Part shown: piece by piece, positions 1-64,000 of the stretch | Position numbering within the stretch: the first letter of the stretch is position 1 | Layout of the letters: every line of letters starts with the position of its first letter | NCBI RefSeq assembly: GCF_013167455.1 | Contig: NZ_CP038328.1 | From: Escherichia coli O157:H7 | GTDB taxonomy: Bacteria > Pseudomonadota > Gammaproteobacteria > Enterobacterales > Enterobacteriaceae | DNA length: 64,000 nucleotides | Reading direction: 5' to 3' (one strand) | Notes under the pieces: model-generated | What the model was told of the DNA's origin: nothing | The model's input: only the letters and a program-made list of their open reading frames with translations | The model's database searches: none | Position numbers and translations under genes: made by a program

Positions 1-49
1 AAAAGCTAACCAGGTACCGCAGCAGGTTCTGTCTCTGCTGCAGGGTTAA
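1..49 (+). CDS. fliC: flagellin FliC, 3' end only (gene continues upstream of window)
   Basis: Frame from nt 2 translates ...KANQVPQQVLSLLQG-stop, the conserved flagellin C-terminus; lies upstream of fliA as expected. Confidence 0.75.
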   Translation, partial: KANQVPQQVLSLLQG

Positions 50-59
50 TCGTTGTAAC

Positions 60-215
<156 letters not shown>

Positions 216-220
216 ACGTG

Positions 221-250
221 CTTCCCCGCCACCGGCGGGGTTTTTTCTGC
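221..250 (+). terminator. rho-independent terminator downstream of fliC
   Basis: Hairpin ccccgccaccggcgggg followed by a T-run. Confidence 0.6.
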
Positions 251-316
251 CTGGAATTTACCTGTAACCCCCAAATAACCCCTCATTTCACCCACTAATC
301 GTCCGATTAAAAACCC

Positions 317-343
317 TGCAGAAACGGATAATCATGCCGATAA
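317..343 (+). promoter_or_regulatory. putative sigma-28 type promoter for fliA (-10 GCCGATAA at 336-343)
   Basis: Perfect GCCGATAA -10 element 26 nt upstream of the fliA GTG start; the -35 match is poor. Confidence 0.35.
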
Positions 344-368
344 CTCATATAACGCAGGGCTGTTTATC

Positions 369-1088
369 GTGAATTCACTCTATACCGCTGAAGGTGTAAT
401 GGATAAACACTCGCTGTGGCAGCGTTATGTCCCGCTGGTGCGTCACGAAGCATTGCGCCTGCAGGTTCGACTGCCCGCGAGCGTGGAACTTGACGATCTG
501 CTACAGGCGGGCGGCATTGGGTTACTTAATGCCGTCGAACGCTATGACGCCCTACAAGGAACGGCATTTACAACTTACGCAGTGCAGCGTATCCGTGGCG
601 CTATGCTGGATGAACTTCGCAGCCGTGACTGGGTGCCGCGCAGCGTGCGACGCAACGCGCGTGAAGTGGCACAGGCAATAGGGCAACTGGAGCAGGAACT
701 TGGCCGCAACGCCACGGAAACTGAGGTAGCGGAACGTTTAGGGATCGATATTGCCGATTATCGCCAAATGTTGCTCGACACCAATAACAGCCAGCTCTTC
801 TCCTACGATGAGTGGCGCGAAGAGCACGGCGATAGCATCGAATTGGTTACTGATGATCATCAACGAGAAAACCCGCTACAACAACTACTGGACAGTAATC
901 TGCGCCAGCGGGTGATGGAAGCTATCGAAACGTTGCCGGAGCGCGAAAAACTGGTATTAACCCTCTATTACCAGGAAGAGCTGAATCTCAAAGAGATTGG
1001 TGCAGTGCTGGAGGTCGGGGAATCGCGGGTCAGTCAGTTACACAGCCAGGCTATTAAACGGTTACGCACTAAACTGGGTAAGTTATAA
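369..1088 (+). CDS. fliA: RNA polymerase sigma-28 factor FliA
   Basis: 239-aa ORF with GTG start; sigma-70 family regions 2-4; recognised sequence. Confidence 0.95.
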   Translation: MNSLYTAEGVMDKHSLWQRYVPLVRHEALRLQVRLPASVELDDLLQAGGIGLLNAVERYDALQGTAFTTYAVQRIRGAMLDELRSRDWVPRSVRRNAREVAQAIGQLEQELGRNATETEVAERLGIDIADYRQMLLDTNNSQLFSYDEWREEHGDSIELVTDDHQRENPLQQLLDSNLRQRVMEAIETLPEREKLVLTLYYQEELNLKEIGAVLEVGESRVSQLHSQAIKRLRTKLGKL

Positions 1089-1133
1089 CGTCAGTAAATG
1101 CCGCACTTTAACTTTGACTACCAGGAGTTCTTA

Positions 1134-1685
1134 ATGATGGTGCAGCACCTGAAAAGACGGCCATTAAGCCGCTATCTTAAAGACTTTAAACACAGCCAGA
1201 CCCATTGCGCGCATTGCCGTAAATTGCTCGATCGCATTACCTTAGTTCGCGACGGCAAAATAGTGAATAAAATCGAGATTTCCCGCCTGGACACGCTGCT
1301 TGATGAAAATGGCTGGCAAACGGAACAAAAATCATGGGCGGCATTGTGCCGATTTTGCGGTGATTTACATTGCAAAACGCAGAGTGATTTTTTCGATATT
1401 ATCGGCTTTAAGCAATTTCTTTTTGAGCAAACTGAAATGAGCCCTGGTACGGTGCGTGAATATGTCGTTCGTCTGCGCCGTTTGGGGAATCATCTACACG
1501 AGCAAAATATTTCCCTCGATCAGCTGCAGGACGGTTTCCTTGATGAAATCCTCGCCCCGTGGCTGCCCACCACCAGCACCAACAATTACCGCATCGCGTT
1601 ACGGAAGTATCAACACTATCAGCGCCAAACCTGTACCGGACTTGTGCAGAAATCCTCCAGCCTGCCTGCTTCTGATATATATTAA
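1134..1685 (+). CDS. fliZ: flagellar regulatory protein FliZ
   Basis: ORF 1098-1685; likely start at the ATGATG at 1134 (MMVQHLKRRPL...); sits directly after fliA. Confidence 0.9.
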   Translation: MMVQHLKRRPLSRYLKDFKHSQTHCAHCRKLLDRITLVRDGKIVNKIEISRLDTLLDENGWQTEQKSWAALCRFCGDLHCKTQSDFFDIIGFKQFLFEQTEMSPGTVREYVVRLRRLGNHLHEQNISLDQLQDGFLDEILAPWLPTTSTNNYRIALRKYQHYQRQTCTGLVQKSSSLPASDIY

Positions 1686-1772
1686 ATAAGAATAAGATGT
1701 AGCGGAGTTGTTTTTGTGTTTACAAACAATGGCTCTACACTGCAAACAGACATAACAACATTCGGGGTGAAT

Positions 1773-3664
<1,892 letters not shown>

Positions 3665-3678
3665 CTCCGGGAACGCTC

Positions 3679-4347
3679 ATGCAAGAAAGTATACAACTGG
3701 TTATTGATTCCTTGCCGTTCCTGCTGAAAGGGGCTGGGTATACGCTGCAACTCAGTATCGGCGGCATGTTTTTTGGTTTACTGCTAGGGTTTATTCTCGC
3801 GCTGATGCGCCTGTCGCCAATCTGGCCCGTGCGCTGGCTGGCGCGTTTTTATATCTCTATTTTTCGTGGTACGCCGCTCATCGCACAACTGTTTATGATC
3901 TATTACGGCCTGCCGCAGTTTGGTATCGAATTAGATCCCATTCCGTCAGCAATGATTGGTCTGTCGCTCAACACTGCCGCCTATACTGCCGAAACGCTTC
4001 GCGCCGCCATTTCTTCTATTGATAAAGGTCAGTGGGAAGCAGCTGCCAGTATTGGTATGACGCCATGGCAGACTATGCGTCGCGCGATTTTGCCACAGGC
4101 GGCGCGGGTGGCGTTGCCGCCGCTCTCGAACAGCTTTATCAGTCTGGTAAAAGATACGTCGCTGGCCGCGACAATCCAGGTGCCGGAGCTGTTCCGTCAG
4201 GCGCAGTTGATTACCTCGCGTACGCTGGAGGTATTCACCATGTATCTGGCGGCTTCGCTCATCTACTGGATCATGGCGACTGTGTTATCGACGTTGCAGA
4301 ACCATTTTGAGAATCAACTTAATCGCCAGGAGAGAGAACCCAAATGA
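3679..4347 (+). CDS. tcyL: L-cystine ABC transporter permease TcyL (YecS)
   Basis: 222-aa polar amino-acid ABC permease; stop overlaps the downstream ATPase start. Confidence 0.9.
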   Translation: MQESIQLVIDSLPFLLKGAGYTLQLSIGGMFFGLLLGFILALMRLSPIWPVRWLARFYISIFRGTPLIAQLFMIYYGLPQFGIELDPIPSAMIGLSLNTAAYTAETLRAAISSIDKGQWEAAASIGMTPWQTMRRAILPQAARVALPPLSNSFISLVKDTSLAATIQVPELFRQAQLITSRTLEVFTMYLAASLIYWIMATVLSTLQNHFENQLNRQEREPK

Positions 4348-5096
4348 GTGCCATTGAAGTTAAGAACCTAGTGAAAAAATTCCACGGTCAGACGGTGCTG
4401 CACGGTATCGACCTCGAGGTAAAGCCTGGCGAAGTGGTGGCAATTATCGGTCCGAGTGGTTCCGGCAAAACCACATTGCTACGTAGCATAAATCTGCTGG
4501 AACAACCGGAAGCGGGAACGATCACCGTTGGCGATATCACTATTGATACTGCACGTTCATTAAGTCAGCAAAAATCGCTGATTCGCCAGTTGCGTCAGCA
4601 CGTCGGGTTTGTCTTCCAGAACTTTAATTTGTTTCCGCATCGTACGGTGCTGGAGAACATTATTGAAGGGCCGGTGATCGTCAAAGGCGAACCGAAAGAA
4701 GAGGCCACGGCGCGCGCTCGCAAGCTGTTGGCGAAAGTTGGGCTGGCCGGTAAAGAAACCAGCTATCCACGTCGTTTGTCTGGCGGTCAACAGCAGCGTG
4801 TTGCGATTGCGCGTGCGCTGGCAATGCGTCCTGAGGTGATTTTGTTTGACGAGCCAACGTCAGCGCTGGATCCAGAGCTGGTGGGCGAAGTCCTGAACAC
4901 CATCCGTCAGCTGGCGCAGGAAAAGCGCACGATGGTGATTGTGACACACGAAATGAGCTTTGCCCGGGATGTTGCGGACCGGGCGATTTTTATGGACCAG
5001 GGGCGGATAGTCGAGCAGGGGGCCGCAAAAGCGTTATTTGCCGATCCCGAGCAGCCTCGCACCCGCCAGTTCCTCGAGAAGTTTCTGCTGCAATAA
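4344..5096 (+). CDS. tcyN: L-cystine ABC transporter ATP-binding protein TcyN (YecC)
   Basis: Walker A GPSGSGKTT, signature LSGGQQQR, Walker B ILFDEPTSALD. Confidence 0.9.
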   Translation: MSAIEVKNLVKKFHGQTVLHGIDLEVKPGEVVAIIGPSGSGKTTLLRSINLLEQPEAGTITVGDITIDTARSLSQQKSLIRQLRQHVGFVFQNFNLFPHRTVLENIIEGPVIVKGEPKEEATARARKLLAKVGLAGKETSYPRRLSGGQQQRVAIARALAMRPEVILFDEPTSALDPELVGEVLNTIRQLAQEKRTMVIVTHEMSFARDVADRAIFMDQGRIVEQGAAKALFADPEQPRTRQFLEKFLLQ

Positions 5097-5325
5097 TAAG
5101 AAAAAATCAGCCCCGACGATTCGACAGTCGGGGCGGAACGCCATTTCAAGCCTGATAAAACTGCTTAAAAAATCAGCATAACTCATTAATAACATAAGAG
5201 AATGCGATGGCTTGCAAAAGTAATTCATTGCCTGAATAATATAAATTATATATAAATCTTATTTATGTGATAGTTTGAATTATCATTATAAATGATACTC
5301 ACTCTCAGGGGCGTTGCGGTTTACT

Positions 5326-6048
5326 ATGCAGGATACGGATTTTTTCAGCTGGCGTCGCACGATGCTGTTGCGTTTTCAGAGGATGGAGACCGCAGAAGAG
5401 GTCTACCATGAAATTGAGCTTCAGGCTCAGCAGCTGGAGTACGATTACTATTCGTTATGTGTCCGCCACCCGGTACCATTCACTCGACCTAAAGTGGCTT
5501 TCTACACCAATTACCCTGAGGCGTGGGTTAGTTATTATCAGGCAAAAAACTTTCTCGCAATTGATCCGGTGCTGAACCCTGAAAACTTTAGTCAGGGCCA
5601 TCTAATGTGGAATGATGACTTATTCAACGAAGCACAGCCGTTATGGGAAGCCGCGCGCGCACATGGTTTACGCCGCGGTGTCACTCAGTATTTAATGCTG
5701 CCAAACCGGGCGCTGGGCTTTTTGTCCTTTTCCCGTTGCAGCGCGCGCGAAATACCCATTCTTAGTGATGAACTGCAATTAAAAATGCAGTTACTGGTGC
5801 GCGAAAGTCTGATGGCTCTGATGCGTTTAAATGATGAAATAGTGATGACGCCAGAGATGAATTTCAGCAAGCGCGAAAAAGAAATTCTGAGGTGGACGGC
5901 GGAAGGGAAGACATCAGCAGAGATAGCGATGATTTTGTCAATCTCTGAGAATACGGTCAATTTCCACCAGAAAAACATGCAGAAAAAAATTAATGCACCA
6001 AATAAGACCCAGGTTGCCTGTTACGCGGCCGCTACTGGCTTAATTTGA
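5326..6048 (+). CDS. sdiA: LuxR-family quorum-sensing regulator SdiA
   Basis: 240 aa from MQDTDFFSWRR...; autoinducer-binding domain plus C-terminal LuxR HTH. Confidence 0.9.
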   Translation: MQDTDFFSWRRTMLLRFQRMETAEEVYHEIELQAQQLEYDYYSLCVRHPVPFTRPKVAFYTNYPEAWVSYYQAKNFLAIDPVLNPENFSQGHLMWNDDLFNEAQPLWEAARAHGLRRGVTQYLMLPNRALGFLSFSRCSAREIPILSDELQLKMQLLVRESLMALMRLNDEIVMTPEMNFSKREKEILRWTAEGKTSAEIAMILSISENTVNFHQKNMQKKINAPNKTQVACYAAATGLI

Positions 6049-6075
6049 TCTCTTTTCTGTCCTGCGTGCCAGATG

Positions 6076-6113
6076 CAAAAACCGGCTGAAAGGCACGCTA
6101 TCAGCCGGTTTTA
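6076..6113. terminator. bidirectional rho-independent terminator between convergent sdiA and yecF
   Basis: aaaaaccggctga...tcagccggtttt: perfect stem flanked by A-run and T-run. Confidence 0.65.
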
Positions 6114-6115
6114 TA

Positions 6116-6340
6116 TTACTGACGGTAGGCTTGTTTAATTTGCTTAACCGTTTTGGAAAATACTGCAGCCTGGGTTTCGTCTTCGATCAGCGCAAGCTGT
6201 TGTTCCATCTTTAACATCACGCGGCCCGCGTCAGCTTGTCCCATCGCCTGCAGCATCAGCGTCAGCATCGCTTTCAGGCAGGAGACTTCATTTGCCAGTT
6301 CTTGATTATTCTCGGCAGTAGAAAAATCAGGCGTACTCAT
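6116..6340 (-). CDS. yecF: small protein YecF (DUF2594)
   Basis: 74-aa ORF on the minus strand in the conserved sdiA-yecF-uvrY position. Confidence 0.8.
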
Positions 6341-6798
6341 TTATTTTCCTCGTCATGTTGCAATGAAAATTTGCGGTGAAAAATGTTAAGGCGGCGGAGT
6401 ATACCATAAGCTTTGCTAAAAATAGCAGTGGTTGTTTTTTGAGCGTGCCGTCAACGGTGCTATTAAATGCGTTAATATAATGACCAATAAATATTTTTAT
6501 CATGAATGTTTTTTGCCCGTATTGTTCGGGTTAATTAATGTTACATATTCAGCGGGCTGATTTTCATTTTTGCTGAATAAAGGTAATTTTTGTCACATTT
6601 CGTCGCAGGGCTTACTGTGAAACGATCCGGTAAGCCGTTGGTGACGGGCGTGACCATAACTGTGGACAATCGAATTGACAAAAACGAGAGAAAAATCGAA
6701 TACCCACCATTTTTAACGTTTCAAAGTTGCAATAAAAACCGCTAATATACGAATGACTAACTATCAGTAGCGTTATCCCTATTTCTGGAGATATTCCT

Positions 6799-7455
6799 TT
6801 GATCAACGTTCTACTTGTTGATGACCACGAACTGGTGCGCGCAGGGATACGACGCATTCTGGAAGATATAAAGGGTATAAAAGTCGTCGGTGAGGCATCG
6901 TGCGGTGAAGACGCCGTTAAGTGGTGCCGGGCAAATGCCGTTGACGTGGTGCTAATGGACATGAGTATGCCGGGCATTGGCGGTCTTGAGGCGACGCGTA
7001 AAATCGCGCGTTCCACAGCTGATGTAAAAATCATCATGCTTACCGTCCATACAGAAAACCCTTTACCAGCGAAAGTCATGCAGGCCGGTGCTGCGGGCTA
7101 CCTCAGCAAAGGCGCGGCTCCGCAGGAAGTCGTGAGTGCGATCCGTTCTGTCTATTCTGGGCAGCGTTACATTGCTTCTGACATCGCTCAACAAATGGCA
7201 TTAAGCCAGATCGAACCAGAAAAAACAGAAAGCCCATTTGCCAGTTTGTCTGAACGTGAATTGCAGATTATGCTGATGATCACGAAGGGCCAGAAGGTCA
7301 ATGAGATCTCAGAACAGCTCAATCTCAGTCCGAAAACGGTGAACAGCTACCGCTATCGTATGTTCAGTAAACTAAACATTCATGGCGATGTTGAGCTGAC
7401 TCACCTGGCAATTCGCCATGGTCTGTGTAATGCGGAGACATTATCAAGTCAGTGA
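6799..7455 (+). CDS. uvrY: two-component response regulator UvrY (NarL/FixJ family; BarA partner)
   Basis: TTG start; receiver domain (VDDH...D) plus LuxR-type HTH; 218 aa. Confidence 0.9.
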
Positions 7456-9284
7456 GTGATCAGTTTGACGCAAAAGCGTTTTTAAAAACCGTAACCAGCC
7501 AGCCTGGCGTTTATCGCATGTACGATGCTGGTGGTACGGTTATCTATGTCGGCAAAGCGAAAGACCTGAAAAAACGGCTTTCCAGCTATTTCCGTAGCAA
7601 CCTCGCTTCGCGCAAAACCGAAGCGCTGGTCGCCCAGATCCAGCAAATTGATGTAACGGTTACTCATACAGAAACCGAAGCGCTGTTGCTGGAACACAAC
7701 TACATCAAACTCTATCAGCCGCGTTACAACGTTTTGCTACGCGATGATAAATCATATCCTTTTATCTTCCTGAGTGGCGATACCCACCCGCGTCTGGCGA
7801 TGCATCGTGGTGCAAAGCATGCCAAAGGTGAATATTTCGGCCCGTTCCCGAATGGCTATGCCGTACGTGAAACACTGGCGCTACTGCAAAAGATTTTCCC
7901 CATTCGCCAGTGCGAAAATAGTGTTTATCGCAATCGCTCGCGTCCGTGTCTGCAATATCAGATAGGGCGCTGTCTGGGACCGTGCGTTGAAGGACTGGTG
8001 AGTGAAGAAGAATACGCTCAGCAGGTCGAGTATGTGCGCCTGTTTTTGTCTGGCAAAGATGATCAGGTGCTTACGCAACTCATTAGCCGTATGGAAACTG
8101 CCAGTCAGAATCTGGAGTTTGAAGAAGCGGCACGTATTCGCGACCAAATTCAGGCGGTGCGACGCGTCACCGAAAAACAATTCGTTTCCAATACCGGCGA
8201 CGACCTCGACGTTATTGGTGTGGCGTTCGATGCGGGTATGGCTTGTGTCCACGTATTGTTCATTCGTCAGGGCAAAGTGCTCGGCAGCCGCAGCTATTTC
8301 CCGAAAGTGCCTGGCGGTACGGAACTGAGCGAGGTGGTAGAAACCTTCGTAGGCCAGTTCTATTTACAAGGCAGCCAGATGCGCACCTTACCGGGTGAGA
8401 TCCTGCTCGATTTTAATCTTAGCGATAAAACGCTGCTCGCCGATTCCCTTTCAGAACTGGCGGGACGCAAGATTAATGTTCAAACCAAACCTCGTGGCGA
8501 TAGGGCGCGTTACCTGAAACTCGCGCGCACCAATGCGGCGACGGCCTTAACCAGCAAACTTTCGCAGCAATCTACCGTTCACCAGCGGCTTACAGCACTT
8601 GCCAGCGTGTTGAAATTGCCGGAAGTGAAGCGGATGGAGTGCTTTGACATCAGCCATACCATGGGTGAACAAACCGTCGCTTCCTGTGTGGTGTTTGATG
8701 CTAACGGCCCGCTGCGTGCGGAGTATCGGCGCTATAACATTACTGGCATCACGCCGGGCGATGATTATGCGGCGATGAATCAGGTGCTGCGTCGGCGTTA
8801 TGGTAAAGCCATCGACGACAGTAAGATCCCGGATGTGATACTTATCGACGGCGGCAAAGGCCAGCTTGCGCAGGCGAAAAATGTCTTCGCCGAACTGGAT
8901 GTCTCATGGGATAAAAATCATCCGCTGCTACTTGGTGTTGCCAAAGGAGCAGATCGTAAGGCTGGGCTGGAAACGCTGTTCTTTGAGCCGGAAGGTGAGG
9001 GATTCAGTTTGCCGCCAGATTCTCCCGCGCTGCATGTTATCCAGCATATTCGCGATGAATCACACGATCACGCGATTGGCGGGCACCGTAAAAAACGGGC
9101 GAAGGTCAAAAATACCAGTTCCCTGGAAACCATTGAAGGCGTCGGGCCAAAACGCCGGCAAATGTTGTTGAAATATATGGGCGGTTTGCAAGGTTTACGT
9201 AACGCCAGCGTCGAGGAAATTGCAAAAGTGCCGGGTATTTCGCAAGGTCTGGCAGAAAAGATCTTCTGGTCGTTGAAACATTGA
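7452..9284 (+). CDS. uvrC: excinuclease ABC subunit C
   Basis: 610 aa; GIY-YIG N-terminus ([22 protein letters not shown]), UvrC signature, C-terminal HhH. Confidence 0.95.
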
Positions 9285-9340
9285 TGTCTCTGTAGCAACA
9301 TAGGGGTAATCTTACTGACAACAGATAGTTACCCGTCATT

Positions 9341-9889
9341 ATGCAATTTAATATCCCTACGTTGCTTACACTGTTCCGTGTCATCCTTATCCCATTCTTT
9401 GTATTGGTCTTTTATCTGCCTGTCACTTGGTCGCCGTTTGCCGCCGCGCTCATTTTCTGCGTCGCGGCGGTGACTGACTGGTTCGATGGTTTTCTGGCAC
9501 GCCGCTGGAACCAGAGTACCCGGTTTGGTGCTTTCCTTGACCCTGTAGCAGATAAAGTTCTCGTGGCTATCGCCATGGTGCTGGTAACCGAGCATTACCA
9601 CAGCTGGTGGGTGACCTTACCGGCGGCAACGATGATCGCCCGTGAAATTATTATTTCTGCGCTACGCGAATGGATGGCGGAGTTGGGTAAACGCAGTAGC
9701 GTGGCTGTCTCCTGGATTGGGAAAGTGAAAACCACTGCCCAGATGGTGGCGTTGGCATGGCTGCTGTGGCGTCCGAACATTTGGGTTGAGTACGCCGGTA
9801 TTGCACTTTTCTTTGTGGCTGCGGTACTGACTCTGTGGTCAATGTTGCAATATTTGAGCGCTGCGCGTGCAGATTTGCTTGATCAGTGA
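9341..9889 (+). CDS. pgsA: CDP-diacylglycerol--glycerol-3-phosphate 3-phosphatidyltransferase
   Basis: 182-aa membrane protein with the CDP-alcohol phosphatidyltransferase motif (DGFLAR...G...DPVADK). Confidence 0.9.
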
Positions 9890-9939
9890 TCGTTTCGGCG
9901 CAATTTTCAGCAAACGATCAAAAGTGGTGAAAAATATCG

Positions 9940-9967
9940 TTGACTCATCGCGCCAGGTAAGTAGAAT
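9940..9967 (+). promoter_or_regulatory. sigma-70 promoter of the glyW-cysT-leuZ tRNA operon (-35 TTGACT, 16-bp spacer, -10 TAGAAT)
   Basis: Near-consensus hexamers with a GC-rich discriminator, ~70 bp upstream of glyW. Confidence 0.6.
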
Positions 9968-10040
9968 GCAACGCATCGAACGGCGGCACTGATTGCCAGA
10001 CGATAATAAAATCAAGTGATTAACTGATTGCTTGATGAAT

Positions 10041-10116
<76 letters not shown>

Positions 10117-10169
10117 GTTTAAAAGACATCGGCGTCAGCGGATGTCTGGCTGAAAGGCCTGAAGAATTT

Positions 10170-10243
10170 GGCGCGTTAACAAAGCGGTTATGTAGCGGAT
10201 TGCAAATCCGTCTAGTCCGGTTCGACTCCGGAACGCGCCTCCA
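10170..10243 (+). tRNA. cysT: tRNA-Cys (anticodon GCA)
   Basis: 74 nt ggcgcgttaacaaagcggttatgtagcggattGCAaatccg...ggttcgactccggaacgcgcctcca. Confidence 0.95.
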
Positions 10244-10255
10244 CTTTCTTCCCGA

Positions 10256-10342
10256 GCCCGGATGGTGGAATCGGTAGACACAAGGGATTTAAAATCCCTC
10301 GGCGTTCGCGCTGTGCGGGTTCAAGTCCCGCTCCGGGTACCA
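10256..10342 (+). tRNA. leuZ: tRNA-Leu (anticodon TAA), intact copy; prophage integration target
   Basis: 87 nt gcccggatggtggaatcggtagacacaagggattTAAaatccc...ggttcaagtcccgctccgggtacca, with long variable arm. Confidence 0.95.
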
Positions 10343-10408
10343 TGGGAAAGCTAAGAATAAAATCAAAGCAATAAGCAGTGTCGTGAAACCACCTTCGGGT
10401 GGTTTTTT
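10288..10408 (+). repeat. attL: left copy of the ~121 bp direct repeat (3' ~55 nt of leuZ plus its terminator)
   Basis: Nearly identical to 31693-31814 (one indel, one mismatch seen by eye). Confidence 0.85.
10385..10408 (+). terminator. rho-independent terminator of the tRNA operon
   Basis: gaaaccaccttcgggtggtttttt hairpin plus T-run. Confidence 0.7.
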
Positions 10409-10880
10409 CGTATTTGTATTTTGTGCAATGGCGGTAGAGTGGCGATGGTGTGGCGATATGCAGAAACAATGGTAGTGCACGTGCTGTTTAAACTCTAAGG
10501 ATGAAGCAGAATTCTTCTGCAGCTCCTCCGTATTTCGCATAGTGAACCAGGACCTCTGTTAAACAAAAATTTTTCTGGGATTTTTCCACTCGACTTTATT
10601 TTTCCTCCTGCAATCCACCAACAGGTACCTGCGCTAATCTATCTTTTTAATCTGACAACATCTTGGGAAAAGGCAAATTCGTCAGATTTACTGTTTTTCT
10701 GCTGCCTCGAATGCCGATGTCTGAAGCACTGATAAGAGTTCTATCTCTTTGATATAGATCTTTTTTTTGATGAATTGCACGACATATTATCGTTATGACA
10801 CCTTCTTGTTAAAGGTATTGTGCTCCTCATCTCGATTTTATGATGTGGGCTATGATTGGTTAGTAATTGAGTGTATCGGT

Positions 10881-11162
10881 ATGCGATGTGGTTTATTAAT
10901 GGCAATCTGCCTTTGTTTAGTATCTTTTAGTGGATATGCAGCAACAGGAAAGTCTGATGCTCAGATCAAAAAAGAAATAATTAAAGAATCCATTGAATCT
11001 TATCCAGGCAATTGTGCGTGTCCTTATAATCATGCAAGGAATGGTAGTAGATGTGGTGGACGCAGTGCATATAGCCGTAATGGAGGGTATGACGTGGTAT
11101 GTTATGAGGGTGATGTTACCGATGAAATGATCCGGCAATGGAAGCAGGAGAATGCTGAGTAA
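10881..11162 (+). CDS. small secreted cysteine-rich protein of unknown function (prophage cargo)
   Basis: ORF 10767-11162; likely start at the ATG at 10881 (MRCGLLMAICLCLVSFSGYA / ATGKSD... signal peptide); 4 Cys in the mature part; AT-rich. Confidence 0.5.
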   Translation: MRCGLLMAICLCLVSFSGYAATGKSDAQIKKEIIKESIESYPGNCACPYNHARNGSRCGGRSAYSRNGGYDVVCYEGDVTDEMIRQWKQENAE

Positions 11163-11261
11163 TCTCTTTTAACAGGTTTGTTGTGCGAGCATTATGTGCC
11201 GTTAACGGTTCACATCCCGAAAATCTGCGCTTCTGGCTGAAAGCCTGTCCGGTGGTCCTTC

Positions 11262-12398
11262 GTGAGCGATTTCATCAACAATGTAAGTGTAGATTCAATT
11301 GGTCAACGCAACAGTTATGTGAAAACATGGGGTTGCGGAGGTTTGGAACTATGGAAGAACGGAACAGGCTTCAGTGAAATAGCGAATATCCTGGGTTCAA
11401 AACCCGGAACGATCTTCACTATGTTAAGGGATACTGGCGGCATAAAACCCCATGAGCGTAAGCGGGCTGTAGCTCACCTGACACTGTCTGAGCGCGAGGA
11501 GATACGAGCTGGTTTGTCAGCCAAAATGAGCATTCGTGCGATAGCTACTGCGCTGAATCGCAGTCCTTCGACGATCTCACGTGAAGTTCAGCGTAATCGG
11601 GGCAGACGCTATTACAAAGCTGTTGATGCTAATAACCGAGCCAACAGAATGGCGAAAAGGCCAAAACCGTGCTTACTGGATCAAAATTTACCATTGCGAA
11701 AGCTTGTTCTGGAAAAGCTGGAGATGAAATGGTCTCCAGAGCAAATATCAGGATGGTTAAGGCGAACAAAACCACGTCAAAAAACGCTGCGAATATCACC
11801 TGAGACAATTTATAAAACGCTGTACTTTCGTAGCCGTGAAGCGCTACACCACCTGAATATACAGCATCTGCGACGGTCGCATAGCCTTCGCCATGGCAGG
11901 CGTCATACCCGCAAAGGCGAAAGAGGTACGATTAACATAGTGAACGGAACACCAATTCACGAACGTTCCCGAAATATCGATAACAGACGCTCTCTAGGGC
12001 ATTGGGAGGGCGATTTAGTCTCAGGTACAAAAAACTCTCATATAGCCACACTTGTAGACCGAAAATCACGTTATACGATCATCCTCAGACTCAGGGGCAA
12101 AGATTCTGTCTCAGTAAATCAGGCTCTTACCGACAAATTCCTGAGTTTACCGTCAGAACTCAGAAAATCACTGACATGGGACAGAGGAATGGAACTGGCC
12201 AGACATCTAGAATTTACTGTCAGCACCGGCGTTAAAGTTTACTTCTGCGATCCTCAGAGTCCTTGGCAGCGGGGAACAAATGAGAACACAAATGGGCTAA
12301 TTCGGCAGTACTTTCCTAAAAAGACATGTCTTGCCCAATATACTCAACATGAACTAGATGAACCGCCCCGGGTTTCCTGGAGAGTGTTTTATCTGTGA
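11262..12398 (+). pseudogene. IS30 transposase, damaged: canonical N-terminus missing, C-terminus replaced by read-through into IS629
   Basis: ORF matches IS30 Tnp from ELWKNGTGFSEIANILG... to ...LAQYTQHELD; the native start (MRRTFTAEEKASVF) is absent and the last ~12 codons read into the IS629 inverted repeat. Confidence 0.7.
11288..12357 (+). mobile_element. IS30 remnant (left IR TGTAGATTCAATTGGTCAACGCAACAG present; 3' end cut off by the IS629-like insertion)
   Basis: IS30 terminal repeat and transposase recognised from memory; the right end with its IR is missing. Confidence 0.75.
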
Positions 12399-12400
12399 AC

Positions 12401-13291
12401 TCAGGCTGCCAGATCATCGTTTCCGATGGAAGCATAATAAGCTTTTTCTGCTTCTGCCGGAGGAGTATGGCCCAGCCTTCCCAGCAATCGTCGATTGTTA
12501 TACCAGTCCACCCACGTTAGTGTGGCCAGTTCCACTTCTGCACGGTTTTTCCAGCTCTTACGGTGTATTACCTCCGCTTTGTAAAGACCATTGATGCTCT
12601 CAGCCATCGCGTTGTCATACGAGTCGCCTGTACTCCCTGTTGATGCCAGTAATCCGGCTTCTTTTAGTCGCTCCGTATAGGCCAGTGACACATACTGAGA
12701 GCCTTTATCGCTGTGATGGATGGTGCCAGACGGACGACGGGCCCACAACGCCTGCTCCAGCGCATCCAGCACGAATGTCGTTTCCATAGACGATGAGACC
12801 CGCCACCCCACGATGTATCCGGCAAACACATCAATGATAAACGCCACATAGACGAAGCCCTGCCATGTGCTGACGTAAGTAAAATCAGCCACCCACAGCT
12901 GGTCAGGTCGTTCTGCCACGAACTGACGGTTTACGCGGTCGCCTGCGGCAACGGCTTTCCGGCTGATGGTCGTACGGACCTTTTTACCCCGGAGAACACC
13001 GGCAAGTCCCATAACCGCCATGAGACGTGCCACTGTACATCTGGCCACCCTGATTCCTTCCCGTAACAACTGACGCCAGACTTTACGCACACCGTACACC
13101 TGATGATTTTCATCGTATACGCGCTGTATCTCTCTCTTCAGCCAGTCGTCGTGCTGCGCACGGGCACTGCGTTTATCCGGATGATGTCGCTGTTGCTGAC
13201 AATGGTAATACGTTGACGGGGCAATATGCAGTTCGCTGCATACCGGTCCGACCCCGTACTGCTCACGCAGCTTATCCAGCAGTGGCATCAT
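12401..13291 (-). CDS. IS3-family transposase OrfB (DDE integrase domain)
   Basis: 296 aa, [16 protein letters not shown]...; rve-type catalytic domain recognised. Confidence 0.85.
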
Positions 13292-13614
13292 TTTTTCCAG
13301 AGGCGGTCGAACTCCGCCTTCGCAAAATAAGCGGAAGCCTGGCGAAGGATATCGTTACTGCGGCGCAGTTCACGATTTTCACGTTCCAGCTCTTTCAGAC
13401 GCTGACGTTCAGCGCTGGTGAGCCCACCATCACCGCCCCCGGTATCCCGCTCATGCTGGCGAACCCAGACACGCAGAGTCTCCGGCGTACAGCCAATCTT
13501 TGGGGCAATGGAACAAATTGCCGCCCACTGTGAGTCATATTCATCCTGACTTTCCAGAACCATACGAATCGCCCGCTGACGGACTTCGGGGGAAAAACGA
13601 GTATTTTTAGTCAT
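13288..13614 (-). CDS. IS3-family transposase OrfA (HTH / leucine zipper)
   Basis: 108 aa, [22 protein letters not shown]...; overlaps orfB as expected for a -1 frameshift fusion. Confidence 0.85.
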
Positions 13615-13668
13615 CCTGTTTACCTCTTTCTCAGGGAGTTTAGTCTCCAGGATTTCCGGGGCGGTTCA

Positions 13669-14354
13669 ACACGATGGCTGAGGCGATTACCTACCGCCAG
13701 AAATTCAACGAACGTGAGGTGATGCTCTTATGGCCTGACTTCATCGCCTACAACCTGAAAAGTGGCAAAAACGAAACGTTCCCCGCGCCTGCTTATGCGT
13801 GCGGCCTTCGTGCGTACATTGACCATGAGCAGGGCTGGCACAAATCGCTGTCCAACGTTCCGGTTAAAAATGTGCTTGGGATGTCGAGGCATGTGTTCTG
13901 GTCGTTGCAGGCCGAAGACAGTGATGCCAACAGCCTCAACAACAAAGAAATCACGACCATTATTCGTCGCAACGGGTTCCGCTTCTGGGGCAACCGCACA
14001 CCGGAAACGAACGCCTACATCTTTGAGGTGTATACCCGAACCGCACAGGTGCTGGCTGATTCAATTGCGGAAGCGCAGTTTGAAACCATCGACAGTCCAC
14101 TGACACCTGCGAACGTGAAGGATGTTATCAGTGCCATCAGGGCAAAACTGGATTCACTGGTTACTGCCGGGAAACTGATTGGCGCGGAGTGCTGGTATGA
14201 CATCGAGGATAACAGCACCACGAATTTACGTCAGGGGCGTGTGCGTATTCGCTACAAATATACGCCCGTTCCTCCGCTGGAAGACATGGAGCTTTACCAG
14301 TCGTTTACTGATGAATTCTTTGGTCCCGCATTTGCGGTGCTGGGAGGTGCCTGA
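13669..14354 (+). pseudogene. P2 FI-like contractile tail sheath, C-terminal fragment (5' end cut off by IS629 copy 1)
   Basis: 226 codons continuing straight from the IS junction; resembles the sheath C-terminus; a full sheath is ~390 aa. Confidence 0.7.
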
Positions 14355-14866
14355 TGGCTGTACCAAAACATCTTCGCTTTTTTACGCTGTTTGTGGATGG
14401 TGAAAACGAAGTGGGTAAGGTGACGTCCGTCACCCTGCCTAAACTGACGCGCAAAACCGACAGCTACCGGGGTGGTGGCATGATGGGTGCGGTAAGTATT
14501 GACCTCGGCCTGGACGACTCCGCGCTTGATGCGAGCTTTGTCATGGGGGGCGCAGTTCGTGAGCTGTTCCTGAAGTATGGCGGCACGATTGACGGCACGC
14601 TACTGCGTTTTGCGGGGGAATACTACACCGATGATGAAAGCGACCTGTATGAAGTCGAAATGCGCGGACGTGTGACGGAAATTGATATGGGGGAAGCCAA
14701 ACAGGGCGAAGCCACATCACACACTTACGCCATTAAAAACACCTACTACAAGCTGAGTGTTAACGATCGCCCGTTGTGGGAGATTGACCTGCTGAACTTC
14801 ATTTACCGGAAGGACGGCAAGGACATTGTGCCCGATCGCATCCGTTCCGCGCTTGGGCTTGGCTGA
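14354..14866 (+). CDS. P2 FII-like tail tube protein
   Basis: 170 aa; TLPKLTRK...YRGGGMMGA...DLGLDD motif pattern of P2 FII. Confidence 0.8.
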   Translation: MAVPKHLRFFTLFVDGENEVGKVTSVTLPKLTRKTDSYRGGGMMGAVSIDLGLDDSALDASFVMGGAVRELFLKYGGTIDGTLLRFAGEYYTDDESDLYEVEMRGRVTEIDMGEAKQGEATSHTYAIKNTYYKLSVNDRPLWEIDLLNFIYRKDGKDIVPDRIRSALGLG

Positions 14867-14920
14867 TAAGTAATATGCAGGCGGCGCAGTGCGTCGCCTC
14901 TGACTGAAAGGAGTTTCCTG

Positions 14921-15450
14921 ATGAAAGAGACGAAAAACATCGATACCGAAAACACGGTAGTTACTGACACTGTGAAAGAAACCAGTGAGCGTGGTGTAAA
15001 ACTTACCCAACCAATTGAGCGAGGCGGCGAAAAAATCACGTATGTGGAGATCACCGGGGCTATTGAGCAGGCTGGATCTCTGCGAGATTTGTCGCTGTCT
15101 GATGTGCTGAATCTGAAAGCGGAATCCATGTTTACGCTGCTGTCACGCGTGACATCACCGCGACTGGATGAAGTGACGATCAAAAAAATGGCATCCCGTG
15201 ACTTTATTCAGTTATGTGTGGTTGCCGTAAATTTTTTGAGCGGTGCGGACTCTGGCGGGAAGAACGAACAGGCGACGGAAGCCTGATCACGGTTGTGTGC
15301 TTTGAGCACATAGAAGACTTTGTGGCAGATATTGCCGTTATTTTTAACTGGTCGCCCGCCGAAATCTTCATGATGACGCCCGGCGAAGTGGTTAGCTGGC
15401 GTGAGCGGGCGGCACTTCGCAGCGGGAATGCAGACAATGAAGACTCTTGA
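14921..15450 (+). CDS. tail assembly chaperone GpE and its -1 frameshift product E+E' (slippery T TTT TTG at 15232-15238)
   Basis: E frame ends at 15286; an overlapping -1 frame ORF (15214-15450) begins at the TTTTTTG heptamer, the conserved P2 E/E' recoding arrangement just upstream of the tape measure gene. Confidence 0.65.
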
Positions 15451-17527
15451 TATCCGGGTCGCTTTCAGCGCCGTTGACAGGCTGACCCGACCTGCCGAAA
15501 ACGCACGCCGCCTGATGGGGCAGTTTGGTGACTCCATCCAGCGAACGCAGGGGGCGATCAAAAATCTCGAGCGTCAGGCGCGATCATTTGAGCGCGCCCG
15601 CGACGCTGTCAGTAAAGCGGATGCTGGCATCGTGAAAGCACGACGCCAGCTTAACGCCCTTAATCAGTTACAACGCACGGGTACAGTGCTCAGCGAAAAA
15701 CAACAAAAGCTGATGCAGCAGTTAAGCACCCGGCTTGAACGCCTGAATGAATCGCGCACACGGGAAATTCAGAAAATGAGGGAACTTGGCGGAGAGCTGA
15801 AACGCCACGGCATTTCCCTGACAGGCAGCGATAACACCATTCAGCAGGCCATCAGACGCACCGAACAATACAACAACCAGCTTGAACGCGAACGGCAGGC
15901 GCTTGCGCGTGTAACGCAGGCGCGTGAGCGGTATTCGCACGCGCAGGAAACCGCGGGAAAACTGAAAACAGGTGGTGCGCTGGCAATTGGTGCGGCAGCG
16001 GCGGGCGGCTATGCTGCCGGGCGTTTTTTGCAGCCTGCGATCGGGTTCGGCAAAGAGATGTCCCGCGTTCAGGCACTGACGCGAATCGACAAAAACAGCC
16101 CGCAGTTTAAGGCGCTGCGTGAGCAGGCGTTAAAACTTGCTGAAACACAGTTTACTGCGAGTGATGCCGCCAGTGGGCAGAGCTTTCTGGCAATGGCTGG
16201 TTTTACTCCGCAGGCCATTCAGGCCGCATTGCCCGGTGTTCTTAATATGGCGCTGGCAGGTGGCGTCGAACTCGGCGAGACGGCTGATATAGGCTCCAAT
16301 ATCCTCACACAGTTCAACCTGACAGCCGATCAAATGGACCGGGTGGGCGATACGCTGACAGCAGCATTTACCCGGACCAATACTGATTTACGCGCGCTGG
16401 GCGAAACCATGAAGTATACCGGTCCGGTTGCCGCAAAACTTGGTATCAGTCTTGAAGAAGCGGCGGCCATGGCCGGGATGCTTGCCAATAATGGTCTTCG
16501 CGGAAGCGATGCTGGCACGGCCATGCGCGCAAGTCTGTCCCGCCTTGCATCACCGCCAAAAGCTGCGGCTGATGCACTGAAAGAGCTGGGGGTGTCAGTT
16601 GCTGACGCCAGAGGCAAAATGCGCCCGATGGAGGATGTGCTGCTTGATCTCTATAAGGCGACACAAAAATACGGACAGGTGGACCAGGTCTCCTTCTTCA
16701 AGGACATCGCCGGAGAAGAGGCGTTCGTTGGTTTGCAGACGCTTGTTGCGGCGGCTGGTTCAGGAGAGCTGCAAAAACTGACCAGAGAATTGCAGGGGGC
16801 AAGGGGAGAGGCCGATCGCGTCGCAAAAGTAATGGCTGATAATCTTGATGGGGACCTGAAAAATCTCGACAGCGCATGGGAAGGTCTTCGTATTCGCATC
16901 AGTGATCTGGTTGACGGTCCGCTGCGTTCTGTCACGCAGTGGCTCACGCGGGTGCTTGAAAAAATCACCTCGCTGGCGCAGGCCCATCCGGTACTGACGC
17001 GCCAGCTACTGATAGCAGGCGGTGCGTTGCTGGCAATGACTGCAACGATTGGCTCGTTGTCGCTGGTTATTGGGGTGCTTTACGGGAAGCTGGCCACCCT
17101 GCGTCTTGGTTTTGACATTCTTACCCGGTCAATGAATGTCGTCAGGGTGTTACCTGCGCTATGGGGAATGGTGACGGGTTCCGTTTCTTTACTGGGAGGC
17201 GTTATCGGGGCGTTGTTCAGTCCGGTTGGTCTTATCGTGGCTGCGCTTGCCGGAGCTGCCGTTCTTATCTGGAAATACTGGGATCCTATCAGGGCTTTCT
17301 TTGCCGGGGTGTTCAGCGGGATTATGGAAAGGCTGACCCCGTTGCGCGACACCTTTGAACGGTTTGGCCCTGTTTTTGACGTAATCGGAAGCGGTTCAGC
17401 CAGGTGTTTAACTGGTTTAAATCGCTGCTGTCACCGATGGAGTCCAGCAAGGAAACGCTGGATAAATGTACCAGTGCTGGCGAGGTATTCGGTAACGTTC
17501 TTGGTGGTGCGTTACAGCTTGTTCTGA
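15401..17527 (+). CDS. tail tape measure protein (GpT-like), N-terminal reading frame
   Basis: 708 codons, coiled-coil rich with hydrophobic segments; position after E/E'. Frame changes near 17380-17527. Confidence 0.75.
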   Translation: MSGRHFAAGMQTMKTLDIRVAFSAVDRLTRPAENARRLMGQFGDSIQRTQGAIKNLERQARSFERARDAVSKADAGIVKARRQLNALNQLQRTGTVLSEKQQKLMQQLSTRLERLNESRTREIQKMRELGGELKRHGISLTGSDNTIQQAIRRTEQYNNQLERERQALARVTQARERYSHAQETAGKLKTGGALAIGAAAAGGYAAGRFLQPAIGFGKEMSRVQALTRIDKNSPQFKALREQALKLAETQFTASDAASGQSFLAMAGFTPQAIQAALPGVLNMALAGGVELGETADIGSNILTQFNLTADQMDRVGDTLTAAFTRTNTDLRALGETMKYTGPVAAKLGISLEEAAAMAGMLANNGLRGSDAGTAMRASLSRLASPPKAAADALKELGVSVADARGKMRPMEDVLLDLYKATQKYGQVDQVSFFKDIAGEEAFVGLQTLVAAAGSGELQKLTRELQGARGEADRVAKVMADNLDGDLKNLDSAWEGLRIRISDLVDGPLRSVTQWLTRVLEKITSLAQAHPVLTRQLLIAGGALLAMTATIGSLSLVIGVLYGKLATLRLGFDILTRSMNVVRVLPALWGMVTGSVSLLGGVIGALFSPVGLIVAALAGAAVLIWKYWDPIRAFFAGVFSGIMERLTPLRDTFERFGPVFDVIGSGSARCLTGLNRCCHRWSPARKRWINVPVLARYSVTFLVVRYSLF

Positions 17528-18240
17528 CGCCTGCAAAAATGTTGCTGGATACGCTGGCGTGGATACTTGAAAAACTCGGTGTGCTTCCGGATGAAGCGGA
17601 AAGGGCGCGCAAGAAAATCGAAGACGCACAACGTGCGGCCATTCTTCAGGACAAGGTTGCTCTGTTTCAGGGAGACATTGCGAAAATCAATCCGCCGAAG
17701 TCTGCGGGAAATAGCAATGGCACCGGAGATGATAAACCCAAAGACAACAAACCTCTCACAGACAGCAATACCGGCACGCTACGCAGACTCAGCAAAATTG
17801 CTGATAACACAGGTAAGCTGGTTGATGAGACAAAAAAACGCATTGGCCCCGGCGATATTGTCTTTAAGAACCTGCCCCGCGCACTTGCTGTTCGTGGGGA
17901 GTGGCAGGAGCGGAAGATTGCGCAGGTCAGTAAGCCTGCCCCCGCAATTAATATCACACCCGTGGTCCCGGCTCCGCTGCCTCCGGCGCTGGTCCCTGTT
18001 GTTGCGGCCAGCTCCCGCCCGGTGGTGGAGGCCATACGATCGCCAGTGGCATCAGTTCCTGCAACTTCCCGTAACCGGGAGCCTGTTGCCTCCGGATTTG
18101 GCGGTGAAATTCATGTTCATCTGCATAACGTTGTTACGCAGAATCCCCGCGAACTGGCGAAACTGGTCGGCGAAATGGTCAGGGCAGAAATGGAACGGCG
18201 CGCCCGTGCCAGGCGTGGCAGTTTTTACGATAAAGATTGA
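17404..18240 (+). CDS. tail tape measure protein, C-terminal segment in a different frame (apparent frameshift)
   Basis: 278 codons in the +2 frame relative to the upstream part; this frame opens after a stop at 17377-17379. Confidence 0.6.
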   Translation: MFNWFKSLLSPMESSKETLDKCTSAGEVFGNVLGGALQLVLTPAKMLLDTLAWILEKLGVLPDEAERARKKIEDAQRAAILQDKVALFQGDIAKINPPKSAGNSNGTGDDKPKDNKPLTDSNTGTLRRLSKIADNTGKLVDETKKRIGPGDIVFKNLPRALAVRGEWQERKIAQVSKPAPAINITPVVPAPLPPALVPVVAASSRPVVEAIRSPVASVPATSRNREPVASGFGGEIHVHLHNVVTQNPRELAKLVGEMVRAEMERRARARRGSFYDKD

Positions 18241-18246
18241 GGAGTC

Positions 18247-18741
18247 ATGGCCATGATGATGATCTACGGCATGTTTGTTTTTGAGCTGCGCACGTTGCCG
18301 CATCAGCAGTTACAGCAAAACAAAAGCTGGCGACATGTGAAAAATGAACGCGTTAACCGTTCAGCAAGCTGGCAGTATATCGGTGCAGGTGATGATCGCA
18401 TCGTTCTTTCTGGTGTTCTTTATCCTGAGATTACTGGTGGCGAAGTGTCGCTGTCGTTGTTGACCACGCAGGCATATACAGGACGTCCTTGGCCTTTGAT
18501 TGATGGCGTCGGGCAGATTTACGGCATGTATGTCCTGACCGGAACGAATACGACCCGCTCCGAGTTTGATCGCTACGGTAAGGCGAAAAAGATAGAATTT
18601 TCACTGACTCTTGAACGCTGTGATGAGGATTTGCGGGAGCGCCTGCAATCCTCATCGTTCAGCGATATGCTGTCCGGCTTCAAAGATAAGGTGACATCAT
18701 CCCTTAATAGCGCGGCCAGCTCAGTTAAGGGGCTGCTCTGA
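18247..18741 (+). CDS. P2 GpU-like tail protein
   Basis: 164 aa; MMMIYGMFVFELRTLPHQQLQ... resembles P2 U. Confidence 0.8.
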   Translation: MAMMMIYGMFVFELRTLPHQQLQQNKSWRHVKNERVNRSASWQYIGAGDDRIVLSGVLYPEITGGEVSLSLLTTQAYTGRPWPLIDGVGQIYGMYVLTGTNTTRSEFDRYGKAKKIEFSLTLERCDEDLRERLQSSSFSDMLSGFKDKVTSSLNSAASSVKGLL

Positions 18742-18864
18742 TTTAACGTATGTCGCCAATTTCCTGATGAAGGTGACTGGCGACTTGCTGTTGTATGTCC
18801 TTCTCAGAAAATTGTTTTTGAATAACAAATAACAGGATTTTATAATCTCTTAACCTTATAACAT

Positions 18865-19470
18865 GTGTGGTCTGAAATAATAATTAAGGAGATTATCGTG
18901 CTATCTTACTTAATGGCAATTCACTTTGTTTTATTTGGAAACTCTACTAATTTAAAAAACTTCTGGAAACATGAAGTAATTCGGCGGAAACGTATGGATA
19001 TCTGGAGGCTTTTAAGAGAGAAAAAGCAGCGTAACCGGAATTTCCTTTTCTGGTGGCGGTTGGCTAACGAAATGTATATTAATGGTAATAAATTACATAA
19101 GAAAGCAGCCAAAAAGTTAAACAGTAAAATAATTAACAAGTTTGGTTGTGAAATAGGATTGGGCGCAAATATTGGAAAAGGGTTGACAATTCCCCATCAT
19201 GCTGGAATTGTTGTTCATTTTGCTGTTGATGCGGGTGAAAATCTGGTATTACGACAGAATACTACCATTGGACAGATAGATGGTGATATGCCTAGTTCAA
19301 GAGTAAAAATTGGTAGTAACGTTGATATCGGAGCTAATTGTTGCATCATTGGATTATCACGTAAAATTGGGGATAATGTAAAAATAGGTGCAATGTCTTT
19401 TATAAATAAAGATATACCATCAAACTGCACATATATAACTAAAAAGAGTGGTGTTGTATTGTATAAATAG
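18865..19470 (+). CDS. left-handed beta-helix (hexapeptide-repeat) O-acetyltransferase, CysE/WcaB/NeuO-like (prophage cargo)
   Basis: Hexapeptide repeats (IGANIGKG...IGSNVDIGANCCIIG...IGDNVKIGAMS); strongly AT-rich; the true start may be an internal Met. Confidence 0.65.
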   Translation: MWSEIIIKEIIVLSYLMAIHFVLFGNSTNLKNFWKHEVIRRKRMDIWRLLREKKQRNRNFLFWWRLANEMYINGNKLHKKAAKKLNSKIINKFGCEIGLGANIGKGLTIPHHAGIVVHFAVDAGENLVLRQNTTIGQIDGDMPSSRVKIGSNVDIGANCCIIGLSRKIGDNVKIGAMSFINKDIPSNCTYITKKSGVVLYK

Positions 19471-19513
19471 AGTACATAAAGCCATCGATATTTCTGTCGA
19501 TGGCTTTTTCTTT

Positions 19514-19930
19514 TTATTGTGGGGCGACTGGCCACTCAACATCCGCTGCTACTGTTGTATCAACACGATTCAACAATACCCGATATGTCTTCCATGCAGC
19601 CAGTAACGATGCCTCTTCCTCCGTCGCAATATCCAAATCTACGGCATCCTGAAGTGGCGCAATATGCTCACTGGCTACCTGCATCAGGCTGTTTTTTGTT
19701 TCTTCTGCCTCCCGTACCCGAAACAGTTTTTCTGCTTCTGCATCTTTCGCCCAGGATGTGCCGTTCCACTTCTGACACTCTCCATCCGGCGACAACCAGG
19801 TAACATTTTCCGGTAACGGACCGAGTTCAGAAATAAATAACGCGTCGCCGGAAGCCACGTCATAAACCGTTTTACCCCGATGATCTTCAACGAGATGCCA
19901 CGATGCCTCATTACTGTTGAAAACAGCCAC
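19514..19930 (-). CDS. tail fibre assembly protein (Tfa family), 5'-truncated; the reading frame continues upstream to 20046 without a start
   Basis: C-terminal Tfa region recognised; the upstream frame 19931-20046 translates [38 protein letters not shown] and runs into IS629 copy 2. Confidence 0.75.
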
Positions 19931-20046
19931 GAAGCCAGCCGGAATATCTGGCGGTGCAATATCGGTACTGTTTGCTGGCAGACCTGTATGAGGCGGAATG
20001 TATGCGTCACCTTCACCAATAAATTCATTAGTTCCGGCCAGCAGAT

Positions 20047-21104
20047 TGAACCGCCCCGGGAATCCTGGAGACTAAACTCCCTGAGAAAGAGGTAAACAGG
20101 ATGACTAAAAATACACGTTTTTCCCCCGAGGTCCGTCAACGGGCAGTCCGTATGGTTCTGGAAAGTCAGGGCGAATATGACTCACAATGGGCGGCAATTT
20201 GTTCCATTGCCCCAAAGATTGGCTGTACACCAGAGACTCTGCGTGTGTGGGTTCGTCAGCATGAGCGGGATACCGGGGGCGGTGATGGTGGACTCACCAC
20301 CGCTGAACGTCAGCGTCTGAAAGAGCTGGAACGTGAAAATCGTGAACTGCGCCGCAGTAACGATATCCTTCGCCAGGCTTCCGCTTATTTTGCGAAGGCG
20401 GAGTTCGACCGCCTCTGGAAAAAATAATGCCGCTGCTGGATAAGCTGCGTGAGCAGTACGGGGTCGGACCGGTATGCAGTGAACTGCATATTGCCCCGTC
20501 AACGGATTACCACTGTCAGCAACAGCGACATCATCCGGATAAACGCAGTGCCCGTGCGCAGCGCGATGACTGGCTGAAGAGAGAGATACAGCGCGTATAC
20601 GATGAAAATCATCAGGTGTACGGTGTGCGTAAAGTCTGGCGCCAGTTGTTACGCGAAGGTATCAGGGTGGCCAGATGTACAGTGGCGCGCCTCATGGCGG
20701 TTATGGGACTTGCCGGTGTTCTCCGGGGTAAAAAGGTCCGTACTACCGTCAGCCGGAAAGCCGTTTCCGCAGGCGACCGCGTAAACCGTCAGTTCGTGGC
20801 AGAACGTCCTGACCAGCTGTGGGTGGCTGATTTTACTTACGTCAGCACATGGCAGGGCTTCGTCTATGTGGCGTTCATCATTGATGTGTTTTCCGGATGT
20901 ATCGTGGGGTGGCGAGTCTCATCGTCTATGGAAACGACATTCGTGCTGGATGCACTGGAGCAGGCGTTGTGGGCCCGTCGGCCGTCCGGCACAGTCCATC
21001 ACAGTGATAAAGGTTCTCAGTATGTATCACTGGCCTATACGGAGCGACTAAAAGAAGCAAAACTGCTGGCATCAACAGGGAGTACAGGTGACTCGTATGA
21101 CAAT
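20047..21104 (+). mobile_element. IS3-family IS629-like element, copy 2, 3'-truncated (~1058 of ~1310 bp), inverted relative to copy 1
   Basis: Left IR TGAACCGCCCCGGGAATCCTGGAG at 20047; similarity to copy 1 stops after ...gactcgtatgacaa (~21104). Confidence 0.85.
20101..20427 (+). CDS. IS3-family transposase OrfA
   Basis: 108 aa, nearly identical to copy 1 OrfA (a few substitutions). Confidence 0.85.
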
Positions 21105-21116
21105 GTATTTTATTAG
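20427..21116 (+). pseudogene. IS3-family transposase OrfB, C-terminally truncated
   Basis: 229 codons versus 296 in copy 1; diverges after ...[11 protein letters not shown]. Confidence 0.8.
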
Positions 21117-21135
21117 TTCACATACAATTATCAGA

Positions 21136-21450
21136 TTATTCTGGGAATAAGGTCTGAATATTCTTTTTTATTTTATAAAAATTGCATTCAACTCCGCTAG
21201 GCTGATTAGCCTGGTATGTTTCCTTGATGCTAACGGTATTGAAGGGGAGGTTGTCCTCTGGCCATTCGGCCATCCAGTAGGCAAATGCTGGGTTGCGCTT
21301 TATGAGTGCTAGCCCAGCCAGAAAGGCCGCGCGTTGCGCGCGGCTGCGTTCGGAGGCTGGCAGGCTATCGAGGTAATTGCACGCCTCCTGTTCACTCTTG
21401 ACGGCGGCGGGCTTCAGATAGAAACTTATCCGTCTGGTTGGTGTCGTCAT
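21136..21450 (-). CDS. ParR/StbB-like centromere-binding adaptor of a type II partition system
   Basis: 104 aa; RRISFYLKP...LDSLPASERSRAQRAAFLAGLALIKRNP resembles plasmid R1 ParR (recalled from memory). Confidence 0.65.
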   Translation of the reverse strand: MTTPTRRISFYLKPAAVKSEQEACNYLDSLPASERSRAQRAAFLAGLALIKRNPAFAYWMAEWPEDNLPFNTVSIKETYQANQPSGVECNFYKIKKNIQTLFPE

Positions 21451-21454
21451 TGGT

Positions 21455-22414
21455 TTACTCCTTGTTCATTGCGTACAACCCATTAACCAGAGCAAACTGT
21501 GGCACCCCGTCCGCGATGAAAGTCGCATTAACTCCGCAGGCTTCGCGGATAGCGGTTGCCACAATCTCCGCCCCGCCACCGACAACCATCACCCGCCCGT
21601 AACCCGAAAAAACCGCCAGCGCGCGGATCACGCGTTGTTTCAGTGTTTCTTCCTTTTCACGAATAACCGCCATCAGGCTGGCGTAATGCGCGTCATTGTG
21701 GATGTGCTGGCGCAGCCAGGCTTCATCATGGCGATGTTCGATAATGGTATTGGCGATGTGGTGACTGGTGCGCATACCGTTAGTGGCCATCACCGACAGT
21801 ACGGCATCGGCCATCAGAGAAACGCCTACGTGTGGATCGCAAAACACCTGGCTGATACCTGCCAGTTGCCCCTGAACCTTTGCCACATCCAGCGTGGTTC
21901 CGCCCAAATCCACAATCAGCAGGGATTCAAACGGACTCATGTCAGCCAGTGCCTTAAAGCCAGCAGGAATGGATTCAGGCATAACCCGTACGTTACGGAT
22001 AGTGAATGCTTCGCCGTTCTGGTACTCCACCGGGCGCATGACGTTCGCTTTTTTGCGGTTGATGTTGGCCATGTCCGGCTGTGCGTTTGTATCGAAATAC
22101 TCGCTCAGTGGCAGGGTGACAACCACATCCACTTCCTGTGGTGTGATGCCTGATTTGACCAGCGCGTGATGAATGGCAATTACATTCACATCGCTGTACT
22201 GGTATTGCGTGTCGGTCGTCTGGACAAAGCGATCGCTGACCGGATCAAAACCATAGCGCACGCCATCAAGCATGTAGTTCGCGGGCTGCGTGCCACCGAA
22301 TGGCGCAGACCATTCCGACTTGAAGCTGTTCGGGCTGATGGCGTTGCGGCGTTCGCCGTTCTCAGTCCATGCCAGCTTGATGTTGGTGGAGCCGTCGTCG
22401 ATACAAATTTTCAT
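21455..22414 (-). CDS. ParM/StbA-like actin-family partition ATPase
   Basis: 319 aa; actin-fold motifs IDDGSTNIK (phosphate 1), LIVDLGGTTLD (phosphate 2), VMVVGGGA (adenosine). Confidence 0.75.
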   Translation of the reverse strand: MKICIDDGSTNIKLAWTENGERRNAISPNSFKSEWSAPFGGTQPANYMLDGVRYGFDPVSDRFVQTTDTQYQYSDVNVIAIHHALVKSGITPQEVDVVVTLPLSEYFDTNAQPDMANINRKKANVMRPVEYQNGEAFTIRNVRVMPESIPAGFKALADMSPFESLLIVDLGGTTLDVAKVQGQLAGISQVFCDPHVGVSLMADAVLSVMATNGMRTSHHIANTIIEHRHDEAWLRQHIHNDAHYASLMAVIREKEETLKQRVIRALAVFSGYGRVMVVGGGAEIVATAIREACGVNATFIADGVPQFALVNGLYAMNKE

Positions 22415-22450
22415 GTCGCTTTTCCTTATGTTGATTAATTAATCGGTTAC

Positions 22451-22560
22451 AGGATTTTTAAATCCCGCTTTTGCCTGTTTTGTGCGCGCTTCATATATCG
22501 CGGCGCGTTTTTTGCTCATTTACGGGATTTGTGAGTCCCGTTTCTGTCTGTTTTTTGTTT
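22451..22560. repeat. two copies of a ~35 bp repeat, each containing a GGATTT..AAATCC-type palindrome; candidate parC-like centromere or operator
   Basis: aggatttttaaatcccgcttttgcctgttttg (22451-22485) and cgggatttgtgagtcccgtttctgtctgttttttg (22525-22560), directly upstream of the parM-like gene. Confidence 0.4.
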
Positions 22561-25313
22561 CCACTGGTCAGGCCACCCCGCAGCAGGTCTGCTTTGCGGC
22601 TGGCGCGTTCAGTGGTTTCACTGATTCTCTGTGCGTGCTCTGCGTCGCGGATGGCGCGCAGCATGTCAGAAAGCACGGTAACGGGTGTTTTCATGGTGTT
22701 CTGGTCCTGCTGAAGTGTGGATGCCAGGCGTGCGGCGGCTTCAGGGTCTGATGCCCCCAGCTGTGCCAGATAGCTGGCGACCGGGTTATGGCGGATCTCC
22801 GTGCTGCTTACGCCATGATTACGGCTCAGGCGCTGCCAGAGCTGCGTGATTCGGCTGTCCGGGCGGGTATCCGGTTTGCGTACAATTTCAAATCCCTGCG
22901 GTGCAATGATGCTGCCGTCAACGTACAGACTGCCGCCCCGTAACAGGTGCTGCATCTGTTGTTCACCGATATGCAGGCCGAGAGATTCAGCAGACTCCCG
23001 CCATTCTTTAGCGAGTAATTCGTGGTTATCAGGCAAAGGCCGCTGCTGTTTGCGGCTCTGTGTCCAGCTCTGCATTTCATCACTGCTGTTTTTTGCCTGT
23101 TTGTCACGAAGCGAACGCATCAGCGCCCGGCGTTCGTGCCGTTTCAGTGAGCGCATCCATTCGTTCACGTCAACGCCGTCAGGAAGCTGCGGCCACGGTG
23201 CTGGCCGTTCTTCCGGCTGTTCTGTCCCGTTGTTGTCCGTTTCCTGTACACGGGGACAGTTATTGCCACGAGTCCAAGGGGCGGCAGGGCCGCCCTGAAG
23301 GTCAAAACCATTTTCGCGGGCGCTGTCTTCTACTCCCGGTTTACGTCTTACCAGCTTCCAGTTATCCGGGTGCGTGCACACACGGGAGGATTCCCCGATG
23401 AGTGGTGACCAGATCCCGTAAATCTGTACGCTCTGTTCGCCGTAATCGTTCAGCTCATCTGCGAGGTCGTAGGCGGTGCGAATCAGGTAGTCCTTGCGTG
23501 GAACAAGTACGCCTCCCTGTTTCTCAATGTAGGTGGTAAAACATCCGGCATCAGCGGCAGCAAGAACCGCATCCATTGCGTCATCCTTCAGCCGTTGCGG
23601 GCCTTCCGGGTTGCGTGCCATCTGGCTGGCAAGGCGACGCAGTTCACGCCACACCTGACGGGAGGGGATGCCAAAGAACTGGAACTGGCGGACCCGGTGA
23701 AGGCGCGCCCAGCCAATGGCGCGTTCCACGCTCTCGGTCATTGATTTTCCGGTTTCGTGGTCAACGCGTGGTTTGCCTGTTTTCGGGTCGATGCCATCCA
23801 CGGCGCGGCTGTCCAGGTTTTTTCCGATGTAGGTGGCGATGTAGCTGGTTGGCGTGCCTTTTGAGCCGTCGACATACTCCGCCTTAAAGCGCGGAGTAAT
23901 ATCATCGCCCAGCTCGTGACGATCTTCCTGAATGGCAATATCGCGGGTGTGGGACACAATGGTGTCGATTTCTTCCGGATGAGCAAAGACCATCATATGC
24001 CAGTGCACGGTGCCGTCATGGTGAGGCTCCACCGTGCGGATGCCATACCAGCGCAGGCCGTCGCGGTTCAGTTTCTTGCGGACCGCCGCAAAAAACGTGT
24101 TAACCAGGTAATCGCTGGAGTCGCGCATGGTGGCCCCGTTCCATTTGGGATTCGGATGACCGTTCTCTGTTGTAGCGTGGTATTTTGACGGGCAGGTGAC
24201 AGTCAGAAACACCGCTTTGTCGCCACGGGCTTCGGCCAGAAGTTCCAGCCCCTTCATGGTGGCCATCATTTCTGCCTTACGGTGAACCGGGTTACTTACT
24301 CCCGCGTAATACACTGTCTCGAGATCAATCGTGAACCCGTCTTCGTTTTCCAGCATGAAACTTTTCAGGAAATCGCGTGTTTTCTCGCGCTGTGCGCGAA
24401 ACTCGCTTAACGCGTCCTGGCTCAGATAGGGCGATGTTTTTCTGGAAACCAGACAGGCGGCGCGGAGTTGTTCTTCTCTCCACTCGCAACGTAACAGCCA
24501 CAGTTTGCGTTTCCACCATTCCGCACAGGTCAGGCGAAGGATTGCGCCCGGCAGCAGCTCCGTGTCCGGTTCGTTCCTCCGGTCTTTGTCTGTTGTCAGT
24601 GCGTCATAATGTGGAGGCATGGCGTGCAGGTGTAACGCCATGCGGGCCAGCATCTGATACGCCTTCAGCGTTACATCCATGGTCAGTTCGCCATCGGTCG
24701 CGCCAAAGCCATCGCAGAGTTTTTCGAAGGTGCTGCTGAACATCGCCGCCGTCATGGTGGCCAGCGTCTGTATCTGGTGTTTGTTGAGCTGCGGCAGGTA
24801 AAGCAAATCGTCCAGGCGTTCGCGTCCGGCAAGGGAGCGATAACCCTGTGTCAGCCAGCGGTGATCGGTGCGCTCCAGACGTTCGAATATTTTGCGCAGG
24901 TTTCCGCGCGCGTAGCGTTCAGCCTGCCAGCTCTTTTTGCCTTTCTGACGATCGGCTTCCTGTTTTTTGCGCAGGAAGGAGAGGTGGCGAATAAGCGGAT
25001 CGCGCAGATAGGACGGCAGCAGGCGCAGCGAGGCCATGGCTTCATCCACCGCACCGCGTGCCTGTTTTCTGGCGTCTCCTGCCAGTGTGATGGTTTTGTC
25101 CTGTTTTTCCTGTGCGTCCAGGCTTTTATTAATCAGGTTGCCCAGCGGCGTTGCGGAGAACGCCGCATCAGCCATTTCCTGGCGGCGCTCGTTCTCTACC
25201 CGGTAGGCATCCAGCCAGGAGGAAAGCGCGGATTCAGGAGCGGGGATCCCCGTTCCTTCACGCCCCACTGCGTGGCGCGGTTGTTGCCAGTCCCTGATGT
25301 ACTCTGCCGTCAT
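22491..25313 (-). CDS. rolling-circle replication initiator endonuclease, P2 GpA-like
   Basis: 940 aa; HxH-type motif (GTVHWHMMVFAHP) and YIATYIGKN tyrosine region typical of the GpA family. Confidence 0.8.
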   Translation of the reverse strand: MTAEYIRDWQQPRHAVGREGTGIPAPESALSSWLDAYRVENERRQEMADAAFSATPLGNLINKSLDAQEKQDKTITLAGDARKQARGAVDEAMASLRLLPSYLRDPLIRHLSFLRKKQEADRQKGKKSWQAERYARGNLRKIFERLERTDHRWLTQGYRSLAGRERLDDLLYLPQLNKHQIQTLATMTAAMFSSTFEKLCDGFGATDGELTMDVTLKAYQMLARMALHLHAMPPHYDALTTDKDRRNEPDTELLPGAILRLTCAEWWKRKLWLLRCEWREEQLRAACLVSRKTSPYLSQDALSEFRAQREKTRDFLKSFMLENEDGFTIDLETVYYAGVSNPVHRKAEMMATMKGLELLAEARGDKAVFLTVTCPSKYHATTENGHPNPKWNGATMRDSSDYLVNTFFAAVRKKLNRDGLRWYGIRTVEPHHDGTVHWHMMVFAHPEEIDTIVSHTRDIAIQEDRHELGDDITPRFKAEYVDGSKGTPTSYIATYIGKNLDSRAVDGIDPKTGKPRVDHETGKSMTESVERAIGWARLHRVRQFQFFGIPSRQVWRELRRLASQMARNPEGPQRLKDDAMDAVLAAADAGCFTTYIEKQGGVLVPRKDYLIRTAYDLADELNDYGEQSVQIYGIWSPLIGESSRVCTHPDNWKLVRRKPGVEDSARENGFDLQGGPAAPWTRGNNCPRVQETDNNGTEQPEERPAPWPQLPDGVDVNEWMRSLKRHERRALMRSLRDKQAKNSSDEMQSWTQSRKQQRPLPDNHELLAKEWRESAESLGLHIGEQQMQHLLRGGSLYVDGSIIAPQGFEIVRKPDTRPDSRITQLWQRLSRNHGVSSTEIRHNPVASYLAQLGASDPEAAARLASTLQQDQNTMKTPVTVLSDMLRAIRDAEHAQRISETTERASRKADLLRGGLTSGNKKQTETGLTNPVNEQKTRRDI

Positions 25314-25319
25314 AGTGAT

Positions 25320-25685
25320 TTACTTCGTCATGCCATTCAGGGTGTCGCGGCAGGCTGTAGCCAGCCGCTGAATTTCCAGCACGGTGTCTTCTGTGTCGGC
25401 ATGGCGATGTGTGATGCGGATGCTGTCGGCAATCACATCGACGATTGCAGAGGATGGGCGCTGGTAAATGCCAATAACGGACGGGGTGCCACCTTCAATG
25501 CGGTAAAGCCTGTAATTTCCCTCGTGGCTGTCAATCATGTAGCGACCATCAATAACAATCTTTCCGTCAGCGAGCTGCGGTACAGGCAGGGATTTCAGGT
25601 ACATGTCATAACGATCACGCACGCGAGCGGCAAGATCACGTTCTGTGTTGAGCAGGTATTCAAGAAAGTCGTTGGCGAGAATCAT
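25320..25685 (-). CDS. hypothetical prophage early protein
   Basis: 121-aa ORF ending 6 nt before the gpA start; same strand. Confidence 0.5.
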   Translation of the reverse strand: MILANDFLEYLLNTERDLAARVRDRYDMYLKSLPVPQLADGKIVIDGRYMIDSHEGNYRLYRIEGGTPSVIGIYQRPSSAIVDVIADSIRITHRHADTEDTVLEIQRLATACRDTLNGMTK

Positions 25686-25757
25686 TGCGGCAATCCTCTT
25701 GTTACAGATGTGCGAAGGCCTCCCGCCGCAAGGTGCAGGAAAGGCCCGGAACAGGAA

Positions 25758-25988
25758 TTAATGGAGTTTGTTTTGCTGCTGGATGAGCTGTTGAAACTCG
25801 TGCAGATCATCCGCCAGATAGCTGAAAACAGAGGCGGAATAAATGTTTGATAGTGCGTGGCTGCGCTCATGCAGCATATTGATGTGCATGATTTGCGCGA
25901 CGCGTGATGCGCGGGAAAGTCTGCGGTTGATTTCAGTCTGGATGTGACGACGCTCCGCGATAGCGCGGTGCTGTTTGCGGTCTGCCAT
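25758..25988 (-). CDS. hypothetical prophage early protein
   Basis: 76-aa ORF in the early operon. Confidence 0.4.
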   Translation of the reverse strand: MADRKQHRAIAERRHIQTEINRRLSRASRVAQIMHINMLHERSHALSNIYSASVFSYLADDLHEFQQLIQQQNKLH

Positions 25989-26310
25989 GGTGTGGCCTCT
26001 TTGCTCGGTGATAGAAATAACTCACCATCCAGAGTTGAGAATCTCGGGGTGGCGAGACGTACAGGGTTCTCAACACCGGAGAGCAAAGAATCCGGCCCGA
26101 CCGAAGTCGGCCCCGTACGCCCCGCCATAATTCTGACGCGAAAAAGACGTGGCAATACAGTACGCACAAAAAAACCGCTAGCGCGGTTATGCGCTTTGCT
26201 CTGTATCGGGTTGAGAATCCCGGCACCCGTTTTATGAGGTGCAGCGGAAATGTAACCTGACCGATTGCGGCATGGCAAGCGGTTTTTTTGTGTGTGCATG
26301 TTCTGGTTTC

Positions 26311-26610
26311 TTACTGGTTCAGAAAAAAATCAAAAACGTTATCGATGCGTTGCAGCAGCTCTTGCTGCATTGCTTCCGGCGTTTCCGGTTCGCCAGGTGC
26401 CCCCAGCGTTGCGCAGAAATCAGCGATTTCATGATGGAGCGTGAGGCGAATGGCAGGAGCCGTGGTTCTGGCGTGCTCCAGCTGATCCAGCAGTGCCAGC
26501 ACAGCAGACGGCGAGAGCATTGCGCGAAATGCCAGTAATTTTTGAGGCGTTGCCATTCGTTGCAGGGCAAATGCCAGTTCGCGTAGCTTCTGGTGGTTGA
26601 TGGTGCTCAT
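26311..26610 (-). CDS. hypothetical prophage early protein
   Basis: 99 aa; start overlaps the upstream stop (translational coupling). Confidence 0.5.
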   Translation of the reverse strand: MSTINHQKLRELAFALQRMATPQKLLAFRAMLSPSAVLALLDQLEHARTTAPAIRLTLHHEIADFCATLGAPGEPETPEAMQQELLQRIDNVFDFFLNQ

Positions 26611-26873
26611 GCTCTGGCTTCCTTCAGTAGCTGGTTAAACATGTGAGTAAGTGGATTGCTACACCCGAACGGCATCGGGTTTACGTGGTAAGAAGCCTGG
26701 CCTCCTGTTTTGCGAGCGCGACCACCTGTGCTGCGGTTTGTTCTGATGACTAAGCCGCCGCGCCAAAGTCGGCGTAACTCAGCATTAATGGCTGTGGTTG
26801 GGGTATTCAGTGCTGCGGCGATCTCTCCGCCGCTACACCCCGGATGAGTAGCGATGTAGTCCAGAATGGTCAT
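26607..26873 (-). CDS. hypothetical small protein, possible winged-helix DNA-binding
   Basis: 88 aa; coupled to its neighbours by 4-nt overlaps. Confidence 0.45.
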   Translation of the reverse strand: MTILDYIATHPGCSGGEIAAALNTPTTAINAELRRLWRGGLVIRTNRSTGGRARKTGGQASYHVNPMPFGCSNPLTHMFNQLLKEARA

Positions 26874-27073
26874 CTGCGTGGCTCCTGTACCTGTCGGATA
26901 AGATTTACTCGCGCCACGTTGGTGGCGCAGAAGTAAGTGCCGTCAGTGAGGTAGATGTGGTGTGCATCCTTTTCCGAACGATGTTTGTCGATAGTGGTAA
27001 TCAGGCGTTCGTCGACCTCGTATTCGCGCCCTCTGGAGGTAAAGCGAACGACGGGAAAATGCTTAATTGCCAT
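26870..27073 (-). CDS. hypothetical prophage early protein
   Basis: 67-aa ORF, translationally coupled. Confidence 0.45.
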   Translation of the reverse strand: MAIKHFPVVRFTSRGREYEVDERLITTIDKHRSEKDAHHIYLTDGTYFCATNVARVNLIRQVQEPRR

Positions 27074-27096
27074 TGCGCCCCCTTTGTCCAGTAACC

Positions 27097-27513
27097 CTAT
27101 GCGTTAAATACGGCACGTTGCGCGTCATCAATGAATACAGCTTGAGAGCGTTCTATCAGGCGGAGATTTGTCAGAAGCTCTGACTCTTTTGTGTGGTAAG
27201 GCGTTATCAGGTATTTGCCGTGCAGTTCGGCAATAATGGTGTATTGCAGCATCATTGCTGAACCAAGAATATAAATGCAGCGTCCAATGCTGGACGGATT
27301 CATGGCTGCAACTGTTGACTGTGTTTTAAGAGTGTCGATTTCTTTGCTCTGTTCCTCAATAACTTTGGCTGCTTCAGGGGTGGCTATTGCGATGGTCAGT
27401 GCGTAAAGCGCTGCCATATGTTGATTATCTTTCTGGGCTGCCCTGGACAGCTTGTCTTGCTCTGCTGACACTATTTTTAATGTATTGATAATATTTTTTT
27501 CTTTTGCGTTCAT
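27097..27513 (-). CDS. hypothetical prophage early protein
   Basis: 138-aa ORF with a consistent coding strand. Confidence 0.5.
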   Translation of the reverse strand: MNAKEKNIINTLKIVSAEQDKLSRAAQKDNQHMAALYALTIAIATPEAAKVIEEQSKEIDTLKTQSTVAAMNPSSIGRCIYILGSAMMLQYTIIAELHGKYLITPYHTKESELLTNLRLIERSQAVFIDDAQRAVFNA

Positions 27514-27605
27514 TTTATATCTCCGTTATTTACGTGTGCGAATACCTCCGCGAATGCGGATAGTTTTCAGGTTTTCGGGTTTAATCTGGTGTTCTGTTTA
27601 AGCTG

Positions 27606-27719
27606 TTATTTGTCAGTGAAAAAGCGTTCAATCTTTTTTACTGAATGAATAATTCGCATAATCCCAATGGCGCAGGCCACCGAAATAATCAGAACAAGCC
27701 ATGAGATAAATATACTCAT
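27606..27719 (-). CDS. 37-aa single-pass membrane peptide (MSIFISWLVLIISVACAIGIMRIIHSVKKIERFFTDK)
   Basis: Translated by hand; not in the ORF track (below its size cutoff). Its ATG overlaps the upstream stop as ATGA at 27716-27719. Confidence 0.45.
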   Translation of the reverse strand: MSIFISWLVLIISVACAIGIMRIIHSVKKIERFFTDK

Positions 27720-27958
27720 GCGATATTCCCCAGCTTATATGGTTCAATGTGTTCCCCGCATTCTGCGGCACAGATCAGCTCGGAAAGTTCGTTAAGTGCA
27801 TCCAGATCATCAGCGTAAAAAGCAACGTCATACAAACTCCGGATTGCCCTGGTCAATGAGTCACGGGCTGCACGTTCAGCATGAGCGCCTGATGCACTTA
27901 AGCGAAAATAAAATCGTTCAGGTGCTTTGTTAATGAGAGTTTTATATTCTTTGCCCAT
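27716..27958 (-). CDS. hypothetical 80-aa protein coupled to the downstream membrane peptide
   Basis: ORF in the early operon; acidic C-terminus. Confidence 0.45.
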   Translation of the reverse strand: MGKEYKTLINKAPERFYFRLSASGAHAERAARDSLTRAIRSLYDVAFYADDLDALNELSELICAAECGEHIEPYKLGNIA

Positions 27959-27969
27959 CGCAACGCCCT

Positions 27970-28308
27970 TTAATCTGCTTTCTGAATTTCAGCTTCTGAA
28001 TCCATACAAATAATTTCGATATAGGGTTCATCGCCATTAACCTGACGAGCCTTTTCAGCTTCGCTAATGATTTCTCGTACGGTCTGGTACGGAAGCTCCA
28101 CAGTCAGGCGCGTACCGTTCAGATAAACGTAAGTAGCTGCGTTTTTTTCGGATGGAACAATTCCGTCAATGGCTGATGCGCGTAATAACAGTTCACCGCG
28201 AAAATCAATAAAACGGATAAATACACCTTGTGCATGCTCTTTGGTCATAAAGCACCTGTTATAAATCAGCCTGTTTAATAAAACTTTGCCCGCGAAGCAG
28301 ACGATCAA
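27970..28308 (-). CDS. hypothetical prophage early protein (likely start at the internal ATG at 28248)
   Basis: 112-aa ORF; the upstream 20 codons overlap the preceding gene, so a start at MTKEHAQG is more plausible. Confidence 0.4.
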   Translation of the reverse strand: MIVCFAGKVLLNRLIYNRCFMTKEHAQGVFIRFIDFRGELLLRASAIDGIVPSEKNAATYVYLNGTRLTVELPYQTVREIISEAEKARQVNGDEPYIEIICMDSEAEIQKAD

Positions 28309-28609
28309 CCGTGCGAAGTGCTTCGTATAATGTGAAATCCTGCCCGAAGTGATTGTCGCCGCAGTTCAATGCAAAAATGCGGTTCCCGGTAAACGGATTG
28401 CGTGGGCATTTGTGGACCACGATTCCAGCTTTCTCAATCAGCCAGGCATGTTCGCCGATTTGTTTTACAGCGTGGCCATCCGGTGTTGCATGCGTCTCGT
28501 TCAGGTTATAGCGACTGTTACTACGTGATGCACTGGTAGCGACGTGGTGTACATGGCGTTCTACGCCATTACGAAATTTGGAGTATGGATTATTAGCGTT
28601 TTTTTTCAT
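28259..28609 (-). CDS. hypothetical prophage early protein
   Basis: 116-aa ORF. Confidence 0.45.
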   Translation of the reverse strand: MKKNANNPYSKFRNGVERHVHHVATSASRSNSRYNLNETHATPDGHAVKQIGEHAWLIEKAGIVVHKCPRNPFTGNRIFALNCGDNHFGQDFTLYEALRTVDRLLRGQSFIKQADL

Positions 28610-28630
28610 GATGGTGCTCTGTTCATTGTT

Positions 28631-28834
28631 TTAGCTGTTAGCCAAAGCGTCTTTTAACATCGCCACAAGGTTTACTTCAGGCTTTTCCATTTTGGCGCGT
28701 TTGGGGCGGATAATAATTCGACCGTCAGCCAACATCTTTTTGCATGTATTAAGAGGGATACCTGTTATCTCTGCATATTTCTGCAGGGATACATAGGGGG
28801 CATTCACATTGATATTGATGGTTATACCTGACAT
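28631..28834 (-). CDS. Cox-like small DNA-binding regulator / excisionase-type protein
   Basis: 67 aa; YAEITGIPLNTCKKMLADGRIII resembles the P2 Cox HTH region; position divergent from the repressor. Confidence 0.55.
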   Translation of the reverse strand: MSGITININVNAPYVSLQKYAEITGIPLNTCKKMLADGRIIIRPKRAKMEKPEVNLVAMLKDALANS

Positions 28835-28850
28835 CCCACTAGCCTCCTGA

Positions 28851-29057
28851 TCAGGAAGATTTGTTTTGTTCTTTCTGGGTTAGCTCTAGGCCGCGAAGGG
28901 AGATCATGCGCGCCATGTTAGAGGATGAGCGTTGTTCTTTAGCTGCCATTTCATCAATGACGGCTCGCTCCTCGAGGGACAGCCGAAGTGCCAGTCTTGG
29001 ACCTGTGGCGGTGTTACGCGGAATGCGTGATCTGGTATCGTGAAGAACTTGTTTCAT
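28851..29057 (-). CDS. ribbon-helix-helix (Arc/CopG-like) small regulator, first gene of the leftward early operon
   Basis: 68 aa; LSLEERAVIDEMAAKEQRSSSNMARMI is RHH-like; divergent from the repressor gene. Confidence 0.5.
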   Translation of the reverse strand: MKQVLHDTRSRIPRNTATGPRLALRLSLEERAVIDEMAAKEQRSSSNMARMISLRGLELTQKEQNKSS

Positions 29058-29132
29058 AGTGGTATATTGTGATCATCTAATAGCTCGTGAAATCATTTTG
29101 GTATCAAAAAAGATACCTGTCAAGGTTTTTGT
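29058..29132. promoter_or_regulatory. immunity-switch intergenic region with operator-like palindrome GGTATCaaaaaaGATACC (29100-29117)
   Basis: Perfect 6-bp inverted repeat with 6-bp spacer between the divergent repressor and early operon; a GGTAT half-site recurs at ~29060. Confidence 0.5.
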
Positions 29133-29537
29133 ATGAAAAATGATATTGGTCGGCGGTTGCGTGAGGAAAGGGAAAGATTGGGACTTAGTCAAGTTGCCAT
29201 GAGCGACATTGGTGGAGTCAAAAAGCTAACTCAGCTTAGATATGAGAAAGGAGATAGCTTTCCTGATGCTGCGTATTTGGCAGCGCTGTCTCGTTTTGGC
29301 CTTGATGTTCAGTATGTTGTGTTGGGAATTCACTCACCTGAAACTTATAACGATGATGAGCAGGAATTGATTACTCGCTTTCGAGCAGCTTCGTTAGATG
29401 TGAAAAACGCGGTGATTGGGGCTTTAAAAGGTGCGATCAGTGAAAAGGAAACTCAGCCATCAGGACGTGAGTTAAATATTTCTGGTGGTAATAACCGTAT
29501 CGCTGGTCGTGACTATAACGAAACTAAGGGTAGGTGA
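29133..29537 (+). CDS. prophage repressor, HTH XRE family (C/CI-like)
   Basis: 134 aa; N-terminal HTH (LREERERLGLSQVAMSDIGGVKKLTQLRYEKG); divergent from the Cox-like gene; upstream of int. Confidence 0.75.
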   Translation: MKNDIGRRLREERERLGLSQVAMSDIGGVKKLTQLRYEKGDSFPDAAYLAALSRFGLDVQYVVLGIHSPETYNDDEQELITRFRAASLDVKNAVIGALKGAISEKETQPSGRELNISGGNNRIAGRDYNETKGR

Positions 29538-29552
29538 TAGTAGGGAGGTGAC

Positions 29553-30203
29553 ATGGCCGTCAACTCAAACGGTTCAAACAATCGCGTTGCTGGGCGTGAT
29601 TTTCACGAAAAGAATATTCAGATAGAGCGATATGATGGTTCTCATACCGTCAATATCGCAATCCCTTCGAATAATGATGATGACGATCGCCCTTTGCTTA
29701 AGGCTCAGCGTAAGGAGCTAAATAGCTTGGTTGCTGCTATTGCAGAAGCTAGCAATACTGAAGCGTTTATTATTTGGCAAAAAGTACATGCGGAGATTGG
29801 TGTAGCTGGTATTGATGATATGACAGTAAATCAATATAAAACAGCGGAGAGTTTTCTGCATGCAATGCTTGAGCGATGTAAAGATCATGATGCCTGTAAG
29901 GCTCTTGTAAGTTTATTACTACGTAACAGTGAAGACTGTGGACTTCGACAAAAACTTCTGCGGTATTGCCATATCAATTTCGGTACAGGACGTTTAAACG
30001 ATCTTACTCGTTCTCAGTTACAGTCTGCATTGTCGTGGTTAGAGCAACAATCGGCATCAAGCCACATAGAGAGTTCGACCTTACCAGAAGTCCGACTTCG
30101 TGCTTCAGAATTAATCCGACTTTATCCAAAAGAAATAATATTCTTTATCTGCGTAGGGGTTTTGGTAGGCGGTGTCATTTCTAGGGCGTTTTTTAATTTG
30201 TAA
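29553..30203 (+). CDS. hypothetical tail-anchored membrane protein (cargo between repressor and integrase)
   Basis: 216 aa; one C-terminal TM helix (IIFFICVGVLVGGVISRAFF); N-terminus shares the motif NNR[IV]AGRD[YF][NH]E with the repressor C-terminus; AT-rich. Confidence 0.55.
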   Translation: MAVNSNGSNNRVAGRDFHEKNIQIERYDGSHTVNIAIPSNNDDDDRPLLKAQRKELNSLVAAIAEASNTEAFIIWQKVHAEIGVAGIDDMTVNQYKTAESFLHAMLERCKDHDACKALVSLLLRNSEDCGLRQKLLRYCHINFGTGRLNDLTRSQLQSALSWLEQQSASSHIESSTLPEVRLRASELIRLYPKEIIFFICVGVLVGGVISRAFFNL

Positions 30204-30232
30204 TCTTACTTGAGCTAAATTGAGGTAATGAT

Positions 30233-44942: not shown

Positions 44943-45521
44943 ATGAGTGAAAAAAGCATTGTTCAGGAAGCGCGGGATATTCAGCTGGCAATGGAATTGA
45001 TCACCCTGGGCGCTCGTTTGCAGATGCTGGAAAGCGAAACACAGTTAAGTCGCGGACGCCTGATAAAACTTTATAAAGAACTGCGCGGAAGCCCACCGCC
45101 GAAAGGCATGCTGCCATTCTCAACCGACTGGTTTATGACTTGGGAACAAAACGTTCATGCTTCGATGTTCTGTAATGCATGGCAGTTTTTACTGAAAACC
45201 GGTTTGTGTAATGGCGTCGATGCGGTGATCAAAGCCTACCGTTTATACCTTGAACAGTGCCCGCAAGCAGAAGAAGGACCGCTGCTGGCATTAACCCGTG
45301 CCTGGACATTGGTGCGGTTTGTTGAAAGTGGATTACTGCAACTTTCCAGCTGCAACTGCTGCGGCGGCAATTTTATTACCCACGCTCACCAGCCTGTTGG
45401 CAGCTTTGCCTGCAGCTTATGTCAACCGCCATCCCGGGCAGTAAAAAGACGTAAACTTTCCCAGAATCCTGCCGATATTATCCCACAACTGCTGGATGAA
45501 CAGAGAGTACAGGCTGTTTAA
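44943..45521 (+). CDS. flhC: flagellar master regulator FlhC
   Basis: 192 aa; zinc-binding Cys cluster CNCCGGNF...CSLC. Confidence 0.95.
45452..45478 (+). promoter_or_regulatory. sigma-28 consensus-like motif TAAACTTT-N11-GCCGATAT inside the flhC 3' end (possible motA operon promoter)
   Basis: Close match to TAAAGTTT-N11-GCCGATAA; a terminator-like hairpin lies between it and motA, so function is uncertain. Confidence 0.35.
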
Positions 45522-45546
45522 CTGATACGGTGTGGCGCAACATTCC

Positions 45547-45581
45547 AGCAGCGGTAACGACGTACCGCTGCTTTTTTTTGC
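45547..45581 (+). terminator. rho-independent terminator/attenuator after flhC
   Basis: cagcagcggtaacgacgtaccgctgc hairpin followed by TTTTTTTT. Confidence 0.6.
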
Positions 45582-45647
45582 CCCAATCGCGCGTTAACGC
45601 CTGACGACTGAACATCCTGTCATGGTCAACAGTGGAAGGATGATGTC

Positions 45648-46531
45648 GTGCTTATCTTATTAGGTTACCTGGTTGTTCTCGGTACAGTTTTCGGCGGTTA
45701 TTTGATGACCGGTGGAAGCCTTGGAGCACTCTATCAACCCGCTGAACTGGTGATTATTGCCGGTGCAGGGATTGGGTCGTTTATTGTCGGCAATAATGGA
45801 AAAGCGATTAAAGGCACGCTGAAAGCGCTGCCGTTGCTGTTTCGTCGCTCCAAATACACCAAAGCAATGTATATGGATCTGCTGGCTCTGCTTTATCGGT
45901 TGATGGCGAAATCGCGGCAGATGGGGATGTTTTCGCTGGAACGTGATATTGAAAATCCCCGTGAGAGCGAGATCTTCGCCAGCTACCCACGCATCATCGC
46001 GGATAGCGTCATGCTTGATTTTATCGTCGATTATCTGCGCCTGATTATCAGCGGTCACATGAACACCTTCGAAATCGAAGCCCTGATGGATGAAGAGATT
46101 GAGACGCACGAAAGCGAGGCAGAAGTCCCGGCGAACAGTCTGGCGCTGGTCGGGGACTCACTTCCGGCGTTTGGTATTGTCGCGGCTGTAATGGGGGTCG
46201 TTCACGCGTTAGGTTCAGCCGATCGTCCTGCCGCCGAGCTGGGGGCGCTTATCGCACATGCGATGGTGGGGACTTTCCTCGGCATTTTATTGGCTTACGG
46301 ATTTATTTCCCCATTAGCGAGTGTTTTACGTCAGAAAAGCGCCGAAACCAGCAAAATGATGCAGTGCGTCAAAGTCACACTGCTTTCTAATCTGAACGGT
46401 TACGCACCGCCTATCGCCGTTGAGTTTGGTCGCAAAACGCTCTATTCCAGCGAACGTCCGTCGTTTATTGAACTGGAAGAGCATGTGCGTGCGGTGAAAA
46501 ATCCGCAACAACAGACGACAACCGAGGAAGC

Positions 46532-46535
<4 letters not shown>
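45648..46535 (+). CDS. motA: flagellar motor stator protein MotA
   Basis: 295 aa, four TM helices; recognised. Confidence 0.95.
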
Positions 46536-49427
<2,892 letters not shown>

Positions 49428-49447
49428 ATGAGTAAAAAGGTAACAAT

Positions 49448-49951
49448 ATGACCGGTATGACGAATGTAACAAAGCTGGCCAGCGAGCCGTCAGGCCAGGA
49501 ATTTCTGGTATTTACCCTTGGTGATGAAGAGTACGGTATTGATATCCTGAAAGTGCAGGAGATCCGTGGCTACGATCAGGTAACACGGATTGCGAACACG
49601 CCAGCGTTTATCAAAGGCGTCACGAATCTGCGCGGCGTTATTGTGCCGATTGTTGACTTACGAATTAAGTTCAGCCAGGTGGATGTGGACTATAACGACA
49701 ACACGGTAGTTATCGTCCTGAATCTCGGACAGCGGGTGGTCGGCATCGTGGTTGACGGCGTTTCAGACGTGCTTTCATTGACGGCGGAGCAAATTCGTCC
49801 GGCACCAGAGTTTGCCGTGACGCTTTCAACAGAATATCTCACTGGACTGGGCGCACTGGGCGACCGTATGTTGATTCTGGTGAACATCGAAAAACTGCTG
49901 AACAGCGAAGAGATGGCGCTGTTAGATAGCGCGGCGTCAGAAGTGGCGTAA
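49448..49951 (+). CDS. cheW: chemotaxis coupling protein CheW
   Basis: 167 aa; recognised. Confidence 0.95.
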
Positions 49952-49978
49952 TTCTCCTGATTTCCTCAATTGAAATGA

Positions 49979-50009
49979 ACCCGATGATCTGCGCATCGGG
50001 TTTTATTTC
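49979..50009 (+). terminator. rho-independent terminator after cheW
   Basis: cccgatgatctgcgcatcggg hairpin followed by TTTTATTT. Confidence 0.6.
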
Positions 50010-50035
50010 AATTTCGCGGCGGGTGGCATCAGCAA

Positions 50036-50062
50036 TAAAGTTTCCCCCTTCCTTGCCGATAA
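50036..50062 (+). promoter_or_regulatory. sigma-28 promoter of the tar-tap-cheRBYZ operon (TAAAGTTT-N11-GCCGATAA)
   Basis: Perfect match to the sigma-28 consensus ~30 nt upstream of tar. Confidence 0.75.
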
Positions 50063-50093
50063 CGAGATCAACTTGTTTTCAGGAAGGTGCCTT

Positions 50094-51755
50094 ATGATTA
50101 ACCGTATCCGCGTAGTCACGCTGTTGGTAATGGTGCTGGGGGTATTCGCACTGTTACAGCTTATTTCCGGCAGTCTGTTTTTTTCTTCCCTTCACCATAG
50201 CCAGAAGAGCTTTGTGGTTTCCAATCAATTACGAGAACAGCAGGGCGAGCTGACGTCAACCTGGGATTTAATGCTGCAAACGCGCATTAACCTGAGTCGT
50301 TCAGCGGTGCGAATGATGATGGATTCCTCCAATCAACAAAGTAATGCCAAAGTTGAATTGCTCGATAGCGCCAGGAAAACATTGGCCCAGGCCGCGACTC
50401 ATTATAAAAAATTCAAAAGCATGGCACCGTTACCTGAAATGGTCGCTACCAGTCGTAATATTGATGAAAAATATAAAAACTATTACACAGCGTTAACTGA
50501 ACTGATTGATTATCTTGATTATGGCAATACTGGAGCTTATTTCGCTCAGCCAACCCAGGGAATGCAAAATGCAATGGGCGAAGCGTTTGCTCAGTACGCC
50601 CTCAGCAGTGAAAAACTGTATCGCGATATCGTCACTGACAACGCAGATGATTACCGATTTGCCCAGTGGCAACTGGCGGTTATCGCGCTGGTGGTGGTAT
50701 TGATTCTGCTGGTGGCGTGGTATGGCATTCGCCGTATGTTGCTTACACCGCTGGCAAAAATTATTGCTCACATTCGCGAAATCGCCGGTGGTAACCTGGC
50801 GAATACCCTGACCATTGACGGGCGCAGTGAAATGGGCGACCTGGCGCAGAGCGTTTCACATATGCAACGCTCTTTGACTGACACCGTCACTCATGTCCGC
50901 GAAGGTTCAGATGCCATCTATGCCGGTACCCGTGAAATTGCGGCGGGCAACACCGATCTTTCCTCCCGTACGGAACAGCAGGCATCCGCGCTGGAAGAAA
51001 CTGCCGCCAGCATGGAGCAGCTCACCGCGACAGTGAAGCAAAACGCCGATAACGCCCGCCAGGCCTCGCAACTGGCGCAAAGTGCCTCCGACACCGCCCA
51101 GCACGGCGGCAAAGTGGTGGATGGCGTAGTGAAAACGATGCATGAGATCGCCGATAGTTCGAAGAAAATCGCCGACATTATCAGCGTAATCGACGGTATT
51201 GCCTTCCAGACTAATATCCTCGCGCTGAATGCCGCTGTTGAAGCCGCGCGAGCGGGTGAACAGGGCCGTGGTTTTGCCGTGGTGGCGGGCGAAGTGCGTA
51301 ATCTTGCCAGTCGTAGCGCCCAGGCGGCAAAAGAGATCAAAGCTCTCATTGAAGACTCCGTCTCGCGCGTTGATACCGGTTCGGTGCTGGTCGAAAGCGC
51401 CGGGGAAACAATGAACAATATCGTCGATGCTGTCACTCGCGTGACTGACATTATGGGCGAGATTGCATCGGCATCGGATGAACAGAGCCGTGGCATTGAT
51501 CAAGTCGCATTGGCGGTTTCGGAAATGGATCACGTCACGCAACAGAACGCATCGCTGGTGCAGGAATCAGCTGCCGCTGCAGCTGCGCTGGAAGAACAGG
51601 CTAGTCGTTTAACGCAAGCGGTTTCCGCGTTTCGTCTGGCAGCCAGCCCACTCACCAATAAACCGCAAACACCATCCCGTCCTGCCAGTGAGCAACCACC
51701 GGCACAGCCACGACTGCGAATTGCTGAACAAGATCCAAACTGGGAAACATTTTGA
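50094..51755 (+). CDS. tar: methyl-accepting chemotaxis protein II (aspartate/maltose receptor)
   Basis: 553 aa; two TM segments, HAMP, methylation helices, C-terminal NWETF pentapeptide. Confidence 0.9.
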
Positions 51756-51800
51756 CGAGTATTTACTAACGCGGTCATTGCCGCCTGATGGGGAGCGTTG

Positions 51801-53402
51801 ATGTTTAATCGTATTCGAATTTCGACCACGCTGTTTTTAATTTTGATTCTCTGCGGGATCTTGCAGATTGGCAGTAACGGCATGTCTTTTTGGGCATTTC
51901 GCGACGATTTGCAACGACTGAATCAGGTCGAGCAGAGCAATCAGCAACGTGCGGCATTAGCGCAAACTCGGGCGGTAATGTTACAGGCCAGTACCACGCT
52001 GAACAAAGCAGGCACTCTGACAGCGCTTAGCTATCCGGCGGATGACATTAAAACGTTGATGACGACGGCGCGTGCCAGTCTGACGCAATCCACCACGCTG
52101 TTTAAAAGTTTTATGGCGATGACTGCGGGCAACGAGCACGTCAGGGCATTGCAAAAAGAGACGGAGAAAAGTTTTGCCCGCTGGCACAACGATCTCGAAC
52201 ATCAGGCGACCTGGCTTGAAAGTAATCAACTTTCGGATTTCCTCACTGCGCCGGTGCAGGGATCACAGAATGCGTTTGACGTTAACTTTGAGGCCTGGCA
52301 GCTGGAGATCATCCATGTGCTGGAAGCCGCCAGTGCGCAAAGCCAGCGTAACTATCAGATTTCGGCGCTGGTGTTTATCAGCATGATTATTGTTGCGGCG
52401 ATCTACATCAGCAGTGCGCTGTGGTGGACGCGCAAGATGATTGTTCAACCACTGGCCATTATCGGTAGCCATTTTGACAGCATTGCTGCGGGTAATCTGG
52501 CGCGTCCGATTGCGGTATATGGTCGTAATGAGATCACCGCCATTTTTGCCAGCCTGAAGACCATGCAGCAGGCTTTGCGTGGGACGGTAAGTGATGTGCG
52601 TAAGGGAAGCCAGGAGATGCACATTGGTATCGCGGAGATTGTCGCAGGCAATAACGATCTCTCAAGTCGTACCGAACAGCAGGCGGCATCGCTGGCACAA
52701 ACGGCCGCCAGTATGGAGCAATTAACCGCCACGGTAGGGCAAAACGCCGATAACGCACGACAGGCGTCGGAACTTGCAAAAAATGCCGCGACAACGGCGC
52801 AGGCGGGCGGTGTTCAGGTCAGTACCATGACTCACACCATGCAGGAGATCGCCACCAGCTCGCAAAAAATTGGCGACATTATCAGCGTTATCGACGGAAT
52901 TGCTTTCCAGACCAATATTCTGGCCCTGAATGCGGCAGTAGAAGCGGCTCGCGCCGGAGAGCAGGGGCGTGGTTTTGCGGTAGTGGCAGGAGAAGTGCGC
53001 AATCTTGCCAGCCGAAGCGCCCAGGCGGCAAAAGAGATCAAAGGGCTGATCGAAGAGTCAGTCAATCGTGTCCAGCAGGGTTCGAAACTGGTGAATAACG
53101 CCGCCGCGACCATGACCGATATTGTCAGTTCGGTGACCCGCGTGAACGACATTATGGGAGAAATTGCTTCGGCCTCGGAAGAACAACGGCGGGGGATTGA
53201 GCAGGTTGCGCAGGCTGTCAGCCAGATGGATCAGGTGACACAGCAGAACGCCTCGCTGGTAGAAGAAGCGGCGGTGGCAACGGAACAACTGGCGAATCAG
53301 GCCGACCATCTTTCGTCGCGTGTGGCGGTATTTACCCTTGAAGAACATGAAGTAGCACGACATGAGTCGGCGCAGTTACAAATTGCGCCAGTGGTATCCT
53401 GA
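51801..53402 (+). CDS. tap: methyl-accepting chemotaxis protein IV (dipeptide receptor)
   Basis: 533 aa; paralogue of tar lacking the NWETF tail; position after tar. Confidence 0.9.
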   Translation: MFNRIRISTTLFLILILCGILQIGSNGMSFWAFRDDLQRLNQVEQSNQQRAALAQTRAVMLQASTTLNKAGTLTALSYPADDIKTLMTTARASLTQSTTLFKSFMAMTAGNEHVRALQKETEKSFARWHNDLEHQATWLESNQLSDFLTAPVQGSQNAFDVNFEAWQLEIIHVLEAASAQSQRNYQISALVFISMIIVAAIYISSALWWTRKMIVQPLAIIGSHFDSIAAGNLARPIAVYGRNEITAIFASLKTMQQALRGTVSDVRKGSQEMHIGIAEIVAGNNDLSSRTEQQAASLAQTAASMEQLTATVGQNADNARQASELAKNAATTAQAGGVQVSTMTHTMQEIATSSQKIGDIISVIDGIAFQTNILALNAAVEAARAGEQGRGFAVVAGEVRNLASRSAQAAKEIKGLIEESVNRVQQGSKLVNNAAATMTDIVSSVTRVNDIMGEIASASEEQRRGIEQVAQAVSQMDQVTQQNASLVEEAAVATEQLANQADHLSSRVAVFTLEEHEVARHESAQLQIAPVVS

Positions 53403-53420
53403 AGTGATTGAGAAGGCGCT

Positions 53421-54281
53421 ATGACTTCATCTCTGCCCTGTGGGCAAACGTCTTTATTGTTACAGATGACCGAGCGCCTGGCGCTTTCCGACGCGCATTT
53501 TCGGCGGATAAGTCAATTGATCTATCAACGAGCCGGGATCGTTCTGGCTGACCATAAACGCGACATGGTTTACAACCGACTGGTTCGTCGTTTGCGTTCG
53601 CTGGGACTGACGGATTTCGGTCATTATCTGAACTTGCTGGAATCTAATCAGCACAGCGGTGAGTGGCAGGCGTTTATCAATTCGCTGACCACGAATCTGA
53701 CGGCATTTTTCCGTGAGGCACATCATTTCCCTCTGCTCGCGGATCACGCACGTCGCCGTTCTGGCGAGTATCGCGTATGGAGCGCGGCGGCTTCGACCGG
53801 CGAAGAGCCGTACAGCATTGCGATGACGCTGGCTGACACATTGGGCACCGCGCCCGGACGCTGGAAAGTGTTTGCCAGTGATATCGACACCGAAGTGCTG
53901 GAAAAAGCCAGAAGCGGTATCTATCGCCATGAAGAGTTGAAAAACCTGACGCCGCAGCAACTGCAACGGTATTTCATGCGAGGGACGGGACCGCATGAAG
54001 GGCTGGTACGCGTGCGTCAGGAGCTGGCGAACTATGTTGATTTTGCCTCGCTGAATCTACTGGCGAAACAGTACACCGTGCCGGGGCCGTTTGATGCGAT
54101 CTTCTGTCGTAACGTCATGATCTACTTCGATCAAACTACCCAGCAGGAGATTTTGCGCCGCTTTGTTCCGCTCCTTAAACCCGACGGATTGCTGTTTGCG
54201 GGTCACTCTGAAAACTTTAGCCACCTCGAGCGCCGCTTCACGCTGCGTGGTCAAACGGTGTATGCGCTAAGTAAGGATTAA
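53421..54281 (+). CDS. cheR: chemotaxis methyltransferase CheR
   Basis: 286 aa; SAM-dependent methyltransferase. Confidence 0.95.
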
Positions 54282-54283
54282 CG

Positions 54284-55737
<1,454 letters not shown>

Positions 55738-55747
55738 GGATGCGACT

Positions 55748-56392
55748 ATGATGCAACCATCAATCAAACCTGCTGACGAGCATTCAGCTGGCGATATCAT
55801 TGCGCGCATCGGCAGCCTGACGCGTATGCTGCGCGACAGTTTGCGGGAACTGGGACTGGATCAGGCCATTGCCGAAGCGGCGGAAGCCATCCCCGATGCG
55901 CGCGATCGTTTGTACTATGTTGTGCAGATGACCGCCCAGGCTGCGGAGCGGGCGCTGAACAGTGTTGAGGCGTCACAACCGCATCAGGATCAAATGGAGA
56001 AATCAGCAAAAGCGTTAACCCAACGTTGGGATGACTGGTTTGCCGATCCGATTGACCTTGCCGACGCCCGTGAACTGGTAACAGATACGCGGAAATTTCT
56101 GGCAGATGTACCCGCGCATACCAGCTTTACTAACGCGCAACTGCTGGAAATCATGATGGCGCAGGATTTTCAGGATCTCACCGGGCAGGTCATTAAGCGG
56201 ATGATGGATGTCATTCAGGAGATCGAACGCCAGTTGCTGATGGTGCTGTTGGAAAACATCCCGGAACAGGAGTCGCGTCCAAAACGTGAAAACCAGAGTT
56301 TGCTTAATGGACCTCAGGTCGATACCAGCAAAGCCGGTGTGGTAGCCAGTCAGGATCAGGTGGACGATTTGTTGGATAGTCTTGGATTTTGA
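55748..56392 (+). CDS. cheZ: CheY-P phosphatase CheZ
   Basis: 214 aa from [12 protein letters not shown]... Confidence 0.95.
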
Positions 56393-56593
56393 TTTGTATT
56401 GCCTGATGTGGCGTGACCACGTCATATCAGGCGGTCTGATAAGGCGATGACGCCGCATCCGACAAACGCACACTATGCTTGATGTGTGGCAGCAAAAGCC
56501 CTAAATCCCGCCTGTTTTGCCCCTTACTCAAACCATTGAACGCTTTGCGCTCTGGCATCATTTACGCTTAATACTCTTTCCAGGATTGGCGAC

Positions 56594-57742
56594 GTGTCTG
56601 ACGAGAGCGACGACAAAACAGAAGCCCCCACACCTCACCGACTAGAAAAAGCGCGGGAAGAGGGGCAAATCCCGCGTTCCCGTGAACTGACCTCACTGCT
56701 GATTTTGCTGGTGGGCGTTAGTGTTATCTGGTTTGGCGGTGTGTCGCTGGCCCGTCGATTGTCGGGCATGCTCTCCGCTGGGCTGCATTTTGATCACAGT
56801 ATTATCAAAGACCCGAATCTGATCCTCGGGCAAATTATTCTGCTGATCAGAGAAGCCATGCTGGCGCTGCTACCGCTGATTAGCGGCGTGGTGCTGGTGG
56901 CGCTCATTTCTCCGGTTATGCTGGGGGGGCTGGTATTTAGCGGAAAATCCTTGCAGCCGAAGTTTTCCAAACTCAACCCGCTACCGGGCATAAAACGGAT
57001 GTTCTCGGCACAGACTGGCGCGGAGTTGCTTAAAGCAATTTTGAAAACCATCCTGGTTGGCAGCGTGACGGGGTTTTTTCTCTGGCATCACTGGCCGCAT
57101 ATGATGCGCTTAATGGCCGAGTCTCCGATTACCGCCATGGGTAATGCGATGGATTTGGTAGGGCTATGCGCACTGCTGGTGGTGCTTGGTGTCATTCCAA
57201 TGGTGGGATTTGACGTCTTTTTCCAAATCTTCAGCCACCTGAAAAAGCTGCGAATGTCGCGGCAGGATATTCGTGATGAGTTCAAACAAAGCGAAGGCGA
57301 CCCCCATGTTAAAGGGCGGATCCGTCAGATGCAGCGAGCTGCCGCACGGCGTCGGATGATGGCCGATGTGCCGAAAGCGGATGTCATTGTCAATAACCCG
57401 ACCCACTATTCGGTAGCGTTGCAGTATGACGAAAACAAAATGAGCGCACCGAAAGTGGTCGCTAAAGGTGCAGGGCTGGTCGCGCTGCGCATTCGTGAAA
57501 TTGGCGCTGAAAATAACGTCCCGACGCTTGAAGCGCCGCCGCTGGCGCGAGCGCTGTATCGACATGTGGAGATTGGTCAACAAATCCCGGGTCAACTGTA
57601 CGCCGCGGTGGCGGAAGTGCTGGCCTGGGTCTGGCAACTGAAACGCTGGCGTCTGGCTGGTGGACAGCGCCCTGTACAACCTACTCATCTTCCGGTGCCG
57701 GAAGCCCTGGATTTTATTAACGAGAAACCGACCCATGAGTAA
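56594..57742 (+). CDS. flhB: flagellar export apparatus protein FlhB
   Basis: 382 aa; GTG start; NPTH autocleavage motif present (NNPTHY). Confidence 0.95.
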   Translation: MSDESDDKTEAPTPHRLEKAREEGQIPRSRELTSLLILLVGVSVIWFGGVSLARRLSGMLSAGLHFDHSIIKDPNLILGQIILLIREAMLALLPLISGVVLVALISPVMLGGLVFSGKSLQPKFSKLNPLPGIKRMFSAQTGAELLKAILKTILVGSVTGFFLWHHWPHMMRLMAESPITAMGNAMDLVGLCALLVVLGVIPMVGFDVFFQIFSHLKKLRMSRQDIRDEFKQSEGDPHVKGRIRQMQRAAARRRMMADVPKADVIVNNPTHYSVALQYDENKMSAPKVVAKGAGLVALRIREIGAENNVPTLEAPPLARALYRHVEIGQQIPGQLYAAVAEVLAWVWQLKRWRLAGGQRPVQPTHLPVPEALDFINEKPTHE

Positions 57743-59813
57743 TCTGGCCGCGATGCTGCGCCTGCCCACAAACCTGAAATCGACACAATGGCAGATCCTT
57801 GCCGGACCGATTTTGATCCTGTTGATCTTGTCGATGATGGTGCTGCCACTGCCCGCATTCATACTCGACCTGTTGTTTACCTTCAATATTGCCTTGTCGA
57901 TCATGGTGTTGCTGGTGGCGATGTTTACCCAGCGCACGCTTGAGTTTGCTGCGTTTCCGACCATTTTGTTGTTTACCACGCTGTTGCGTCTGGCACTTAA
58001 CGTGGCTTCAACCCGTATCATTTTAATGGAAGGGCATACCGGCGCAGCGGCGGCAGGGAAGGTGGTTGAAGCGTTCGGTCACTTCCTCGTTGGTGGCAAT
58101 TTCGCTATCGGTATCGTGGTGTTTGTCATTCTCGTGATCATCAACTTTATGGTCATTACCAAAGGTGCCGGGCGTATCGCAGAAGTGGGTGCGCGCTTTG
58201 TTCTCGATGGTATGCCGGGTAAGCAGATGGCGATTGACGCCGACCTTAACGCCGGATTGATTGGTGAAGATGAGGCGAAAAAACGCCGCTCCGAAGTCAC
58301 TCAGGAAGCCGATTTTTACGGCTCAATGGACGGGGCAAGTAAGTTTGTTCGCGGCGATGCCATCGCCGGGATCCTCATCATGGTCATTAACGTTGTCGGC
58401 GGGTTGCTGGTCGGCGTGCTGCAACATGGCATGAGCATGGGACACGCGGCGGAAAGTTATACGCTCTTGACCATTGGTGACGGTCTGGTGGCACAAATCC
58501 CGGCTCTGGTGATTTCTACCGCCGCGGGGGTCATTGTTACGCGTGTCAGCACCGATCAGGATGTTGGCGAGCAGATGGTGAATCAGCTTTTCAGTAACCC
58601 AAGCGTTATGTTGTTAAGCGCTGCCGTGCTCGGTTTACTCGGCCTGGTGCCTGGAATGCCGAACCTGGTATTTTTGCTGTTCACTGCCGGATTGCTGGGG
58701 CTGGCCTGGTGGATCCGTGGACGCGAACAAAAAGCGCCTGCCGAACCAAAACCGGTAAAAATGGCAGAGAATAATGCCGTTGTCGAAGCGACGTGGAACG
58801 ATGTACAACTGGAAGATTCTCTGGGAATGGAAGTGGGTTATCGACTGATCCCGATGGTCGATTTCCAGCAGGATGGTGAGTTGTTGGGCCGTATACGCAG
58901 TATCCGCAAGAAATTTGCCCAGGAGATGGGATTTCTGCCGCCAGTGGTGCACATTCGCGACAATATGGATCTGCAACCTGCCCGCTATCGCATTTTGATG
59001 AAAGGCGTGGAGATAGGCAGTGGTGATGCTTATCCGGGGCGCTGGCTGGCTATTAACCCTGGAACCGCTGCCGGGACGTTACCTGGTGAGGCGACCGTCG
59101 ATCCGGCATTTGGCCTGAATGCTATCTGGATTGAAAGTGCGCTAAAAGAACAGGCGCAGATTCAGGGGTACACAGTGGTTGAGGCCAGCACGGTGGTAGC
59201 AACGCATCTTAACCACCTCATTAGCCAGCATGCCGCAGAGCTGTTTGGTCGTCAGGAGGCGCAACAGCTGCTGGATCGCGTCGCCCAGGAGATGCCAAAG
59301 CTGACGGAAGATCTCGTCCCTGGCGTCGTCACGCTCACCACACTGCATAAAGTGCTGCAAAATCTCCTCGATGAAAAAGTACCGATTCGCGATATGCGCA
59401 CTATTCTCGAAACGCTGGCGGAACATGCGCCCATCCAAAGCGATCCACATGAATTAACCGCCGTCGTGCGCGTGGCGTTGGGACGGGCGATTACCCAGCA
59501 GTGGTTTCCTGGCAAAGATGAAGTCCATGTTATTGGCCTCGATACACCGCTGGAACGTTTGTTGCTACAGGCGTTGCAGGGCGGGGGCGGACTGGAGCCA
59601 GGGCTGGCGGATCGTTTACTGGCGCAAACTCAGGAAGCGCTATCCCGTCAGGAGATGTTGGGTGCGCCGCCAGTTTTATTGGTGAACCACGCGCTGCGAC
59701 CATTATTGTCTCGCTTTCTGCGCCGCAGCTTGCCGCAGTTAGTGGTGCTGTCGAATCTGGAACTGTCTGATAACCGACATATCCGCATGACGGCGACAAT
59801 TGGCGGTAAATGA
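57735..59813 (+). CDS. flhA: flagellar export apparatus protein FlhA
   Basis: 692 aa from MSNLAAMLRLP...; overlaps the flhB 3' end. Confidence 0.95.
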   Translation: MSNLAAMLRLPTNLKSTQWQILAGPILILLILSMMVLPLPAFILDLLFTFNIALSIMVLLVAMFTQRTLEFAAFPTILLFTTLLRLALNVASTRIILMEGHTGAAAAGKVVEAFGHFLVGGNFAIGIVVFVILVIINFMVITKGAGRIAEVGARFVLDGMPGKQMAIDADLNAGLIGEDEAKKRRSEVTQEADFYGSMDGASKFVRGDAIAGILIMVINVVGGLLVGVLQHGMSMGHAAESYTLLTIGDGLVAQIPALVISTAAGVIVTRVSTDQDVGEQMVNQLFSNPSVMLLSAAVLGLLGLVPGMPNLVFLLFTAGLLGLAWWIRGREQKAPAEPKPVKMAENNAVVEATWNDVQLEDSLGMEVGYRLIPMVDFQQDGELLGRIRSIRKKFAQEMGFLPPVVHIRDNMDLQPARYRILMKGVEIGSGDAYPGRWLAINPGTAAGTLPGEATVDPAFGLNAIWIESALKEQAQIQGYTVVEASTVVATHLNHLISQHAAELFGRQEAQQLLDRVAQEMPKLTEDLVPGVVTLTTLHKVLQNLLDEKVPIRDMRTILETLAEHAPIQSDPHELTAVVRVALGRAITQQWFPGKDEVHVIGLDTPLERLLLQALQGGGGLEPGLADRLLAQTQEALSRQEMLGAPPVLLVNHALRPLLSRFLRRSLPQLVVLSNLELSDNRHIRMTATIGGK

Positions 59814-60205
59814 TGAGAACCTTATTAGCAATATTATTGTTTCCGCTGCTGGTGCAAGCCGCCGGGGAGGGGATGTGGCAGGCAAGTAGTGTCGGAATTA
59901 CGCTAAATCATCGCGGTGAGTCGATGTCGTCTGCACCTCTTTCTACGCGACAACCTGCTTCAGGATTGATGACGCTGGTGGCGTGGCGGTATCAGCTTAT
60001 CGGCCCGACACCTGCAGGACTGCGGGTTCGCTTGTGTTCGCAATCTCGTTGTGTCGAATTAGATGGGCAGAGCGGAACCACCGTGGCCTTTTCCGGTATA
60101 GCGGCAGCAGAACCGTTGCGCTTTATCTGGGAAGTGCCTGGCGGTGGGCGGTTAATTCCGTCGCTGAAAGTACAACGTAATGAAGTGATTGTGAATTATC
60201 GCTGA
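59810..60205 (+). CDS. flhE: flagellar protein FlhE
   Basis: 131 aa with signal peptide; overlaps the flhA stop. Confidence 0.9.
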   Translation: MMRTLLAILLFPLLVQAAGEGMWQASSVGITLNHRGESMSSAPLSTRQPASGLMTLVAWRYQLIGPTPAGLRVRLCSQSRCVELDGQSGTTVAFSGIAAAEPLRFIWEVPGGGRLIPSLKVQRNEVIVNYR

Positions 60206-60324
60206 AGGACAAAAAAATTACGCGCTCGCGAGTATGTTTAATAACTCAGTGAAAAAGGCTGGATGTTTTGTTGCAATCATTTATCAGGAATAGCTTGCAA
60301 CAAAACATGCCAAAAATATGTGAA

Positions 60325-60813
60325 TTATCCTCTTGTCAAAGGGCTTGGATAAAAATCTTCAGAGTTACGGTATAGCTGCAACTGGCGAGTTCGCGTATTG
60401 GTCTGTATGATCATACATGATAGCCATTCTGATTCAGAATAAGGGTTACTTAAATCCTGAACGTCCTCATTTGAAAGGATTAATTCACATTCTTTGTCCC
60501 TAAAATCCAGCCAGGCTCGTTGTGATTTTTTAAGCAAGTTAAGTTGTTCAGTATCAGGTTTTTTTGCACCTGTGCGTGGCACTTGTTCTATATAACGATA
60601 AGCTTCACCATAAGCTTTATTTAATTGCGCATCGACGAGATTGTATTCTTGTCGCAGACATGATTTGATCACGTTAATGTCAGTATCATCACCTGAATTT
60701 TTTTGCCAACAATCTTTGATGGCTGAAATGTCATGATCATTTACTATAAGCGTATCTTCTGCGTAAACCTGGCAAGAGATAATGCCTAATGTTAATACAA
60801 GAAATTTAAACAC
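60325..60813 (-). CDS. yecT: periplasmic protein YecT (DUF1311 / LprI-like)
   Basis: 162 aa with signal peptide; AT-rich; conserved position between flhE and argS. Confidence 0.75.
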   Translation of the reverse strand: MFKFLVLTLGIISCQVYAEDTLIVNDHDISAIKDCWQKNSGDDTDINVIKSCLRQEYNLVDAQLNKAYGEAYRYIEQVPRTGAKKPDTEQLNLLKKSQRAWLDFRDKECELILSNEDVQDLSNPYSESEWLSCMIIQTNTRTRQLQLYRNSEDFYPSPLTRG

Positions 60814-60989
60814 TGCGGTATTCCTTAAATTGAACCGTTACCGTTTCCCTGGAGCTGGATATTACGCTTCTGGCCTCTTACTCAACAGCGAGAAAACAAT
60901 GGCATGCCTATTTTCAGAATACATTTAGATGGTAATAAAAAAGCCTGATCGGCTAAACCTGATCAGGCTTCACTCTCACGAAAAATCGA

Positions 60990-62723
60990 TTACATACGCT
61001 CTACAGTCTCAATACCCAGCGTATCCAGACCCAGCTTCAGCGTCTTCGCTGTCAGTTGTGCCAGTTTCAGACGGCTGTTACGCACTTCTTCGTTTTCTGC
61101 GCTGAGGATCGGGCAGTGCTCGTAGAAGCCAGAGAACAGACCGGCCAGATCGTACAGGTAAGCACACATTACATGCGGCGTGCCTTCACGGGCAACCACG
61201 GTGAGGGTTTCTTCAAACTGCAGCAGGCGAGCTGCCAGTTGCGCTTCACGATCTTCACGGATGATAACCGGAGCTGCAGCCAGTTGCTCTTCGTCAATTT
61301 CTGCTTTACGGAACACGGACAATACACGCGTGTATGCATACTGCATGTATGGCGCGGTATTACCCTCAAACGCCAGCATGTTGTCCCAGTCGAAGATGTA
61401 GTCCGTGGTGCGGTTTTTGGAGAGATCCGCATATTTCACCGCACCAATACCAACCGCGTTAGCCAGTTTTTCCAGCTCGTCGGCTGGCATATCCGGGTTC
61501 TTTTCTGCCACCAGACGGCGTGCACGTTCCAGGGCTTCATCCAGCAGATCGGCCAGTTTCACTGTACCACCCGCGCGGGTTTTGAACGGTTTGCCGTCTT
61601 TACCCAGCATCATGCCGAACATGTGGTGTTCCAGCGGTACGGATTCCGGTACATAGCCTGCTTTACGGACGATAGCCCATGCCTGCATCAGGTGTTGATG
61701 CTGACGGGAGTCGATGTAATACAGCACGCGATCGGCATGCAGTGTTTCATAACGATATTTCGCACAGGCGATATCAGTGGTGGTGTAGAGATAGCCGCCA
61801 TCTTTCTTCTGAATGATCACGCCCATCGGTTCGCCTTCCTTGTTTTTAAACTCATCAAGGAATACGACGGTCGCCCCTTCGCTTTCTACTGCCAGACCTT
61901 TGGCTTTGAGATCCGCCACAATTCCTGGCAGCATTGGGTTGTAGAGGCTTTCGCCCATCACGTCATCATGGGTCAGCGTCACGTTGAGACGATCGTAAGT
62001 GATCTGGTTCTGCGTCATGGTGATGTCGACCAGTTTGCGCCACATCTCGCGGAAATATTCGTCACCGCTTTGCAGTTTTACCACGTAGTTACGTGCACGC
62101 TCGGCAAACTCTTCATCTTCGTCGTAATGCTTTTTCGCATCGCGGTAGAAACCTTCAAGGTCAGCCAGCTCCATTTCACCGGCGTTTTCCTGCTGCTGCT
62201 TTTCCAGCCATGCAATCAGCATACCGAACTGAGTGCCCCAGTCGCCGACGTGGTTTGCGCGAATCACTTTGTGACCGAGGAACTCCAGAGTACGCACTGC
62301 TGCGTCACCAATAATGGTAGAGCGCAGGTGACCGACGTGCATCTCTTTCGCCACGTTTGGCGCAGAGTAGTCAACCACAATGGTCTGTTTTTCTGGCGTA
62401 GCAACACCGAGACGATCGGACGCCAGCGCCTGCTGAACATGTTCAGCCAGGAATGCCGGATCAAGGAAAATGTTGATAAAGCCTGGACCGGCGATCTCAA
62501 CTTTGCTGGCGATACCGTTAAGATCCAGATGAGTCAGCACCTGCTCTGCTAATTGTCGCGGTGCCATACCCAGTTTTTTAGCAACTGCCATCATGCCGTT
62601 AGCCTGATAGTCGCCGAACTGAACTTTTGCTGACTGACGAACCTGCGGTTCGCAATCCGCAGGCGCGCCTGCCGCAATCATGGCCTGACGGACTTTTTCT
62701 GAGAGAAGAGCCTGAATATTCAC
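60990..62723 (-). CDS. argS: arginine--tRNA ligase
   Basis: 577 aa; class I HIGH motif ([12 protein letters not shown]); C-terminal anticodon-binding domain. Confidence 0.95.
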
Positions 62724-62938
62724 CGGAATACCTTACATTGATGAAGCGAGCAAAAATTGCCCGCACCAGTTAAAGAAATTAGGGCGGGAGTATACTGCAA
62801 ATGGCTGTTTTCGTCAGCAACGTGCGCGTGGCGTATTGCCGTTTTCACTATTGCATCAGAAGCGGCGTGAAATCAGCGGTTGGTTGGCGCAGGGCAACAG
62901 GGTAAATTAACGCTTTTACTGAAAGACGAAGAGTGATT

Positions 62939-63505
62939 ATGGCGAACTGGCAATCTATCGACGAGCTGCAGGATATTGCATCGGATTTACCGCGATTTAC
63001 CCACGCATTAGATGAACTTTCCCGCCGTCTGGGGTTGAATATCACTCCGCTGACTGCCGATCACATTTCTTTGCGTTGCCATCAAAACGCCACTGCTGAG
63101 CGCTGGCGTCGCGGGTTTGAACAGTGTGGCGAGCTTTTGTCAGAAAATATGATCAATGGCAGACCGATTTGTCTGTTTAAATTGCATGAACCGGTACAGG
63201 TTGCACACTGGCAGTTTTCTATTGTGGAGCTACCGTGGCCTAGGGAAAAACGTTACCCGCACGAAGGTTGGGAACATATTGAAATCGTTTTGCCGGGTGA
63301 TCCAGAAACGCTGAATGCCCGTGCGCTGGCATTGCTTTCTGATGAAGGACTCAGCCTACCGGGGATCTCAGTTAAAACCAGTTCGCCAAAAGGTGAGCAT
63401 GAACGATTACCGAATCCGACGCTGGCGGTCACCGATGGCAAAACGACCATTAAATTTCATCCGTGGTCCATTGAAGAGATTGTTGCCAGCGAGCAGTCGG
63501 CGTAA
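62939..63505 (+). CDS. yecM: VOC/glyoxalase-fold protein YecM
   Basis: 188 aa from MANWQSIDELQD... Confidence 0.85.
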   Translation: MANWQSIDELQDIASDLPRFTHALDELSRRLGLNITPLTADHISLRCHQNATAERWRRGFEQCGELLSENMINGRPICLFKLHEPVQVAHWQFSIVELPWPREKRYPHEGWEHIEIVLPGDPETLNARALALLSDEGLSLPGISVKTSSPKGEHERLPNPTLAVTDGKTTIKFHPWSIEEIVASEQSA

Positions 63506-63509
63506 TTAA

Positions 63510-64000
<491 letters not shown>

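Follow-up and report, generated by a model that had tools for sequence, protein, structure and literature searches.

A small cargo gene beside leuZ in the P2-like prophage CP-933T of Escherichia coli O157:H7 encodes a predicted exported member of an uncharacterised protein family

Introduction

Exclusion, stress tolerance, host interaction and other envelope phenotypes can stem from small exported proteins carried by mobile elements, which have received little study. One candidate for such a protein is encoded next to the leucine tRNA gene leuZ of E. coli O157:H7, where the degraded P2-like prophage CP-933T (O-island 76) begins. The 93-codon open reading frame found there (ORF hereafter) is represented in RefSeq, on identical coordinates, by the hypothetical protein WP_001303543.1 (EDL933 annotation). 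Is the ORF a gene, does it belong to the prophage, and what might its product do for the cell that carries it? These questions were addressed in a 64,000-nt stretch of the O157:H7 chromosome (the window), to which all coordinates below refer. As read from the sequence and the list of open reading frames, the ORF extends from an ATG start to a TAA stop at 10881-11162 on the + strand, and the region around it is 100% identical to that of EDL933 and many other O157 genomes.

Results

The ORF lies between the att repeats of a prophage integrated at leuZ

Upstream of the ORF the window contains uvrC (7452-9284), pgsA (9341-9889) and the genes for tRNA-Gly, tRNA-Cys and tRNA-Leu (10041-10342); on its 3′ side follow an IS30 element, an IS3-family element and P2-type tail genes (FI, of which a truncated copy begins at 13674, followed by FII, E, T and U). 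The matches returned by a search of the region against Rfam were the three tRNAs and a sub-threshold sroD. According to the EDL933 annotation, the genes remaining in CP-933T are those for the integrase, the repressor/cox region, a replication endonuclease, ParM, tail fibre assembly and the tail, and the head, lysis and baseplate modules are absent. The features that place the ORF relative to the prophage ends are the following.

10256-10342, + strand: tRNA-Leu gene leuZ (anticodon UAA), where the prophage integrates (ARAGORN; Rfam tRNA, 57.7 bits; RefSeq).
10288-10424, unstranded: left copy of the att direct repeat, 137 nt, 94% identical to the right copy and comprising the 3′ part of leuZ and a terminator.
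31694-31830, unstranded: right copy of the att direct repeat, just past the integrase gene at 30586-31587 ('phage integrase' in EDL933).
10425-10880, + strand: AT-rich leader (GC 0.404) without a coding sequence, identified by reading the DNA and presumed to hold an att arm and the promoter of the ORF.

Since the 137-nt direct repeats bracket it, the ORF belongs to the prophage, and the idea of a separate islet outside the element is ruled out. The first-pass annotation of this DNA, made from the sequence alone, had placed the gene at the attL end of the prophage and called it AT-rich. Both statements are borne out, the ORF starting 457 bp from the left repeat, whose terminator was located at 10385-10406 by a terminator scan, and the GC content of the ORF, like that of the 456 bp in front of it, being 0.404 compared with 0.502 for the window and prophage. 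A conserved leader was also found in two further sequences of E. coli type, those of strain 720632 and metagenome contig L003, but no alignment with Salmonella could be made.

Related prophages carry hok, ogr and D alongside the ORF

The ORF had originally been interpreted as standing in the place where P2 would carry D/ogr. This proved to be wrong, as other strains and Salmonella have hok, ogr and D in addition to the ORF. In these relatives leuZ is followed by the ORF (+), hok (-), ogr (-), in some cases a variable insert, D (-) and FI (+). This arrangement was seen in E. coli 720632, KFu022, C3 and O26:H11, in Salmonella enterica and in metagenome contigs of 35 kb, and the ORF occupied the same position in all nine of the E. 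coli and Salmonella loci of this lineage that were examined. As the insert between ogr and D, the metagenome contigs carry a Thoeris system (SIR2/STALD plus TIR), O26 a YecA-family gene and KFu022 a restriction-enzyme remnant; in the latter strain, the ORF is retained although only roughly 3.5-4 kb of the prophage are left (leuZ to yecA).

Homology of the O157 sequence to 720632 and L003 ends at about 11212, just before a terminator-like repeat that is shared with hok. This GC-rich inverted repeat, recognised by eye, lies 3′ of the gene in other strains and is missing in O157, where the following elements succeed one another instead.

11163-11212, + strand: remaining part of the native 3′ flank of the ORF (alignment with strain 720632 and L003).
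11213-11287, - strand: internal fragment of a P2-type gene D, approximately codons 88-115 (88% blastn match to L003 4880-4961, in the Phage_GPD gene of that contig).
11288-12358, + strand: IS30, 3′ truncated, with its left inverted repeat at 11288 and a transposase ORF (11262-12398) that reads into the next element.
12359-13670, - strand: IS3-family element (IS629/IS1203) cutting IS30; the right end at 13670 is approximate.

Judging from these alignments, the junction at 11212/11213 marks a deletion by which hok and ogr were lost together with the distal two thirds of D, leaving the 3′ flank of the ORF fused to internal D sequence. It is because of this mapped deletion that hok, ogr and most of D are missing from O157. 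IS30 inserted after the deletion, within what remains of D, and the IS30 remnant reported earlier to follow the ORF is indeed present, being cut at position 12359 by IS629/IS1203. The insertion of the latter is associated with the loss of the 5′ fragment of D and of the 5′ part of the sheath gene FI; the D fragment and the start of FI are still present in EDL933 and gone from this window.

The ORF is a gene under purifying selection

Of 5426 complete E. coli genomes, 605 contain DNA of the ORF, 580 of them at least 80% of its length; identity is at least 99% in 381, and the reading frame is intact in 580 genomes. Among E. coli alleles, dN/dS values were 0.19, 0.17 and 0.08. The protein of O26:H11 is identical to that of O157, comparison with the syntenic Salmonella gene yielded a dN of 0.26 with synonymous sites saturated, and the O157 ORF keeps every residue that is invariant in the family described below. 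The ORF is a real gene under purifying selection. That the region might act as an RNA element was also considered; codon-level selection argues against it. Two findings named beforehand as fatal to the reading of the ORF as a gene of its own, namely a want of conservation and an origin as a piece of a larger gene, are contradicted by its retention in those 580 genomes, on the one hand, and by its own start and predicted signal peptide, on the other; in addition, 191 of 278 sampled relatives are stand-alone proteins of at most 125 aa.

A longer, 131-aa version of the product, starting at TTG 10767 and appearing as a 130-aa protein in many metagenome gene calls, was rejected, its extension being absent from Salmonella and other relatives. 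Because the upstream extension is non-conserved and precedes a canonical signal peptide, ATG 10881 was retained as the start. It is preceded by a weak ribosome-binding site (GAG, 11 nt 5′ of the ATG). A scan with the consensus sigma-70 promoter gave no + strand match for the ORF, which is why we can only infer its promoter from the candidate -10 elements TATGAT (10839-10844) and CTATGATT (10850-10857), picked out by eye; the two TATGAT elements sit 25-42 nt 5′ of the ATG. The proximal TATGAT is preceded by a C (CTATGATT), a feature resembling many sigma-S promoters that we note as a lead.

The product bears a predicted Sec signal and four invariant cysteines

The motifs quoted in the first-pass annotation, ESYPGNCACPYNH, RCGG and VVCYEG, are all present in the ORF. 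Its product begins with M-R, continues with a hydrophobic core, CGLLMAICLCLVSF, and then reads S-G-Y-A|A, the maximum 10-residue Kyte-Doolittle mean being 3.26. Based on a heuristic call (n/h/c anatomy, hydrophobicity and small residues at -3/-1), the precursor may be divided into two parts.

10881-10940, + strand: predicted signal peptide, residues 1-20 (MRCGLLMAICLCLVSFSGYA), from n/h/c-region anatomy and the -3/-1 rule.
10941-11159, + strand: mature domain of ~8 kDa (~70 aa), predicted to form a helix, a cysteine-rich loop and a second helix (alignments and AlphaFold2).

Signal peptidase I is predicted to cut after A20 (G18-Y-A20|A21) or, alternatively, after G23, and a comparable hydrophobic N-terminus is found in 169 of the 179 short family members that could be tested. 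Seven cysteines occur in the precursor, at positions 3, 10, 12, 45, 47, 58 and 74, the first three of them within the signal peptide. A lipoprotein was discarded in the absence of a lipobox, C10 being preceded by M-A-I and C12 by I-C-L, and conservation in the family does not extend to the cysteines of the signal peptide. C45, C47, C58 and C74, in contrast, are invariant across the family in alignments. The earlier description of a small protein with a signal peptide and four cysteines thus agrees with a product of 93 aa displaying Sec-type anatomy and these four residues.

The phage relatives of 53 aa (TL-2011b type, phrog_14503) have counterparts of C45 and C58 but of neither C47 nor C74. 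C45-C58 and C47-C74 probably pair as two disulfides. That C47 and C74 are lost together while C45 and C58 stay suggests structural disulfides rather than a Cys4 metal site or a redox CxC motif.

The mature domain defines a large family

A word-indexed search recovered 235 homologues, all unnamed, ranging from 96-99% identity (E. coli-type) down to ~45-50% and originating from Salmonella, Oxalobacter, Pseudomonas and many metagenomes. When a profile of the mature domain was compared to 1.84 billion cluster representatives (clusters at 50% identity), 2252 representatives were matched at E<=1e-3 and 1368 at E<=1e-10. The family spans several classes of Pseudomonadota and includes a Desulfobacterota member; 89 diverse sequences showed a mean column identity of 60%. 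Its motif, S-I-x-x-Y-P-G-x-C-x-C-P-Y-N-x-x-x-N-G-S-x-C-G-x-R-S-A-Y-S-R-x-G-G-x-x-x-x-C-Y-x-x-D-V, is preceded by an N-terminal 'SD' helix cap and an amphipathic helix and followed by a second helix. AlphaFold2, run on the mature domain with the 89 sequences, returned a model with a pLDDT of 90.5 and a pTM of 0.78 in which helix 6-20 and helix 61-71 flank an irregular cysteine-rich loop with two short bridges.

Neither Pfam nor NCBIfam nor PADLOC (0 families at E<=1) returned a match for the ORF protein, the sole Pfam line, Sclerostin at E 0.0026, being dismissed as a cysteine-pattern artefact. A sequence-profile search of the PDB yielded chance matches to calicivirus proteases only (E>1), and neither sequence nor fold similarity to any PDB chain was found. 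The modelled mature domain appears to be a fold without a solved relative. In keeping with the view of the ORF as cargo of unknown function, a functional assignment was absent from every library searched.

Among phage protein families, phrog_27544 ('unknown function') matches residues 13-93 on positions 1-81 of its 81-position profile (E 7.2e-58) and represents the same family, catalogued from prophages. More distant matches to phrog_14503 ('membrane associated protein', moron category; E 6e-7) and phrog_3117 (E 2e-6) correspond to phage proteins of ~53-77 aa in which a signal peptide precedes the core C...NGSRCGGRSA.SRPGG loop; this central loop is all that they have in common with the ORF domain. 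The 53-aa 'transmembrane anchored protein' of TL-2011b (MKKAFAALFVLLSLVASTQAFA|GRCQHDSDTAADGSRCGGRSADSRPGGGGIR), for example, aligns with YPGNC...RCGGRSAYSRPGG. Because both helices and the second cysteine pair of the ORF domain are missing from the 53-aa phage proteins, we regard the latter as a minimal version and not as the same domain.

A few relatives in AFDB bear the names DUF3761 (2 among the 50 AFDB50 relatives listed), DUF2282 (two AFDB relatives) or 'hemolysin'. Pfam DUF3761 (PF12587) matched neither the ORF protein nor the 89 members scanned singly nor the 53-aa phage relative, a threshold of E<=10 having been used for the first sequences, and Pfam DUF2282 matched neither the ORF protein nor the 89 members. 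Given the lack of a PF12587 match, kinship with DUF3761 amounts to an unproven resemblance.

Relatives occur on phages, plasmids and islands without a conserved partner

A tblastn search with the E. coli protein against 50,697 deposited phage genomes, which were taken to include the reference P2-type phages, gave no match, none of these records containing a full-length copy, and a consensus query retrieved from them the 53-aa minimal relatives only. Family members are present on 119 plasmid records, 44 of them conjugative, from hosts that include Xanthomonas (35), Pantoea (30), Escherichia (8), Klebsiella (6) and Rhizobium (6). On a 4.6-kb ColN plasmid, the homologue is located directly 3′ of the gene for the Exc2 entry-exclusion lipoprotein, on the same strand. 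Others reside on a MobA/MobL plasmid-like contig and in genomic islands, among them islands of Pseudomonas, and IMG/VR contributed 49 viral loci or contigs. Twenty of the IMG/VR loci are diverged, and in the 18 of these whose flanking genes were scanned the neighbours were tail fibre, terminase/spanin, tape measure, DNA methyltransferase, integrase, head-morphogenesis or anti-repressor genes, or nothing recognisable. No conserved neighbour gene emerged across the Pseudomonas, metagenome, plasmid and 18 diverged viral loci. A constant association with hok fails as well, this gene being a convergent neighbour in the E. coli and Salmonella relatives, deleted in O157, and absent from the plasmid, viral and Pseudomonas contexts examined. 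The mixed viral neighbours point to a moron-type distribution, with placement at module junctions without a conserved partner. The first-pass annotation had also proposed that the gene is prophage cargo, which is upheld by its position inside the att repeats, its atypical base composition and the want of a full-length copy in the 50,697 phage genomes. The ORF is a moron, an additional gene outside the life cycle of the phage itself, and constitutes the conserved att-proximal cargo of a P2-like prophage lineage integrating at leuZ.

Domain architectures were drawn from the best 150 matches and are biased to close relatives. Fifty of the 278 sampled members exceed 160 aa, and 41 of these longer proteins were scanned singly with Pfam. 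Their partner domains were SH3_3 (14), SH3_4 (8), PG_binding_1 (3) and SNase, the staphylococcal nuclease domain (3), which the family domain may precede or follow; about half of the longer members had no recognisable partner, and several are tandem duplications of the domain. One longer member appeared by eye to contain an Excalibur-like motif, for which a Pfam scan gave no confirmation. The fusions place the domain outside the cytoplasm beside wall-binding and nuclease modules, without showing that it binds anything itself. On its surface the invariant positions are occupied by Arg, Ser, Tyr, Asn and Gly, a set that we infer from sequence to be typical of sites for anionic or glycan ligands.

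Discussion

A periplasmic binding module as the favoured explanation

The explanation that we favour is that the ORF encodes an autonomous, Sec-exported periplasmic binding module with two disulfides, carried as a constant att-proximal moron and probably expressed in stationary phase. Taken as a whole, we consider its chances to be slightly under even. Its parts differ in strength: that the ORF is a gene whose product is exported and that serves as prophage cargo is very probable, and that the product is a binding module is a tentative proposal, to which we would give about one chance in three. Export, disulfides, binding function and ligand are all predictions read from sequence. Transcription of the ORF is probably RpoS-dependent.

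Under this explanation, the 93-aa precursor would be exported by Sec, signal peptidase I would remove its first 20 or so residues, and the mature ~8-kDa domain would fold in the periplasm as two helices around a glycine-, serine- and arginine-rich loop stapled by the C45-C58 and C47-C74 disulfides. The domain would act alone, with no need of a partner gene, and would bind an envelope component such as peptidoglycan or another anionic polymer. Binding may alter a property of the envelope, probably for the most part in stationary phase, to the benefit of the lysogen and hence of the element. The export signal and the SH3, peptidoglycan-binding and nuclease fusions in relatives make a role at the envelope, one of the two suggested in the first-pass annotation, the most reasonable guess; binding to an envelope polymer is put forward because these fusions are like those of accessory modules and because of the conserved Arg/Ser/Tyr/Asn/Gly surface.

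Alternative explanations

An envelope-level exclusion or defence factor, which would overlap with the favoured reading, comes next, with perhaps one chance in five. The protein would block the entry of a competitor phage, colicin or conjugative plasmid by masking a periplasmic or outer-membrane component or by disturbing the translocation of DNA or toxin, in the manner of some exclusion proteins of prophages and plasmids. Such a role would suit a single autonomous gene carried almost only by mobile elements at moron positions, and it would agree with the location of the ColN homologue directly after the Exc2 gene. P2-like prophages are known reservoirs of anti-phage genes (PMC9122126), and the ORF lies ~0.7 kb to a few kb from the ogr-D slot in which Thoeris, TIR-domain proteins or restriction-enzyme remnants are found. 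It nevertheless lies outside that variable slot and is constant in nine of nine loci, whereas defence cargo typically varies; PADLOC gave no match, and an exclusion protein would not be expected to appear in chromosomal proteins fused to SH3, PG-binding and SNase domains. Bolder, and improbable in our estimate, is the proposal that the domain founds an unrecognised extracytoplasmic fold, used as a one-gene envelope device across phages, plasmids and islands of Pseudomonadota. One possibility within this proposal is that the domain binds peptidoglycan or another envelope polymer so as to block entry or lysis by a competing phage, colicin or plasmid, in which case it would form a new exclusion/defence class.

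About as improbable is a periplasmic inhibitor or orphan immunity protein that would neutralise an envelope-acting enzyme or a competitor's toxin, the targets envisaged being a peptidoglycan hydrolase, a lysozyme, a nuclease or a delivered toxin, by analogy with Ivy/MliC/PliC and with type VI secretion immunity proteins. The size, predicted export signal and disulfides would suit the format of a periplasmic inhibitor; a staphylococcal-nuclease/Excalibur gene lies two genes away in a Pseudomonas locus, three members are SNase fusions, and lone genes on mobile elements are what orphan immunity genes often are. However, no cognate toxin or enzyme gene was regularly adjacent in the neighbourhoods examined, and no sequence or fold similarity to known inhibitor families was found. 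Immunity proteins are moreover fast-evolving and lineage-specific, whereas this domain is strongly conserved (the 60% mean column identity over 89 members), and fusion to the protein's own target enzyme, like tandem repetition, would be unusual.

We consider it quite unlikely that the product is a metal-binding or redox protein with a Cys4 zinc or copper site, or with a strained CxC disulfide like the CPC motif of Mia40, acting as a periplasmic metal buffer, a chaperone or a thiol oxidoreductase. The four invariant cysteines, including a C-(P/A)-C-P motif, invite this reading, as do a very weak match of residues 26-47 of the 73-aa mature construct to the RIM2a_ZnF zinc finger (E 0.04-0.6) and the two AFDB relatives named after DUF2282, a family of copper-binding bufferin precursors. 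The minimal phage relatives, on the other hand, keep one cysteine of the CxC pair and C58 and lose C47 and C74 together; Pfam DUF2282 failed to match the ORF protein or any of the 89 members; and thiolate metal sites are rare in the oxidising periplasm. Genes for maturation enzymes (MNIO/DUF692) were not seen in the neighbourhoods examined, in which the neighbours are tRNA genes, hok, ogr or unrelated genes.

Finally, the ORF might be a functionless leftover, inactive in O157, at the protected edge of a prophage remnant that has lost its head, lysis and baseplate modules, carries several IS elements and lacks the terminator-like repeat downstream of the ORF as well as a detectable consensus promoter, a reading equally unlikely in view of the frame intact in 580 genomes, the dN/dS values of 0.08-0.19, the identity of the O157 and O26 proteins, the retention of all invariant family residues and the probable RpoS-dependent transcription.

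Significance

A small point of O157 annotation is settled by this analysis, in that the 'hypothetical protein' by leuZ is a real, selected gene with a predicted export signal. Beyond O157, a family of at least 2252 clusters has been delimited for which the resources searched held no Pfam model, solved structure or published function. With a confident structural model and a single gene of 282 bp, the proposals made here are easy to test. Were the protein to be an exclusion or defence factor, an extracytoplasmic, single-domain type would be added to a defence catalogue that is mainly cytoplasmic; were it only a generic wall-binding module, the outcome would be a routine family description.

Comparison with known systems

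DUF3761 proteins consist of a signal peptide followed by a short glycine-rich loop closed by cysteines. The ORF protein shares this general format with DUF3761 (PF12587), likewise a small exported domain without an assigned function. A DUF3761 protein with a signal peptide has been described inside a phage lysis cassette, its function not being given there (PMC11131426).

The morons of P2-type phages (old, tin and Z/fun; the defence hotspot of Rousset et al. 2022) resemble the ORF in being non-essential, of atypical composition and located at a module boundary; expression from the lysogen is plausible for the ORF. Unlike them, the ORF sits between ogr and att, next to hok, and is constant rather than variable within its lineage; its product is predicted to be exported, whereas theirs are cytoplasmic, and shows no similarity to catalogued defence proteins.

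T4 Sp, exclusion proteins of the Exc/Trb type and the inhibitors Ivy, MliC and PliC are proteins of ~70-130 aa with a Sec signal, often disulfide-bonded, encoded by a single gene and benefiting the carrier cell through an effect at its envelope. The ORF protein has the same format without similarity to them in sequence or fold, and differs in that its domain is also used as a module beside SH3, PG-binding and nuclease domains. In this last respect it resembles the accessory binding modules Excalibur, bacterial SH3 and PG_binding_1, which occur alone, in tandem or appended in exported proteins; the ORF domain, too, is found on its own, repeated in tandem or attached to SNase and wall-binding domains, but its motif differs from theirs and a Pfam model is absent. 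The ORF is an element of an ordinary kind, a prophage moron for a small protein predicted to be exported, backed by an uncharacterised family.

A deletion beside the ORF has removed hok, ogr and two thirds of gene D

The O157 prophage CP-933T is without hok, ogr and two thirds of gene D, all of which are kept in O26 and other strains. The junction of this deletion was placed at window position 11212/11213, where the 3′ flank of the ORF is joined to an internal piece of a P2-type gene D. Within window 11163-11288, this piece matches a Phage_GPD gene at 88% and is directly followed by the left inverted repeat of IS30. The RefSeq annotation places a gene across this site:

Window 11183-11377: 64-aa "hypothetical protein" WP_115801851.1

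Since its frame covers the deletion junction, the wrong-sense gene D fragment and the IS30 inverted repeat, WP_115801851.1 is very likely a spurious gene call. A second mobile element lies further along the prophage:

Window 12359-13670: IS3-family element (IS629/IS1203), truncating the IS30

Compared to EDL933, the insertion of this element is associated with a missing 5′ fragment of D and with a sheath gene lacking its first ~170 codons. The element's terminal repeat (TGAACCGCCCCGGG) recurs at window ~20047, adjoining a partial IS3 transposase, and this second copy could have mediated further deletions.

The ORF is retained in a short prophage remnant of KFu022

In E. coli KFu022, the entire prophage has shrunk to roughly 3.5-4 kb (locus L021, 3373-7462), and what is left of it consists of the ORF, hok, ogr, a gene fragment, an IS1 and a restriction-enzyme remnant, followed by yecA. 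The ORF is intact despite this reduction. Its survival could be due to selection, or solely to protection by the neighbouring hok module.

A variable cargo slot, further genes of the prophage and a family member on a colicin plasmid

In loci L003, L023 and L021, the stretch that separates ogr from D holds different genes and is thus a variable cargo slot of this prophage lineage. These genes, and those in an IS-scrambled region of L002, are the following:

L003 (metagenome contig) 2095-4010: Thoeris (SIR2/STALD plus TIR), ogr-D slot in metagenome contigs
L023 (O26:H11) 5349-6488: YecA-family gene, ogr-D slot
L021 (KFu022) 5333-7031: restriction-endonuclease remnant, ogr-D slot
L002 (strain 720632) 15214-16282: TIR-domain genes in an IS-scrambled region

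Two further genes of the window prophage were considered:

Window 30233-30580: 115-aa gene with a signal peptide (MKVKKVQLLVTFLSMFSFSAVA...), a DUF2511 protein per the EDL933 annotation
Window 19514-21116 region (EDL933 locus L024 16134-17280): serine O-acetyltransferase gene

The DUF2511 gene is located directly upstream of the integrase, at the opposite end of the prophage from the ORF; as predicted from their signal peptides, small exported proteins are therefore encoded at both prophage ends. The serine O-acetyltransferase gene, found between gene U and the tail fibre assembly gene, may represent further prophage cargo.

A relative of the ORF product is carried by a 4.6-kb colicin N plasmid:

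L012 (ColN plasmid pE956_3) 3026-4262: 100-aa family member

The gene for an Exc2 entry-exclusion lipoprotein lies on one side of it, and a gene of unknown function encoding 104 aa on the other. All three genes share one strand, so this may be an accessory operon.

Gene order relative to P2

In P2 itself, ogr and D lie downstream of the tail genes on the same strand. In this lineage, in contrast, the transcription of ogr and D diverges from that of FI-FII-E-T-U (window 13674-18741 compared with L003, L009 and L022). The tail/late-control block is thus rearranged relative to P2.

What the first reader, a model, noticed from the sequence alone, without database searches (positions are those of the whole stretch)
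12358..21104. Tail module bracketed by two inverted IS629-like copies, with gene orientation inconsistent with P2 synteny
Copy 1 (minus, intact) abuts a 5'-truncated sheath gene at 13668/13669. Copy 2 (plus, 3'-truncated) truncates the 5' end of the tfa gene at 20046/20047. The sheath-tube-E-T-U block runs on the plus strand, opposite to the tfa gene and to the gpA/early operon, whereas in P2 all of these are co-directional. The 3 bp flanking copy 1 (aga / aca) are not a matching target-site duplication. Together this points to IS-mediated inversion and/or deletion that removed the capsid, packaging and lysis genes and reorganised the tail genes. The two copies differ by a few substitutions, so they are not a very recent duplication.
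Basis: partly seen in the sequence, partly recalled or inferred. Interest (0 to 1): 0.55.

Follow-up and report, generated by a model that had tools for sequence, protein, structure and literature searches.

The report
Decayed O157 prophage Sp13 tail remnant
This is the known defective P2-family prophage of E. coli O157:H7 (Sp13/CP-933T): insertion sequences deleted genes, but the "wrong" tail-gene orientation is native to this phage group, so the finding is ordinary.

Summary
The structure is real. An intact IS629/IS1203 copy (12359-13668, minus) abuts a sheath gene lacking its first 499 nt. A 3'-truncated IS629-family copy (20047-21103, plus) abuts a tail-fibre-assembly gene lacking 16 codons. 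Sheath-tube-E-T-U runs opposite to tfa and gpA.

Plaque-forming phage P88 and seven other Peduoviridae have the same native order. So do an apparently intact prophage at the same leuZ site in strain 2013C-3513, and the same prophage (99.95% identical) in O157:H7 strain PV15-279. In all of them FI-U is opposite to H/G, D and the early operon, with no IS at the block borders. None of 5,426 complete E. coli genomes shows the inverted linkage.

The two copies differ at 51 of 1,058 aligned positions and are different IS629 subtypes.

The deletion part holds:
- A 16,397-bp deletion (fibre, baseplate, lysis, head, packaging genes) is replaced by copy 2.
- In this strain a further 1,030 bp flush with copy 1 is missing, which explains the unmatched flanks. 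Sister strains have a perfect 3-bp duplication.

The element is the described prophage Sp13/CP-933T, a known substrate of IS629-driven decay. Interest is low.

The parts
10288..10411 (+). Left attachment-site repeat (3' part of tRNA-Leu leuZ plus downstream bases). It marks the left prophage boundary.
   Evidence: A 124-nt direct repeat, 98.4% identical, with 31694-31817. tRNA-Leu lies at 10256-10342.
10412..11212 (+). Left-end prophage remnant with two small hypothetical genes. It ends at a 3.3-kb IS-free deletion junction (11212/11213) that removed hok, ogr, a YecA-family cargo gene and the 3' two-thirds of gpD.
   Evidence: Window 9000-11213 matches L012 8830-11044. The next match starts at L012 14354. 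The junction sequence shows only imperfect short repeats. The genes are present in strains 2013C-3513 and PV15-279.
11213..11287 (-). Internal fragment of tail gene D (late control D / VgrG-like).
   Evidence: Matches P88 and 2013C-3513 gpD at 91.6%. It abuts IS30 with the 2-bp duplication AG.
11288..12358 (+). 5' part of an IS30-like element (1,175 bp when whole) inserted in gpD and interrupted by copy 1.
   Evidence: The IS30 left end is at 11288. Uninterrupted 1,175-bp copies with the AG duplication occur in L006 and L008. Annotated as IS30 family transposase.
12359..13668 (-). Copy 1: complete IS629/IS1203 (subtype I), 1,310 bp, with orfA 13288-13614, orfB 12401-13291 and the ALIL frameshift pseudoknot at 13217-13333.
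   Evidence: Sister strains carry the 3-bp target duplication (AGA on the plus strand) inside IS30.
13669..14354 (+). Tail sheath gene FI, 3' part only (first 499 nt deleted).
   Evidence: phrog_23 tail sheath, profile positions 245-475 of 496. Window 13669 corresponds to L001 16700, where the sheath gene starts at 16201.
14354..14866 (+). Tail tube gene FII.
   Evidence: RefSeq annotation 'phage major tail tube protein'. Full-length match to phrog_55.
14921..15450 (+). Tail chaperone genes E (14921-15286) and E' (15295-15450).
   Evidence: phrog_103. Annotated as 'tail protein' and 'GpE family phage tail protein'.
15437..18240 (+). Tape measure gene T, a pseudogene. A net 1-nt loss at about 17395 splits it into ORFs 15401-17527 and 17404-18240.
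   Evidence: Annotated 'frameshifted' in RefSeq strains. The change is GA to T relative to PV15-279.
18253..18741 (+). Tail gene U.
   Evidence: phrog_76. The protein is identical to that of PV15-279. Similarity to P88 ends at 18747.
18898..19470 (+). Serine O-acetyltransferase cargo gene. It occupies the slot where P2 has fun(Z) and P88 has the invertase and invertible fibre segment.
   Evidence: The same gene sits in the same place in 2013C-3513 and PV15-279. The SAT-tfa pair is also found in P1-like phages.
19514..20046 (-). Tail fibre assembly gene (G/tfa) lacking its first 16 codons. An Rfam IS009 hit lies inside it.
20047..21103 (+). Copy 2: IS629-family element of a second subtype, nt 1-1057 only, with no right end. 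The ALIL pseudoknot is at 20382-20498. It replaces 16,397 bp of prophage.
21136..25313 (-). Partition genes (ParR-like 21136-21450, ParM 21455-22414) and replication gene A (22491-25313), the end of the early operon.
   Evidence: Collinear with P88 and PV15-279.
31694..31817 (+). Right attachment-site repeat, just past the integrase gene (30586-31587). It marks the right prophage boundary.
   Evidence: Integrase and yecA are annotated.

Best explanation
The region is the tail-gene remnant of prophage Sp13 (CP-933T) of typical E. coli O157:H7. Sp13 is a Peduoviridae (P2-family) prophage of the P88 type, integrated at the leuZ tRNA gene. In this phage group the sheath-tube-E-E'-T-U operon is natively transcribed opposite to the fibre genes H/G, to gpD and to the early operon. 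The orientation in the window is therefore ancestral (shown).

The prophage then decayed stepwise:
1. An IS30-like element inserted into gpD with a 2-bp duplication (shown). This is shared with the beta-glucuronidase-positive sister lineage.
2. In the typical O157:H7 lineage, 16,397 bp from tfa codon 16 to just downstream of the par genes were lost and replaced by an IS629-family copy. One border is exactly the IS left end (shown). That the IS caused the loss is inferred, either by recombination between two direct copies or by an IS-adjacent deletion. This copy later lost its last 253 nt plus 8 flanking nt.
3. A 3.3-kb IS-free deletion removed hok, ogr and part of D, and a 1-nt frameshift killed T (shown).
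4. In one sub-lineage an IS1203 (subtype I) inserted into the IS30 with a 3-bp duplication (shown).
5. In the strain of the window, 1,030 bp flush with that IS's left end were lost. They held the IS30 tail, the D N-terminal fragment and 499 nt of the sheath gene, and one copy of the duplication went with them (shown). The mechanism is inferred: either a transposase/IEE-type IS-adjacent deletion, or recombination with a second IS629 that had landed in the sheath gene.

The two IS copies bracket the tail genes by coincidence of independent insertions. They do not form a mobile or invertible unit.
For: Identity and site:
- The window is 100% identical to many O157:H7 chromosomes. The element lies between leuZ and yecA.
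- Published accounts describe Sp13 as a P2-like prophage lacking most morphogenetic genes that still excises and replicates (PMC2669165).

Native orientation:
- P88 and seven other phages align in one collinear piece across D'(minus)-FI..U(plus) at 91-97% identity.
- Gene maps of P88 and 500465-2 show the order. P88 forms plaques (PMC5285337).
- An apparently intact prophage at the same site in 2013C-3513 has the order D(-) FI..U(+) SAT(+) tfa(-) H..O(-) P Q(+) par A(-).
- PV15-279 carries the same prophage at 99.95% identity, with tfa, H and the head genes present and no IS at tfa.

No inversion:
- A synthetic inverted linkage found no genome of 5,426 with at least 80% cover.
- An intact TSD flanks copy 1 in sister strains.
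- The intact relative has no inverted repeats at the borders of the FI-U block.

Deletions and IS biology:
- Two IS629 subtypes about 4-5% apart are known in O157:H7 (PMC3271280). Typing at 57 diagnostic sites agrees.
- IS629-linked deletions adjacent to the IS are documented in O157 (PMC9943667).
- Four independent simple IS629 insertions with TSDs lie within about 2.8 kb of this locus in other strains.
Against: - The exact junction of the window (IS left end joined to sheath nt 500) is found in none of 5,426 complete genomes. It rests on this single sequence. If the strain has two direct IS copies 1 kb apart, the junction could be a collapsed-repeat assembly artefact.
- Only one border of the 16.4-kb deletion in this lineage is an IS end. 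The other lies inside the IS, so at least one illegitimate joining step is needed.
- An 8-genome clade has different IS subtypes and junctions shifted by 4 and 8 nt at the same deletion. I could not derive that state by a single simple path, so the order of events around copy 2 is uncertain.
Confidence: 0.93

Rival explanations
1. One reading: homologous recombination between the two inverted IS629 copies, or IS transposition, inverted the tail block relative to a P2-like ancestral order.
For: - Two inverted IS629-family copies, 1,057 nt long and 95% identical, flank the segment.
- The orientation differs from P2.
- The flanks of copy 1 do not match.
- IS copies at this locus do recombine: strain 472 carries a gene-conversion patch in copy 2.
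Against: - tfa lies inside the bracket, so such a flip cannot change tfa relative to the sheath block.
- Relatives with no IS at the block borders have the same order.
- Copy 1 has a perfect TSD in sister strains.
- No genome of 5,426 shows the inverted linkage.
- Neither copy is chimeric in the window.
Confidence: 0.02
2. The copy 1/sheath junction in the window is an assembly artefact. The strain really has two direct IS629 copies, one in IS30 and one in the sheath gene, and the assembler collapsed them and dropped the 1,030 bp between.
For: - The junction is absent from all 5,426 complete genomes.
- IS629 does insert into this sheath gene in another strain: CEC13091, at nt 336, with a TSD.
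- Repeat collapse would give exactly this picture.
Against: - Real IS629-flush deletions at this locus are seen in closed genomes: PV15-279, 08-3914 and the 4276 clade.
- Nothing else in the window looks misassembled. The flanks are 100% identical to closed genomes.
- The biological conclusion about orientation and decay would not change.
Confidence: 0.1
3. The tail block is not part of the same prophage. It would be a separate tailocin-like or second-phage fragment joined to the Sp13 early region by IS-mediated fusion.
For: - The block is bounded by IS elements.
- The SAT-tfa pair is 91-93% identical to P1-like phages rather than to P88.
Against: PV15-279 and 2013C-3513 carry the block, SAT-tfa, the head genes and the early region as one continuous prophage between the same att repeats.
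Confidence: 0.01

Closest known systems
Prophage Sp13 of E. coli O157:H7 Sakai (= CP-933T of EDL933)
   Same: Same chromosome site (leuZ-yecA), same genes and the same truncated IS copy between tfa and the par genes in about 270 O157:H7 genomes. It is described as a P2-like prophage lacking most morphogenetic genes.
   Different: The window carries an extra 1,030-bp deletion flush with the IS1203 copy, which truncates the sheath gene. That deletion is not seen in any complete genome searched.
Escherichia phage P88 (Peduoviridae, Xuanwuvirus) and relatives (500465-2, PhiR44_2, P884B11, Shae_phiSM, Chuche)
   Same: 93.6% identity over FI..U and 96.6% over par-A. The gene order is identical, with FI-U opposite to H/G, D and A.
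   Different: P88 is complete and plaque-forming. Between U and G it has a DNA invertase and an invertible fibre segment, where the window has a serine acetyltransferase. P88 carries no IS elements.
Phage P2 (Peduovirus)
   Same: Same family. It shares the int-C / cox..A early region logic and the FI-FII-E-E'-T-U gene set.
   Different: In P2, FI..U-D form one operon co-directional with H-G and A. Here, and in all P88-type phages, FI-U is reversed and D is transcribed separately.
IS629/IS1203-driven genome diversification in O157 (IS-adjacent deletions, IEE-assisted excision)
   Same: Deletions flush with an intact IS end, loss of the target duplication, and strain-to-strain polymorphism of IS629 sites in prophages.
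   Different: Nothing unusual. This is one more example at a locus that turns out to be a local hot spot.

Membership tests
IS629/IS1203 (IS3 family), copy 1 | About 1,310 bp with terminal inverted repeats TGAACCGCCCCGG... | tested here: met
   The element spans 12359-13668 and is 1,310 bp, with both ends present.
IS629/IS1203 (IS3 family), copy 1 | orfA/orfB with a programmed -1 frameshift element | tested here: met
   ORFs at 13288-13614 and 12401-13291. ALIL pseudoknot scores 121.5 bits. RefSeq notes a 'programmed frameshift'.
IS629/IS1203 (IS3 family), copy 1 | 3-bp target site duplication | tested here: not met
   In the window the flanks are AGA and ACA. The feature is met in sister strains, with AGA on both sides, so the loss here is secondary.
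IS629/IS1203 (IS3 family), copy 1 | Near-identity to named IS1203 copies | tested here: met
   99.9-100% identity to elements annotated as IS1203. There is one difference from the IS1203 copy in strain 4276.
IS629 family, copy 2 | Both terminal repeats present (a complete element) | tested here: not met
   Only nt 1-1057 remain and the right end is missing. The copy is 99.9% identical to a full-length element of the same subtype in strain 4276.
Composite transposon (two IS copies mobilising the DNA between them) | Functional outer IS ends on both sides | tested here: not met
   The outer (right) end of copy 2 is deleted. The position of copy 1 differs between strains while the segment stays put.
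IS-bracketed invertible segment | Both orientations occur among related genomes | tested here: not met
   No genome of 5,426 shows the inverted linkage. All genomes inspected have the same orientation.
Invertase-driven fibre switching (Gin/Cin/Min type, as in P88) | A DNA invertase gene and an alternative fibre/tfa cassette between G and U | tested here: not met
   P88 and 500465-2 have them. The window has a serine acetyltransferase in that slot.
Peduoviridae, P88-type (Xuanwuvirus/Gemsvirus-like) prophage | FI-FII-E-E'-T-U transcribed opposite to H-G, D and the early operon | tested here: met
Peduoviridae, P88-type (Xuanwuvirus/Gemsvirus-like) prophage | Complete virion gene set (P2-family capsid, portal, terminase, baseplate, fibre) | tested here: not met
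   All lie in the 16,397-bp deletion. They are present in PV15-279. The window therefore holds a remnant, not a phage.
Peduoviridae, P88-type (Xuanwuvirus/Gemsvirus-like) prophage | Genus-level nucleotide identity over the whole genome | not tested
   Only block identities were measured: 93.6% and 96.6% to P88. A remnant cannot be classified to genus.

The most novel reading that the evidence does not exclude
The two inverted IS629-family copies do interact. Strain 472 shows a gene-conversion patch, and an 8-genome clade has the two subtypes in swapped positions. The 6.4-kb tail segment might therefore flip at low frequency in cultures, with only even numbers of flips fixed in the genomes sampled. 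That would make this a cryptic, low-rate invertible segment and a source of the odd junctions in that clade.
Probability: 0.06. Interest if true: 0.3.

Novelty: already known. Interest (0 to 1): 0.1.

Why it matters
It matters little beyond bookkeeping. It gives a clean worked example of how a P2-family prophage in O157:H7 was dismantled in steps by IS30 and two IS629 subtypes. It also carries a caution for annotation. Comparing a remnant with the type phage (P2) instead of its true relatives (P88-type) creates a false signal of rearrangement. The locus could serve as a strain-typing marker, because the IS629 position differs among O157 lineages.

Tried and rejected
- Inverted linkage. I searched for it with a synthetic 3.7-kb query made of the IS30 flank, the IS and the reverse-complemented tfa-SAT. 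No genome matched at 80% cover or more.
- Window junction. I searched for the exact IS/sheath junction in 5,426 complete genomes. It is absent, and the 13 closest hits have other IS positions.
- Inverted repeats at the FI-U block borders. In an intact relative I found only chance-level matches of 27 nt or less.
- The 4276-clade arrangement. I tried to derive it from the window type by double inversion, whole-IS gene conversion, or nested insertion plus end joining. None fits all four junctions. Double inversion cannot restore a full-length right copy or the 8 native bases.
- Origin of the 8-nt TGTTGGTA. I tested whether it is a filler or comes from IS629. It is native phage sequence, present in PV15-279.
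- Origin of the AGAT flank of copy 2. I considered that it came from IS30, which would have implied a flank exchange. It is native tfa sequence.
- A composite-transposon reading is rejected because the outer end of copy 2 is missing.


Full report
WHAT IS THERE. The window is E. coli O157:H7 chromosome. Bases 10000-24000 match many O157:H7 genomes at 100%, and 260 complete genomes cover at least 80% of that stretch. The finding lies inside a 21.4-kb prophage. The prophage is bounded by a 124-nt direct repeat made of the 3' part of tRNA-Leu leuZ, at 10288-10411 and 31694-31817. The integrase gene sits next to yecA. This is the prophage known as Sp13 in strain Sakai and, from my own knowledge, CP-933T in EDL933. 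It has been described as P2-like, lacking most morphogenetic genes, yet still able to excise and replicate after mitomycin C (PMC2669165).

CHECK OF THE OBSERVATION. One long inverted repeat is present. Copy 1 is a complete 1,310-bp IS629/IS1203 at 12359-13668 on the minus strand. It has both terminal repeats, orfA and orfB, and the IS3-type frameshift pseudoknot. It is 99.9-100% identical to annotated IS1203 copies. Copy 2 starts at 20047 on the plus strand and stops after IS nt 1057, at window 21103.

The genes between the copies are as follows:
- A sheath gene lacking its first 499 nt.
- The tube gene, E and E'.
- A tape-measure gene broken by a net 1-nt loss at about 17395.
- U.
- A serine acetyltransferase.
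- On the other strand, a tail-fibre-assembly gene lacking 16 codons.

The flanks of copy 1 are AGA and ACA. In P2, H-G, FI..U-D and A are indeed all co-directional. One statement is wrong. The two copies differ at 51 of 1,058 aligned positions, not by a few. O157:H7 is known to carry two IS629 subtypes about 4-5% apart (PMC3271280). At 57 diagnostic sites copy 1 is purely one type and copy 2 purely the other.

THE ORIENTATION IS NATIVE. Four lines of evidence provide it.
1. Eight distinct phages align in one collinear piece at 91-97% identity: 500465-2, P88, PhiR44_2, 520873, 503458, P884B11, Shae_phiSM and Chuche. The piece runs from the start of gpD on one strand through FI..U on the other.
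2. In the gene maps of P88 and 500465-2, H and G run with the early operon and with D, and U-T-E'-E-FII-FI run the other way. P88 is a plaque-forming phage (PMC5285337), so this order is functional.
3. Strain 2013C-3513 carries an apparently intact prophage at the same leuZ site, 93.6-99% identical to the window. Its order is D(-), FI..U(+), acetyltransferase(+), tfa(-), H..O(-), P Q(+), par and A(-).
4. Strain PV15-279 belongs to the beta-glucuronidase-positive sister lineage of typical O157:H7 (PMC6256406). It carries the same prophage at 99.95% identity, with tfa complete, the fibre, baseplate, lysis and head genes present, and no IS next to tfa.

The P2-versus-P88 difference is therefore an old difference between genera of one family. 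It is not a recent event in this genome. In the intact relative there are no meaningful inverted repeats at the borders of the FI-U block.

WHY AN IS-MEDIATED FLIP IS EXCLUDED.
- tfa lies inside the bracket, so flipping the bracket cannot change tfa relative to the sheath block.
- In strain 17B6-2 and other sister strains, copy 1 sits in an IS30 element with a perfect 3-bp duplication, AGA on the plus strand. It is a simple insertion that has not recombined since.
- A synthetic query encoding the inverted linkage found no genome of 5,426 with at least 80% cover.
- Every genome inspected has the same orientation.

WHAT THE IS ELEMENTS DID DO.
- Relative to PV15-279, the window lacks exactly 16,397 bp, running from tfa codon 16 to 31 nt beyond the par gene. 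Copy 2 occupies the gap. The lost genes are a macro-domain gene, H, I, J, W, V, S, R, the lysis genes, X, L, M, N, O, P, Q and two small genes.
- The left border is exactly the IS left end. The right border lies inside the IS.
- In an 8-genome clade the IS at this place is full-length and both borders are exact IS ends without a duplication. That is the signature of an IS-mediated deletion. That the IS caused the deletion is an inference.
- An IS30-like element of 1,175 bp sits in gpD with a 2-bp duplication. It is also present in PV15-279.
- A 3.3-kb deletion without any IS removed hok, ogr, a YecA-family gene and most of D.

THE WINDOW-SPECIFIC DELETION. The window lacks 1,030 bp that sister strains have, immediately next to the left end of copy 1. 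The missing stretch holds the last 107 nt of IS30, the first 267 nt of D, the D-FI spacer and 499 nt of the sheath gene. This explains the unmatched flanks. Deletions adjacent to IS629 are documented in O157 (PMC9943667). The alternative is recombination with a second IS629 that had landed in the sheath gene, as one did at another position in strain CEC13091. The sequence cannot tell these apart. The junction occurs in no complete genome, so a collapsed-repeat assembly error cannot be excluded. I rate that at about 10%.

THE LOCUS IS A LOCAL IS629 HOT SPOT. Four simple insertions, each with its own duplication, occur within about 2.8 kb in different strains:
- IS30 at about nt 1041 (the sub-lineage of the window, 47 genomes).
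- IS30 at about nt 168 (EC4115).
- The D-FI spacer (NCCP 13914).
- Sheath nt 336 (CEC13091).
Three further strains or clades have IS-flush deletions. The right copy is old and fixed in about 270 genomes. The left copy is young and movable.

UNRESOLVED SIDE ISSUE. In eight genomes (strain 4276 and relatives) the right IS is a full-length IS1203. It lies 4 nt deeper in tfa and is followed by 8 more native bases. The left IS is a full-length copy of the other subtype, followed by a 12-nt scrap of IS629 nt 1104-1115. The tail segment is not inverted. I could not find one simple path between this state and the common one. In strain 472, copy 2 carries a patch of the other subtype at about nt 380-869 while copy 1 is unchanged. 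This is non-reciprocal gene conversion. So IS copies here do exchange sequence, but there is no evidence that the segment ever flipped.

COMPARISON AND VERDICT. The element is a member of a known kind and is itself described: Sp13/CP-933T, a P88-type Peduoviridae remnant. The IS copies are ordinary IS629 family members. The composite-transposon and invertible-segment readings fail their defining tests. Novelty: already known. Interest: low.

Noticed in passing
window 26045-26132 (-) and 26168-26242 (-); neighbouring gene 25758-25988 (-): Rfam hits to the C4 antisense RNA (78.5 bits) and isrK (63 bits) lie directly upstream of the 'derepression protein' gene (P4 epsilon-like) in the early operon. 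This layout recalls, from memory, the P1-type c4-ant antirepressor arrangement. It might bear on the published, unexplained mitomycin-C inducibility of Sp13.
   Followed up: no
window 19551-19749 (-): A full-length Rfam IS009 hit (191 bits) lies inside the tfa coding sequence. It probably reflects that this candidate sRNA family was defined on tfa genes of cryptic prophages.
   Followed up: no
L013 (NZ_CP017442.1) 1363-2672 and 9621-10930; also seven sister genomes: An 8-genome O157:H7 clade has the two IS629 subtypes in swapped positions, both full-length. The junctions are shifted by 4 and 8 nt, and a 12-nt IS629 scrap follows the left copy. The tail segment is not inverted. The history is unresolved.
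   Followed up: partly
L014 (NZ_CP018245.1, strain 472) 10322-11378: Copy 2 carries a patch of subtype-I sequence at about IS nt 380-869, while the neighbouring copy 1 is unchanged. This is non-reciprocal gene conversion between IS629 subtypes.
   Followed up: partly
L016/L017 (NZ_AP018488.1, PV15-279): The beta-glucuronidase-positive O157:H7 lineage keeps the head, baseplate, fibre, hok and ogr genes of this prophage. It has its own IS1203-flush deletion of D', FI, FII, E and the 5' part of T, and an internal stop in the holin gene. The same prophage therefore decayed independently in two sister lineages.
   Followed up: yes
window 11212/11213: A 3.3-kb deletion with no IS at the junction removed hok, ogr, a YecA-family cargo gene and the 3' part of gpD. 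Only imperfect short repeats (CGTTAACGGT / CGTTTAACGTT) lie at the ends.
   Followed up: partly
window 11288-12358 plus L001 15670-15776: The IS30 copy in gpD is 1,175 bp when uninterrupted (L006, L008). From memory that is 46 bp shorter than canonical IS30, and its transposase is annotated at 378 aa.
   Followed up: partly
window 18898-20046: The acetyltransferase-tfa pair is 91-93% identical to the same pair in P1-like phages (JL22, vB_EcoM-Ro157c2YLVW). The rest of the tail block is P88-like. This cargo-plus-tfa cassette is therefore shared across unrelated myoviruses.
   Followed up: partly
window 21105-21304: The 3' half of the ParR-like gene and its downstream bases do not match P88 or 2013C-3513. 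They match PV15-279 and many ST131-type strains at 98.8-100%. This points to a mosaic par allele.
   Followed up: no

Follow-up and report, generated by a model that had tools for sequence, protein, structure and literature searches.

Stepwise decay of an IS30 copy beside IS629 in a P2-like prophage remnant of Escherichia coli O157:H7

In the E. coli O157:H7 DNA analyzed here (a stretch of 64 kb, referred to as the window), an IS30 sequence with its left end and most of its transposase gene lacks the beginning of that gene and breaks off at an IS629 element. The locus thus raises the question of how the two losses arose and in what order the two insertion sequences arrived. We consider it very probable that one IS30 copy has decayed here in four steps, inside a P2-like prophage remnant beside tRNA-Leu. 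IS30 would first have inserted cleanly into a phage gpD gene, with duplication of AG; an internal lesion that turned IS30 nt 58-104 into a single G would then have happened once and been inherited by the O157:H7 lineage; in a sub-lineage, IS629 would have entered between IS30 nt 1117 and 1118, duplicating AGA and splitting codon 352; and in the source strain a deletion of 1,030 bp would have extended from the exact end of IS629. As judged by sequence comparison, each of the first three steps has its intermediate preserved in other genomes, while the fourth is seen as its outcome and the route to it is what we infer. This is routine insertion sequence decay of a well-described and already known kind and points to no novel element, mechanism, or function; the locus is a tidy, fully reconstructable case of insertion sequences eroding each other and the prophage remnants that host them.

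Extent and coding content of the IS30 remnant

As the IS30 reference we used a full-length copy from strain WCHEC035123, which is 1,221 bp long and encodes a 383-aa transposase at nt 63-1214. The original prediction had placed an intact left inverted repeat at 11288, and the alignment to full-length IS30 bore this out: positions 11288-11344 (plus strand) match IS30 nt 1-57 at 57 of 57 bases and include both the left terminal inverted repeat and a GGAGG ribosome-binding site (11337-11341). The deletion joint follows at 11345 (plus strand), where, by alignment and coordinates, a single G stands for IS30 nt 58-104. These 47 nt contain the start codon, ATG at nt 63-65, with exactly 14 codons, and the net loss is 46 bp (about 45 bp, with the first 14 or so codons, had been predicted). 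Two T-runs, TTTTTT and TTTTT, border the break; slippage between them was rejected as the cause of this deletion, whose product, TTTGG, differs from the outcome of simple slippage.

From 11346 to 12358 (plus strand) the sequence is colinear with IS30 nt 105-1117 and encodes transposase residues 15-351 plus codon 352 minus its final base. The sole substitution relative to the reference, A instead of G at 11996, is common to a sister O157 genome and is the one difference in 1,070 aligned nt; on sequence grounds, a match to IS30 this long (about 1,070 nt) and this close (99.9% identity) cannot be due to chance. IS30 nt 1118-1221, which contain the right inverted repeat, are gone, a loss of 104 bp (or of 103 if IS30 is taken to include the T at 12359), in agreement with the roughly 105 bp predicted to be lost where IS629 abuts. 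No part of this tail was found elsewhere in the 64-kb window, and its relocation by an inversion or translocation between IS629 copies was rejected for that reason. Compared with the 1,221-bp IS30, the remnant is alike in its left inverted repeat and in a transposase with HTH_38 and rve domains (the 2-bp target duplication is seen in the sister genomes), and it differs by the loss of nt 58-104 and of nt 1118-1221, the latter taking with it the final 31 codons as well as the right inverted repeat.

The remnant lies inside the interval 11262-12398, which had been given as the coordinates of the finding; they belong not to the element but to a chimeric 378-aa reading frame on the plus strand that was taken from the list of open reading frames. 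This frame starts with a GTG in the gpD flank, 26 bp outside IS30, joins the transposase frame by way of the left inverted repeat, and reaches its stop codon within the terminal repeat of IS629. A complete 383-aa transposase gene with its own start codon is absent, as the ATG with codons 1-14 and codons 353-383 are missing. Both transposase domains are recognized by Pfam (HTH_38, 7.6e-23; rve, 4.6e-14), and the D-D-E catalytic residues are still encoded, in the motifs HWEGD, TWDRG, and GTNEN. Past the GGAGG site, the first ATG (11351) lies in another frame and opens an 8-residue peptide; an in-frame TTG (11343) lies one base past that site, and a further in-frame GTG is found at 11319. The latter corresponds to the position at which PGAP begins the gene in sister genomes, where the copy interrupted by IS629 is flagged as a pseudogene. 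The 5' lesion would remove the start codon but spare the ribosome-binding site and the left end with its promoter.

To judge from its sequence, the remnant is probably without function, the 378-aa frame apparently having no usable start signal and lacking the last 31 residues, and it should be immobile, as had been predicted, because it has neither a right end nor a start codon. In RefSeq, the IS30 gene with the 46-bp deletion and an intact tail is annotated as a complete transposase of 378 aa in CEC13091 (L004 1813-2949) or 377 aa in EDL933 (L003 6002-7135), with a GTG start inside the left inverted repeat. With the native start codon lost, annotation as an intact gene probably overstates the case.

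Arrival of IS30 in gpD and inheritance of the 46-bp deletion

On its left side IS30 adjoins part of a gpD (late control D) gene of P2-like type (11213-11287, minus strand), recognized by the continuity of its frame and by the empty site. Of the 2-bp target duplication of IS30, the window retains just the left copy, AG at 11286-11287; in EDL933 and CEC13091, AG is present on both sides of IS30. Once IS30 and one AG are removed, the gpD frame is open across the joint, and the empty site so obtained recurs base for base in the gpD gene of FHI_NMBU_03. Among the genomes listed, related gpD genes likewise cross the joint as one aligned piece. The AG/AG flanks, the restoration of the gpD frame on removal of IS30, and the uninterrupted gpD of FHI_NMBU_03 together argue that IS30 entered the P2-like gpD by a clean, simple insertion that duplicated the 2 bp AG.

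The joint left by the 46-bp deletion was then searched for with a junction-only query of 54 nt centered on it, neither half of which alone is able to seed a match. Of 5,426 complete genomes of E. coli, 254 contained it; the full-length matches listed were all of the O157:H7 type, and in the records inspected they lay in the same chromosomal region. The median was one place per genome and the maximum two, a number reached by a single genome, while IS30 in general was matched in 4,723 genomes, at a median of four places each. IS30 copies at other sites that are at least 99% identical retain the extra 46 bp, and EDL933, FDAARGOS_293, and CEC13091 all have the identical 46-bp-deleted IS30 at this position of gpD. 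Three places matching the joint lie on plasmids; most of the plasmid and two-place cases are probably short partial matches.

The original prediction had named a naturally shorter isoform as the finding that would overturn its reading of the 5' gap as a deletion. Such an IS30 isoform with a shorter N-terminus would fit the RefSeq designation of the intact-tail version as a complete 378-aa IS30 transposase, and the 46-bp loss happens to keep the frame open across the left end. It is nevertheless extremely improbable: the joint is confined to those 254 genomes, of the O157:H7 type among the matches listed and with a median of one place, against 4,723 genomes and a median of four for IS30, and the deletion takes away the ATG downstream of the GGAGG site, so that the next one after that site is out of frame. 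It is because of this distribution that we regard the 46-bp gap as a single old lesion inherited within the O157:H7 lineage, as the compared genomes indicate, and not as a mobile isoform. IS30 is described in PMC10758439 as the commonest insertion sequence in the ancestral strains 493-89 and LSU61.

Insertion of IS629 and the adjoining 1,030-bp deletion

The element that abuts the IS30 remnant at 12359-13668 (minus strand) is, by its terminal repeats and length, a complete IS629 of 1,310 bp (RefSeq name IS1203; IS3 family). Its terminal repeats are perfect (TGAACCGCCCCGG), its two overlapping transposase frames (13288-13614 and 12401-13291, minus strand) encode 108 and 296 aa, with a programmed frameshift noted in the RefSeq annotation, and it shows 0 differences from the copy in FDAARGOS_293. 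It lacks a 3-bp target duplication in the window, being flanked by AGA on the left (12356-12358) and ACA on the right, and this absence is the signature of a later deletion.

A 53-nt query over the joint of IS30 and IS629, unable to seed on either part alone, detected this joint in nine genomes; a 79-nt query over the left junction turned out to be uninformative, as separate IS30 and IS629 pieces were joined into one match. In FDAARGOS_293, one of the nine, IS629 sits at the identical IS30 position as in the window, between CTAGA and AGATCTGG; the 3 bp AGA are duplicated, and beyond the element the IS30 tail continues undamaged through its right inverted repeat. Like other IS629/IS1203 insertions in O157:H7, the ancestral arrangement has a complete 1,310-bp IS629 with a 3-bp target duplication. 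Since sister genomes carry IS629 as a simple insertion, with AGA duplicated and the remainder of IS30 on the far side, IS629 inserted into a pre-existing IS30, and the predicted order of IS30 first and IS629 second holds. The 46-bp deletion is in turn older than the IS629 insertion, because its joint is found in 254 genomes versus 9.

Eighty O157:H7 genomes, EDL933 and 86-24 among them, have this IS30 without IS629 and with 3 bp (ACT) missing. The missing ACT directly adjoins the AGA duplicated by IS629, and Leu351 is removed in frame (EDL933, L003 7028-7043, corresponding to positions 12346-12364 of the window). A tentative reading, which we put forward with less than even confidence, is that the locus records IS629 insertion, imprecise excision (as in excision promoted by the excision enhancer IEE), and adjacent deletion at one site in one lineage. 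The ACT gap would then be expected, because IS629 had once been there and was removed imprecisely, and the IS629-free arrangement of EDL933 would be derived rather than ancestral. The four alleles at this site (intact, with IS629 inserted, with the 3-bp scar, and with the 1,030-bp deletion) could serve as markers for typing O157:H7 lineages.

To the right of IS629 the window continues with the 3' part of a P2-like tail-sheath gene (13669-14354, plus strand), of which, by comparison with FDAARGOS_293, the first 499 bp are missing. The two sequences are 100% identical over 5,970 nt on the left (to the end of IS629) and over 3,333 nt on the right, and the gap between these blocks is 1,030 bp, with its right edge at the joint 13668/13669 and a 2-nt (AA) ambiguity or overlap there. 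The missing DNA comprises the AGA to the right of IS629, the 104 bp with which IS30 ends, what remained of gpD, and 499 bp from the start of the tail-sheath gene; in EDL933, FDAARGOS_293, and CEC13091, unlike the window, neither the IS30 tail nor the gpD fragment has been lost and the tail-sheath gene is full. As in other IS629-associated deletions of O157:H7, which are strain specific and begin exactly at one end of the element, the deletion starts at the terminal base of IS629. The predicted replacement of the IS30 3' end by IS629 must therefore be divided: the loss and the adjoining IS629 stand, whereas the replacement does not. These comparisons indicate that the tail was removed by a later, strain-specific deletion beside IS629 that reached into the prophage genes.

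The joint of IS629 and the tail-sheath gene was found in 0 of 5,426 complete RefSeq E. coli genomes with both a 54-nt and an 80-nt query, so this allele is private to the strain or to unsampled relatives. An apparent full-coverage match of the right junction in CEC13091 consisted of two pieces joined by the tool, the IS629 of that genome being 158 bp away. The evidence for the 1,030-bp deletion comes from a single assembly, and an assembly artefact, in which a collapsed repeat would hide either two IS629 copies or the FDAARGOS_293 arrangement, would account for the uniqueness of the right junction; IS629 is, moreover, a multicopy repeat of 1.3 kb of the sort mishandled by short-read assemblers. 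We nonetheless consider an artefact very unlikely, given that both flanks are otherwise perfect over several kilobases, that the joint falls exactly at the end of the element, and that strain-specific deletions adjacent to IS629 are described as common in O157 (PMC9943667).

As to how the deletion arose, the mechanism that we favor, at roughly even confidence, is that a second IS629 would have inserted nearby in the same orientation and that homologous recombination between the two copies would have removed the DNA between them. It is favored because IS629 lands at various positions in this stretch, and in the same orientation in CEC13091. Over these 3 kb (window 10700-14000), IS629 occurs at several positions in 54 O157 genomes, among them the same-orientation copy in the tail-sheath gene of CEC13091, 158 bp upstream, and the region seems to be a local hot spot for the element. 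Another IS629 is apparently located in the gpD fragment of NCCP 13914. Ooka et al. 2009 is said to be the main paper on IS629 polymorphisms. According to PMC9943667, IS629 is a main source of small deletions in O157, and Ooka 2009 and Kusumoto 2011 are cited there for IS629 insertions and associated deletions in O157:H7.

A one-ended event, in which the IS629 transposase, possibly assisted by IEE, would have driven an adjacent deletion from a single copy with no second-copy intermediate, is a possible but more doubtful route. The exact start of the deletion at the terminal base of IS629 would agree with it, as would the fact that, among the 5,426 complete genomes searched, none was found with IS629 on both sides of the 1,030 bp. 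The deletions reported with IEE, however, accompany loss of the insertion sequence itself (PMC9943667), and the window differs from such excision-with-deletion products in that IS629 is retained. IS3-family elements are described as moving by copy-out-paste-in (bioRxiv 10.1101/2023.06.07.543989), which would make a local hop followed by recombination the simpler route, and other strains show same-orientation IS629 landing in this very stretch. The 2-nt AA overlap at the joint fits any deletion route. We thus retain the second insertion followed by recombination as the preferred account.

Prophage context of the locus

The locus lies within a scrambled P2-like prophage remnant of about 21.5 kb. 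This remnant is bounded by a 121-bp direct repeat (10288-10408 and 31694-31814; 99% match), the left copy of which begins in the 3' part of tRNA-Leu(UAA), a member of a cluster with tRNA-Gly(GCC) and tRNA-Cys(GCA) that was located with ARAGORN (10041-10342, plus strand). The repeats most likely mark the attachment sites. The integrase of the remnant is found at its far end, adjoining yecA.

Besides being truncated, the prophage is rearranged. In phage P2, gpD lies downstream of the tail genes; here (window 11213-11287 and L001 6077-7685) the gpD fragment is head to head with tail genes, namely, those for sheath, tube, E, E', and tape measure. A second IS629-like copy at 20046-21103, with 95% identity, the opposite orientation, and one end missing, is annotated by RefSeq at its counterpart in a sister genome as a frameshifted, incomplete IS3-family transposase. 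The tape-measure gene, too, is annotated as frameshifted in the sister genomes.

What the first reader, a model, noticed from the sequence alone, without database searches (positions are those of the whole stretch)
15225..15450. Conserved E/E' programmed -1 frameshift signal retained in the decayed prophage
The slippery heptamer T TTT TTG (15232-15238) lies at the end of gpE with an overlapping -1 frame ORF extending to 15450, as in P2. Its retention, together with intact tube and U genes, suggests the tail module was functional until recently or is under selection, as in tailocin-like or satellite use.
Basis: partly seen in the sequence, partly recalled or inferred. Interest (0 to 1): 0.3.

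Follow-up and report, generated by a model that had tools for sequence, protein, structure and literature searches.

The report
P2-type tail-chaperone frameshift site, relic prophage
The sequence is an intact copy of the well-known programmed -1 frameshift that P2-like phages use to make two tail-assembly chaperones, sitting in a known defective prophage of E. coli O157:H7; its survival is what neutral decay predicts, not evidence of continued use.

Summary
A 121-codon gene (14921-15286) lies between the tail tube and tape-measure genes. It carries T TTT TTG in phase at 15232-15238, inside the 85-nt stretch where the -1 frame is open. That frame runs to 15450 and ends 14 nt into the tape-measure gene. 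The -1 extension matches Pfam Phage_P2_GpE. All 14 Peduoviridae relatives examined keep the -1 frame open, with an in-phase slippery heptamer at the same Phe-Leu position. Substitutions show purifying selection only in the -1 frame. This is the known P2 E/E+E' signal, although the host element is P88-like rather than P2.

The inference that the tail module is under selection is not supported.
- The element matches the defective O157 prophage Sp13.
- The sheath gene lacks its first 498 bp in this window, next to IS1203/IS629.
- The tape-measure gene has a 1-nt deletion.
- D, baseplate, fibre, head and lysis genes are absent.
- O157 copies are essentially identical, so a neutral 7-nt motif would survive anyway.
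- dN/dS is equally low for the dead genes.

One modest nuance: an overlapping in-phase heptamer A AAT TTT (15229-15235) is the only one left in a second allele found in 599 E. coli genomes.

The parts
14921..15286 (+). gene E homologue (tail assembly chaperone, 0 frame, 121 aa)
   Evidence: ORF. phrog_103 'tail protein', E=2e-35. Pfam PF10109 Phage_TAC_7 is sub-threshold at 17.2 bits against a 25-bit cut-off, but covers profile positions 2-78 of 79. It aligns with P2-type gpE of L-413C at 32% identity over the region up to the slip site, with 12 invariant columns across 11 phages. PGAP names it 'tail protein' WP_000665314.1.
15229..15238 (+). slippery run A AAT TTT TTG: the P2-type heptamer T TTT TTG (15232-15238) overlapping a second in-phase heptamer A AAT TTT (15229-15235)
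   Evidence: T TTT TTG sits at the same Phe-Leu position in P88, 500465-2, SEN5, 3LV2017, RSA1, L-413C and Burkholderia BEK. The L-413C record annotates a -1 frameshift for E+E'. PMC3091744 states that P2 shifts at TTTTTTG.
15238..15450 (+). E' extension, -1 frame (70 codons plus stop after the slip; the frame is open from 15202)
   Evidence: Pfam PF06528 Phage_P2_GpE, 45.3 bits against a 23-bit cut-off, E=6e-12. phrog_1756, E=2e-39, covers fusion residues 103-174. dN/dS between the two E. coli alleles is 0.089 in the -1 frame, against 1.03 and 1.55 in the other two frames. A conserved motif is seen in 14 phages. PGAP annotates only the last 51 codons, from GTG 15295, as 'GpE family phage tail protein' WP_000333495.1.
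13668..14354 (+). 5'-truncated tail sheath gene (first 498 bp and upstream region deleted next to the IS)
   Evidence: Window 13668 joins to L002 position 8699, skipping 1,028 bp present in other O157 strains. Pfam Phage_sheath_1 starts at profile position 68.
12360..13669 (-). IS1203/IS629 (IS3 family) bordering the deletion; the left end at 12360 is approximate
   Evidence: PGAP annotation of the identical DNA, the junction mapping, and the ALIL pseudoknot at 13217-13333 on the minus strand.
14354..14866 (+). tail tube gene (FII homologue), intact
   Evidence: Pfam Phage_tube, E=1.3e-47, covers the full profile.
15437..18240 (+). tape-measure gene T, a pseudogene: a 1-nt deletion near 17392 gives a stop at 17527, with the rest of the gene in another frame
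   Evidence: Alignment to 500465-2, P88, H10407 and others. PGAP marks it 'frameshifted' in strain F6667. Pfam PhageMin_Tail.
18247..18741 (+). gene U homologue, intact
   Evidence: Pfam Phage_P2_GpU, E=1.5e-38.

Best explanation
This is a genuine, sequence-intact copy of the tail-assembly-chaperone recoding cassette of P2-like myoviruses (P2 genes E and E+E'). It was inherited from a P88-like temperate phage.

Proposed mechanism, inferred by homology and not shown here: ribosomes translating E mostly stop at 15286 and give a 121-aa protein. A minority slip back one base on the U-rich run A AAU UUU UUG (15229-15238) and read on to 15450. That gives a 176-aa fusion whose C-terminal 'GpE' domain is conserved across the family. 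No downstream RNA structure appears to be needed.

In this genome the cassette is a relic. It sits in the defective O157 prophage, which I infer to be the published Sp13. That prophage has lost or broken the sheath, tape-measure, D, baseplate, fibre, head and lysis genes. The signal persists because point-mutational decay has been negligible since the prophage died, not because it is being used.
For: Position, phase and overlap:
- The cassette lies between the tube and tape-measure genes.
- The heptamer is in phase and inside the overlap.
- The -1 ORF ends 14 nt inside T.

The -1 frame is coding and conserved:
- The -1 product matches PF06528 above the curated cut-off and phrog_1756.
- In 14 of 14 Peduoviridae relatives the -1 frame stays open 98-170 nt past the E stop, with an in-phase slippery heptamer at the aligned Phe(-Leu) codons.
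- In SEN5 and L-413C the -1 frame opens only 0-9 nt before the heptamer, leaving no room for separate initiation.
- Purifying selection is seen only in the -1 frame.
- In the overlap, the -1 reading is better conserved between alleles (12 of 16 residues) than the 0-frame tail (8 of 15).
- An annotated E+E' -1 frameshift exists in L-413C, and the literature places the P2 shift at TTTTTTG (PMC3091744).

No stimulatory fold:
- z = 0.32 for the window, and similarly unremarkable for L-413C, SEN5 and RSA1. This agrees with the absence of hairpins reported for P2 (PMC3091744).

Relic status:
- document the losses, against the intact relatives.
- O157 copies are identical over the block.
- PMC2669165 describes Sp13 as lacking most morphogenetic genes.
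Against: - Frameshifting was not measured here, and neither efficiency nor the exact slip codon is known for P88-like phages.
- The E part scores below Pfam's cut-off for Phage_TAC_7.
- U_UU.U_UU.G is not among the motifs ranked most efficient in E. coli by PMC4066793.
- Tube, E/E' and U are all still intact, and Sp13 is reported to excise, replicate and be packaged at a low level (PMC2669165). Some residual expression or role therefore cannot be strictly excluded.
- The identification with Sp13 is an inference. It rests on Sp13 being the only P2-like prophage of O157 Sakai, on a single copy per O157 genome, and on the 'derepression protein' gene, which may be the P4 epsilon-like gene reported on Sp13. 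It was not checked against the Sakai record.
Confidence: 0.85

Rival explanations
1. The tail block (tube, E/E+E', U) is kept by selection in O157. It would serve as part of a tailocin-like particle, or supply parts to a satellite or another phage.
For: Tube, E/E' and U have no disruptive mutations. Sp13 is inducible and its DNA is packaged by other prophages (PMC2669165).
Against: - The tape-measure gene is frameshifted in every O157 copy sampled.
- The sheath is truncated here, and none of the ten genomes covering the IS-sheath junction matches it in one contiguous piece; their spans differ.
- No D, baseplate or fibre genes remain.
- No sigma-70-like promoter was found in 13500-15600, and the region upstream of the sheath gene is deleted.
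- O157 has no other P2-like phage to serve (PMC2669165).
- Identity among O157 copies leaves no power to infer selection.
- The dead genes show the same low dN/dS.
- Electron microscopy of Sakai supernatants reported three particle types and attributed none to Sp13 (PMC2669165).
Confidence: 0.04
2. E' is a separate small gene translated from its own start, as PGAP annotates it (GTG 15295, 51 aa) or from ATG 15214. No frameshift is involved.
For: PGAP and most phage records annotate two separate CDSs. An ATG-initiated -1 ORF 15214-15450 exists.
Against: - In SEN5 and L-413C the -1 frame opens at or 9 nt before the heptamer.
- Conservation of the -1 reading begins at the slip site, upstream of GTG 15295.
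- phrog_1756 aligns from fusion residue 103.
- P2 is reported to make E+E' by frameshift (PMC3091744; L-413C annotation).
Confidence: 0.05
3. The -1 product arises by transcriptional slippage of RNA polymerase on the T6 run rather than by ribosomal slippage.
For: A homopolymeric T6 run is present. PMC4066793 notes that long A or U runs can cause transcriptional slippage.
Against: - Six residues is short for efficient slippage (my own knowledge).
- The second allele has only T4 (AAATTTTATG), yet E' is still under purifying selection.
- PHL101 uses G GGA AAG with no long run.
- The phase of the heptamers is conserved, which matters for ribosomes but not for polymerase.
Confidence: 0.04

Closest known systems
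Bacteriophage P2 genes E and E+E' (programmed -1 frameshift in the FETUD tail operon; Christie et al. 2002, cited in PMC3091744 and PMC5009743)
   Same: - The heptamer T TTT TTG is the same, at the same Phe-Leu position at the end of the chaperone domain.
- The -1 extension carries the PF06528 domain.
- The gene lies between the tube (FII) and tape-measure (T) genes, and E' overlaps the T start.
- No downstream hairpin is apparent.

   Different: - E is 121 aa and the fusion 176 aa, against 91 and 142 aa in P2.
- The E part is only about 32% identical to P2-type gpE and is below the Pfam cut-off.
- There are 16 codons between the slip site and the E stop, against 6 in L-413C.
- An extra overlapping heptamer, A AAT TTT, is present.
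- In P88-like phages gene D is divergent and upstream of the sheath gene, not at the end of the operon.
- Here the cassette sits in a dead prophage.
Phage lambda G/GT and the general 'conserved translational frameshift in dsDNA phage tail assembly genes' (Xu, Hendrix and Duda 2004; reviewed in PMC5009743)
   Same: The logic is the same: two chaperones share an N-terminus, are encoded just upstream of the tape-measure gene, and the longer one is made by a low-level -1 shift.
   Different: No sequence similarity was tested or expected. Lambda uses G GGA AAG, the heptamer seen here only in Mannheimia PHL101. Lambda is a siphovirus.
Prophage Sp13 of E. coli O157:H7 Sakai (CP-933T of EDL933, from my memory), the defective P2-like prophage (PMC2669165)
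   Same: - It is the single P2-like element of O157, and it lacks most morphogenetic genes.
- It carries integrase, repressor, replication genes and a gene annotated 'derepression protein', possibly the P4 epsilon-like gene reported on Sp13 (my inference).
   Different: This window has an extra 1,028-bp deletion next to IS1203. It removes the D fragment and the 5' end of the sheath gene. No contiguous match to this junction turned up among 5,426 complete E. coli genomes.

Membership tests
P2-type E/E+E' tail assembly chaperone frameshift cassette | Located between the tail tube gene and the tape-measure gene | tested here: met
   Tube 14354-14866, E 14921-15286, T from 15437.
P2-type E/E+E' tail assembly chaperone frameshift cassette | A second ORF in the -1 frame overlaps the 3' end of the first and ends at or in the tape-measure start | tested here: met
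   The -1 frame is open 15202-15450. It extends 164 nt past the E stop and overlaps T by 14 nt.
P2-type E/E+E' tail assembly chaperone frameshift cassette | An in-phase slippery heptamer X XXY YYZ inside the overlap (TTTTTTG in P2) | tested here: met
   T TTT TTG at 15232-15238, plus A AAT TTT at 15229-15235. About 0.0013 expected by chance.
P2-type E/E+E' tail assembly chaperone frameshift cassette | The -1 extension is homologous to the P2 GpE (E') domain | tested here: met
   PF06528, 45.3 bits against a 23-bit cut-off. 47.6% identity to P2-type phages over residues 131-172.
P2-type E/E+E' tail assembly chaperone frameshift cassette | The 0-frame part is homologous to gpE-type chaperones (Pfam Phage_TAC_7) | tested here: inconclusive
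   PF10109 scores 17.2 bits, below the 25-bit cut-off, though the match is full length. Support comes from phrog_103, E=2e-35, and from the alignment with L-413C gpE.
P2-type E/E+E' tail assembly chaperone frameshift cassette | The open -1 frame and slip site are conserved in relatives, and the -1 frame is under purifying selection | tested here: met
   14 of 14 relatives. dN/dS is 0.089 in the -1 frame against at least 1 in the other frames.
P2-type E/E+E' tail assembly chaperone frameshift cassette | The fusion protein is actually produced by ribosomal -1 frameshifting | not testable with these tools
   Needs a reporter assay or mass spectrometry. Inferred from P2 (PMC3091744).
Functional contractile tail module / R-type tailocin | A complete set of sheath, tube, tape measure, hub/spike (D, V), baseplate (W, J, I) and fibre genes | tested here: not met
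   The sheath is truncated and T is frameshifted. D, V, W, J, I and H are absent from the element, whereas intact relatives have them.
Functional contractile tail module / R-type tailocin | Own lysis cassette and late-gene activator/promoter | tested here: not met
   No holin, endolysin or ogr gene is annotated in the O157 element. The region upstream of the sheath gene is deleted. No promoter-like site in 13500-15600.
Phage satellite exploiting a helper | Mobilised by a helper's virion proteins, with retained genes serving that lifestyle | not tested
   PMC2669165 reports low-level packaging of Sp13 DNA but no transfer. Nothing links the tail genes to this.

The most novel reading that the evidence does not exclude
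In P88-like E. coli prophages, the operative slip site may be the heptamer one codon upstream of the P2 site (A AAU UUU), or the site may be migrating there.

- The window allele carries both heptamers as a 10-nt run, A AAT TTT TTG.
- A second allele has lost the P2 heptamer (T TTT ATG). It is near-invariant in 599 of 5,426 genomes, including a near-complete prophage in O55:H7 CB9615. It keeps A AAT TTT, and its E' remains under purifying selection.
- Klebsiella Kp4850-1 has C CCT TTC at the same upstream position.

If this is right, the family shows a natural one-codon relocation of a programmed frameshift site. The window allele would then be a double-site form that could be an intermediate in that move.
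Probability: 0.4. Interest if true: 0.3.

Novelty: already known. Interest (0 to 1): 0.1.

Why it matters
It matters little beyond annotation. The two CDSs that PGAP calls 'tail protein' and 'GpE family phage tail protein' in about 1,400 E. coli genomes are really one recoded gene pair, E and E+E'.

The case is also a useful caution. An intact short regulatory motif in a young pseudogenised prophage says nothing about selection. dN/dS against living phages cannot detect relaxation that began after the prophage died.

The two slip-site alleles offer a cheap natural experiment on which heptamer is used in E. coli.

Tried and rejected
It is uninformative. The truncated and frameshifted genes give the same low values as the intact ones. 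E/E' has only 0-3 differences, so no ratio can be computed.
- **Downstream stimulatory RNA structure.** The 52 nt after the slip site fold no better than shuffles (z = 0.32). The 92-nt fold gives z = -1.88, driven by a hairpin about 55 nt downstream, too far to act as a stimulator. P2-type, SEN5 and RSA1 sequences are also unremarkable.
- **Rfam.** Nothing matches at E/E'. The only hit is the ALIL pseudoknot of the neighbouring IS.
- **NCBIfam.** No hit for E or for the fusion.
- **Christie et al. 2002 (PMC135442).** Not held, so details of the P2 experiments come second-hand from PMC3091744.
- **Search for the window's IS-sheath junction in complete E. coli genomes.** No contiguous match was seen, so the exact strain or configuration was not identified.
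- **The A7 run at 15182-15188 as an alternative slip site.** Rejected. It is not in X XXY YYZ phase, and the -1 frame there closes at 15199-15201.
- **The in-phase TTTTTTG inside T (16024-16030).** Rejected as chance, because the -1 frame closes after 26 codons.

Full report
**1. What is in the sequence**

- The ORF 14921-15286 (121 aa, ATG start) lies between a tail tube gene (14354-14866, Pfam Phage_tube, E=1e-47) and a tape-measure gene starting at ATG 15437.
- Its codons around the site read GTA AAT TTT TTG. TTTTTTG at 15232-15238 is therefore in the X XXY YYZ phase needed for tandem tRNA slippage.
- The -1 frame is open from 15202 to the TGA at 15448-15450. The heptamer thus sits inside an 85-nt overlap, and the -1 frame continues 164 nt past the E stop and 14 nt into T. 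The +1 frame continues only 19 nt.
- The predicted products are E (121 aa) and a 176-aa fusion: 106 residues of E plus 70 residues of E'.

**2. Is it more than chance?**

- The bare heptamer is common, with 41 copies in the window on both strands against 23 expected.
- In phase within long open frames it occurs once in 21,494 codons, about 0.0013 expected in the overlap. Only 5% of positions have a -1 frame open for 71 codons.
- The context and the conservation described below remove any remaining doubt.

**3. Evidence that the -1 frame codes for a conserved protein made as a fusion**

- The fusion's residues 135-170 match Pfam PF06528 (Phage_P2_GpE) at 45.3 bits against a 23-bit cut-off.
- PHROG 1756 aligns from residue 103, that is, from the slip site. 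PHROG 103 covers the E part.
- tblastn finds two-frame matches in many Peduoviridae, and E'-only matches at 47.6% identity in P2-type phages.
- I examined 14 sequences: the window, P88, 500465-2, 503458, P88_4B11, Klebsiella Kp4850-1 and 3LV2017, Salmonella SEN5, Yersinia YenM_42.18 and L-413C, Ralstonia RSA1, a Zymomonas plasmid-prophage, Mannheimia PHL101 and Burkholderia BEK. In all 14 the -1 frame stays open 98-170 nt past the E stop, and an in-phase slippery heptamer lies in the overlap.
- Eight of the 14 have T TTT TTG. The others have T TTT TTC, T TTT TTT, G GGA AAG, C CCT TTC or A AAT TTT.
- In a protein alignment, the slip codons fall on the same Phe-Leu (or Phe) column at the end of the chaperone domain.
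- In SEN5 and L-413C the -1 frame opens only 0 and 9 nt before the heptamer. This excludes a separately initiated E'.
- Between the two E. coli alleles, substitutions beyond the E stop give dN/dS of 0.089 in the -1 frame, against 1.03 and 1.55 in the other frames. Of the 23 differences over the full 210-nt E' segment, 15 fall at third positions of the -1 frame.
- Within the overlap, the -1 reading keeps 12 of 16 residues and the 0-frame tail 8 of 15.
- The L-413C record annotates 'gpE+E', -1 frameshift'.
- PMC3091744 states that P2 shifts at TTTTTTG to give E (91 aa) and E+E' (142 aa), and that no downstream hairpin is present.
- I also found no fold better than shuffles after the slip site in the window, L-413C, SEN5 or RSA1. 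Rfam has no match there.

**4. What the surrounding element is**

- The window is E. coli O157:H7 chromosome.
- The element lies between the tRNA Gly-Cys-Leu cluster next to pgsA and an integrase next to yecA.
- Its tail block (13668-18747) is 96.8% identical to phage 500465-2 and 93.7% identical to P88 (Peduoviridae, genera Gemsvirus and Xuanwuvirus). It is therefore P88-like rather than P2 itself.
- Intact relatives carry D, baseplate, fibre, lysis and head genes. So does a near-complete prophage at the same tRNA-Leu site in ETEC H10407.
- The O157 element has none of those genes. After U come an acetyltransferase gene, a lone fibre-assembly gene, an IS3 fragment, parM, a replication endonuclease gene, early genes and the integrase.
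- This fits the published description of Sp13, the only P2-like prophage of O157 Sakai. [quoted passage not shown] Equating the two is my inference.

**5. State of decay**

- *Tape measure.* T has a net 1-nt deletion near 17392 relative to seven relatives, with a stop at 17527. Other O157 strains match the block at 100% in one piece, so they share the deletion.
- *Sheath.* In this window a further 1,028 bp next to IS1203/IS629 is missing. The lost stretch includes an apparent IS30 remnant, the 267-bp D fragment, the upstream region and the first 498 bp of the sheath gene.
- *Ongoing erosion.* No complete genome was seen to match this junction in one contiguous piece. The records that cover it do so in two pieces spanning 421-844 bp, which suggests different configurations at this junction and continuing IS-mediated erosion.
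- *Promoter.* No promoter-like site lies in 13500-15600.

**6. Does retention imply selection?**

No.

- The window and strain F6667 have no differences in the 5,080-bp tail block, and identity is 99.976% over 12.3 kb. The expected number of neutral hits in a 7-nt motif is therefore far below one.
- dN/dS against living phages is 0.02-0.23 for every gene. That includes the truncated sheath (0.20-0.23) and the out-of-frame part of T (0.18-0.21). The divergence measured predates the death of the prophage, so the proposed test has no power.
- A tail cannot be made from the remaining genes.

**7. A nuance worth recording**

- One codon upstream lies a second in-phase heptamer, A AAT TTT (15229-15235).
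- E. coli P88-like prophages carry two near-invariant alleles of this region. The window allele is in 821 genomes. An allele reading GTA AAT TTT ATG is in 599 genomes, including a near-complete prophage in O55:H7 CB9615.
- The second allele lacks the P2 heptamer but keeps A AAT TTT and a selected E'. Klebsiella Kp4850-1 has C CCT TTC at the same upstream position.
- PMC4066793 places H_HH.U_UU.Y motifs, which include both of these, among the most efficient in E. coli, and does not list U_UU.U_UU.G among them.
- The operative site in this clade may therefore be the upstream heptamer. The two possible window products differ by one residue (VNFFER against VNFLER). This is untested.

**8. Verdict**

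The inference of selection or tailocin use is unsupported. The feature is an already known kind of signal in an already described defective prophage, so interest is low.

Noticed in passing
window 15229-15238; L005/L006 (phages 503458, P88_4B11); L017 16001-16141 (O55:H7 CB9615): There are two alleles of the slip region in E. coli P88-like prophages. A AAT TTT TTG is in 821 genomes. A AAT TTT ATG, with the P2 heptamer destroyed, is in 599 genomes. Each is at least 99% invariant over 141 nt. The upstream heptamer is the shared element.
   Followed up: partly
window 14867-15450 against L001, L016, L019-L022: The tube-E spacer and the 212 nt of E' are identical (0 differences) in six phages or prophages. 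Their sheath and tube genes differ by 2-3% from the window and their T genes by 2-23%. The window's T is closest to the CB9615 prophage, which carries the other E/E' allele. This indicates a mosaic module with breakpoints at the tube/E spacer and the E'/T junction.
   Followed up: partly
window 15373-15404 (PAM ATG at 15370-15372); L018 1502-1533: A type I-E CRISPR spacer in E. coli strain GmM066 matches the E' coding region perfectly over 32 nt. It is preceded in the phage sequence by ATG, which I recall to be a functional type I-E PAM. This would be a natural spacer against P88-like phages.
   Followed up: partly
L023 (ETEC H10407, NC_017633.1 2138000-2172000); L002 5320-8043: ETEC H10407 carries a near-complete P88-like prophage at the same tRNA-Leu site. 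IS30 is inserted in gene D at what appears to be the same junction as in O157, where IS1203 has in turn apparently inserted into the IS30 copy. This reflects either shared ancestry of an already disabled prophage or an IS30 hot spot.
   Followed up: partly
window 13217-13333 (- strand): The ALIL pseudoknot (Rfam RF01497, 121.5 bits) of IS1203/IS629 is a second, unrelated programmed -1 frameshift signal about 2 kb from the finding (PGAP marks the transposase as a programmed frameshift).
   Followed up: yes
window 16024-16030: A second in-phase T TTT TTG lies inside the tape-measure gene. The -1 frame closes after 26 codons, so it is probably chance.
   Followed up: yes
L006 1025-1076 (P88_4B11 allele): In the second allele, the 52 nt after the slip region fold into a hairpin of -18.9 kcal/mol. 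It starts a few nt after A AAT TTT and gives z = -1.75, with 14 of 200 shuffles folding at least as well. The window allele has no such fold. This is a weak hint that the allele lacking the P2 heptamer may use a stimulatory hairpin.
   Followed up: no
window about 21136-25313 and onward (by correspondence with L002 16167-21019 and L003): The early region of the element looks intact. It carries parM and a partition gene, a 940-aa replication endonuclease gene, a gene annotated 'derepression protein' (possibly the P4 epsilon-like gene reported on Sp13), regulators and an integrase. This is consistent with the reported inducible excision and replication of Sp13 (PMC2669165).
   Followed up: no

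Follow-up and report, generated by a model that had tools for sequence, protein, structure and literature searches.

The frame change within the tail tape measure gene in the 64,000-nt stretch of Escherichia coli O157:H7 DNA analyzed here (contig NZ_CP038328.1, referred to as the window) is almost certainly a real, vertically inherited frameshift. It inactivated the tape measure gene (gpT homologue) of the P2-like prophage known as Sp13 in strain Sakai and CP-933T in EDL933, which resides on the E. coli O157:H7 chromosome, and left a pseudogene in the course of neutral prophage decay. The analysis directly showed the lesion and its position, its spread among genomes of O157:H7, the ancestral allele, and that other morphogenetic genes have been lost from the prophage. 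The tape measure pseudogene itself is already known. In Sakai, ECs_2640 is annotated as 'pseudogene' inside 'prophage Sp13, P2-like phage', and the RefSeq annotation of EDL933 lists EDL933_RS14220 as 'phage tail tape measure protein, frameshifted'. Because these public annotations already mark the gene as a pseudogene, the finding as such is an ordinary one. Locus and lesion allele of ECs_2640 and EDL933_RS14220 are identical to those of the window (501 nt at 100%), and over the 7983-nt tail-gene region the window differs from this locus by one base. Unlike the Sakai/EDL933 locus, the window strain harbors an extra IS629-type insertion and a deletion that removed the 5' end of the sheath gene.

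The identity of the gene was established from its domains, its relatives and its genomic position. In a domain-model search the upstream open reading frame (ORF) matched PF10145 with 186 bits (7.6e-55, residues 228-426; curated cut-off 33.2 bits) and the TP901-type tape measure model TIGR01760 with 284 bits (1.9e-84, residues 190-536; curated cut-off 28.8 bits). The downstream ORF showed no family match of its own in the same search; its aligned counterpart is the C-terminal third of intact tape measure proteins. In nucleotide comparisons a 2840-nt stretch of the window shared 96% identity with Escherichia phage 500465-2, 90% with P88 and 88-90% with other Peduoviridae (P2-like phages). Both 500465-2 and P88 contain a single 2808-nt tape measure CDS that follows the gpE/E' genes and precedes the next tail gene. 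The tail operon of the window is arranged in the order sheath, tube, gpE, E', tape measure and gpU homologue, which matches 500465-2 and P88 as well as the annotated loci of Sakai, EDL933 and E. coli O157 strain 493/89. The intact tape measures of 500465-2, P88 and 493/89 (WP_000853407.1, 935 aa) belong to the same TIGR01760/PF10145 family as the window gene and share its position after gpE/E' and before the gpU homologue. These relatives possess continuous 2808-nt ORFs, whereas the window copy (2804 nt) is shorter by 3 + 1 bases and leaves the native frame after codon 653. The full-length continuous ORF of about 935 aa that is expected of a TIGR01760/PF10145 member is absent from the window copy, which thus counts as a pseudogene within the family rather than as a functional member.

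The first-pass annotation had described a switch from frame 2 (ORF ending at 17527) to frame 1 (open from 17380, ORF to 18240) with an overlap of about 150 nt, and had attributed it most simply to an inactivating indel. Translation confirmed the two frames and set their overlap at 148 nt (17380-17527). The cause was decided by DNA-level comparison, and alignment to intact homologues located a 1-nt deletion and an adjacent A>T substitution at 17393-17396, inside the flagged interval (Table 1), in agreement with the proposed indel. Related phages and prophages possess single 2808-nt tape measure genes to which both ORF pieces can be aligned over their entire length, which rules out a chance coincidence of two ORFs. 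The alignment with the phage tape measure genes contains only two gaps, an in-frame gap of 3 nt at 16139/16140 and a gap of 1 nt at 17392/17393. The base missing at 17392/17393-17395 is the sole frame-breaking difference from the continuous 2808-nt homologues. At positions 17391-17399 the ancestral GCGGGATCAG has become GCGGTTCAG, through the loss of one base and the adjacent A>T; alternatively, the change of GGGAT to GGTT may represent a single GA>T event. Translation of the upstream frame past the lesion yields an out-of-frame tail of 43 residues, SARCLTGLNRCC...RYSLF. The downstream frame harbors no further lesions and beyond the frameshift matches the 493/89 gene exactly. This is expected, since the mutation is so recent that all O157:H7 copies are identical.

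Table 1. Positions in the window of the tape measure pseudogene, its reading frames and lesions, and neighboring features discussed in the text.
Feature	Position	Strand	Details
Tape measure gene (gpT homologue), now pseudogene	15437..18240	+	maps onto Sakai ECs_2640 / EDL933_RS14220
Upstream ORF from GTG	15401..17527	+	708 aa; annotated ATG start 15437
Upstream reading frame	15437..17527	+	696 aa = 653 native + 43 out-of-frame residues; TGA 17525-17527
Downstream frame	17380..18240	+	native C-terminal ~281 residues; from TGA 17377-17379 to stop 18238-18240
Downstream ORF as listed	17404..18240	+	278 aa
Lesion	17393..17396	+	GGTT where all intact alleles have GGGAT; codon 653/654
Second deletion junction	16139..16140	+	3-nt in-frame GCT; Gly-Ser -> Ala at about residue 235
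T_TTA_AAT heptamer	17416-17422	+	-1 register of the shifted frame, 20 nt downstream of the lesion
IS629/IS1203-type element	about 12354-13667	minus	orfA 13288..13614, orfB 12401..13291
5'-truncated tail sheath gene	13674-14354		abuts the IS629-type element

The distribution of the lesion among E. coli genomes was analyzed with queries of different length. A 501-nt segment around the lesion is 100% identical in many E. coli O157:H7 chromosomes, including those of Sakai, EDL933, TW14359 and EC4115. A 71-mer across the lesion was found at 100% identity in 263 complete E. coli genome records, and all serotype-labelled carriers among the matches listed are O157:H7. The remaining records, about 1000 E. 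coli genomes, match over a 72-nt span, except for a few partial matches among the matches listed. These data bear on the second explanation offered in the first-pass annotation, a sequencing error in a homopolymer, according to which the true sequence would be GGG and the gene would be read in one continuous frame. Homopolymer indel errors are common in some sequencing technologies, and the lesion does touch a short run of G (GGG>GG). However, a run of three bases is not error-prone, and all 263 complete records share exactly this allele together with the neighboring A>T. Among them are Sakai, EDL933, TW14359 and EC4115, which were assembled by different groups using different technologies. 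Moreover, early-branching O157 strains sequenced within the same projects contain the intact allele, so the difference between the alleles tracks phylogeny and not the sequencing method. An error of sequencing or assembly is thus exceedingly unlikely, and a sequencing artefact was rejected on the grounds that the lesion is reproducible across the 263 records.

The ancestral allele was identified by repairing the lesion in silico to GGGATC and searching again with the resulting 502-nt query. The repaired 502-mer matched at 100% in the O157 strains PV15-279, 493/89 and F3113 and at 99.8% in LSU61, while typical O157:H7 strains reached 99.6%. In this search the ancestral allele was confined to early-branching strains of O157. 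In 493/89 and LSU61 the tape measure gene is intact and 2808 nt long. Comparison with 493/89 over these 2808 nt revealed just three differences in the window, namely the deletions of 3 nt and 1 nt and the A>T next to the latter. The 3-nt GCT deletion is positioned inside the PF10145/TIGR01760 domain, and neither 493/89 and LSU61 nor the phage homologues share it, which indicates that it is likewise derived on the branch of typical O157:H7. We take 493/89, a member of the sorbitol-fermenting O157:H- clone, and LSU61 to be early branches in the stepwise model leading from O55:H7 to O157:H7. As both branch early and harbor the intact gene, both deletions arose on the branch to typical O157:H7. 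In the early-branching O157 strains PV15-279 and F3113 the GGGATC sequence is retained, and the 5' end of the gene is truncated by IS1203 (locus 14-1280). This truncation inactivated the tape measure gene independently. The F3113 gene was also seen to contain an additional internal stop.

A frame change in a P2-like tail operon invites comparison with programmed frameshifting, which the first-pass annotation had noted to be unknown in gpT. Our comparison agrees with this, as every intact homologue examined reads straight through and about 1000 E. coli records contain the extra base. The known case lies immediately upstream in the same operon. The E/E' genes of P2-like phages (G/GT in lambda) are also -1 overlapping ORFs, and their site is conserved and annotated in the relatives (GpE family protein). 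In the window, the E/E' slippery site T_TTT_TTG is located at 15232-15238, in register with gpE (14921..15286), and the E' (-1) frame runs to 15450, reaching 14 nt past the start codon of the tape measure gene at 15437. Unlike E/E', the frame change in the tape measure gene occurs in one bacterial lineage only, arises from a deletion, and is accompanied by a slip motif that is weak, without a significant stimulatory structure. A conserved programmed frameshift was rejected, as about 1000 E. coli records (72-nt span) and 12 of the 13 phage records keep one frame.

A rescue restricted to the O157:H7 allele has to be considered separately, since the heptamer T_TTA_AAT matches the X_XXY_YYZ register of the shifted frame exactly, and a slip on it would restore the native frame. 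Such a 'saviour' -1 slip on U_UUA_AAU (17416-17422) could in principle return a small proportion of ribosomes to that frame, a full-length tape measure would be made, and the locus would then be a partly expressed, degraded tail gene. Only nine residues would be altered in the rescued product (ISQVFNWFK -> SARCLTGLN), with the predicted junction peptide GLNSLLSPMESSK (…GLNSLLSPM…). In addition, a Shine-Dalgarno-like AGGTG is located 9 nt upstream of the heptamer, at a distance that resembles the spacing of the dnaX stimulator. However, heptamer and AGGTG are unchanged in the intact-frame homologues, where the native codons are TTT AAA T. Their presence there indicates that these motifs were not selected for a role in rescue. 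The heptamer is instead a by-product, because an in-frame pair of the TTT AAA type turns 'slippery' after any upstream 1-nt deletion. At least one in-register heptamer is expected by chance in about 19% of cases within 44 codons. The predicted fold of the downstream RNA is unremarkable (z = -1.3), and 22 of 200 shuffled sequences fold as well. U_UUA_AAU was graded by the general E. coli motif rules given in the text of PMC4066793, in which the values for individual motifs are contained in a figure. According to these rules, frameshifting at E. coli heptamers that lack a stimulator does not exceed the background of 0.055% by more than about 10-fold, and A-site codons of mixed purine-pyrimidine composition with non-cognate re-pairing constitute a poor class (PMC4066793). 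AAU is such a codon, and its re-pairing to AAA is non-cognate, which assigns it to the poor class under the same general rules (PMC4066793). Of the properties of a programmed -1 site, the in-register heptamer is thus present, whereas a conserved two-frame layout and a stimulator or efficient motif are not. Sp13 furthermore lacks baseplate, fiber and head genes, so that even after rescue there would be no tail for the tape measure to build. We therefore regard rescue by -1 slippage as very unlikely and do not consider the heptamer functional.

The two ORFs could also be regarded as a functional split gene, with two separate polypeptides acting jointly as tape measure or in another role. Possible internal starts for the second ORF exist at GTG 17404 and ATG 17437, and in one phage record, 520873 (NC_049344), the tape measure is likewise annotated as two CDSs (locus 537-3343). 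The split in 520873, which may reflect either a genuine mutation or a sequencing error, is situated about 1150 nt into the gene, elsewhere than the O157 lesion, and consequently the position of the split is not conserved. Tape measure proteins function as one extended chain, and the length of this chain determines that of the tail. The homologues are continuous in about 1000 E. coli records and in 12 of the 13 phage records, and the partner tail genes are missing from Sakai Sp13. This renders a functional split gene scarcely credible, and an inactivating frameshift remains the preferred reading.

The state of the prophage supports an inactivating frameshift. The first-pass annotation had suspected a defective prophage, and Sp13/CP-933T is indeed known to be defective (PMC2669165). 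In Sakai, Sp13 is reduced to 21 kb, harbors copies of IS629 and IS30, and lacks the head genes (capsid, terminase, portal) as well as baseplate and fiber genes. Most phage functions, including most morphogenetic genes, have been lost from Sp13 (Asadulghani et al. 2009, PMC2669165). According to the same study, Sp13 remains able to excise, to replicate after mitomycin C treatment and to be packaged, presumably with virion proteins of other prophages (PMC2669165). In the window the ends of the prophage are marked by a 121-bp direct repeat with one mismatch (10288-10408 and 31694-31814), the left copy of which overlaps the 3' part of the tRNA-Leu(taa) gene leuZ (10256-10342). These positions place the prophage at about 10.4-31.8 kb in the window. 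At the IS629-type element of the window strain the sheath gene has lost its 5' 498 nt, and about 1 kb is deleted relative to Sakai (Sakai 2611185-2612212). No contiguous match to the IS629-sheath junction was found among the complete E. coli genomes searched, and the junction looks strain-specific. The prophage beside leuZ in 493/89 has kept its portal, terminase, capsid, lysis, baseplate and fiber genes. This prophage is nearly complete; its gpD gene (late control D / VgrG-like) is interrupted by IS30 (locus 9528-11860), and the same IS30 is also seen in Sakai Sp13. The shared IS30 suggests that decay of the prophage began before the frameshift in the tape measure gene.

Taken as an inactivating frameshift, the lesion would have acted as follows. 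With GGGAT changed to GGTT at 17393-17396, ribosomes would produce 653 native and 43 aberrant residues and terminate at 17525-17527. About 30% of the protein, its C-terminal ~281 residues, would not be synthesized, making the gene a pseudogene. The mutation occurred on the branch to typical O157:H7, after the 493/89 clone and LSU61 had split off. It would represent one step in a neutral decay, at a time when the tail-building function was probably already lost or being lost. Since a tape measure has no tail to assemble in such a prophage, the loss of the gene is most naturally explained by neutral, hitch-hiking pseudogenisation. Both the lack of function of the truncated product and the neutral spread of the mutation are inferred.

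The significance of the finding is small, as it adds one more lesion to a prophage that has already been described as defective. What is added is the exact definition of the lesion as GGGAT>GGTT, the observation that nothing but this lesion and the 3-nt deletion separates the window gene from the intact allele found in early-branching O157 strains, and the recognition that other O157 sublineages inactivated the tape measure gene independently by insertion of IS1203. The locus thus illustrates parallel prophage decay cleanly and on a small scale, and the lesion is a possible lineage marker for typical O157:H7.

Follow-up and report, generated by a model that had tools for sequence, protein, structure and literature searches.

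An acetyltransferase gene of the CysE clade in a moron position of an Escherichia coli O157:H7 P2-like prophage: a candidate modifier of a conserved envelope glycan

The window analysed here, a 64-kb stretch of the E. coli O157:H7 chromosome that is identical in sequence to NZ_CP038414 and to many other O157 genomes, contains a decayed P2-like prophage near uvrC/yecA. Within this prophage an acetyltransferase gene lies between the tail gene gpU and an inverted tail fibre assembly gene (tfa), as the initial annotation had stated (Table 1). That annotation opened its feature at 18742, which is simply the base following the gpU stop codon because 18742-18897, the 156-nt spacer between this stop and the CDS, is non-coding. 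It also described an ORF of 201 codons. An ORF of that length is present, being the longest one and opening at GTG 18865, but the supported start is the GTG at 18898, which yields a protein of 190 aa: the motif AAGGAG is found 5 nt before it, homologues share the start position, and in the P1-type copies homology to the window begins exactly at 18899.

Table 1. Features of the acetyltransferase locus (window coordinates)
Feature	Position	Strand	Remarks
gpU tail gene	18247-18741	+	Upstream neighbour of the acetyltransferase gene; last gene of the inverted FI-U tail block
Sigma-70-like promoter (predicted)	18818-18846	+	TTGAAT, 17-nt spacer, TATAAT; 10/12 matches; ~50 nt 5' of the start codon
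Shine-Dalgarno AAGGAG	18887-18892	+	5 nt 5' of the GTG start; sequence reading
Acetyltransferase CDS	18898-19470	+	190 aa plus stop; identical to WP_000954203.1
Intrinsic terminator (predicted)	19478-19517	+	Hairpin with 13-bp stem at 19478-19507, then a T-run
tfa (P2 G / Tfa family)	19514-20044	-	PHROG 105, tail fiber assembly; convergent with the acetyltransferase gene
IS3-family (IS1203/IS629-like) transposase remnant	20101-21116	+	
Mobile module (promoter, acetyltransferase gene, terminator, tfa)	18816-20047		blastn boundaries; 79-92% nt identity to non-P2 phage backbones

A gap of 43 nt separates the acetyltransferase stop codon from the convergent tfa, and the predicted terminator falls between the two convergent stop codons (terminator-like sites numbered 2, against 0.7 expected). 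On the 5' side the promoter call is a consensus match of a kind not enriched over shuffled sequences. It gains support because the boundary of the mobile cassette coincides with it, the sequence shared with three non-P2 contexts (L053, L061 and L062) beginning at 18814-18816, just 5' of the -35 element. The composition of the gene also sets it apart, with a GC content of 0.34 (GC3 of 0.28) compared with 0.50 for gpU and tfa and 0.56 for T, bearing out the initial description of a gene much more AT-rich than its flanks. The same annotation had reported no phase-variable heptanucleotide repeats, and Tandem Repeats Finder (minimum score 30) likewise returned no tandem or heptanucleotide repeats in 18600-19600. 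With its own promoter-like site, Shine-Dalgarno sequence and intrinsic terminator, a GC content outside the 0.50-0.56 of its neighbours, and the P2 gene fun(Z) at the same site, the acetyltransferase gene resembles a classic moron.

The tail genes FI, FII, E/E', T (frameshifted) and U run on the + strand of the window and end at 18741. In P2, fun(Z) is found directly downstream of G and convergent with it, at a site that was named "moron position 2" by Wiles et al. and that holds neaT in strain CFT073 (PMC3573123). The fun locus was described by Vassallo et al. as a second defence-enriched hotspot of P2-like phages (PMC9519451). Relative to G/tfa, the acetyltransferase gene sits in the same slot as fun(Z), so that the inserted cargo next to tfa of the initial annotation is indeed cargo beside tfa, but in a standard P2 moron position and not at a special insertion. 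The other flank is U and not FI because the FI-U block is inverted with respect to P2 in this prophage lineage. Compared with P2 (L167), inversion of the FI-FII-E-T-U tail operon (~13000-18741) leaves D divergent from FI, with U abutting the moron site. An IS-mediated inversion specific to O157 was considered as the origin of the U-acetyltransferase-tfa order and was rejected, the same order being present in many non-O157 prophages. Dozens of viral contigs from outside O157 have it, as does an O104:H4 prophage (L166) that looks intact and in which D is full-length and on the opposite strand. The FI-U inversion is a native trait of a widespread P2-like lineage of E. coli, and no rearrangement of O157.

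Several other parts of the prophage are degraded or replaced. T (15401-18240) is split by a frameshift into ORFs at 15401-17527 and 17404-18240, is called a pseudogene in RefSeq, and is intact in non-O157 relatives. The IS3-family remnant (20044-21116) cuts the 5' end of tfa, homology to full-length tfa copies stopping at 20047, and has taken the place of fibre, baseplate, lysis and head genes, ~16 kb in all, that strain PV15-279 has retained; in intact relatives, fibre, baseplate and head genes follow tfa. A plasmid-type parR/parM pair (21136-22414, - strand) adjoins the replication gene A of the integrated prophage; in the O104:H4 relative, the same pair occupies the A-Q "old/tin" cargo hotspot. 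Many acetyltransferase-carrying prophages additionally encode, between fibre gene H and tfa, a 300-aa "macro domain-containing protein" (L001:21502-22404; deleted from the window) that has a C-terminal HxH fibre-tip motif and belongs to PHROG 2613, of unknown function; from its sequence it resembles a distal fibre subunit whose head is an enzymatic macro domain.

A prophage so heavily degraded (T frameshifted, D and tfa truncated, IS elements) might carry the acetyltransferase gene as a decaying, functionless passenger. The ORF has nevertheless stayed intact alongside these lesions, a 100% identical copy is found in at least 273 genomes, the catalytic motifs described below are conserved, and comparisons with alleles of 70-98% identity give pairwise dN/dS values of 0.03-0.16. 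By this measure the gene is under purifying selection, and we consider a functionless passenger highly improbable. Of 5426 complete E. coli genomes, in a database that is biased towards pathogens, 529 carry close alleles, which occupy 533 chromosomal and 66 plasmid sites. Near-identical copies occur in O157(:H7), O26, O103(:H2), O111 and O104(:H4) strains, a distribution that leaves the serotype conversion suggested by the initial annotation doubtful. O-antigen-specific conversion was rejected as the leading idea on the ground that the gene is shared by many serogroups.

The 190-aa protein consists of a basic helical N-domain (residues 1-82) followed by a left-handed β-helix acetyltransferase domain (residues 83-180). 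Because Pfam returned weak Hexapep matches alone, the fold assignment rests on NCBIfam, on PDB searches and on an AlphaFold2 model. The best-scoring NCBIfam families are EpsC (E-value of 2e-21), cysE (5e-17) and WcaB (4e-15), and the scores lie under the curated cut-off in each case: 76.2 bits vs 150 for EpsC, 62.4 vs 210.65 and 36.6 vs 397 bits for cysE (TIGR01172 and NF008349), and 55.8 vs 196 and 54.4 vs 194.65 bits for WcaB, a family that is further defined by location in the wca operon, whereas the gene here is prophage cargo. In PDB sequence searches CysE chains alone matched strongly (1.5e-12 for the single-sequence query, 8e-24 for a profile of 45 family members), the matches covering CysE from residues ~110-140 onward. 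LacA/MAT-type chains reached 4e-13 or worse with the family profile, ~10 orders of magnitude behind CysE, and NeuO was absent among the best 60 PDB matches with this profile. The AlphaFold2 model (pLDDT of 84, pTM of 0.83) places five helices in residues 1-82 ahead of the β-helix, and a Foldseek search with the model returned CysE structures exclusively (TMq of 0.65-0.70). Of the "CysE/WcaB/NeuO-like" β-helix proposed in the initial annotation, the CysE/WcaB type is retained and NeuO, whose LacA/MAT/NodL clade matches far worse, is not. The protein has no Pfam match to Acyl_transf_3 (AT3) and no transmembrane segment (maximum 19-residue Kyte-Doolittle hydropathy of 1.1). Its N-domain is very basic, with a pI of 11.4 compared with a family median of 10.6. 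Among PHROGs it matches phrog_2154 strongly (3e-87), a family of unknown function.

When the protein is aligned to three CysE structures, the catalytic residue His158 (E. coli numbering) falls at His100, which is >90% conserved in the family, and Asp143 at Glu85, a position that is always D or E; the catalytic dyad positions of CysE are retained at His100/Glu85. The serine-binding residues, known like the catalytic pair from published CysE structures, show a different pattern: Asp157 corresponds to Pro99 in a variable column, and Arg192/His193 correspond to Ser134/Arg135, within the loop that varies most. Of the CysE N-domain, the last two helices are present. An intact CysE N-terminal domain, by which the initial annotation would have recognized a cytoplasmic serine acetyltransferase, was not found: the 190-aa protein has no Pfam match to SATase_N, and the model shows only 5 helices in 82 residues. 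The C-terminal CysK-binding tail of CysE is also missing.

These features bear on whether the protein is a genuine minimal serine O-acetyltransferase, that is, the product of an auxiliary metabolic gene that raises the supply of O-acetylserine/cysteine or perturbs CysB/CysK signalling. Its RefSeq name (WP_000954203.1, "serine O-acetyltransferase"), the CysE identity of its closest solved structures and best-scoring named families (CysE and relatives), the two retained N-domain helices and the dyad are all in keeping with such an enzyme. However, a score of 62 bits falls well short of the cysE cut-off, neither SATase_N nor the CysK-binding tail is present, the equivalents of Asp157 and Arg192/His193 are not conserved, relatives lie beside glycan genes (see below), and the identical sequence is called "LbetaH domain-containing protein" in newer PGAP runs. 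We therefore regard a serine acetyltransferase as improbable. Since the scores lie below every curated family cut-off, the RefSeq name is probably an over-annotation. The protein is better described, from alignment and model, as a putative soluble CysE-clade acetyltransferase in which the catalytic core is intact and the acceptor pocket differs, and a moron encoding a non-serine acetyltransferase is, in our judgement, quite probable.

The gene travels with tfa. Outside P2-like phages the two are found as a module of 79-92% nt identity that extends from 18816 or 18899 to 20047, and P1-like, phiNP-like and other backbones carry it as well as P2-like ones. In the P1-like phage-plasmids JL22 (L150) and L055 the gene is inside the invertible C segment, between two alternative tfa genes, and in L055 the segment (3402-8865) is bounded by 602-nt inverted repeats with an adjacent Cin-type invertase; from this location it follows that the orientation of the gene relative to the late fibre operon flips with host range. 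A fixed version of the P1-type arrangement is carried on a 98.7-kb plasmid, and the module is also present in the DinI-flanked phage contigs L053 and L061. In Citrobacter phage phiNP a diverged homologue (44% aa identity) has the same convergent position, after hicAB. Of 50 distinct family sequences from IMG/VR, 44 had informative contexts; a convergent tfa lies within 53 nt in 29 of the 44, down to 44% identity, and the remaining 15, plasmid and chromosomal singletons among them, have no adjacent tfa. In Salmonella viral contigs (L140-L143) the homologue follows fibre and tfa genes co-directionally; in these contigs a second moron, annotated in PHROGs as enoyl-CoA hydratase/carnitine racemase-like, lies in between. 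The fibre genes beside the module mostly end in the HxH fibre tip (P2 H / P1 S / Mu S / lambda Stf family), while the tips themselves vary. Further family members are found at the end of a P2-like prophage after hok, in a 186-like phage after int and an Abi gene, and on EPEC-type plasmids downstream of type IV pilus genes; others are chromosomal singletons. The scan of genome contigs, in which ~21 of the 80 loci listed were true family members and the rest generic CysE-like genes, was used for individual contexts and not for statistics. What is most interesting about this gene is that it has repeatedly been co-transferred with tfa and that it lies inside the P1 host-range switch.

Clues to the acceptor come from relatives of 44-63% identity, and not from the surroundings of the O157 allele itself. 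In Xenorhabdus bovienii prophages a relative precedes a GT25 glycosyltransferase gene and faces a tail fibre gene. In two 45-kb phage contigs a relative is convergent with a YibB/HtrL protein (above the curated cut-off), beyond which lie tail chaperone and fibre genes. Among the matches listed, a Photorhabdus relative precedes the gene of a WaaZ-like protein (78 bits, under the cut-off), a Pseudomonas neustonica relative is part of a glycan cluster that also encodes PseI, an ATP-grasp protein and a GT4 transferase, and one relative adjoins a PtuA-like ATPase, which points to a defence context instead. Low GC is typical of E. coli polysaccharide genes, although this is weak evidence. Taken with the tfa/fibre linkage, the LPS and glycan neighbours of the relatives lend indirect support to a surface-glycan modification linked to phage adsorption. 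The presence of a single cassette in many serogroups and several genera favours a conserved acceptor such as the LPS core, ECA, colanic acid or a common first sugar.

The neighbourhoods also suggest that the gene could serve in intracellular anti-phage defence or competition, with a small molecule, nucleotide or protein, belonging to an invading phage or to the host, acetylated in place of a surface glycan. To our knowledge no β-helix acetyltransferase acts as a defence effector, which counts against this proposal, and PADLOC-DB v2 gave 0 matching defence families even at E<=1. The glycan-enzyme neighbours and the family member within a glycan cluster likewise point elsewhere. On the other side, the fun locus is a defence-enriched hotspot (PMC9519451) and P2 fun(Z) blocks T5, relatives adjoin hicAB, an Abi-family gene, hok and the PtuA-like ATPase, and the very basic N-domain could bind nucleic acid. 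Weighing these points we find a defence role rather unlikely.

A further alternative is that the surface is modified but that selection acts on the interaction with the host (immune evasion, aggregation or colonisation) and not on phage exclusion, in parallel with neaT of CFT073. That gene is found in the same P2 moron position and orientation, has 30% GC, and was reported to raise fitness in bacteraemia and to alter aggregation (PMC3573123). The retention of an intact acetyltransferase gene in a dead prophage across O157:H7, and its presence in O26, O103, O111 and O104:H4, would fit such a role. However, NeaT is a non-homologous membrane AT3 enzyme, the occurrence in pathogens is coloured by the bias of the genome database towards them, and the persistent fibre/tfa linkage, including that inside the P1 host-range switch, better fits a phage-centred role. 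We consider selection for host interaction unlikely.

In the literature we found no functional study of the family, which appears there in annotation-level mentions only, and no acetylation or exclusion phenotype for it. A term look-up in Rousset et al. 2022 gave no mention of the gene, and the O157 proteome supplement has no usable entry for it. In the phiNP annotation the homologue is ORF4, labelled "fitness", and the authors describing JL22 state that the reason for the gene's presence is still unknown.

Our best explanation is that the moron encodes a cytoplasmic O-acetyltransferase that acts on a conserved envelope glycan and thereby changes phage adsorption and/or host interaction; we hold this whole chain of steps tentatively, as a reading that falls slightly short of an even chance. 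In this mechanism the lysogen would express, from the gene's own promoter, a soluble acetyl-CoA-dependent O-acetyltransferase of the CysE/WcaB/EpsC β-helix clade, and this enzyme would presumably form trimers, as others of the fold do. L-serine would not be its acceptor; the most likely candidate would be a sugar in a conserved envelope glycan whose assembly takes place at the cytoplasmic side of the inner membrane, either the LPS core or an undecaprenyl-linked or nucleotide-linked precursor. The basic helical N-domain may dock the active site (His100 with Glu85) at the anionic, membrane-bound, lipid-linked substrate, allowing the acetyl group to be transferred from acetyl-CoA to a sugar hydroxyl, with His100 as the base, before export. 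The altered surface might then change adsorption, especially that of phages with the Tfa-dependent fibre type that travels with the gene, and/or change interactions with the host.

Some observations sit less comfortably with this mechanism. The linkage to tfa could reflect hitch-hiking at a permissive site, as 15 of the 44 contexts lack an adjacent tfa and the fibre tips vary, and the promoter is a consensus match in sequence where such matches are not enriched over shuffles. Moreover, the LPS-core O-acetylases known to us are membrane AT3 proteins, with no β-helix enzymes among them, and we know of no O-acetyl group reported in the E. coli R3 core or in the O157 antigen.

A more specific form of the acetylation model is that the enzyme masks a receptor in step with the fibres. 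The β-helix O-acetyltransferase would acetylate the LPS core or another conserved glycan seen by Tfa-dependent fibres, would move with tfa as one module between P2-, P1- and phiNP-type phages, and in P1-like phage-plasmids would have its masking coupled to host-range switching. If real, this version, which we think unlikely as a whole, would be a receptor-masking device linked to the fibres, of a type so far undescribed in E. coli.

About 1 in 10 complete E. coli genomes contain the gene or an allele close to it, routinely labelled "serine O-acetyltransferase". If a conserved envelope glycan is acetylated as proposed, the gene would be an unrecognised lysogenic-conversion factor, one that could affect phage susceptibility (relevant to phage therapy and to STEC phage typing), LPS-based serology and possibly host interaction. 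That a gene in this prophage slot can have a host effect is illustrated by the non-homologous neaT in CFT073. Co-transfer with tfa and the position in the P1 host-range switch offer a testable link between the phage adsorption apparatus and the surface chemistry of the lysogen.

Comparison with known systems places the enzyme and its presumed role in different company. WcaB and EpsC, the best-scoring named families, resemble the protein in size (~160-200 aa), in joining a short helical N-region to a CysE-type β-helix and in being cytoplasmic; they differ in belonging to polysaccharide operons, whereas the acetyltransferase gene is a single-gene cassette on phages and plasmids that encodes an unusually basic N-domain. 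The protein is set apart from WcaB by profile scores and from NeuO by PDB clade matches. CysE provides the closest solved structures and shares the His/Asp dyad positions and the last N-domain helices, but it has the full N-domain, the serine-binding residues and the C-terminal CysK-binding tail that the O157 protein lacks. The initial annotation offered Sf6 Oac and NeuO as precedents, and as homologues both are poor, Oac being a membrane AT3 protein and NeuO a member of another clade. Sf6 Oac and the phage AT3 O-antigen acetylases are similar in the proposed role, lysogenic conversion by O-acetylation. They belong to an unrelated superfamily of membrane proteins and work at the periplasmic side, while the O157 protein is without a transmembrane segment or an AT3 domain. 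NeuO of prophage CUS-3, which modifies the K1 capsule, is a phage-borne soluble β-helix O-acetyltransferase encoded near a tail adsorption gene and remains a precedent for the conversion of a surface polysaccharide by a cytoplasmic β-helix enzyme; it differs in its LacA/MAT clade, its heptanucleotide phase-variation repeats and its phage type, and the O157 gene is not tied to K1. Finally, neaT and P2 fun(Z) occupy the same slot convergent with G, are strongly AT-rich and are non-essential for the phage. neaT encodes an acyltransferase with surface-related and virulence phenotypes (PMC3573123), but it is an integral-membrane AT3 protein (PF01757) and fun(Z) is unrelated, so that neither is homologous to the O157 protein. 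By analogy we propose a WcaB/EpsC-like enzyme whose biological role may be like that of NeuO or neaT.

Follow-up and report, generated by a model that had tools for sequence, protein, structure and literature searches.

A putative ParMRC-like partition cassette with a two-dyad candidate centromere in the defective P2-like prophage Sp13 of Escherichia coli O157:H7

The window analyzed here, a 64-kb stretch of E. coli O157:H7 DNA (64,000 nucleotides), contains three minus-strand ORFs encoding a gpA-like, a ParM-like and a ParR-like protein, each at the coordinates given in a preliminary description of this locus. These ORFs and the features that bear on their interpretation are:

10408..31813, minus strand: prophage Sp13 (P2-like, P88/Xuanwuvirus type, defective), between leuZ and yecA
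20101..21116, plus strand: truncated IS629 (IS3 family; PGAP 'IS3 family transposase, frameshifted; incomplete', Sakai 'IS629 transposase OrfB / IS3 partial')
21136-21450, minus strand: parR (ECs_2635), ParR/StbB-family adaptor (PF10784), 104 aa (Pfam and family profile)
21455-22414, minus strand: parM (stbA, ECs_2634), actin-like segregation ATPase, 319 aa (PDB, Pfam, PHROGs, Sakai annotation)
22447-22484, minus strand: proximal 38-nt repeat, candidate parC site 2, in the gpA-parM spacer (repeat search)
22451-22466, minus strand: proximal dyad core GGGATTTAAAAATCCT, at -52 from the parM ATG
22491-25313, minus strand: gpA-type replication endonuclease, 940 aa (PHROG 91 'nicking at origin of replication', 1.4e-274; PGAP 'replication endonuclease')
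22520-22557, minus strand: distal 38-nt repeat, candidate parC site 1, inside the gpA 3' end (repeat search)
22524-22539, minus strand: distal dyad core GGGACTCACAAATCCC (sense strand), at -125 from the parM ATG
23238..23303, minus strand: putative ori, homologous to the P2 gpA nick site GCGCCTCGGA|GTCCTG (local alignment)

The element carries an integrase, is integrated at leuZ-yecA and matches the Sakai feature 'prophage Sp13, P2-like phage' with 99.98% identity across 18,146 nt. The preliminary description of an integrated P2-like prophage therefore holds as to integration, but the prophage is the defective, IS-truncated Sp13: its early region is intact, while it has lost the genes for head, lysis, baseplate and fibres. 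Mapping against P88 showed that P88 positions 10131-27594 (~17 kb of late genes) are absent from the window, including the portal side of the gpA-gpQ interval, and that the IS629 remnant, which abuts parR, marks where the whole interval separating parR from the tail-fibre assembly gene was deleted. The prophage of the window is a remnant left by deletion rather than an intact phage. Sp13 still excises and circularises, is amplified ~30-fold by mitomycin C, and its early-region transcripts are induced (PMC2669165).

Homology searches (phmmer against the PDB, Pfam and a family profile) confirmed that ParM and then ParR follow gpA directly. ParM aligns over residues 2-316 with R1 ParM (1mwk; E=7.3e-93) and matches the StbA_N (PF06406, 2.5e-82) and ParM C-terminal (PF21523, 5.4e-69) domains. 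The actin-fold nucleotide motifs on which the initial assignment had relied are conserved and identical to those of R1 ParM (IDDGSTNIKL, MPESIPAG, DLGGTTLD and GGGAE), with the phosphate-1, phosphate-2 and adenosine motifs and the catalytic Glu all intact. The parR ORF, which starts 4 nt past the parM stop, encodes a protein of the same Pfam family as R1 ParR, although shorter (Plasmid_stab_B, PF10784, 9.4e-29). As a single sequence ParR matches pB171 ParR weakly (E=0.012) and its AF2 monomer model is of poor quality, while the phage ParR family profile matches this closest solved ParR (2jd3) over its full length (E=9.6e-13), covering both the N-terminal DNA-binding part and the C-terminal tip. 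The two ends are conserved (N-terminal strand RRISFYLKP, C-terminal tip KKNIQTLFPE) and the linker is hypervariable; N97 and F102 of the NxxxLFP motif are invariant among the phage ParRs and an IncI/K plasmid ParR.

Upstream of parM lies the longest direct repeat of the 2-kb region, two 38-nt copies that are 30/38 identical (79%) with a spacing of 73 bp; none of 500 dinucleotide shuffles of a 300-nt or a 186-nt upstream region reached this value (maximum 25). The proximal copy is in the 76-bp gpA-parM spacer and the distal copy within the last ~22 gpA codons. The repeats reported earlier at 22451-22485 and 22525-22560 are therefore real, and the second does lie inside the gpA 3' end, but those coordinates were off by 4-5 nt. 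Each repeat contains a GGG-N10-CCC dyad, a pattern with only 6 occurrences in the window; across the entire P88 genome GGGA-N8-TCCC has only 3 matches, 2 of them at the candidate parC. Dyad pairs are found at -125/-52 from parM in E. coli and E. albertii, and P2-like prophages of Plesiomonas (-131/-59) and Hafnia (-128/-55), whose ParM is 62% identical, carry a pair 72-73 bp apart at a similar distance from parM. The Serratia/Enterobacter lineage has a different repeat layout upstream of parM.

Comparison of gpA alleles showed that those lacking parMR diverge from about window position 22603 and lack both dyads, which indicates that the repeats belong to the cassette; by the same comparison, the last ~37 gpA codons belong to it as well. 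Judged from sequence, the two dyad repeats are the best candidate for parC, and the earlier proposal of a centromere at this site gains from their conservation in lineages with 62%-identical ParM and their absence from the parMR-less alleles.

That the repeats serve some purpose unrelated to ParR binding is highly improbable; the candidates would be the gpA origin, a transcription terminator or an RNA structure, and an incompatibility or anti-phage determinant of the defence hotspot. The homologue of the P2 nick site lies at 23238-23303, ~0.75 kb from the gpA stop and separate from the 38-nt repeats (in the P2 record the nick site is 427 bp before the A stop). Positions 22522-22541 are terminator-like in a plus-strand scan and folding of the sense RNA is slightly more stable than that of shuffled sequences (z=-2.06), but no plus-strand gene reads into this segment and no U-tract follows the hairpins on the sense strand. 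Although the locus is known as a hotspot for defence (Rousset et al., 2022), PADLOC returned no match at E<=0.1 for ParM, ParR or gpA, and the dyads strictly co-occur with parMR.

The order parC-parM-parR, with repeated sites immediately upstream of parM, is that of the ParMRC (parA/stb) system of R1/R100, although the Sp13 cassette resides on an integrating P2-family phage and not on a plasmid. The parC of R1 comprises about ten iterons, arranged as two blocks of five 11-bp direct iterons, whereas in Sp13 the dyad-symmetric sites number only two, spaced by 73 bp, one of them inside the coding end of gpA. The centromere layout of pB171 is also unlike that of Sp13, and the IncI/K plasmid parC examined consists of many short repeats. 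Unlike the R1/R100 sites, those of Sp13 contain no recognisable promoter: no sigma-70 consensus promoter was found over the candidate sites in any lineage, and none is conserved upstream of parM, so that the cassette shows no sign of the classical arrangement in which parC contains an autoregulated promoter.

The parMR module itself is already known: the genes are annotated as stbA/"plasmid partition protein" in Sakai, PGAP names the stbA product ParM, both proteins have PHROGs families, and about a quarter of P2-like phages have been described to carry a putative partitioning system at the gpA-gpQ hotspot (Rousset et al., 2022), which is the P2 tin/old position, as the preliminary description had recognized. 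That system and the parM/partition genes of P88, phiSM and 569R5 are the same cassette, likewise placed after gpA (DNA 96-98% identical). New here are the definition of the two-dyad candidate centromere, a compact and directly testable target, and its linkage to the cassette. Given these annotations and the srpMRC and AlpAC systems considered below, the initial view that a segregation system is unexpected in an integrating phage was overstated.

Comparison of related loci found parMR in P88-like phages, intact ones included, and in prophages of six lineages. In all six, every ParM at least 54% identical adjoins gpA in a P2-like prophage context, with the portal gene beyond where the contig reaches, while ParMs of 53% identity or less have no gpA nearby, without exception. 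The module lies between gpA and the portal gene gpQ in the P88, 569R5, E. albertii, Plesiomonas, Hafnia, Serratia and Enterobacter loci. Between the phage ParM clade and the plasmid ParM nearest to it, identity is only ~52% (51% between Sp13 ParM and IncI/K-type plasmid ParMs by tblastn), and the data speak neither for nor against the phage-plasmid ancestry raised in the preliminary description.

The cassette was present in 1302 of 5426 complete E. coli genomes (about a quarter), where 1440 of its 1442 places are chromosomal and 2 are on plasmids. A stable plasmid state is therefore at best rare, and we consider it quite unlikely that P88-like phages are facultative phage-plasmids in which the cassette supports a long-term, low-copy plasmid state instead of or besides integration. 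Rousset et al. suggested this possibility, one complete P88-like genome is recorded as a circular 34,461-bp replicon (pZ1323PEC0009-2), and the ParM of the phage-plasmid D6 is 48% identical to that of Sp13. However, the circular record may represent no more than induced phage DNA, the attP junction is split by integration in all of the ~440 genomes with the integrase type in question, and the integrase is kept in all lineages whose contigs reach that end. Moreover, gpA initiates lytic replication by the rolling-circle mode, with no plasmid-type copy control in evidence.

We regard as the best explanation, with a probability of about 0.6 for the reading as a whole, that the segment from ~22602 to 21136 represents a true type II (ParMRC-like) partition cassette, a regular accessory module of P88-like members of the P2 family, that acts on circular phage DNA and has been retained in the defective Sp13. 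ParR dimers would bind the two GGG-N10-CCC dyads, 73 bp (~7 helical turns) apart and just upstream of parM, and the conserved ParR C-terminal tip, by analogy with R1 and pB171, would capture ATP-ParM filaments whose growth would push sister DNA circles apart. The substrate would be the extrachromosomal circular phage genome rather than the integrated prophage, a form present after infection, before integration, and after excision, during gpA replication. Since no terminator or consensus promoter was found between gpA and parMR, parM and parR are probably co-transcribed with the early operon and would be switched on when the phage is derepressed. The cassette would reduce loss of the element at division, position replicating circles, or both.

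Partitioning or positioning of excised or infecting circular phage DNA is the likely role, one for which two systems on other integrated elements are precedents. srpMRC, whose centromere is small, with four 13-bp repeats, stabilises the ICE R391; like the Sp13 cassette, this type II partition locus belongs to a normally chromosomal element (the SXT/R391 ICEs), and it acts on a transient circular form replicated by a rolling-circle-type initiator. SrpM and SrpR are nevertheless distant from R1 ParMR, of which the Sp13 cassette is a close homologue, the host is an ICE and not a phage, and the function of srpMRC has been demonstrated whereas that of the Sp13 cassette is read from sequence. AlpAC, with its alpS sites upstream of the operon, pairs an actin-like ATPase with a DNA-binding adaptor on an integrated prophage, CGP3 of Corynebacterium; it is needed for efficient replication of CGP3 and its genes are induced early after excision. 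It differs in gene order (alpA before alpC), and its actin-like protein AlpC is distantly related rather than a ParM of the R1 type.

AlpAC is also an experimentally shown precedent for a narrower role, which we consider possible though clearly a minority reading: parMR may organise lytic replication, positioning or spreading replicating circles that are also packaging substrates, with no effect on stable inheritance. P2 replication gives monomeric circles, and the location of parMR on the gpA strand, 76 bp after it, suggests early-operon expression. Early Sp13 transcripts do go up on induction (PMC2669165). Against this, ~3/4 of P2-like phages lack the cassette, which is thus not needed for a P2-type lytic cycle; its place is an accessory hotspot, beside lysogenic-conversion and defence cargo, and Sp13 retains it intact though unable to make virions.

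If the cassette does stabilise or position the phage circle, the principle, drawn from ICEs, that plasmid maintenance functions serve the extrachromosomal phase would extend to tailed phages, and the persistence of replication-proficient remnants such as Sp13 in O157:H7 might be explained. A bolder version, which we hold to be unlikely, gives P88-like phages, even Sp13, a dual lifestyle, in which, once excised or newly infecting, the gpA-replicated monomeric circle would be actively partitioned through the minimal two-dyad centromere and could persist plasmid-like for generations before re-integrating or lysing; these elements would then be integrase-bearing facultative phage-plasmids, and the long retention of Sp13 in O157 would follow.

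The loss of ~17 kb of late genes, the IS629 remnant next to parR and the proximal O157 dyad, one arm of which reads CCT where P88 and most relatives have CCC, could also be taken to mean that in O157 a decaying prophage merely carries the cassette along without function, the repeats having no role there. This is very unlikely. Sp13 remains able to excise and replicate (PMC2669165), and the CCT variant occurs in other prophages too. Both ORFs are intact in Sp13, whose ParM is 98.7-99.1% identical at the protein level to those of plaque-forming or induced phages, and purifying selection is seen across the family, with an intact 319-aa parM in 85 P88-like loci and a dN/dS of 0.08 (69 alleles) vs 0.14 for the essential gpA. 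Relative to the cassette of P88, phiSM and 569R5, the O157 copy differs only in residing in a deletion derivative and in one ParR linker variant.

Our analysis of the genes following the gpA-type replication gene of prophage Sp13 identified an R1-type ParM/ParR pair, encoded in this order:

22491-25313, minus strand: gpA-type replication endonuclease (940 aa), the first of three consecutive genes
21455-22414, minus strand: ParM-like ORF (319 aa), after a 76-bp spacer from gpA
21136-21450, minus strand: ParR-like ORF (104 aa), 4 nt past the 319-aa ORF

Over its whole length, the 319-aa protein aligns with R1 ParM (PDB 1mwk; E=7.3e-93) and keeps all of its actin-fold nucleotide motifs, including the phosphate-1 (IDDGSTNIKL), catalytic Glu (MPESIPAG), phosphate-2 (DLGGTTLD), and adenosine (GGGAE) motifs. 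In Pfam, this protein matches StbA_N (2.5e-82) and the ParM C-terminal domain (5.4e-69), and the 104-aa protein matches Plasmid_stab_B (PF10784; 9.4e-29). pB171 ParR (2jd3) matched the single 104-aa sequence weakly (E=0.012) and a profile of eight ParR homologues over its full length (E=9.6e-13); the profile was used in place of the AF2 monomer model of ParR, which was weak (pLDDT 64.9) and uninformative, with no Foldseek hit in the PDB below E=6. ParM and ParR each match a "partition protein" family in PHROGs (1e-89 and 1e-54, respectively); in NCBIfam, the ParM matches were all sub-threshold and ParR had no match. The PDB, Pfam, and PHROGs matches bear out the preliminary description, which had recognized ParM-like and ParR-like proteins in the sequence. 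By sequence, the cassette belongs to both protein families of the R1/pB171 ParMR systems, and it may work in a similar manner.

An intact 319-aa ORF is kept at 85 P88-like loci, where the dN/dS of parM is 0.08 vs 0.14 for gpA, and purifying selection acts on the phage cassette. ParR occurs with at least three types of linker; the N-terminal 14 residues (MTTPTRRISFYLKP) and the C-terminal NI(Q/R)xxFP tip are common to all of them, and the Asn and Phe at the C-terminus are invariant even when IncI/K plasmid ParR is included. The parR gene is a mosaic, with breakpoints inside the gene (window 21136-21396 compared with P88-like loci): ParR types are ~57% identical overall and share the last ~8 residues, the O157 and P88 alleles have their first 18 residues in common, and parM is 98-99% identical throughout. 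An IMG/VR search with the ParM alignment returned only 98-100% identical copies, which were used for allele statistics.

Upstream of parM, we identified a 38-nt direct repeat (22447-22484 and 22520-22557; 79% identical, 73 bp apart), the longest direct repeat of the 2-kb region. Shuffling the upstream 186 or 300 nt 500 times with dinucleotides preserved never gave the observed 30/38 matches (maximum 25). On the coding strand, each repeat unit consists of an A-rich 18-mer followed by a dyad:

within the last gpA codons, coding strand: distal dyad, CGGGACTCACAAATCCCG
in the gpA-parM spacer, coding strand: proximal dyad, CGGGATTTAAAAATCCTG

The dyad core is GGG-N10-CCC, and the O157 proximal dyad has CCT instead of the CCC of most relatives. 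Measured from the parM ATG, E. coli and E. albertii phages have the pair at -125/-52, Plesiomonas has it at -131/-59, and Hafnia has it at -128/-55, which makes the spacing 72-73 bp throughout. GGG-N10-CCC occurs only six times across the 64-kb window, and two of the three GGGA-N8-TCCC occurrences in the 35.8-kb P88 genome are upstream of parM. The P88-like upstream regions are too alike overall for per-column conservation to single out the dyad arms. A gpA of the same type lacks parMR in ~84 E. coli genomes; in one example read completely, homology with the window ends at ~22603, the gpA tail differs, both dyads are absent, and genes for an AAA ATPase and an S8 peptidase take the place of parMR. 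This indicates that the dyads and the last ~37 gpA codons belong to the parMR cassette. The boundary originally placed at 22600 coincides with this gpA-side edge. Three lines of evidence point to the dyad repeats as a candidate centromere, parC: the conserved placing and scarcity of the dyad pair, its absence next to the parMR-less gpA, and the separate position of the P2 nick-site homologue given below. Plasmid parC has many iterons, whereas the phage cassette has two candidate sites.

Other roles were considered for the repeats. In the P2 record, the nick site is 427 bp ahead of the A stop; its exact sequence is absent from the window, and the homologous stretch lies elsewhere:

23238-23303: stretch homologous to the P2 nick site

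The repeats are therefore not the gpA origin. As an intrinsic terminator, they give a terminator-like match on the plus strand, yet no plus-strand gene is present there, the sense strand has no U-tract after them, and the RNA fold reaches a z-score of only -2.06. Neither a strict sigma-70 scan nor a relaxed one over four lineages found a conserved promoter candidate for the cassette, and no conserved sigma-70 promoter overlaps the dyads. A role in defense was also rejected, as PADLOC gave no match for ParM, ParR, or gpA. In NZ_AP027156.1 (positions 1-2765), a parMR-less gpA is directly followed by hotspot genes for an AAA-family ATPase and an S8 peptidase, which look like a candidate defense pair.

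Plaque-forming or induced phages, namely P88, vB_EcoM-569R5, Citrobacter phiSM, and others of the genus Xuanwuvirus, have the cassette after gpA at 96-98% DNA identity. It was found in 1302 of 5426 complete E. coli genomes (24%). ParM proteins that are 54-62% identical (Plesiomonas, Hafnia, Serratia, and Enterobacter) are all encoded after gpA in P2-like prophages, always with a PF10784 protein next and with a portal gene beyond wherever the contig is long enough; the closest plasmid ParM is only ~52% identical. In species-representative genomes, gpA is always upstream when ParM is at least 58% identical and never when it is at most 53% identical, a scan of only 39 loci owing to narrow peptide patterns. 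This linkage to gpA by ParM identity, together with the spread of the cassette, indicates a distinct, widely distributed lineage of R1-type ParMR. The Serratia/Enterobacter P2-like prophage loci (e.g., L008 5880-5980; also L095 and L009) are a second phage parMR lineage, with a ParM that is 54-58% identical and a ParR of 133-134 aa. They lack the GGG-N10-CCC pair and have, upstream of parM, a long inverted repeat (GAAATAGAAAAATG-N26-28-CATTTTTCTATTTC) and a CCGTTTAAACGG palindrome; a ACAGGCAAAAACGGGA stretch is common to this lineage and the E. coli cassette.

The cassette itself is already known, as a putative partitioning system that about one in four P2-like phages has at the P2 gpA-gpQ hotspot (Rousset et al., 2022), and it appears as a "fitness" gene in the phiSM paper. 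Our literature search, in which subscription journals were mostly outside the scope, found annotation-level mentions of parMR in P2-like/Xuanwuvirus phages and no functional study. The present analysis adds the cassette boundaries and the conserved two-dyad parC candidate. The preliminary reading was essentially right.

Many E. coli O157:H7 chromosomes match the region at 100% identity. In Sakai, the counterpart of window 10408-31813 is "prophage Sp13, P2-like phage" (99.98% identical over 18 kb), with ECs_2634 annotated as "stbA, plasmid partition protein" and ECs_2635 as "plasmid partition protein"; the PGAP names are "plasmid segregation protein ParM" and "plasmid partitioning/stability family protein." Sp13 is a defective prophage that has lost the part matching NC_026014 10131-27594 of intact P88 (~17 kb, from just after parR to the tail-fiber assembly gene), with its head, lysis, baseplate, and tail-fiber genes:

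20101-21116, plus strand: truncated IS629, abutting parR and marking the ~17-kb deletion

An extra IS629-like copy relative to Sakai (~12353-13668) adjoins the IS30 that truncates gpD, and the tail tape-measure gene is frameshifted (15401-18240, plus strand). A serine O-acetyltransferase gene (18865-19470, plus strand) lies between gpU and the tail-fiber assembly remnant, at the counterpart position of the P88 invertase and fiber region.

Sp13 without virion genes still excises and circularizes, and mitomycin C amplifies it ~30-fold with induction of its early genes (PMC2669165); that study is silent on the partition genes. A P4 epsilon-like "derepression protein" gene (25758-25988, minus strand) is present in the early region of Sp13 and also in P88; Asadulghani et al. 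proposed it as the reason why mitomycin C induces P2-like Sp13 but not P2.

ParM and ParR form an intact, selected R1-type pair with conserved interaction ends, linked to two conserved dyads. The most likely reading, with a probability of about 0.6, is that the cassette partitions or positions the excised or infecting circle: ParR would bind the dyads, its tail would capture ParM filaments, and filament growth would separate sister circles, the substrate presumably being extrachromosomal. Experimental precedents for partition-type systems on integrating elements are srpMRC, which stabilizes ICE R391, an element replicated from oriT in its circular form (PMC4489591), and AlpAC, which tethers the circular DNA of prophage CGP3 to actin-like filaments and is required for its efficient replication (PMC4446434). 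The main rival, a purely lytic replication-organizer, appears considerably less probable. The chromosomal bias of the cassette (1440 chromosomal sites vs 2 on plasmid records in complete E. coli genomes) and the attP junctions split by integration make a stable plasmid lifestyle unlikely, even though one full P88-like genome is on deposit as a circular "plasmid" of 34,461 bp. Residence on a plasmid, one defining feature of a plasmid partition locus, is not shared by the cassette, and its candidate centromere is atypical by comparison.

This 34,461-bp record (PLSDB NZ_CP148288.1; pZ1323PEC0009-2; L136) spans the complete phage and includes integrase, parMR, and hok/gef genes; it may represent a prophage in the plasmid state or just phage DNA from induction. 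The Hok/Gef-family toxin gene lies near the ogr/att end (NC_026014 34928-35068 in P88; 1291-1431 in L136); tblastn found no homologue in the window. Intact P88-like phages with both this gene and parMR thus combine homologues of the two R1 stability loci, parMRC and hok/sok.

Follow-up and report, generated by a model that had tools for sequence, protein, structure and literature searches.

A GpA-like replication initiator gene in Escherichia coli O157:H7, gene A, is considerably longer than its counterpart in phage P2, and the question is whether the additional length is genuine protein or read-through into the neighboring DNA. The window analyzed here is a stretch of 64,000 nucleotides, in which gene A forms a real open reading frame of 940 codons plus a stop (22491-25313, minus strand), running from ATG to TGA. 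The P2 A protein, put at about 760 aa in the original prediction, was measured at 761 aa (L003:1354-3639). The assignment as a GpA-like initiator of 940 codons was confirmed by the ORF list, Pfam and PHROG. The Pfam profile Phage_GPA (PF05840) matched residues 179-503 with E=2.4e-131 (438 bits against a cut-off of 31.4) and was covered over positions 1-321 of 321, and PHROG 91, "nicking at origin of replication," spanned residues 3-940. The RefSeq entry for the protein (WP_000123463.1) is named "replication endonuclease," and the replication protein of Xuanwuvirus P884B11 is 98% identical to it across all 940 residues. The gene belongs to a P88-like (Xuanwuvirus), P2-related prophage and encodes its GpA-type rolling-circle initiator.

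The gene A product is already known as an ordinary, correctly annotated part of a very common P2-like (P88-type) prophage. Of 5426 complete E. coli genomes, 1298 contain the junction between gene A and parM, and the same or nearly the same full-length A ORFs are present in the isolated phages P88, P884B11 and PhiR44_2, as well as others. Escherichia phage P88 (Xuanwuvirus, Peduoviridae) has the same neighbors, with a 121-aa ORF upstream and parM and parR downstream, and nothing of substance differs. The prophage copy in the window adjoins yecA/tyrP, and an IS3-family remnant lies right behind parR.

The HxH and catalytic tyrosines, expected near residues ~430-500, were located at residues 437-439, 491 and 495. 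The HUH-type metal-binding motif H437-W-H439 (23997-24005, minus strand) falls on three invariant columns, and the active-site tyrosine pair Y491-x3-Y495 (YIATY; 23829-23843, minus strand) on two; H437, H439, Y491 and Y495 are unchanged throughout a 19-sequence alignment that includes P2 A. The motif-C tyrosines of P2 A, described previously (PMC3986222), align with Y491 and Y495, and P2 A, the studied prototype of the family, has the same HxH and Y-x3-Y motifs. A full-length AF2 model gave a core with pLDDT 82-95 across most of residues 90-500. Foldseek with this model returned only weak matches, to the origin-binding domain of AAV2 Rep and to Helitron transposase (E 0.08-0.3, probability 0.7-0.9), and a sequence search of the PDB gave no meaningful match to the 940-aa protein. 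By analogy with P2 A, the protein would act as a HUH/two-tyrosine nickase that cuts one strand at an origin within its own coding sequence. It would bind the 5' end covalently via Y491/Y495 and then start rolling-circle replication, acting mainly in cis.

The origin is predicted to sit inside the initiator's own gene, at codons ~662-691 (23241-23330, minus strand), based on synonymous-site conservation and homology to the P2 ori region. Nowhere else in the gene do E. coli and Hafnia agree at 18/18 third codon positions (gene mean, 8.5/18), and the stretch contains 54 nt identical to Hafnia and 33 nt identical to SopEPhi. Read directly, the sequence shows CCTTGGACTCGTGGCAATAAC after a hairpin, GGCGGC-cct-GCCGCC (23280-23294). 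In P2, the aligned sequence reads GCGCCTCGGAGTCCTGTCAATAAC. The 20-mer of the P2 nick site, reportedly described by Liu & Haggard-Ljungquist in 1994, matched P2 exactly, and its position was checked there. The P2 ori is located within gene A (PMC3986222). The P2 origin sequence sits at the homologous place in the gene. Whole modules downstream of the ori have been swapped between initiators that are just 46-49% identical (P0113, P0114).

The gene A product exceeds P2 A by 179 aa. BLASTP aligned residues 77-744 with P2 A residues 42-687 at 31% identity, and the excess divides into 35 aa at the N-terminus, 22 aa internally and 122 aa past the last aligned block. Counted from the tyrosine motif, 138 of the 179 aa lie on the C-terminal side and 41 aa on the N-terminal side, so the proposal that the extra length is C-terminal holds for about three-quarters of it and fails for the remainder. 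Missing from P2 A are a 55-aa N-terminal insertion, an insertion of the 8 aa DPKTGKPR, residues ~835-865 (the distal half of the C-terminal domain), the helix at 866-911 and the cargo-derived tail.

The N-terminal difference of 35 aa is the balance of a loss of 20 and a gain of 55, with W9 of the longer protein pairing with W29 of P2 A. The N-terminal W-x2-P-R-x-A motif is kept in other GpA proteins in the alignment, and because of this conservation the called start codon is supported. Residues ~20-76 (25086-25256, minus strand) have no counterpart in P2 A in the alignments and are predicted to be helical, with helices at 29-85 (pLDDT ~57-60). This segment is allelic among P88-like phages, with two N-terminal allele types in the alignment, and it carries the highest divergence of the gene (dN 0.42-0.49). 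A 55-aa helical insertion close to the N-terminus would thus be one reason for the length.

At the other end, a family-wide C-terminal domain occupies residues ~764-865 (22719-23024, minus strand). It is common to many distant GpA proteins and fragments, among them P0141, P0144, P0146 and P0154. Its predicted layout is helix-helix-three strands-helix plus two helices; residues 764-813 reached pLDDT ~90 in the C-terminal model, and dN/dS of the domain is 0.10-0.25. P2 A carries a short version of the C-terminal motif "G(I/L)...L.RG..(L/V)..DG," and the full domain, which P2 A has just in shortened form, would be a second reason for the length. The P88-lineage extension follows at residues 866-911 (22581-22718, minus strand). 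The model predicts a long alpha-helix at 877-913 (pLDDT 75-88), the Hafnia orthologue (62% identity overall) keeps 866-911 with an in-frame 4-codon indel, and dN/dS is 0.20-0.47 for residues 836-911 compared with 0.10-0.15 in the core. The extension is also retained beside at least four unrelated cargos besides parMR. Judged from these sequence comparisons, residues 866-911 are conserved as protein and are under purifying selection, and this lineage-specific long-helix segment of ~46 aa, selected whatever lies downstream, would be a third reason.

Foldseek of the C-terminal model against the PDB gave no match better than E=2. An exhaustive HMMER search with the A tail against 1.84 billion representatives yielded just 25 matches; the two to long repetitive proteins, P0135 and P0149, look spurious. 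Searching a word index for homologues of the 203-aa tail gave mainly fragments, three of which showed alternative tail endings. Homologue lengths run from 761 to 946 aa, with very large clusters at 940, 941 and 946 aa, and the clusters of 910-946-aa homologues comprise 707, 3,025 and 16,881 member sequences. At 910-946 aa, proteins sharing this conserved C-terminal region are therefore abundant, the outcome that the original prediction had named as its refutation, and, on this comparative reading, the long A is an ordinary family variant whose extra length is mostly real conserved protein. The A protein of Yersinia phage vB_YenM_42.18 (925 aa) is of similar length and has the same core and C-terminal domain, but its length comes from an N-terminus that differs and from 30 aa inserted internally, and it ends soon past the domain core. 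A Hafnia prophage A (913 aa), likewise similar in length, core and C-terminal domain, also has the 866-911 helix and parMR.

The remaining 29 codons behave differently. Between lineages that carry different cargo, the DNA ceases to be homologous right past the ...RKADLL codons, beyond which the tails consist of 4-33 codons of unrelated sequence. The cargos beside the break are parMR, an AAA+/S8 peptidase, a Dam methylase with AAA_15/21, three unknown reverse genes and one further context. The gpA-gpQ interval is a published hotspot with ~18,000 described loci, and a partition system is present in about a quarter of P2-like phages (PMC9122126). The left edge of this cargo hotspot would sit inside the ORF just past codon 911, as a fourth reason for the length, and because of this position the last 29 codons would be whatever the cargo DNA encodes until a stop. 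The tail (codons 912-940 plus stop; 22491-22580, minus strand) is delimited by the DNA homology break, a frame change and low pLDDT (~50 in both the C-terminal and full-length models), and it is predicted to be disordered. The DNA upstream of par is conserved in E. coli and Hafnia, yet it is read in different frames; at 74% identity between the two, it exceeds both the full A gene (68%) and A codons 836-911 (62%). Translation of Hafnia A ends within the first palindrome described below, 13 codons earlier than in E. coli. Tail dN/dS between E. coli and Salmonella is 0.41, from 10 differences alone, and there may be weak protein-level constraint on the last 29 codons within the par-bearing lineage. 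As a peptide, the tail is probably no more than a disordered appendage that serves no function.

The original prediction offered either a genuine extra domain or read-through across an ancestral stop into a parC-like region. The domain alternative stands for residues ~764-865 and the helix at 866-911, and read-through stands for 912-940 alone; as far as the compared loci indicate, only these last 29 codons are incidental read-through into par cassette DNA. The shared ancestral stop did not survive the comparison, as each cargo brings its own stop 4-33 codons past the junction.

The first cargo gene is parM (21455-22414, minus strand), encoding an actin-like segregation ATPase of 319 aa (Pfam StbA_N, E=1.8e-82; ParM C-terminal domain, E=3.5e-69; PHROG 691, "partition protein"). 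It is accompanied by a parR/stbB-like adaptor gene (21136-21450, minus strand; Plasmid_stab_B, PF10784, E=7.7e-29), whose 104-aa product is ~40% identical to R100 StbB across the N-terminal 63 aa. A type II (ParMRC, R1/R100-like) gene pair is thus present, with the ParM ATPase and the ParR/StbB adaptor in one operon; a consensus scan upstream of parM detected no sigma-70 promoter. The downstream cargo of P2 differs, with a 150-aa ORF directly after A and no par genes in the P2 record used. A repeat search identified two 38-nt copies around the end of gene A. Copy 1 (22520-22557), with the palindrome ACGGGAcTCACAAATCCCGT, lies inside A codons ~919-932 and is conserved in Hafnia, and copy 2 (22447-22484), with the palindrome CGGGATTTAAAAATCCTG, lies in the 76 bp that separate A from parM. 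All par-bearing loci carry the motif CGGGANTNNNNAATCC as a pair spaced 73 bp apart, and loci lacking par never have it; the two cassette-specific repeats are kept from E. coli to Hafnia. They are a candidate parC/ParR operator. With the parM-parR cassette as cargo, the A tail would cross the upstream half of its centromere/operator-like repeat region.

Like the candidate phage region, the parC of R1/R100 ParMRC (StbAB) sits immediately upstream of parM, extends over ~145-170 bp and has A/C-rich coding-strand repeats flanking a central segment, and the Shine-Dalgarno context CATAAGGA is common to the R1/R100 parC region and the phage par cassette. The phage region has two 38-nt units 73 bp apart, each with a palindrome of 6-8 bp arms, whereas R1/R100 parC has 2 x 5 iterons of 11 bp. 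The phage ParR is just ~40% identical to StbB in the DNA-binding part, and, unlike in R1/R100 parC, gene A ends within the repeat region and covers its upstream half.

Other explanations of the long ORF were considered. It is very improbable that the whole ~180-aa excess is read-through, with a stop near the P2-like end lost and translation continuing across DNA that was once non-coding or par-associated. This does describe the last 29 codons, but the homology of residues 764-865 to a domain of distant GpA proteins, the protein-level conservation of 866-911 (in-frame indel, dN/dS below 0.5, confident predicted helix) and the N-terminal or internal position, relative to the aligned core, of about a third of the excess (57/179 aa) argue against it, and the comparative data refute it as far as residue 911. 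That the ORF is an artefact of assembly or frameshifting, or else a pseudogene fusing two genes, is hardly conceivable given full-length ORFs in isolated phages and more than a thousand complete genomes and coding constraint along the whole length to codon 911; nothing was found in its favor, and the comparative evidence refutes it.

The arrangement with parMR allows two further readings. The P88-specific C-terminal helix and tail could be a functional adaptor tying the initiator to ParMR, for instance one that tethers replicated genomes to ParR/parC; A and parMR adjoin, the 3' end of A overlaps one candidate ParR site, and the A-par arrangement is very common. Such an adaptor is nevertheless quite improbable, as helix 866-911 is almost unaltered where the cargo is not par (L012, L013, L007, L009), and the par-linked tail is in different frames in E. 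coli and Hafnia and is predicted to be disordered. The 38-nt repeats could also be opposite-strand intrinsic terminators that shield A from antisense transcription out of the cargo region. A scan flagged 22522-22541 on the plus strand as a hairpin followed by a T-run, this copy folds at -10.2 kcal/mol (z=-3.65), and T-rich tracts follow both copies on the plus strand. Against this, the intergenic copy folds poorly on the plus strand (-4.8 kcal/mol, z=+0.28), no plus-strand gene converges on the repeat site, the repeats travel strictly with parMR, and they sit where the A/C-rich parC iterons of R100 sit upstream of parM, in the same Shine-Dalgarno context. Terminators are thus an unlikely explanation, ranked below ParR sites.

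The locus is best explained, with high confidence, as a P88-like gpA orthologue with modular extra length, cargo-derived last 29 codons and a par cassette downstream. A bolder proposal, which we regard as rather doubtful, is that the left recombination boundary of the hotspot lies inside A past codon 911, so that each cargo swap would rewrite the initiator C-terminus. In parMR carriers (roughly one quarter of E. coli P2-like prophages), the last ~23 codons would then double as half of the partition centromere/operator, and partition could become linked to initiator expression or cis-action, either by ParR binding at this site or by its translation. A further junction would lie at the conserved ori, with the nick site possibly serving as a recombination point.

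The discovery value is small, as gene A is a standard gene of a prophage that about one in four complete E. coli genomes carries. For the family, the spread in GpA length (761-946 aa) reflects modularity at the N- and C-terminal ends together with a tail that depends on the cargo, and not pseudogenization or fusion. Synonymous-site conservation alone can locate the origin in P2-like prophages, and the edge of the gpA-gpQ hotspot inside gene A can be pinned down to a few bases, which helps the automatic delimiting of cargo and defense loci.

Among GpA-family genes, gene A is one of the ordinary long forms, already known and annotated (RefSeq "replication endonuclease", WP_000123463.1). The ORF list confirmed the 940 codons of the original prediction, from ATG to TGA at 22491–25313 (-), starting 6 nt past the stop codon of an upstream 121-aa ORF. 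The called start is credible because the first residues contain W-x2-P-R-x-A, a motif common to other GpA proteins in alignments. Residues 179–503 match Pfam Phage_GPA (E=2.4e-131), and residues 3–940 match PHROG 91 ("nicking at origin of replication"; profile length 852). The HxH motif and catalytic tyrosine had been placed near residues ~430–500, and in the alignment H437-W-H439 and Y491/Y495 showed no variation across 19 homologues including P2 A. Foldseek searches gave only weak HUH-type matches for the core and no match for the C-terminal model. By analogy with P2 A, the protein would act by HUH/Y2 nicking at an intragenic origin, with cis-action.

The P2 record gives 761 aa for P2 A, in line with the ~760 of the original prediction, and the excess of gene A is 179 residues. 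BLASTP paired P2 A 42–687 with residues 77–744 at 31% identity, and W9 paired with P2 W29. The difference is distributed as -20 aa before the W motif, +55 aa in a helical insertion at residues ~20–76, +22 aa in the aligned core, and +122 aa after it. The extra length is therefore C-terminal, as proposed, for about two thirds of the excess, and the rest is N-terminal or in the core. The lengths of GpA homologues form a continuous series of 761–765 (Salmonella), 830, 835–841, 870–879, 910–916, and 925–946 aa, with clusters of 707 members at 940 aa, 3,025 at 941 aa, and 16,881 at 946 aa, as expected of an ordinary family variant. The segment after the conserved "NNC" motif varies from 79 to 257 aa, the longest among those sampled being that of gene A. 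The 925-aa GpA of a Yersinia phage gained its length for partly different reasons.

The C-terminal part was divided by alignment and structure prediction. Residues 688–763 are a linker with two helices, followed at ~764–865 by a region common to distant GpA proteins (AESLGL..QQ..LLRGG.L..DG ... W.R...NHGV.S.EIRHNPV..Y). It is carried by P0141, P0144, P0146, P0154, and other homologues, many of which end soon after, and P2 A has only its proximal part. The AlphaFold model gives this region helix-helix-three strands-helix with pLDDT ~90 and then two helices. Residues 866–911 occur only in the P88 lineage and in a relative from Hafnia that is 62% identical overall; an exhaustive search of 1.84 billion representatives with the 203-aa tail gave 25 hits, essentially none outside the P88/Hafnia lineage over residues 869–921. 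Judged from sequence and modeling, this segment is real coding sequence, since it keeps the motif VT.LSDML.A.RD.EH.Q, differs from the Hafnia gene by an in-frame 4-codon indel, shows dN/dS of 0.20–0.47 (residues 836–911) versus 0.10–0.15 for the core, and has one long predicted helix (residues 877–913, pLDDT 75–88).

The original prediction offered a genuine extra domain or read-through across an ancestral stop into a parC-like region. Genuine protein makes up the greater part of the extra residues, and reading into the parC-like region accounts for 29 codons only. From comparison of loci, residues 912–940 are cargo DNA: in relatives with other cargo, the A DNA is near-identical through the codons ...R-K-A-D-L-L and unrelated straight after. 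The cargo there is an AAA+ ATPase and S8 peptidase (L012, 7932–11302), three unknown reverse-strand genes (L013), a Dam-like methylase and an AAA_15/AAA_21 (SMC_N-like) protein (L007 and L008; L007:994–3554), or another context (L009). These ORFs stop 4, 10, 10, or 33 codons beyond ...RKADLL, with no ancestral stop common to them; the two that are complete genes (L013, L012) give products of 910 or 916 aa. In the E. coli genome search, matches of a class with 60% coverage (H98) also break off there. According to PMC9122126, the gpA-gpQ interval is a known hotspot, with 1,650 arrangements among 18,150 loci, and roughly one in four P2-like phages has a partition system at this site. The L012 ATPase/peptidase pair and the L007 methyltransferase/AAA_15/AAA_21 genes are likely anti-phage systems of this hotspot.

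Two 38-nt direct repeats lie 73 bp apart, one at 22520–22557 inside A codons ~919–932 and the other at 22447–22484 in the 76-bp A-parM gap, and each holds the palindrome CGGGAnTnnnnAATCC. The motif occurs exactly twice in the par region of the window and in each of five fetched par-bearing loci, and is absent from all fetched loci without par. Between the junction and the ATG of parM, the E. coli and Hafnia DNA is 74% identical, compared with 62% for A codons 836–911. A 1-nt indel shifts the Hafnia frame out of register and its TGA stop falls inside the first palindrome, so the DNA under the tail is conserved and the peptide is not. R100 parC resembles this region in position, extent, A/C-rich repeat strand, and Shine-Dalgarno context, although its iteron architecture differs; R100 StbB and the phage ParR share ~40% identity in their N-terminal part. 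We infer that the repeats are candidate ParR-binding sites. Their reading as antisense terminators is weaker, since just one of the two copies forms a good fold on the strand concerned. Between the putative binding sites (22486–22520, -), E. coli has a short direct repeat, CGCGC(C/A) x2, where the Hafnia locus, on inspection of the alignment by eye, has CGTGCA x2; it looks like a co-varying small repeat in the center of the candidate parC.

The origin of replication can be placed, from sequence conservation, at about 23241–23330, inside gene A. The P2 sequence GCGCCTCGGAGTCCTGTCAA, which we take to be the P2 A cleavage region, has exactly one exact match in P2, within gene A; it codes for AAPRSPVN, which aligns with AAPWTRGNNCP at residues 677–687. 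Synonymous divergence between the E. coli and Hafnia genes is saturated (dS about 1.4), and codons 662–691 are the sole stretch with 18/18 identical third positions (gene mean 8.5/18), including 54 consecutive identical nucleotides. A hairpin, GGCGGC-cct-GCCGCC, lies directly upstream, with GCGGC-atc-GCCGC in the corresponding position of P2, and the peptide encoded by the putative origin is predicted to be disordered. PMC3986222 states that the P2 ori, too, is located in gene A and that a Vibrio relative has a nearly identical one. Two metagenome/Logan proteins, P0113 and P0114, are mosaics, 87–97% identical to the SopEPhi/Fels-2 type before AAPWTRGNNCP (23253–23285) and 95–98% identical to the P88-type window protein past it. 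This switch at the motif indicates that the post-ori module moves as a unit, and these mosaics point to the nick region as a recombination junction.

Gene A is part of a P88-like (Xuanwuvirus, Peduoviridae) prophage inserted beside yecA/tyrP. Its product is 98% identical to the P884B11 initiator over the full length and shares 89% identity with the 946-aa protein of PhiR44_2. The 3' end of A with the A-parM gap has 95–98% matches in 14 phage records. Of 5426 complete E. coli genomes, 1298 contain the A-parM junction, which is 100% identical in O157:H7 strains. Downstream lie parM (21455–22414), a parR/stbB-like gene (21136–21450), and an IS3-family remnant (20101–21116, +) that is a 100% match to O157-plasmid transposase DNA labeled IS629 or IS3-family. 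The remnant carries a frameshift pseudoknot (Rfam ALIL, 20382–20498), and its orfB frame is just 229 aa, ending 20 bp from the parR stop; it appears truncated and to have taken the place of whatever lies after parR in intact P88-like phages. In L002, a locus of window DNA, the gene order (171–7045 versus 8137–18588) departs from that of an intact P2-like prophage: genes for tail sheath, tube, E, and U, for a serine O-acetyltransferase, and for tail-fiber assembly adjoin the IS, then parR-parM-A, with no portal, terminase, or capsid genes in between. The prophage looks rearranged or defective; the 438-kb record that contains it, though labeled a plasmid, bears the chromosomal genes yecA and tyrP.

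Upstream of A, Rfam matches above the gathering score were a C4 antisense RNA (26045–26132, -; 78.5 bits) and an isrK Hfq-binding RNA (26168–26242, -; 63 bits). A 76-aa "derepression protein" ORF (25758–25988) lies a short way downstream of them, and the arrangement resembles an RNA-controlled antirepressor module. Both RNA matches lie within a 205-aa ORF (25682–26299) called "hypothetical protein" in some phage records, which is probably spurious. A 357-aa ORF (24777–25850, +) antisense to the 5' third of A and the upstream gene received no support in any of the searches; it most likely reflects the opposite strand's codon composition.

The analysis adds modest new details: the boundary of the gpA-gpQ hotspot falls within the gene A ORF, the tail of A overlaps a candidate parC half-site, and the putative origin is a second mosaic junction.
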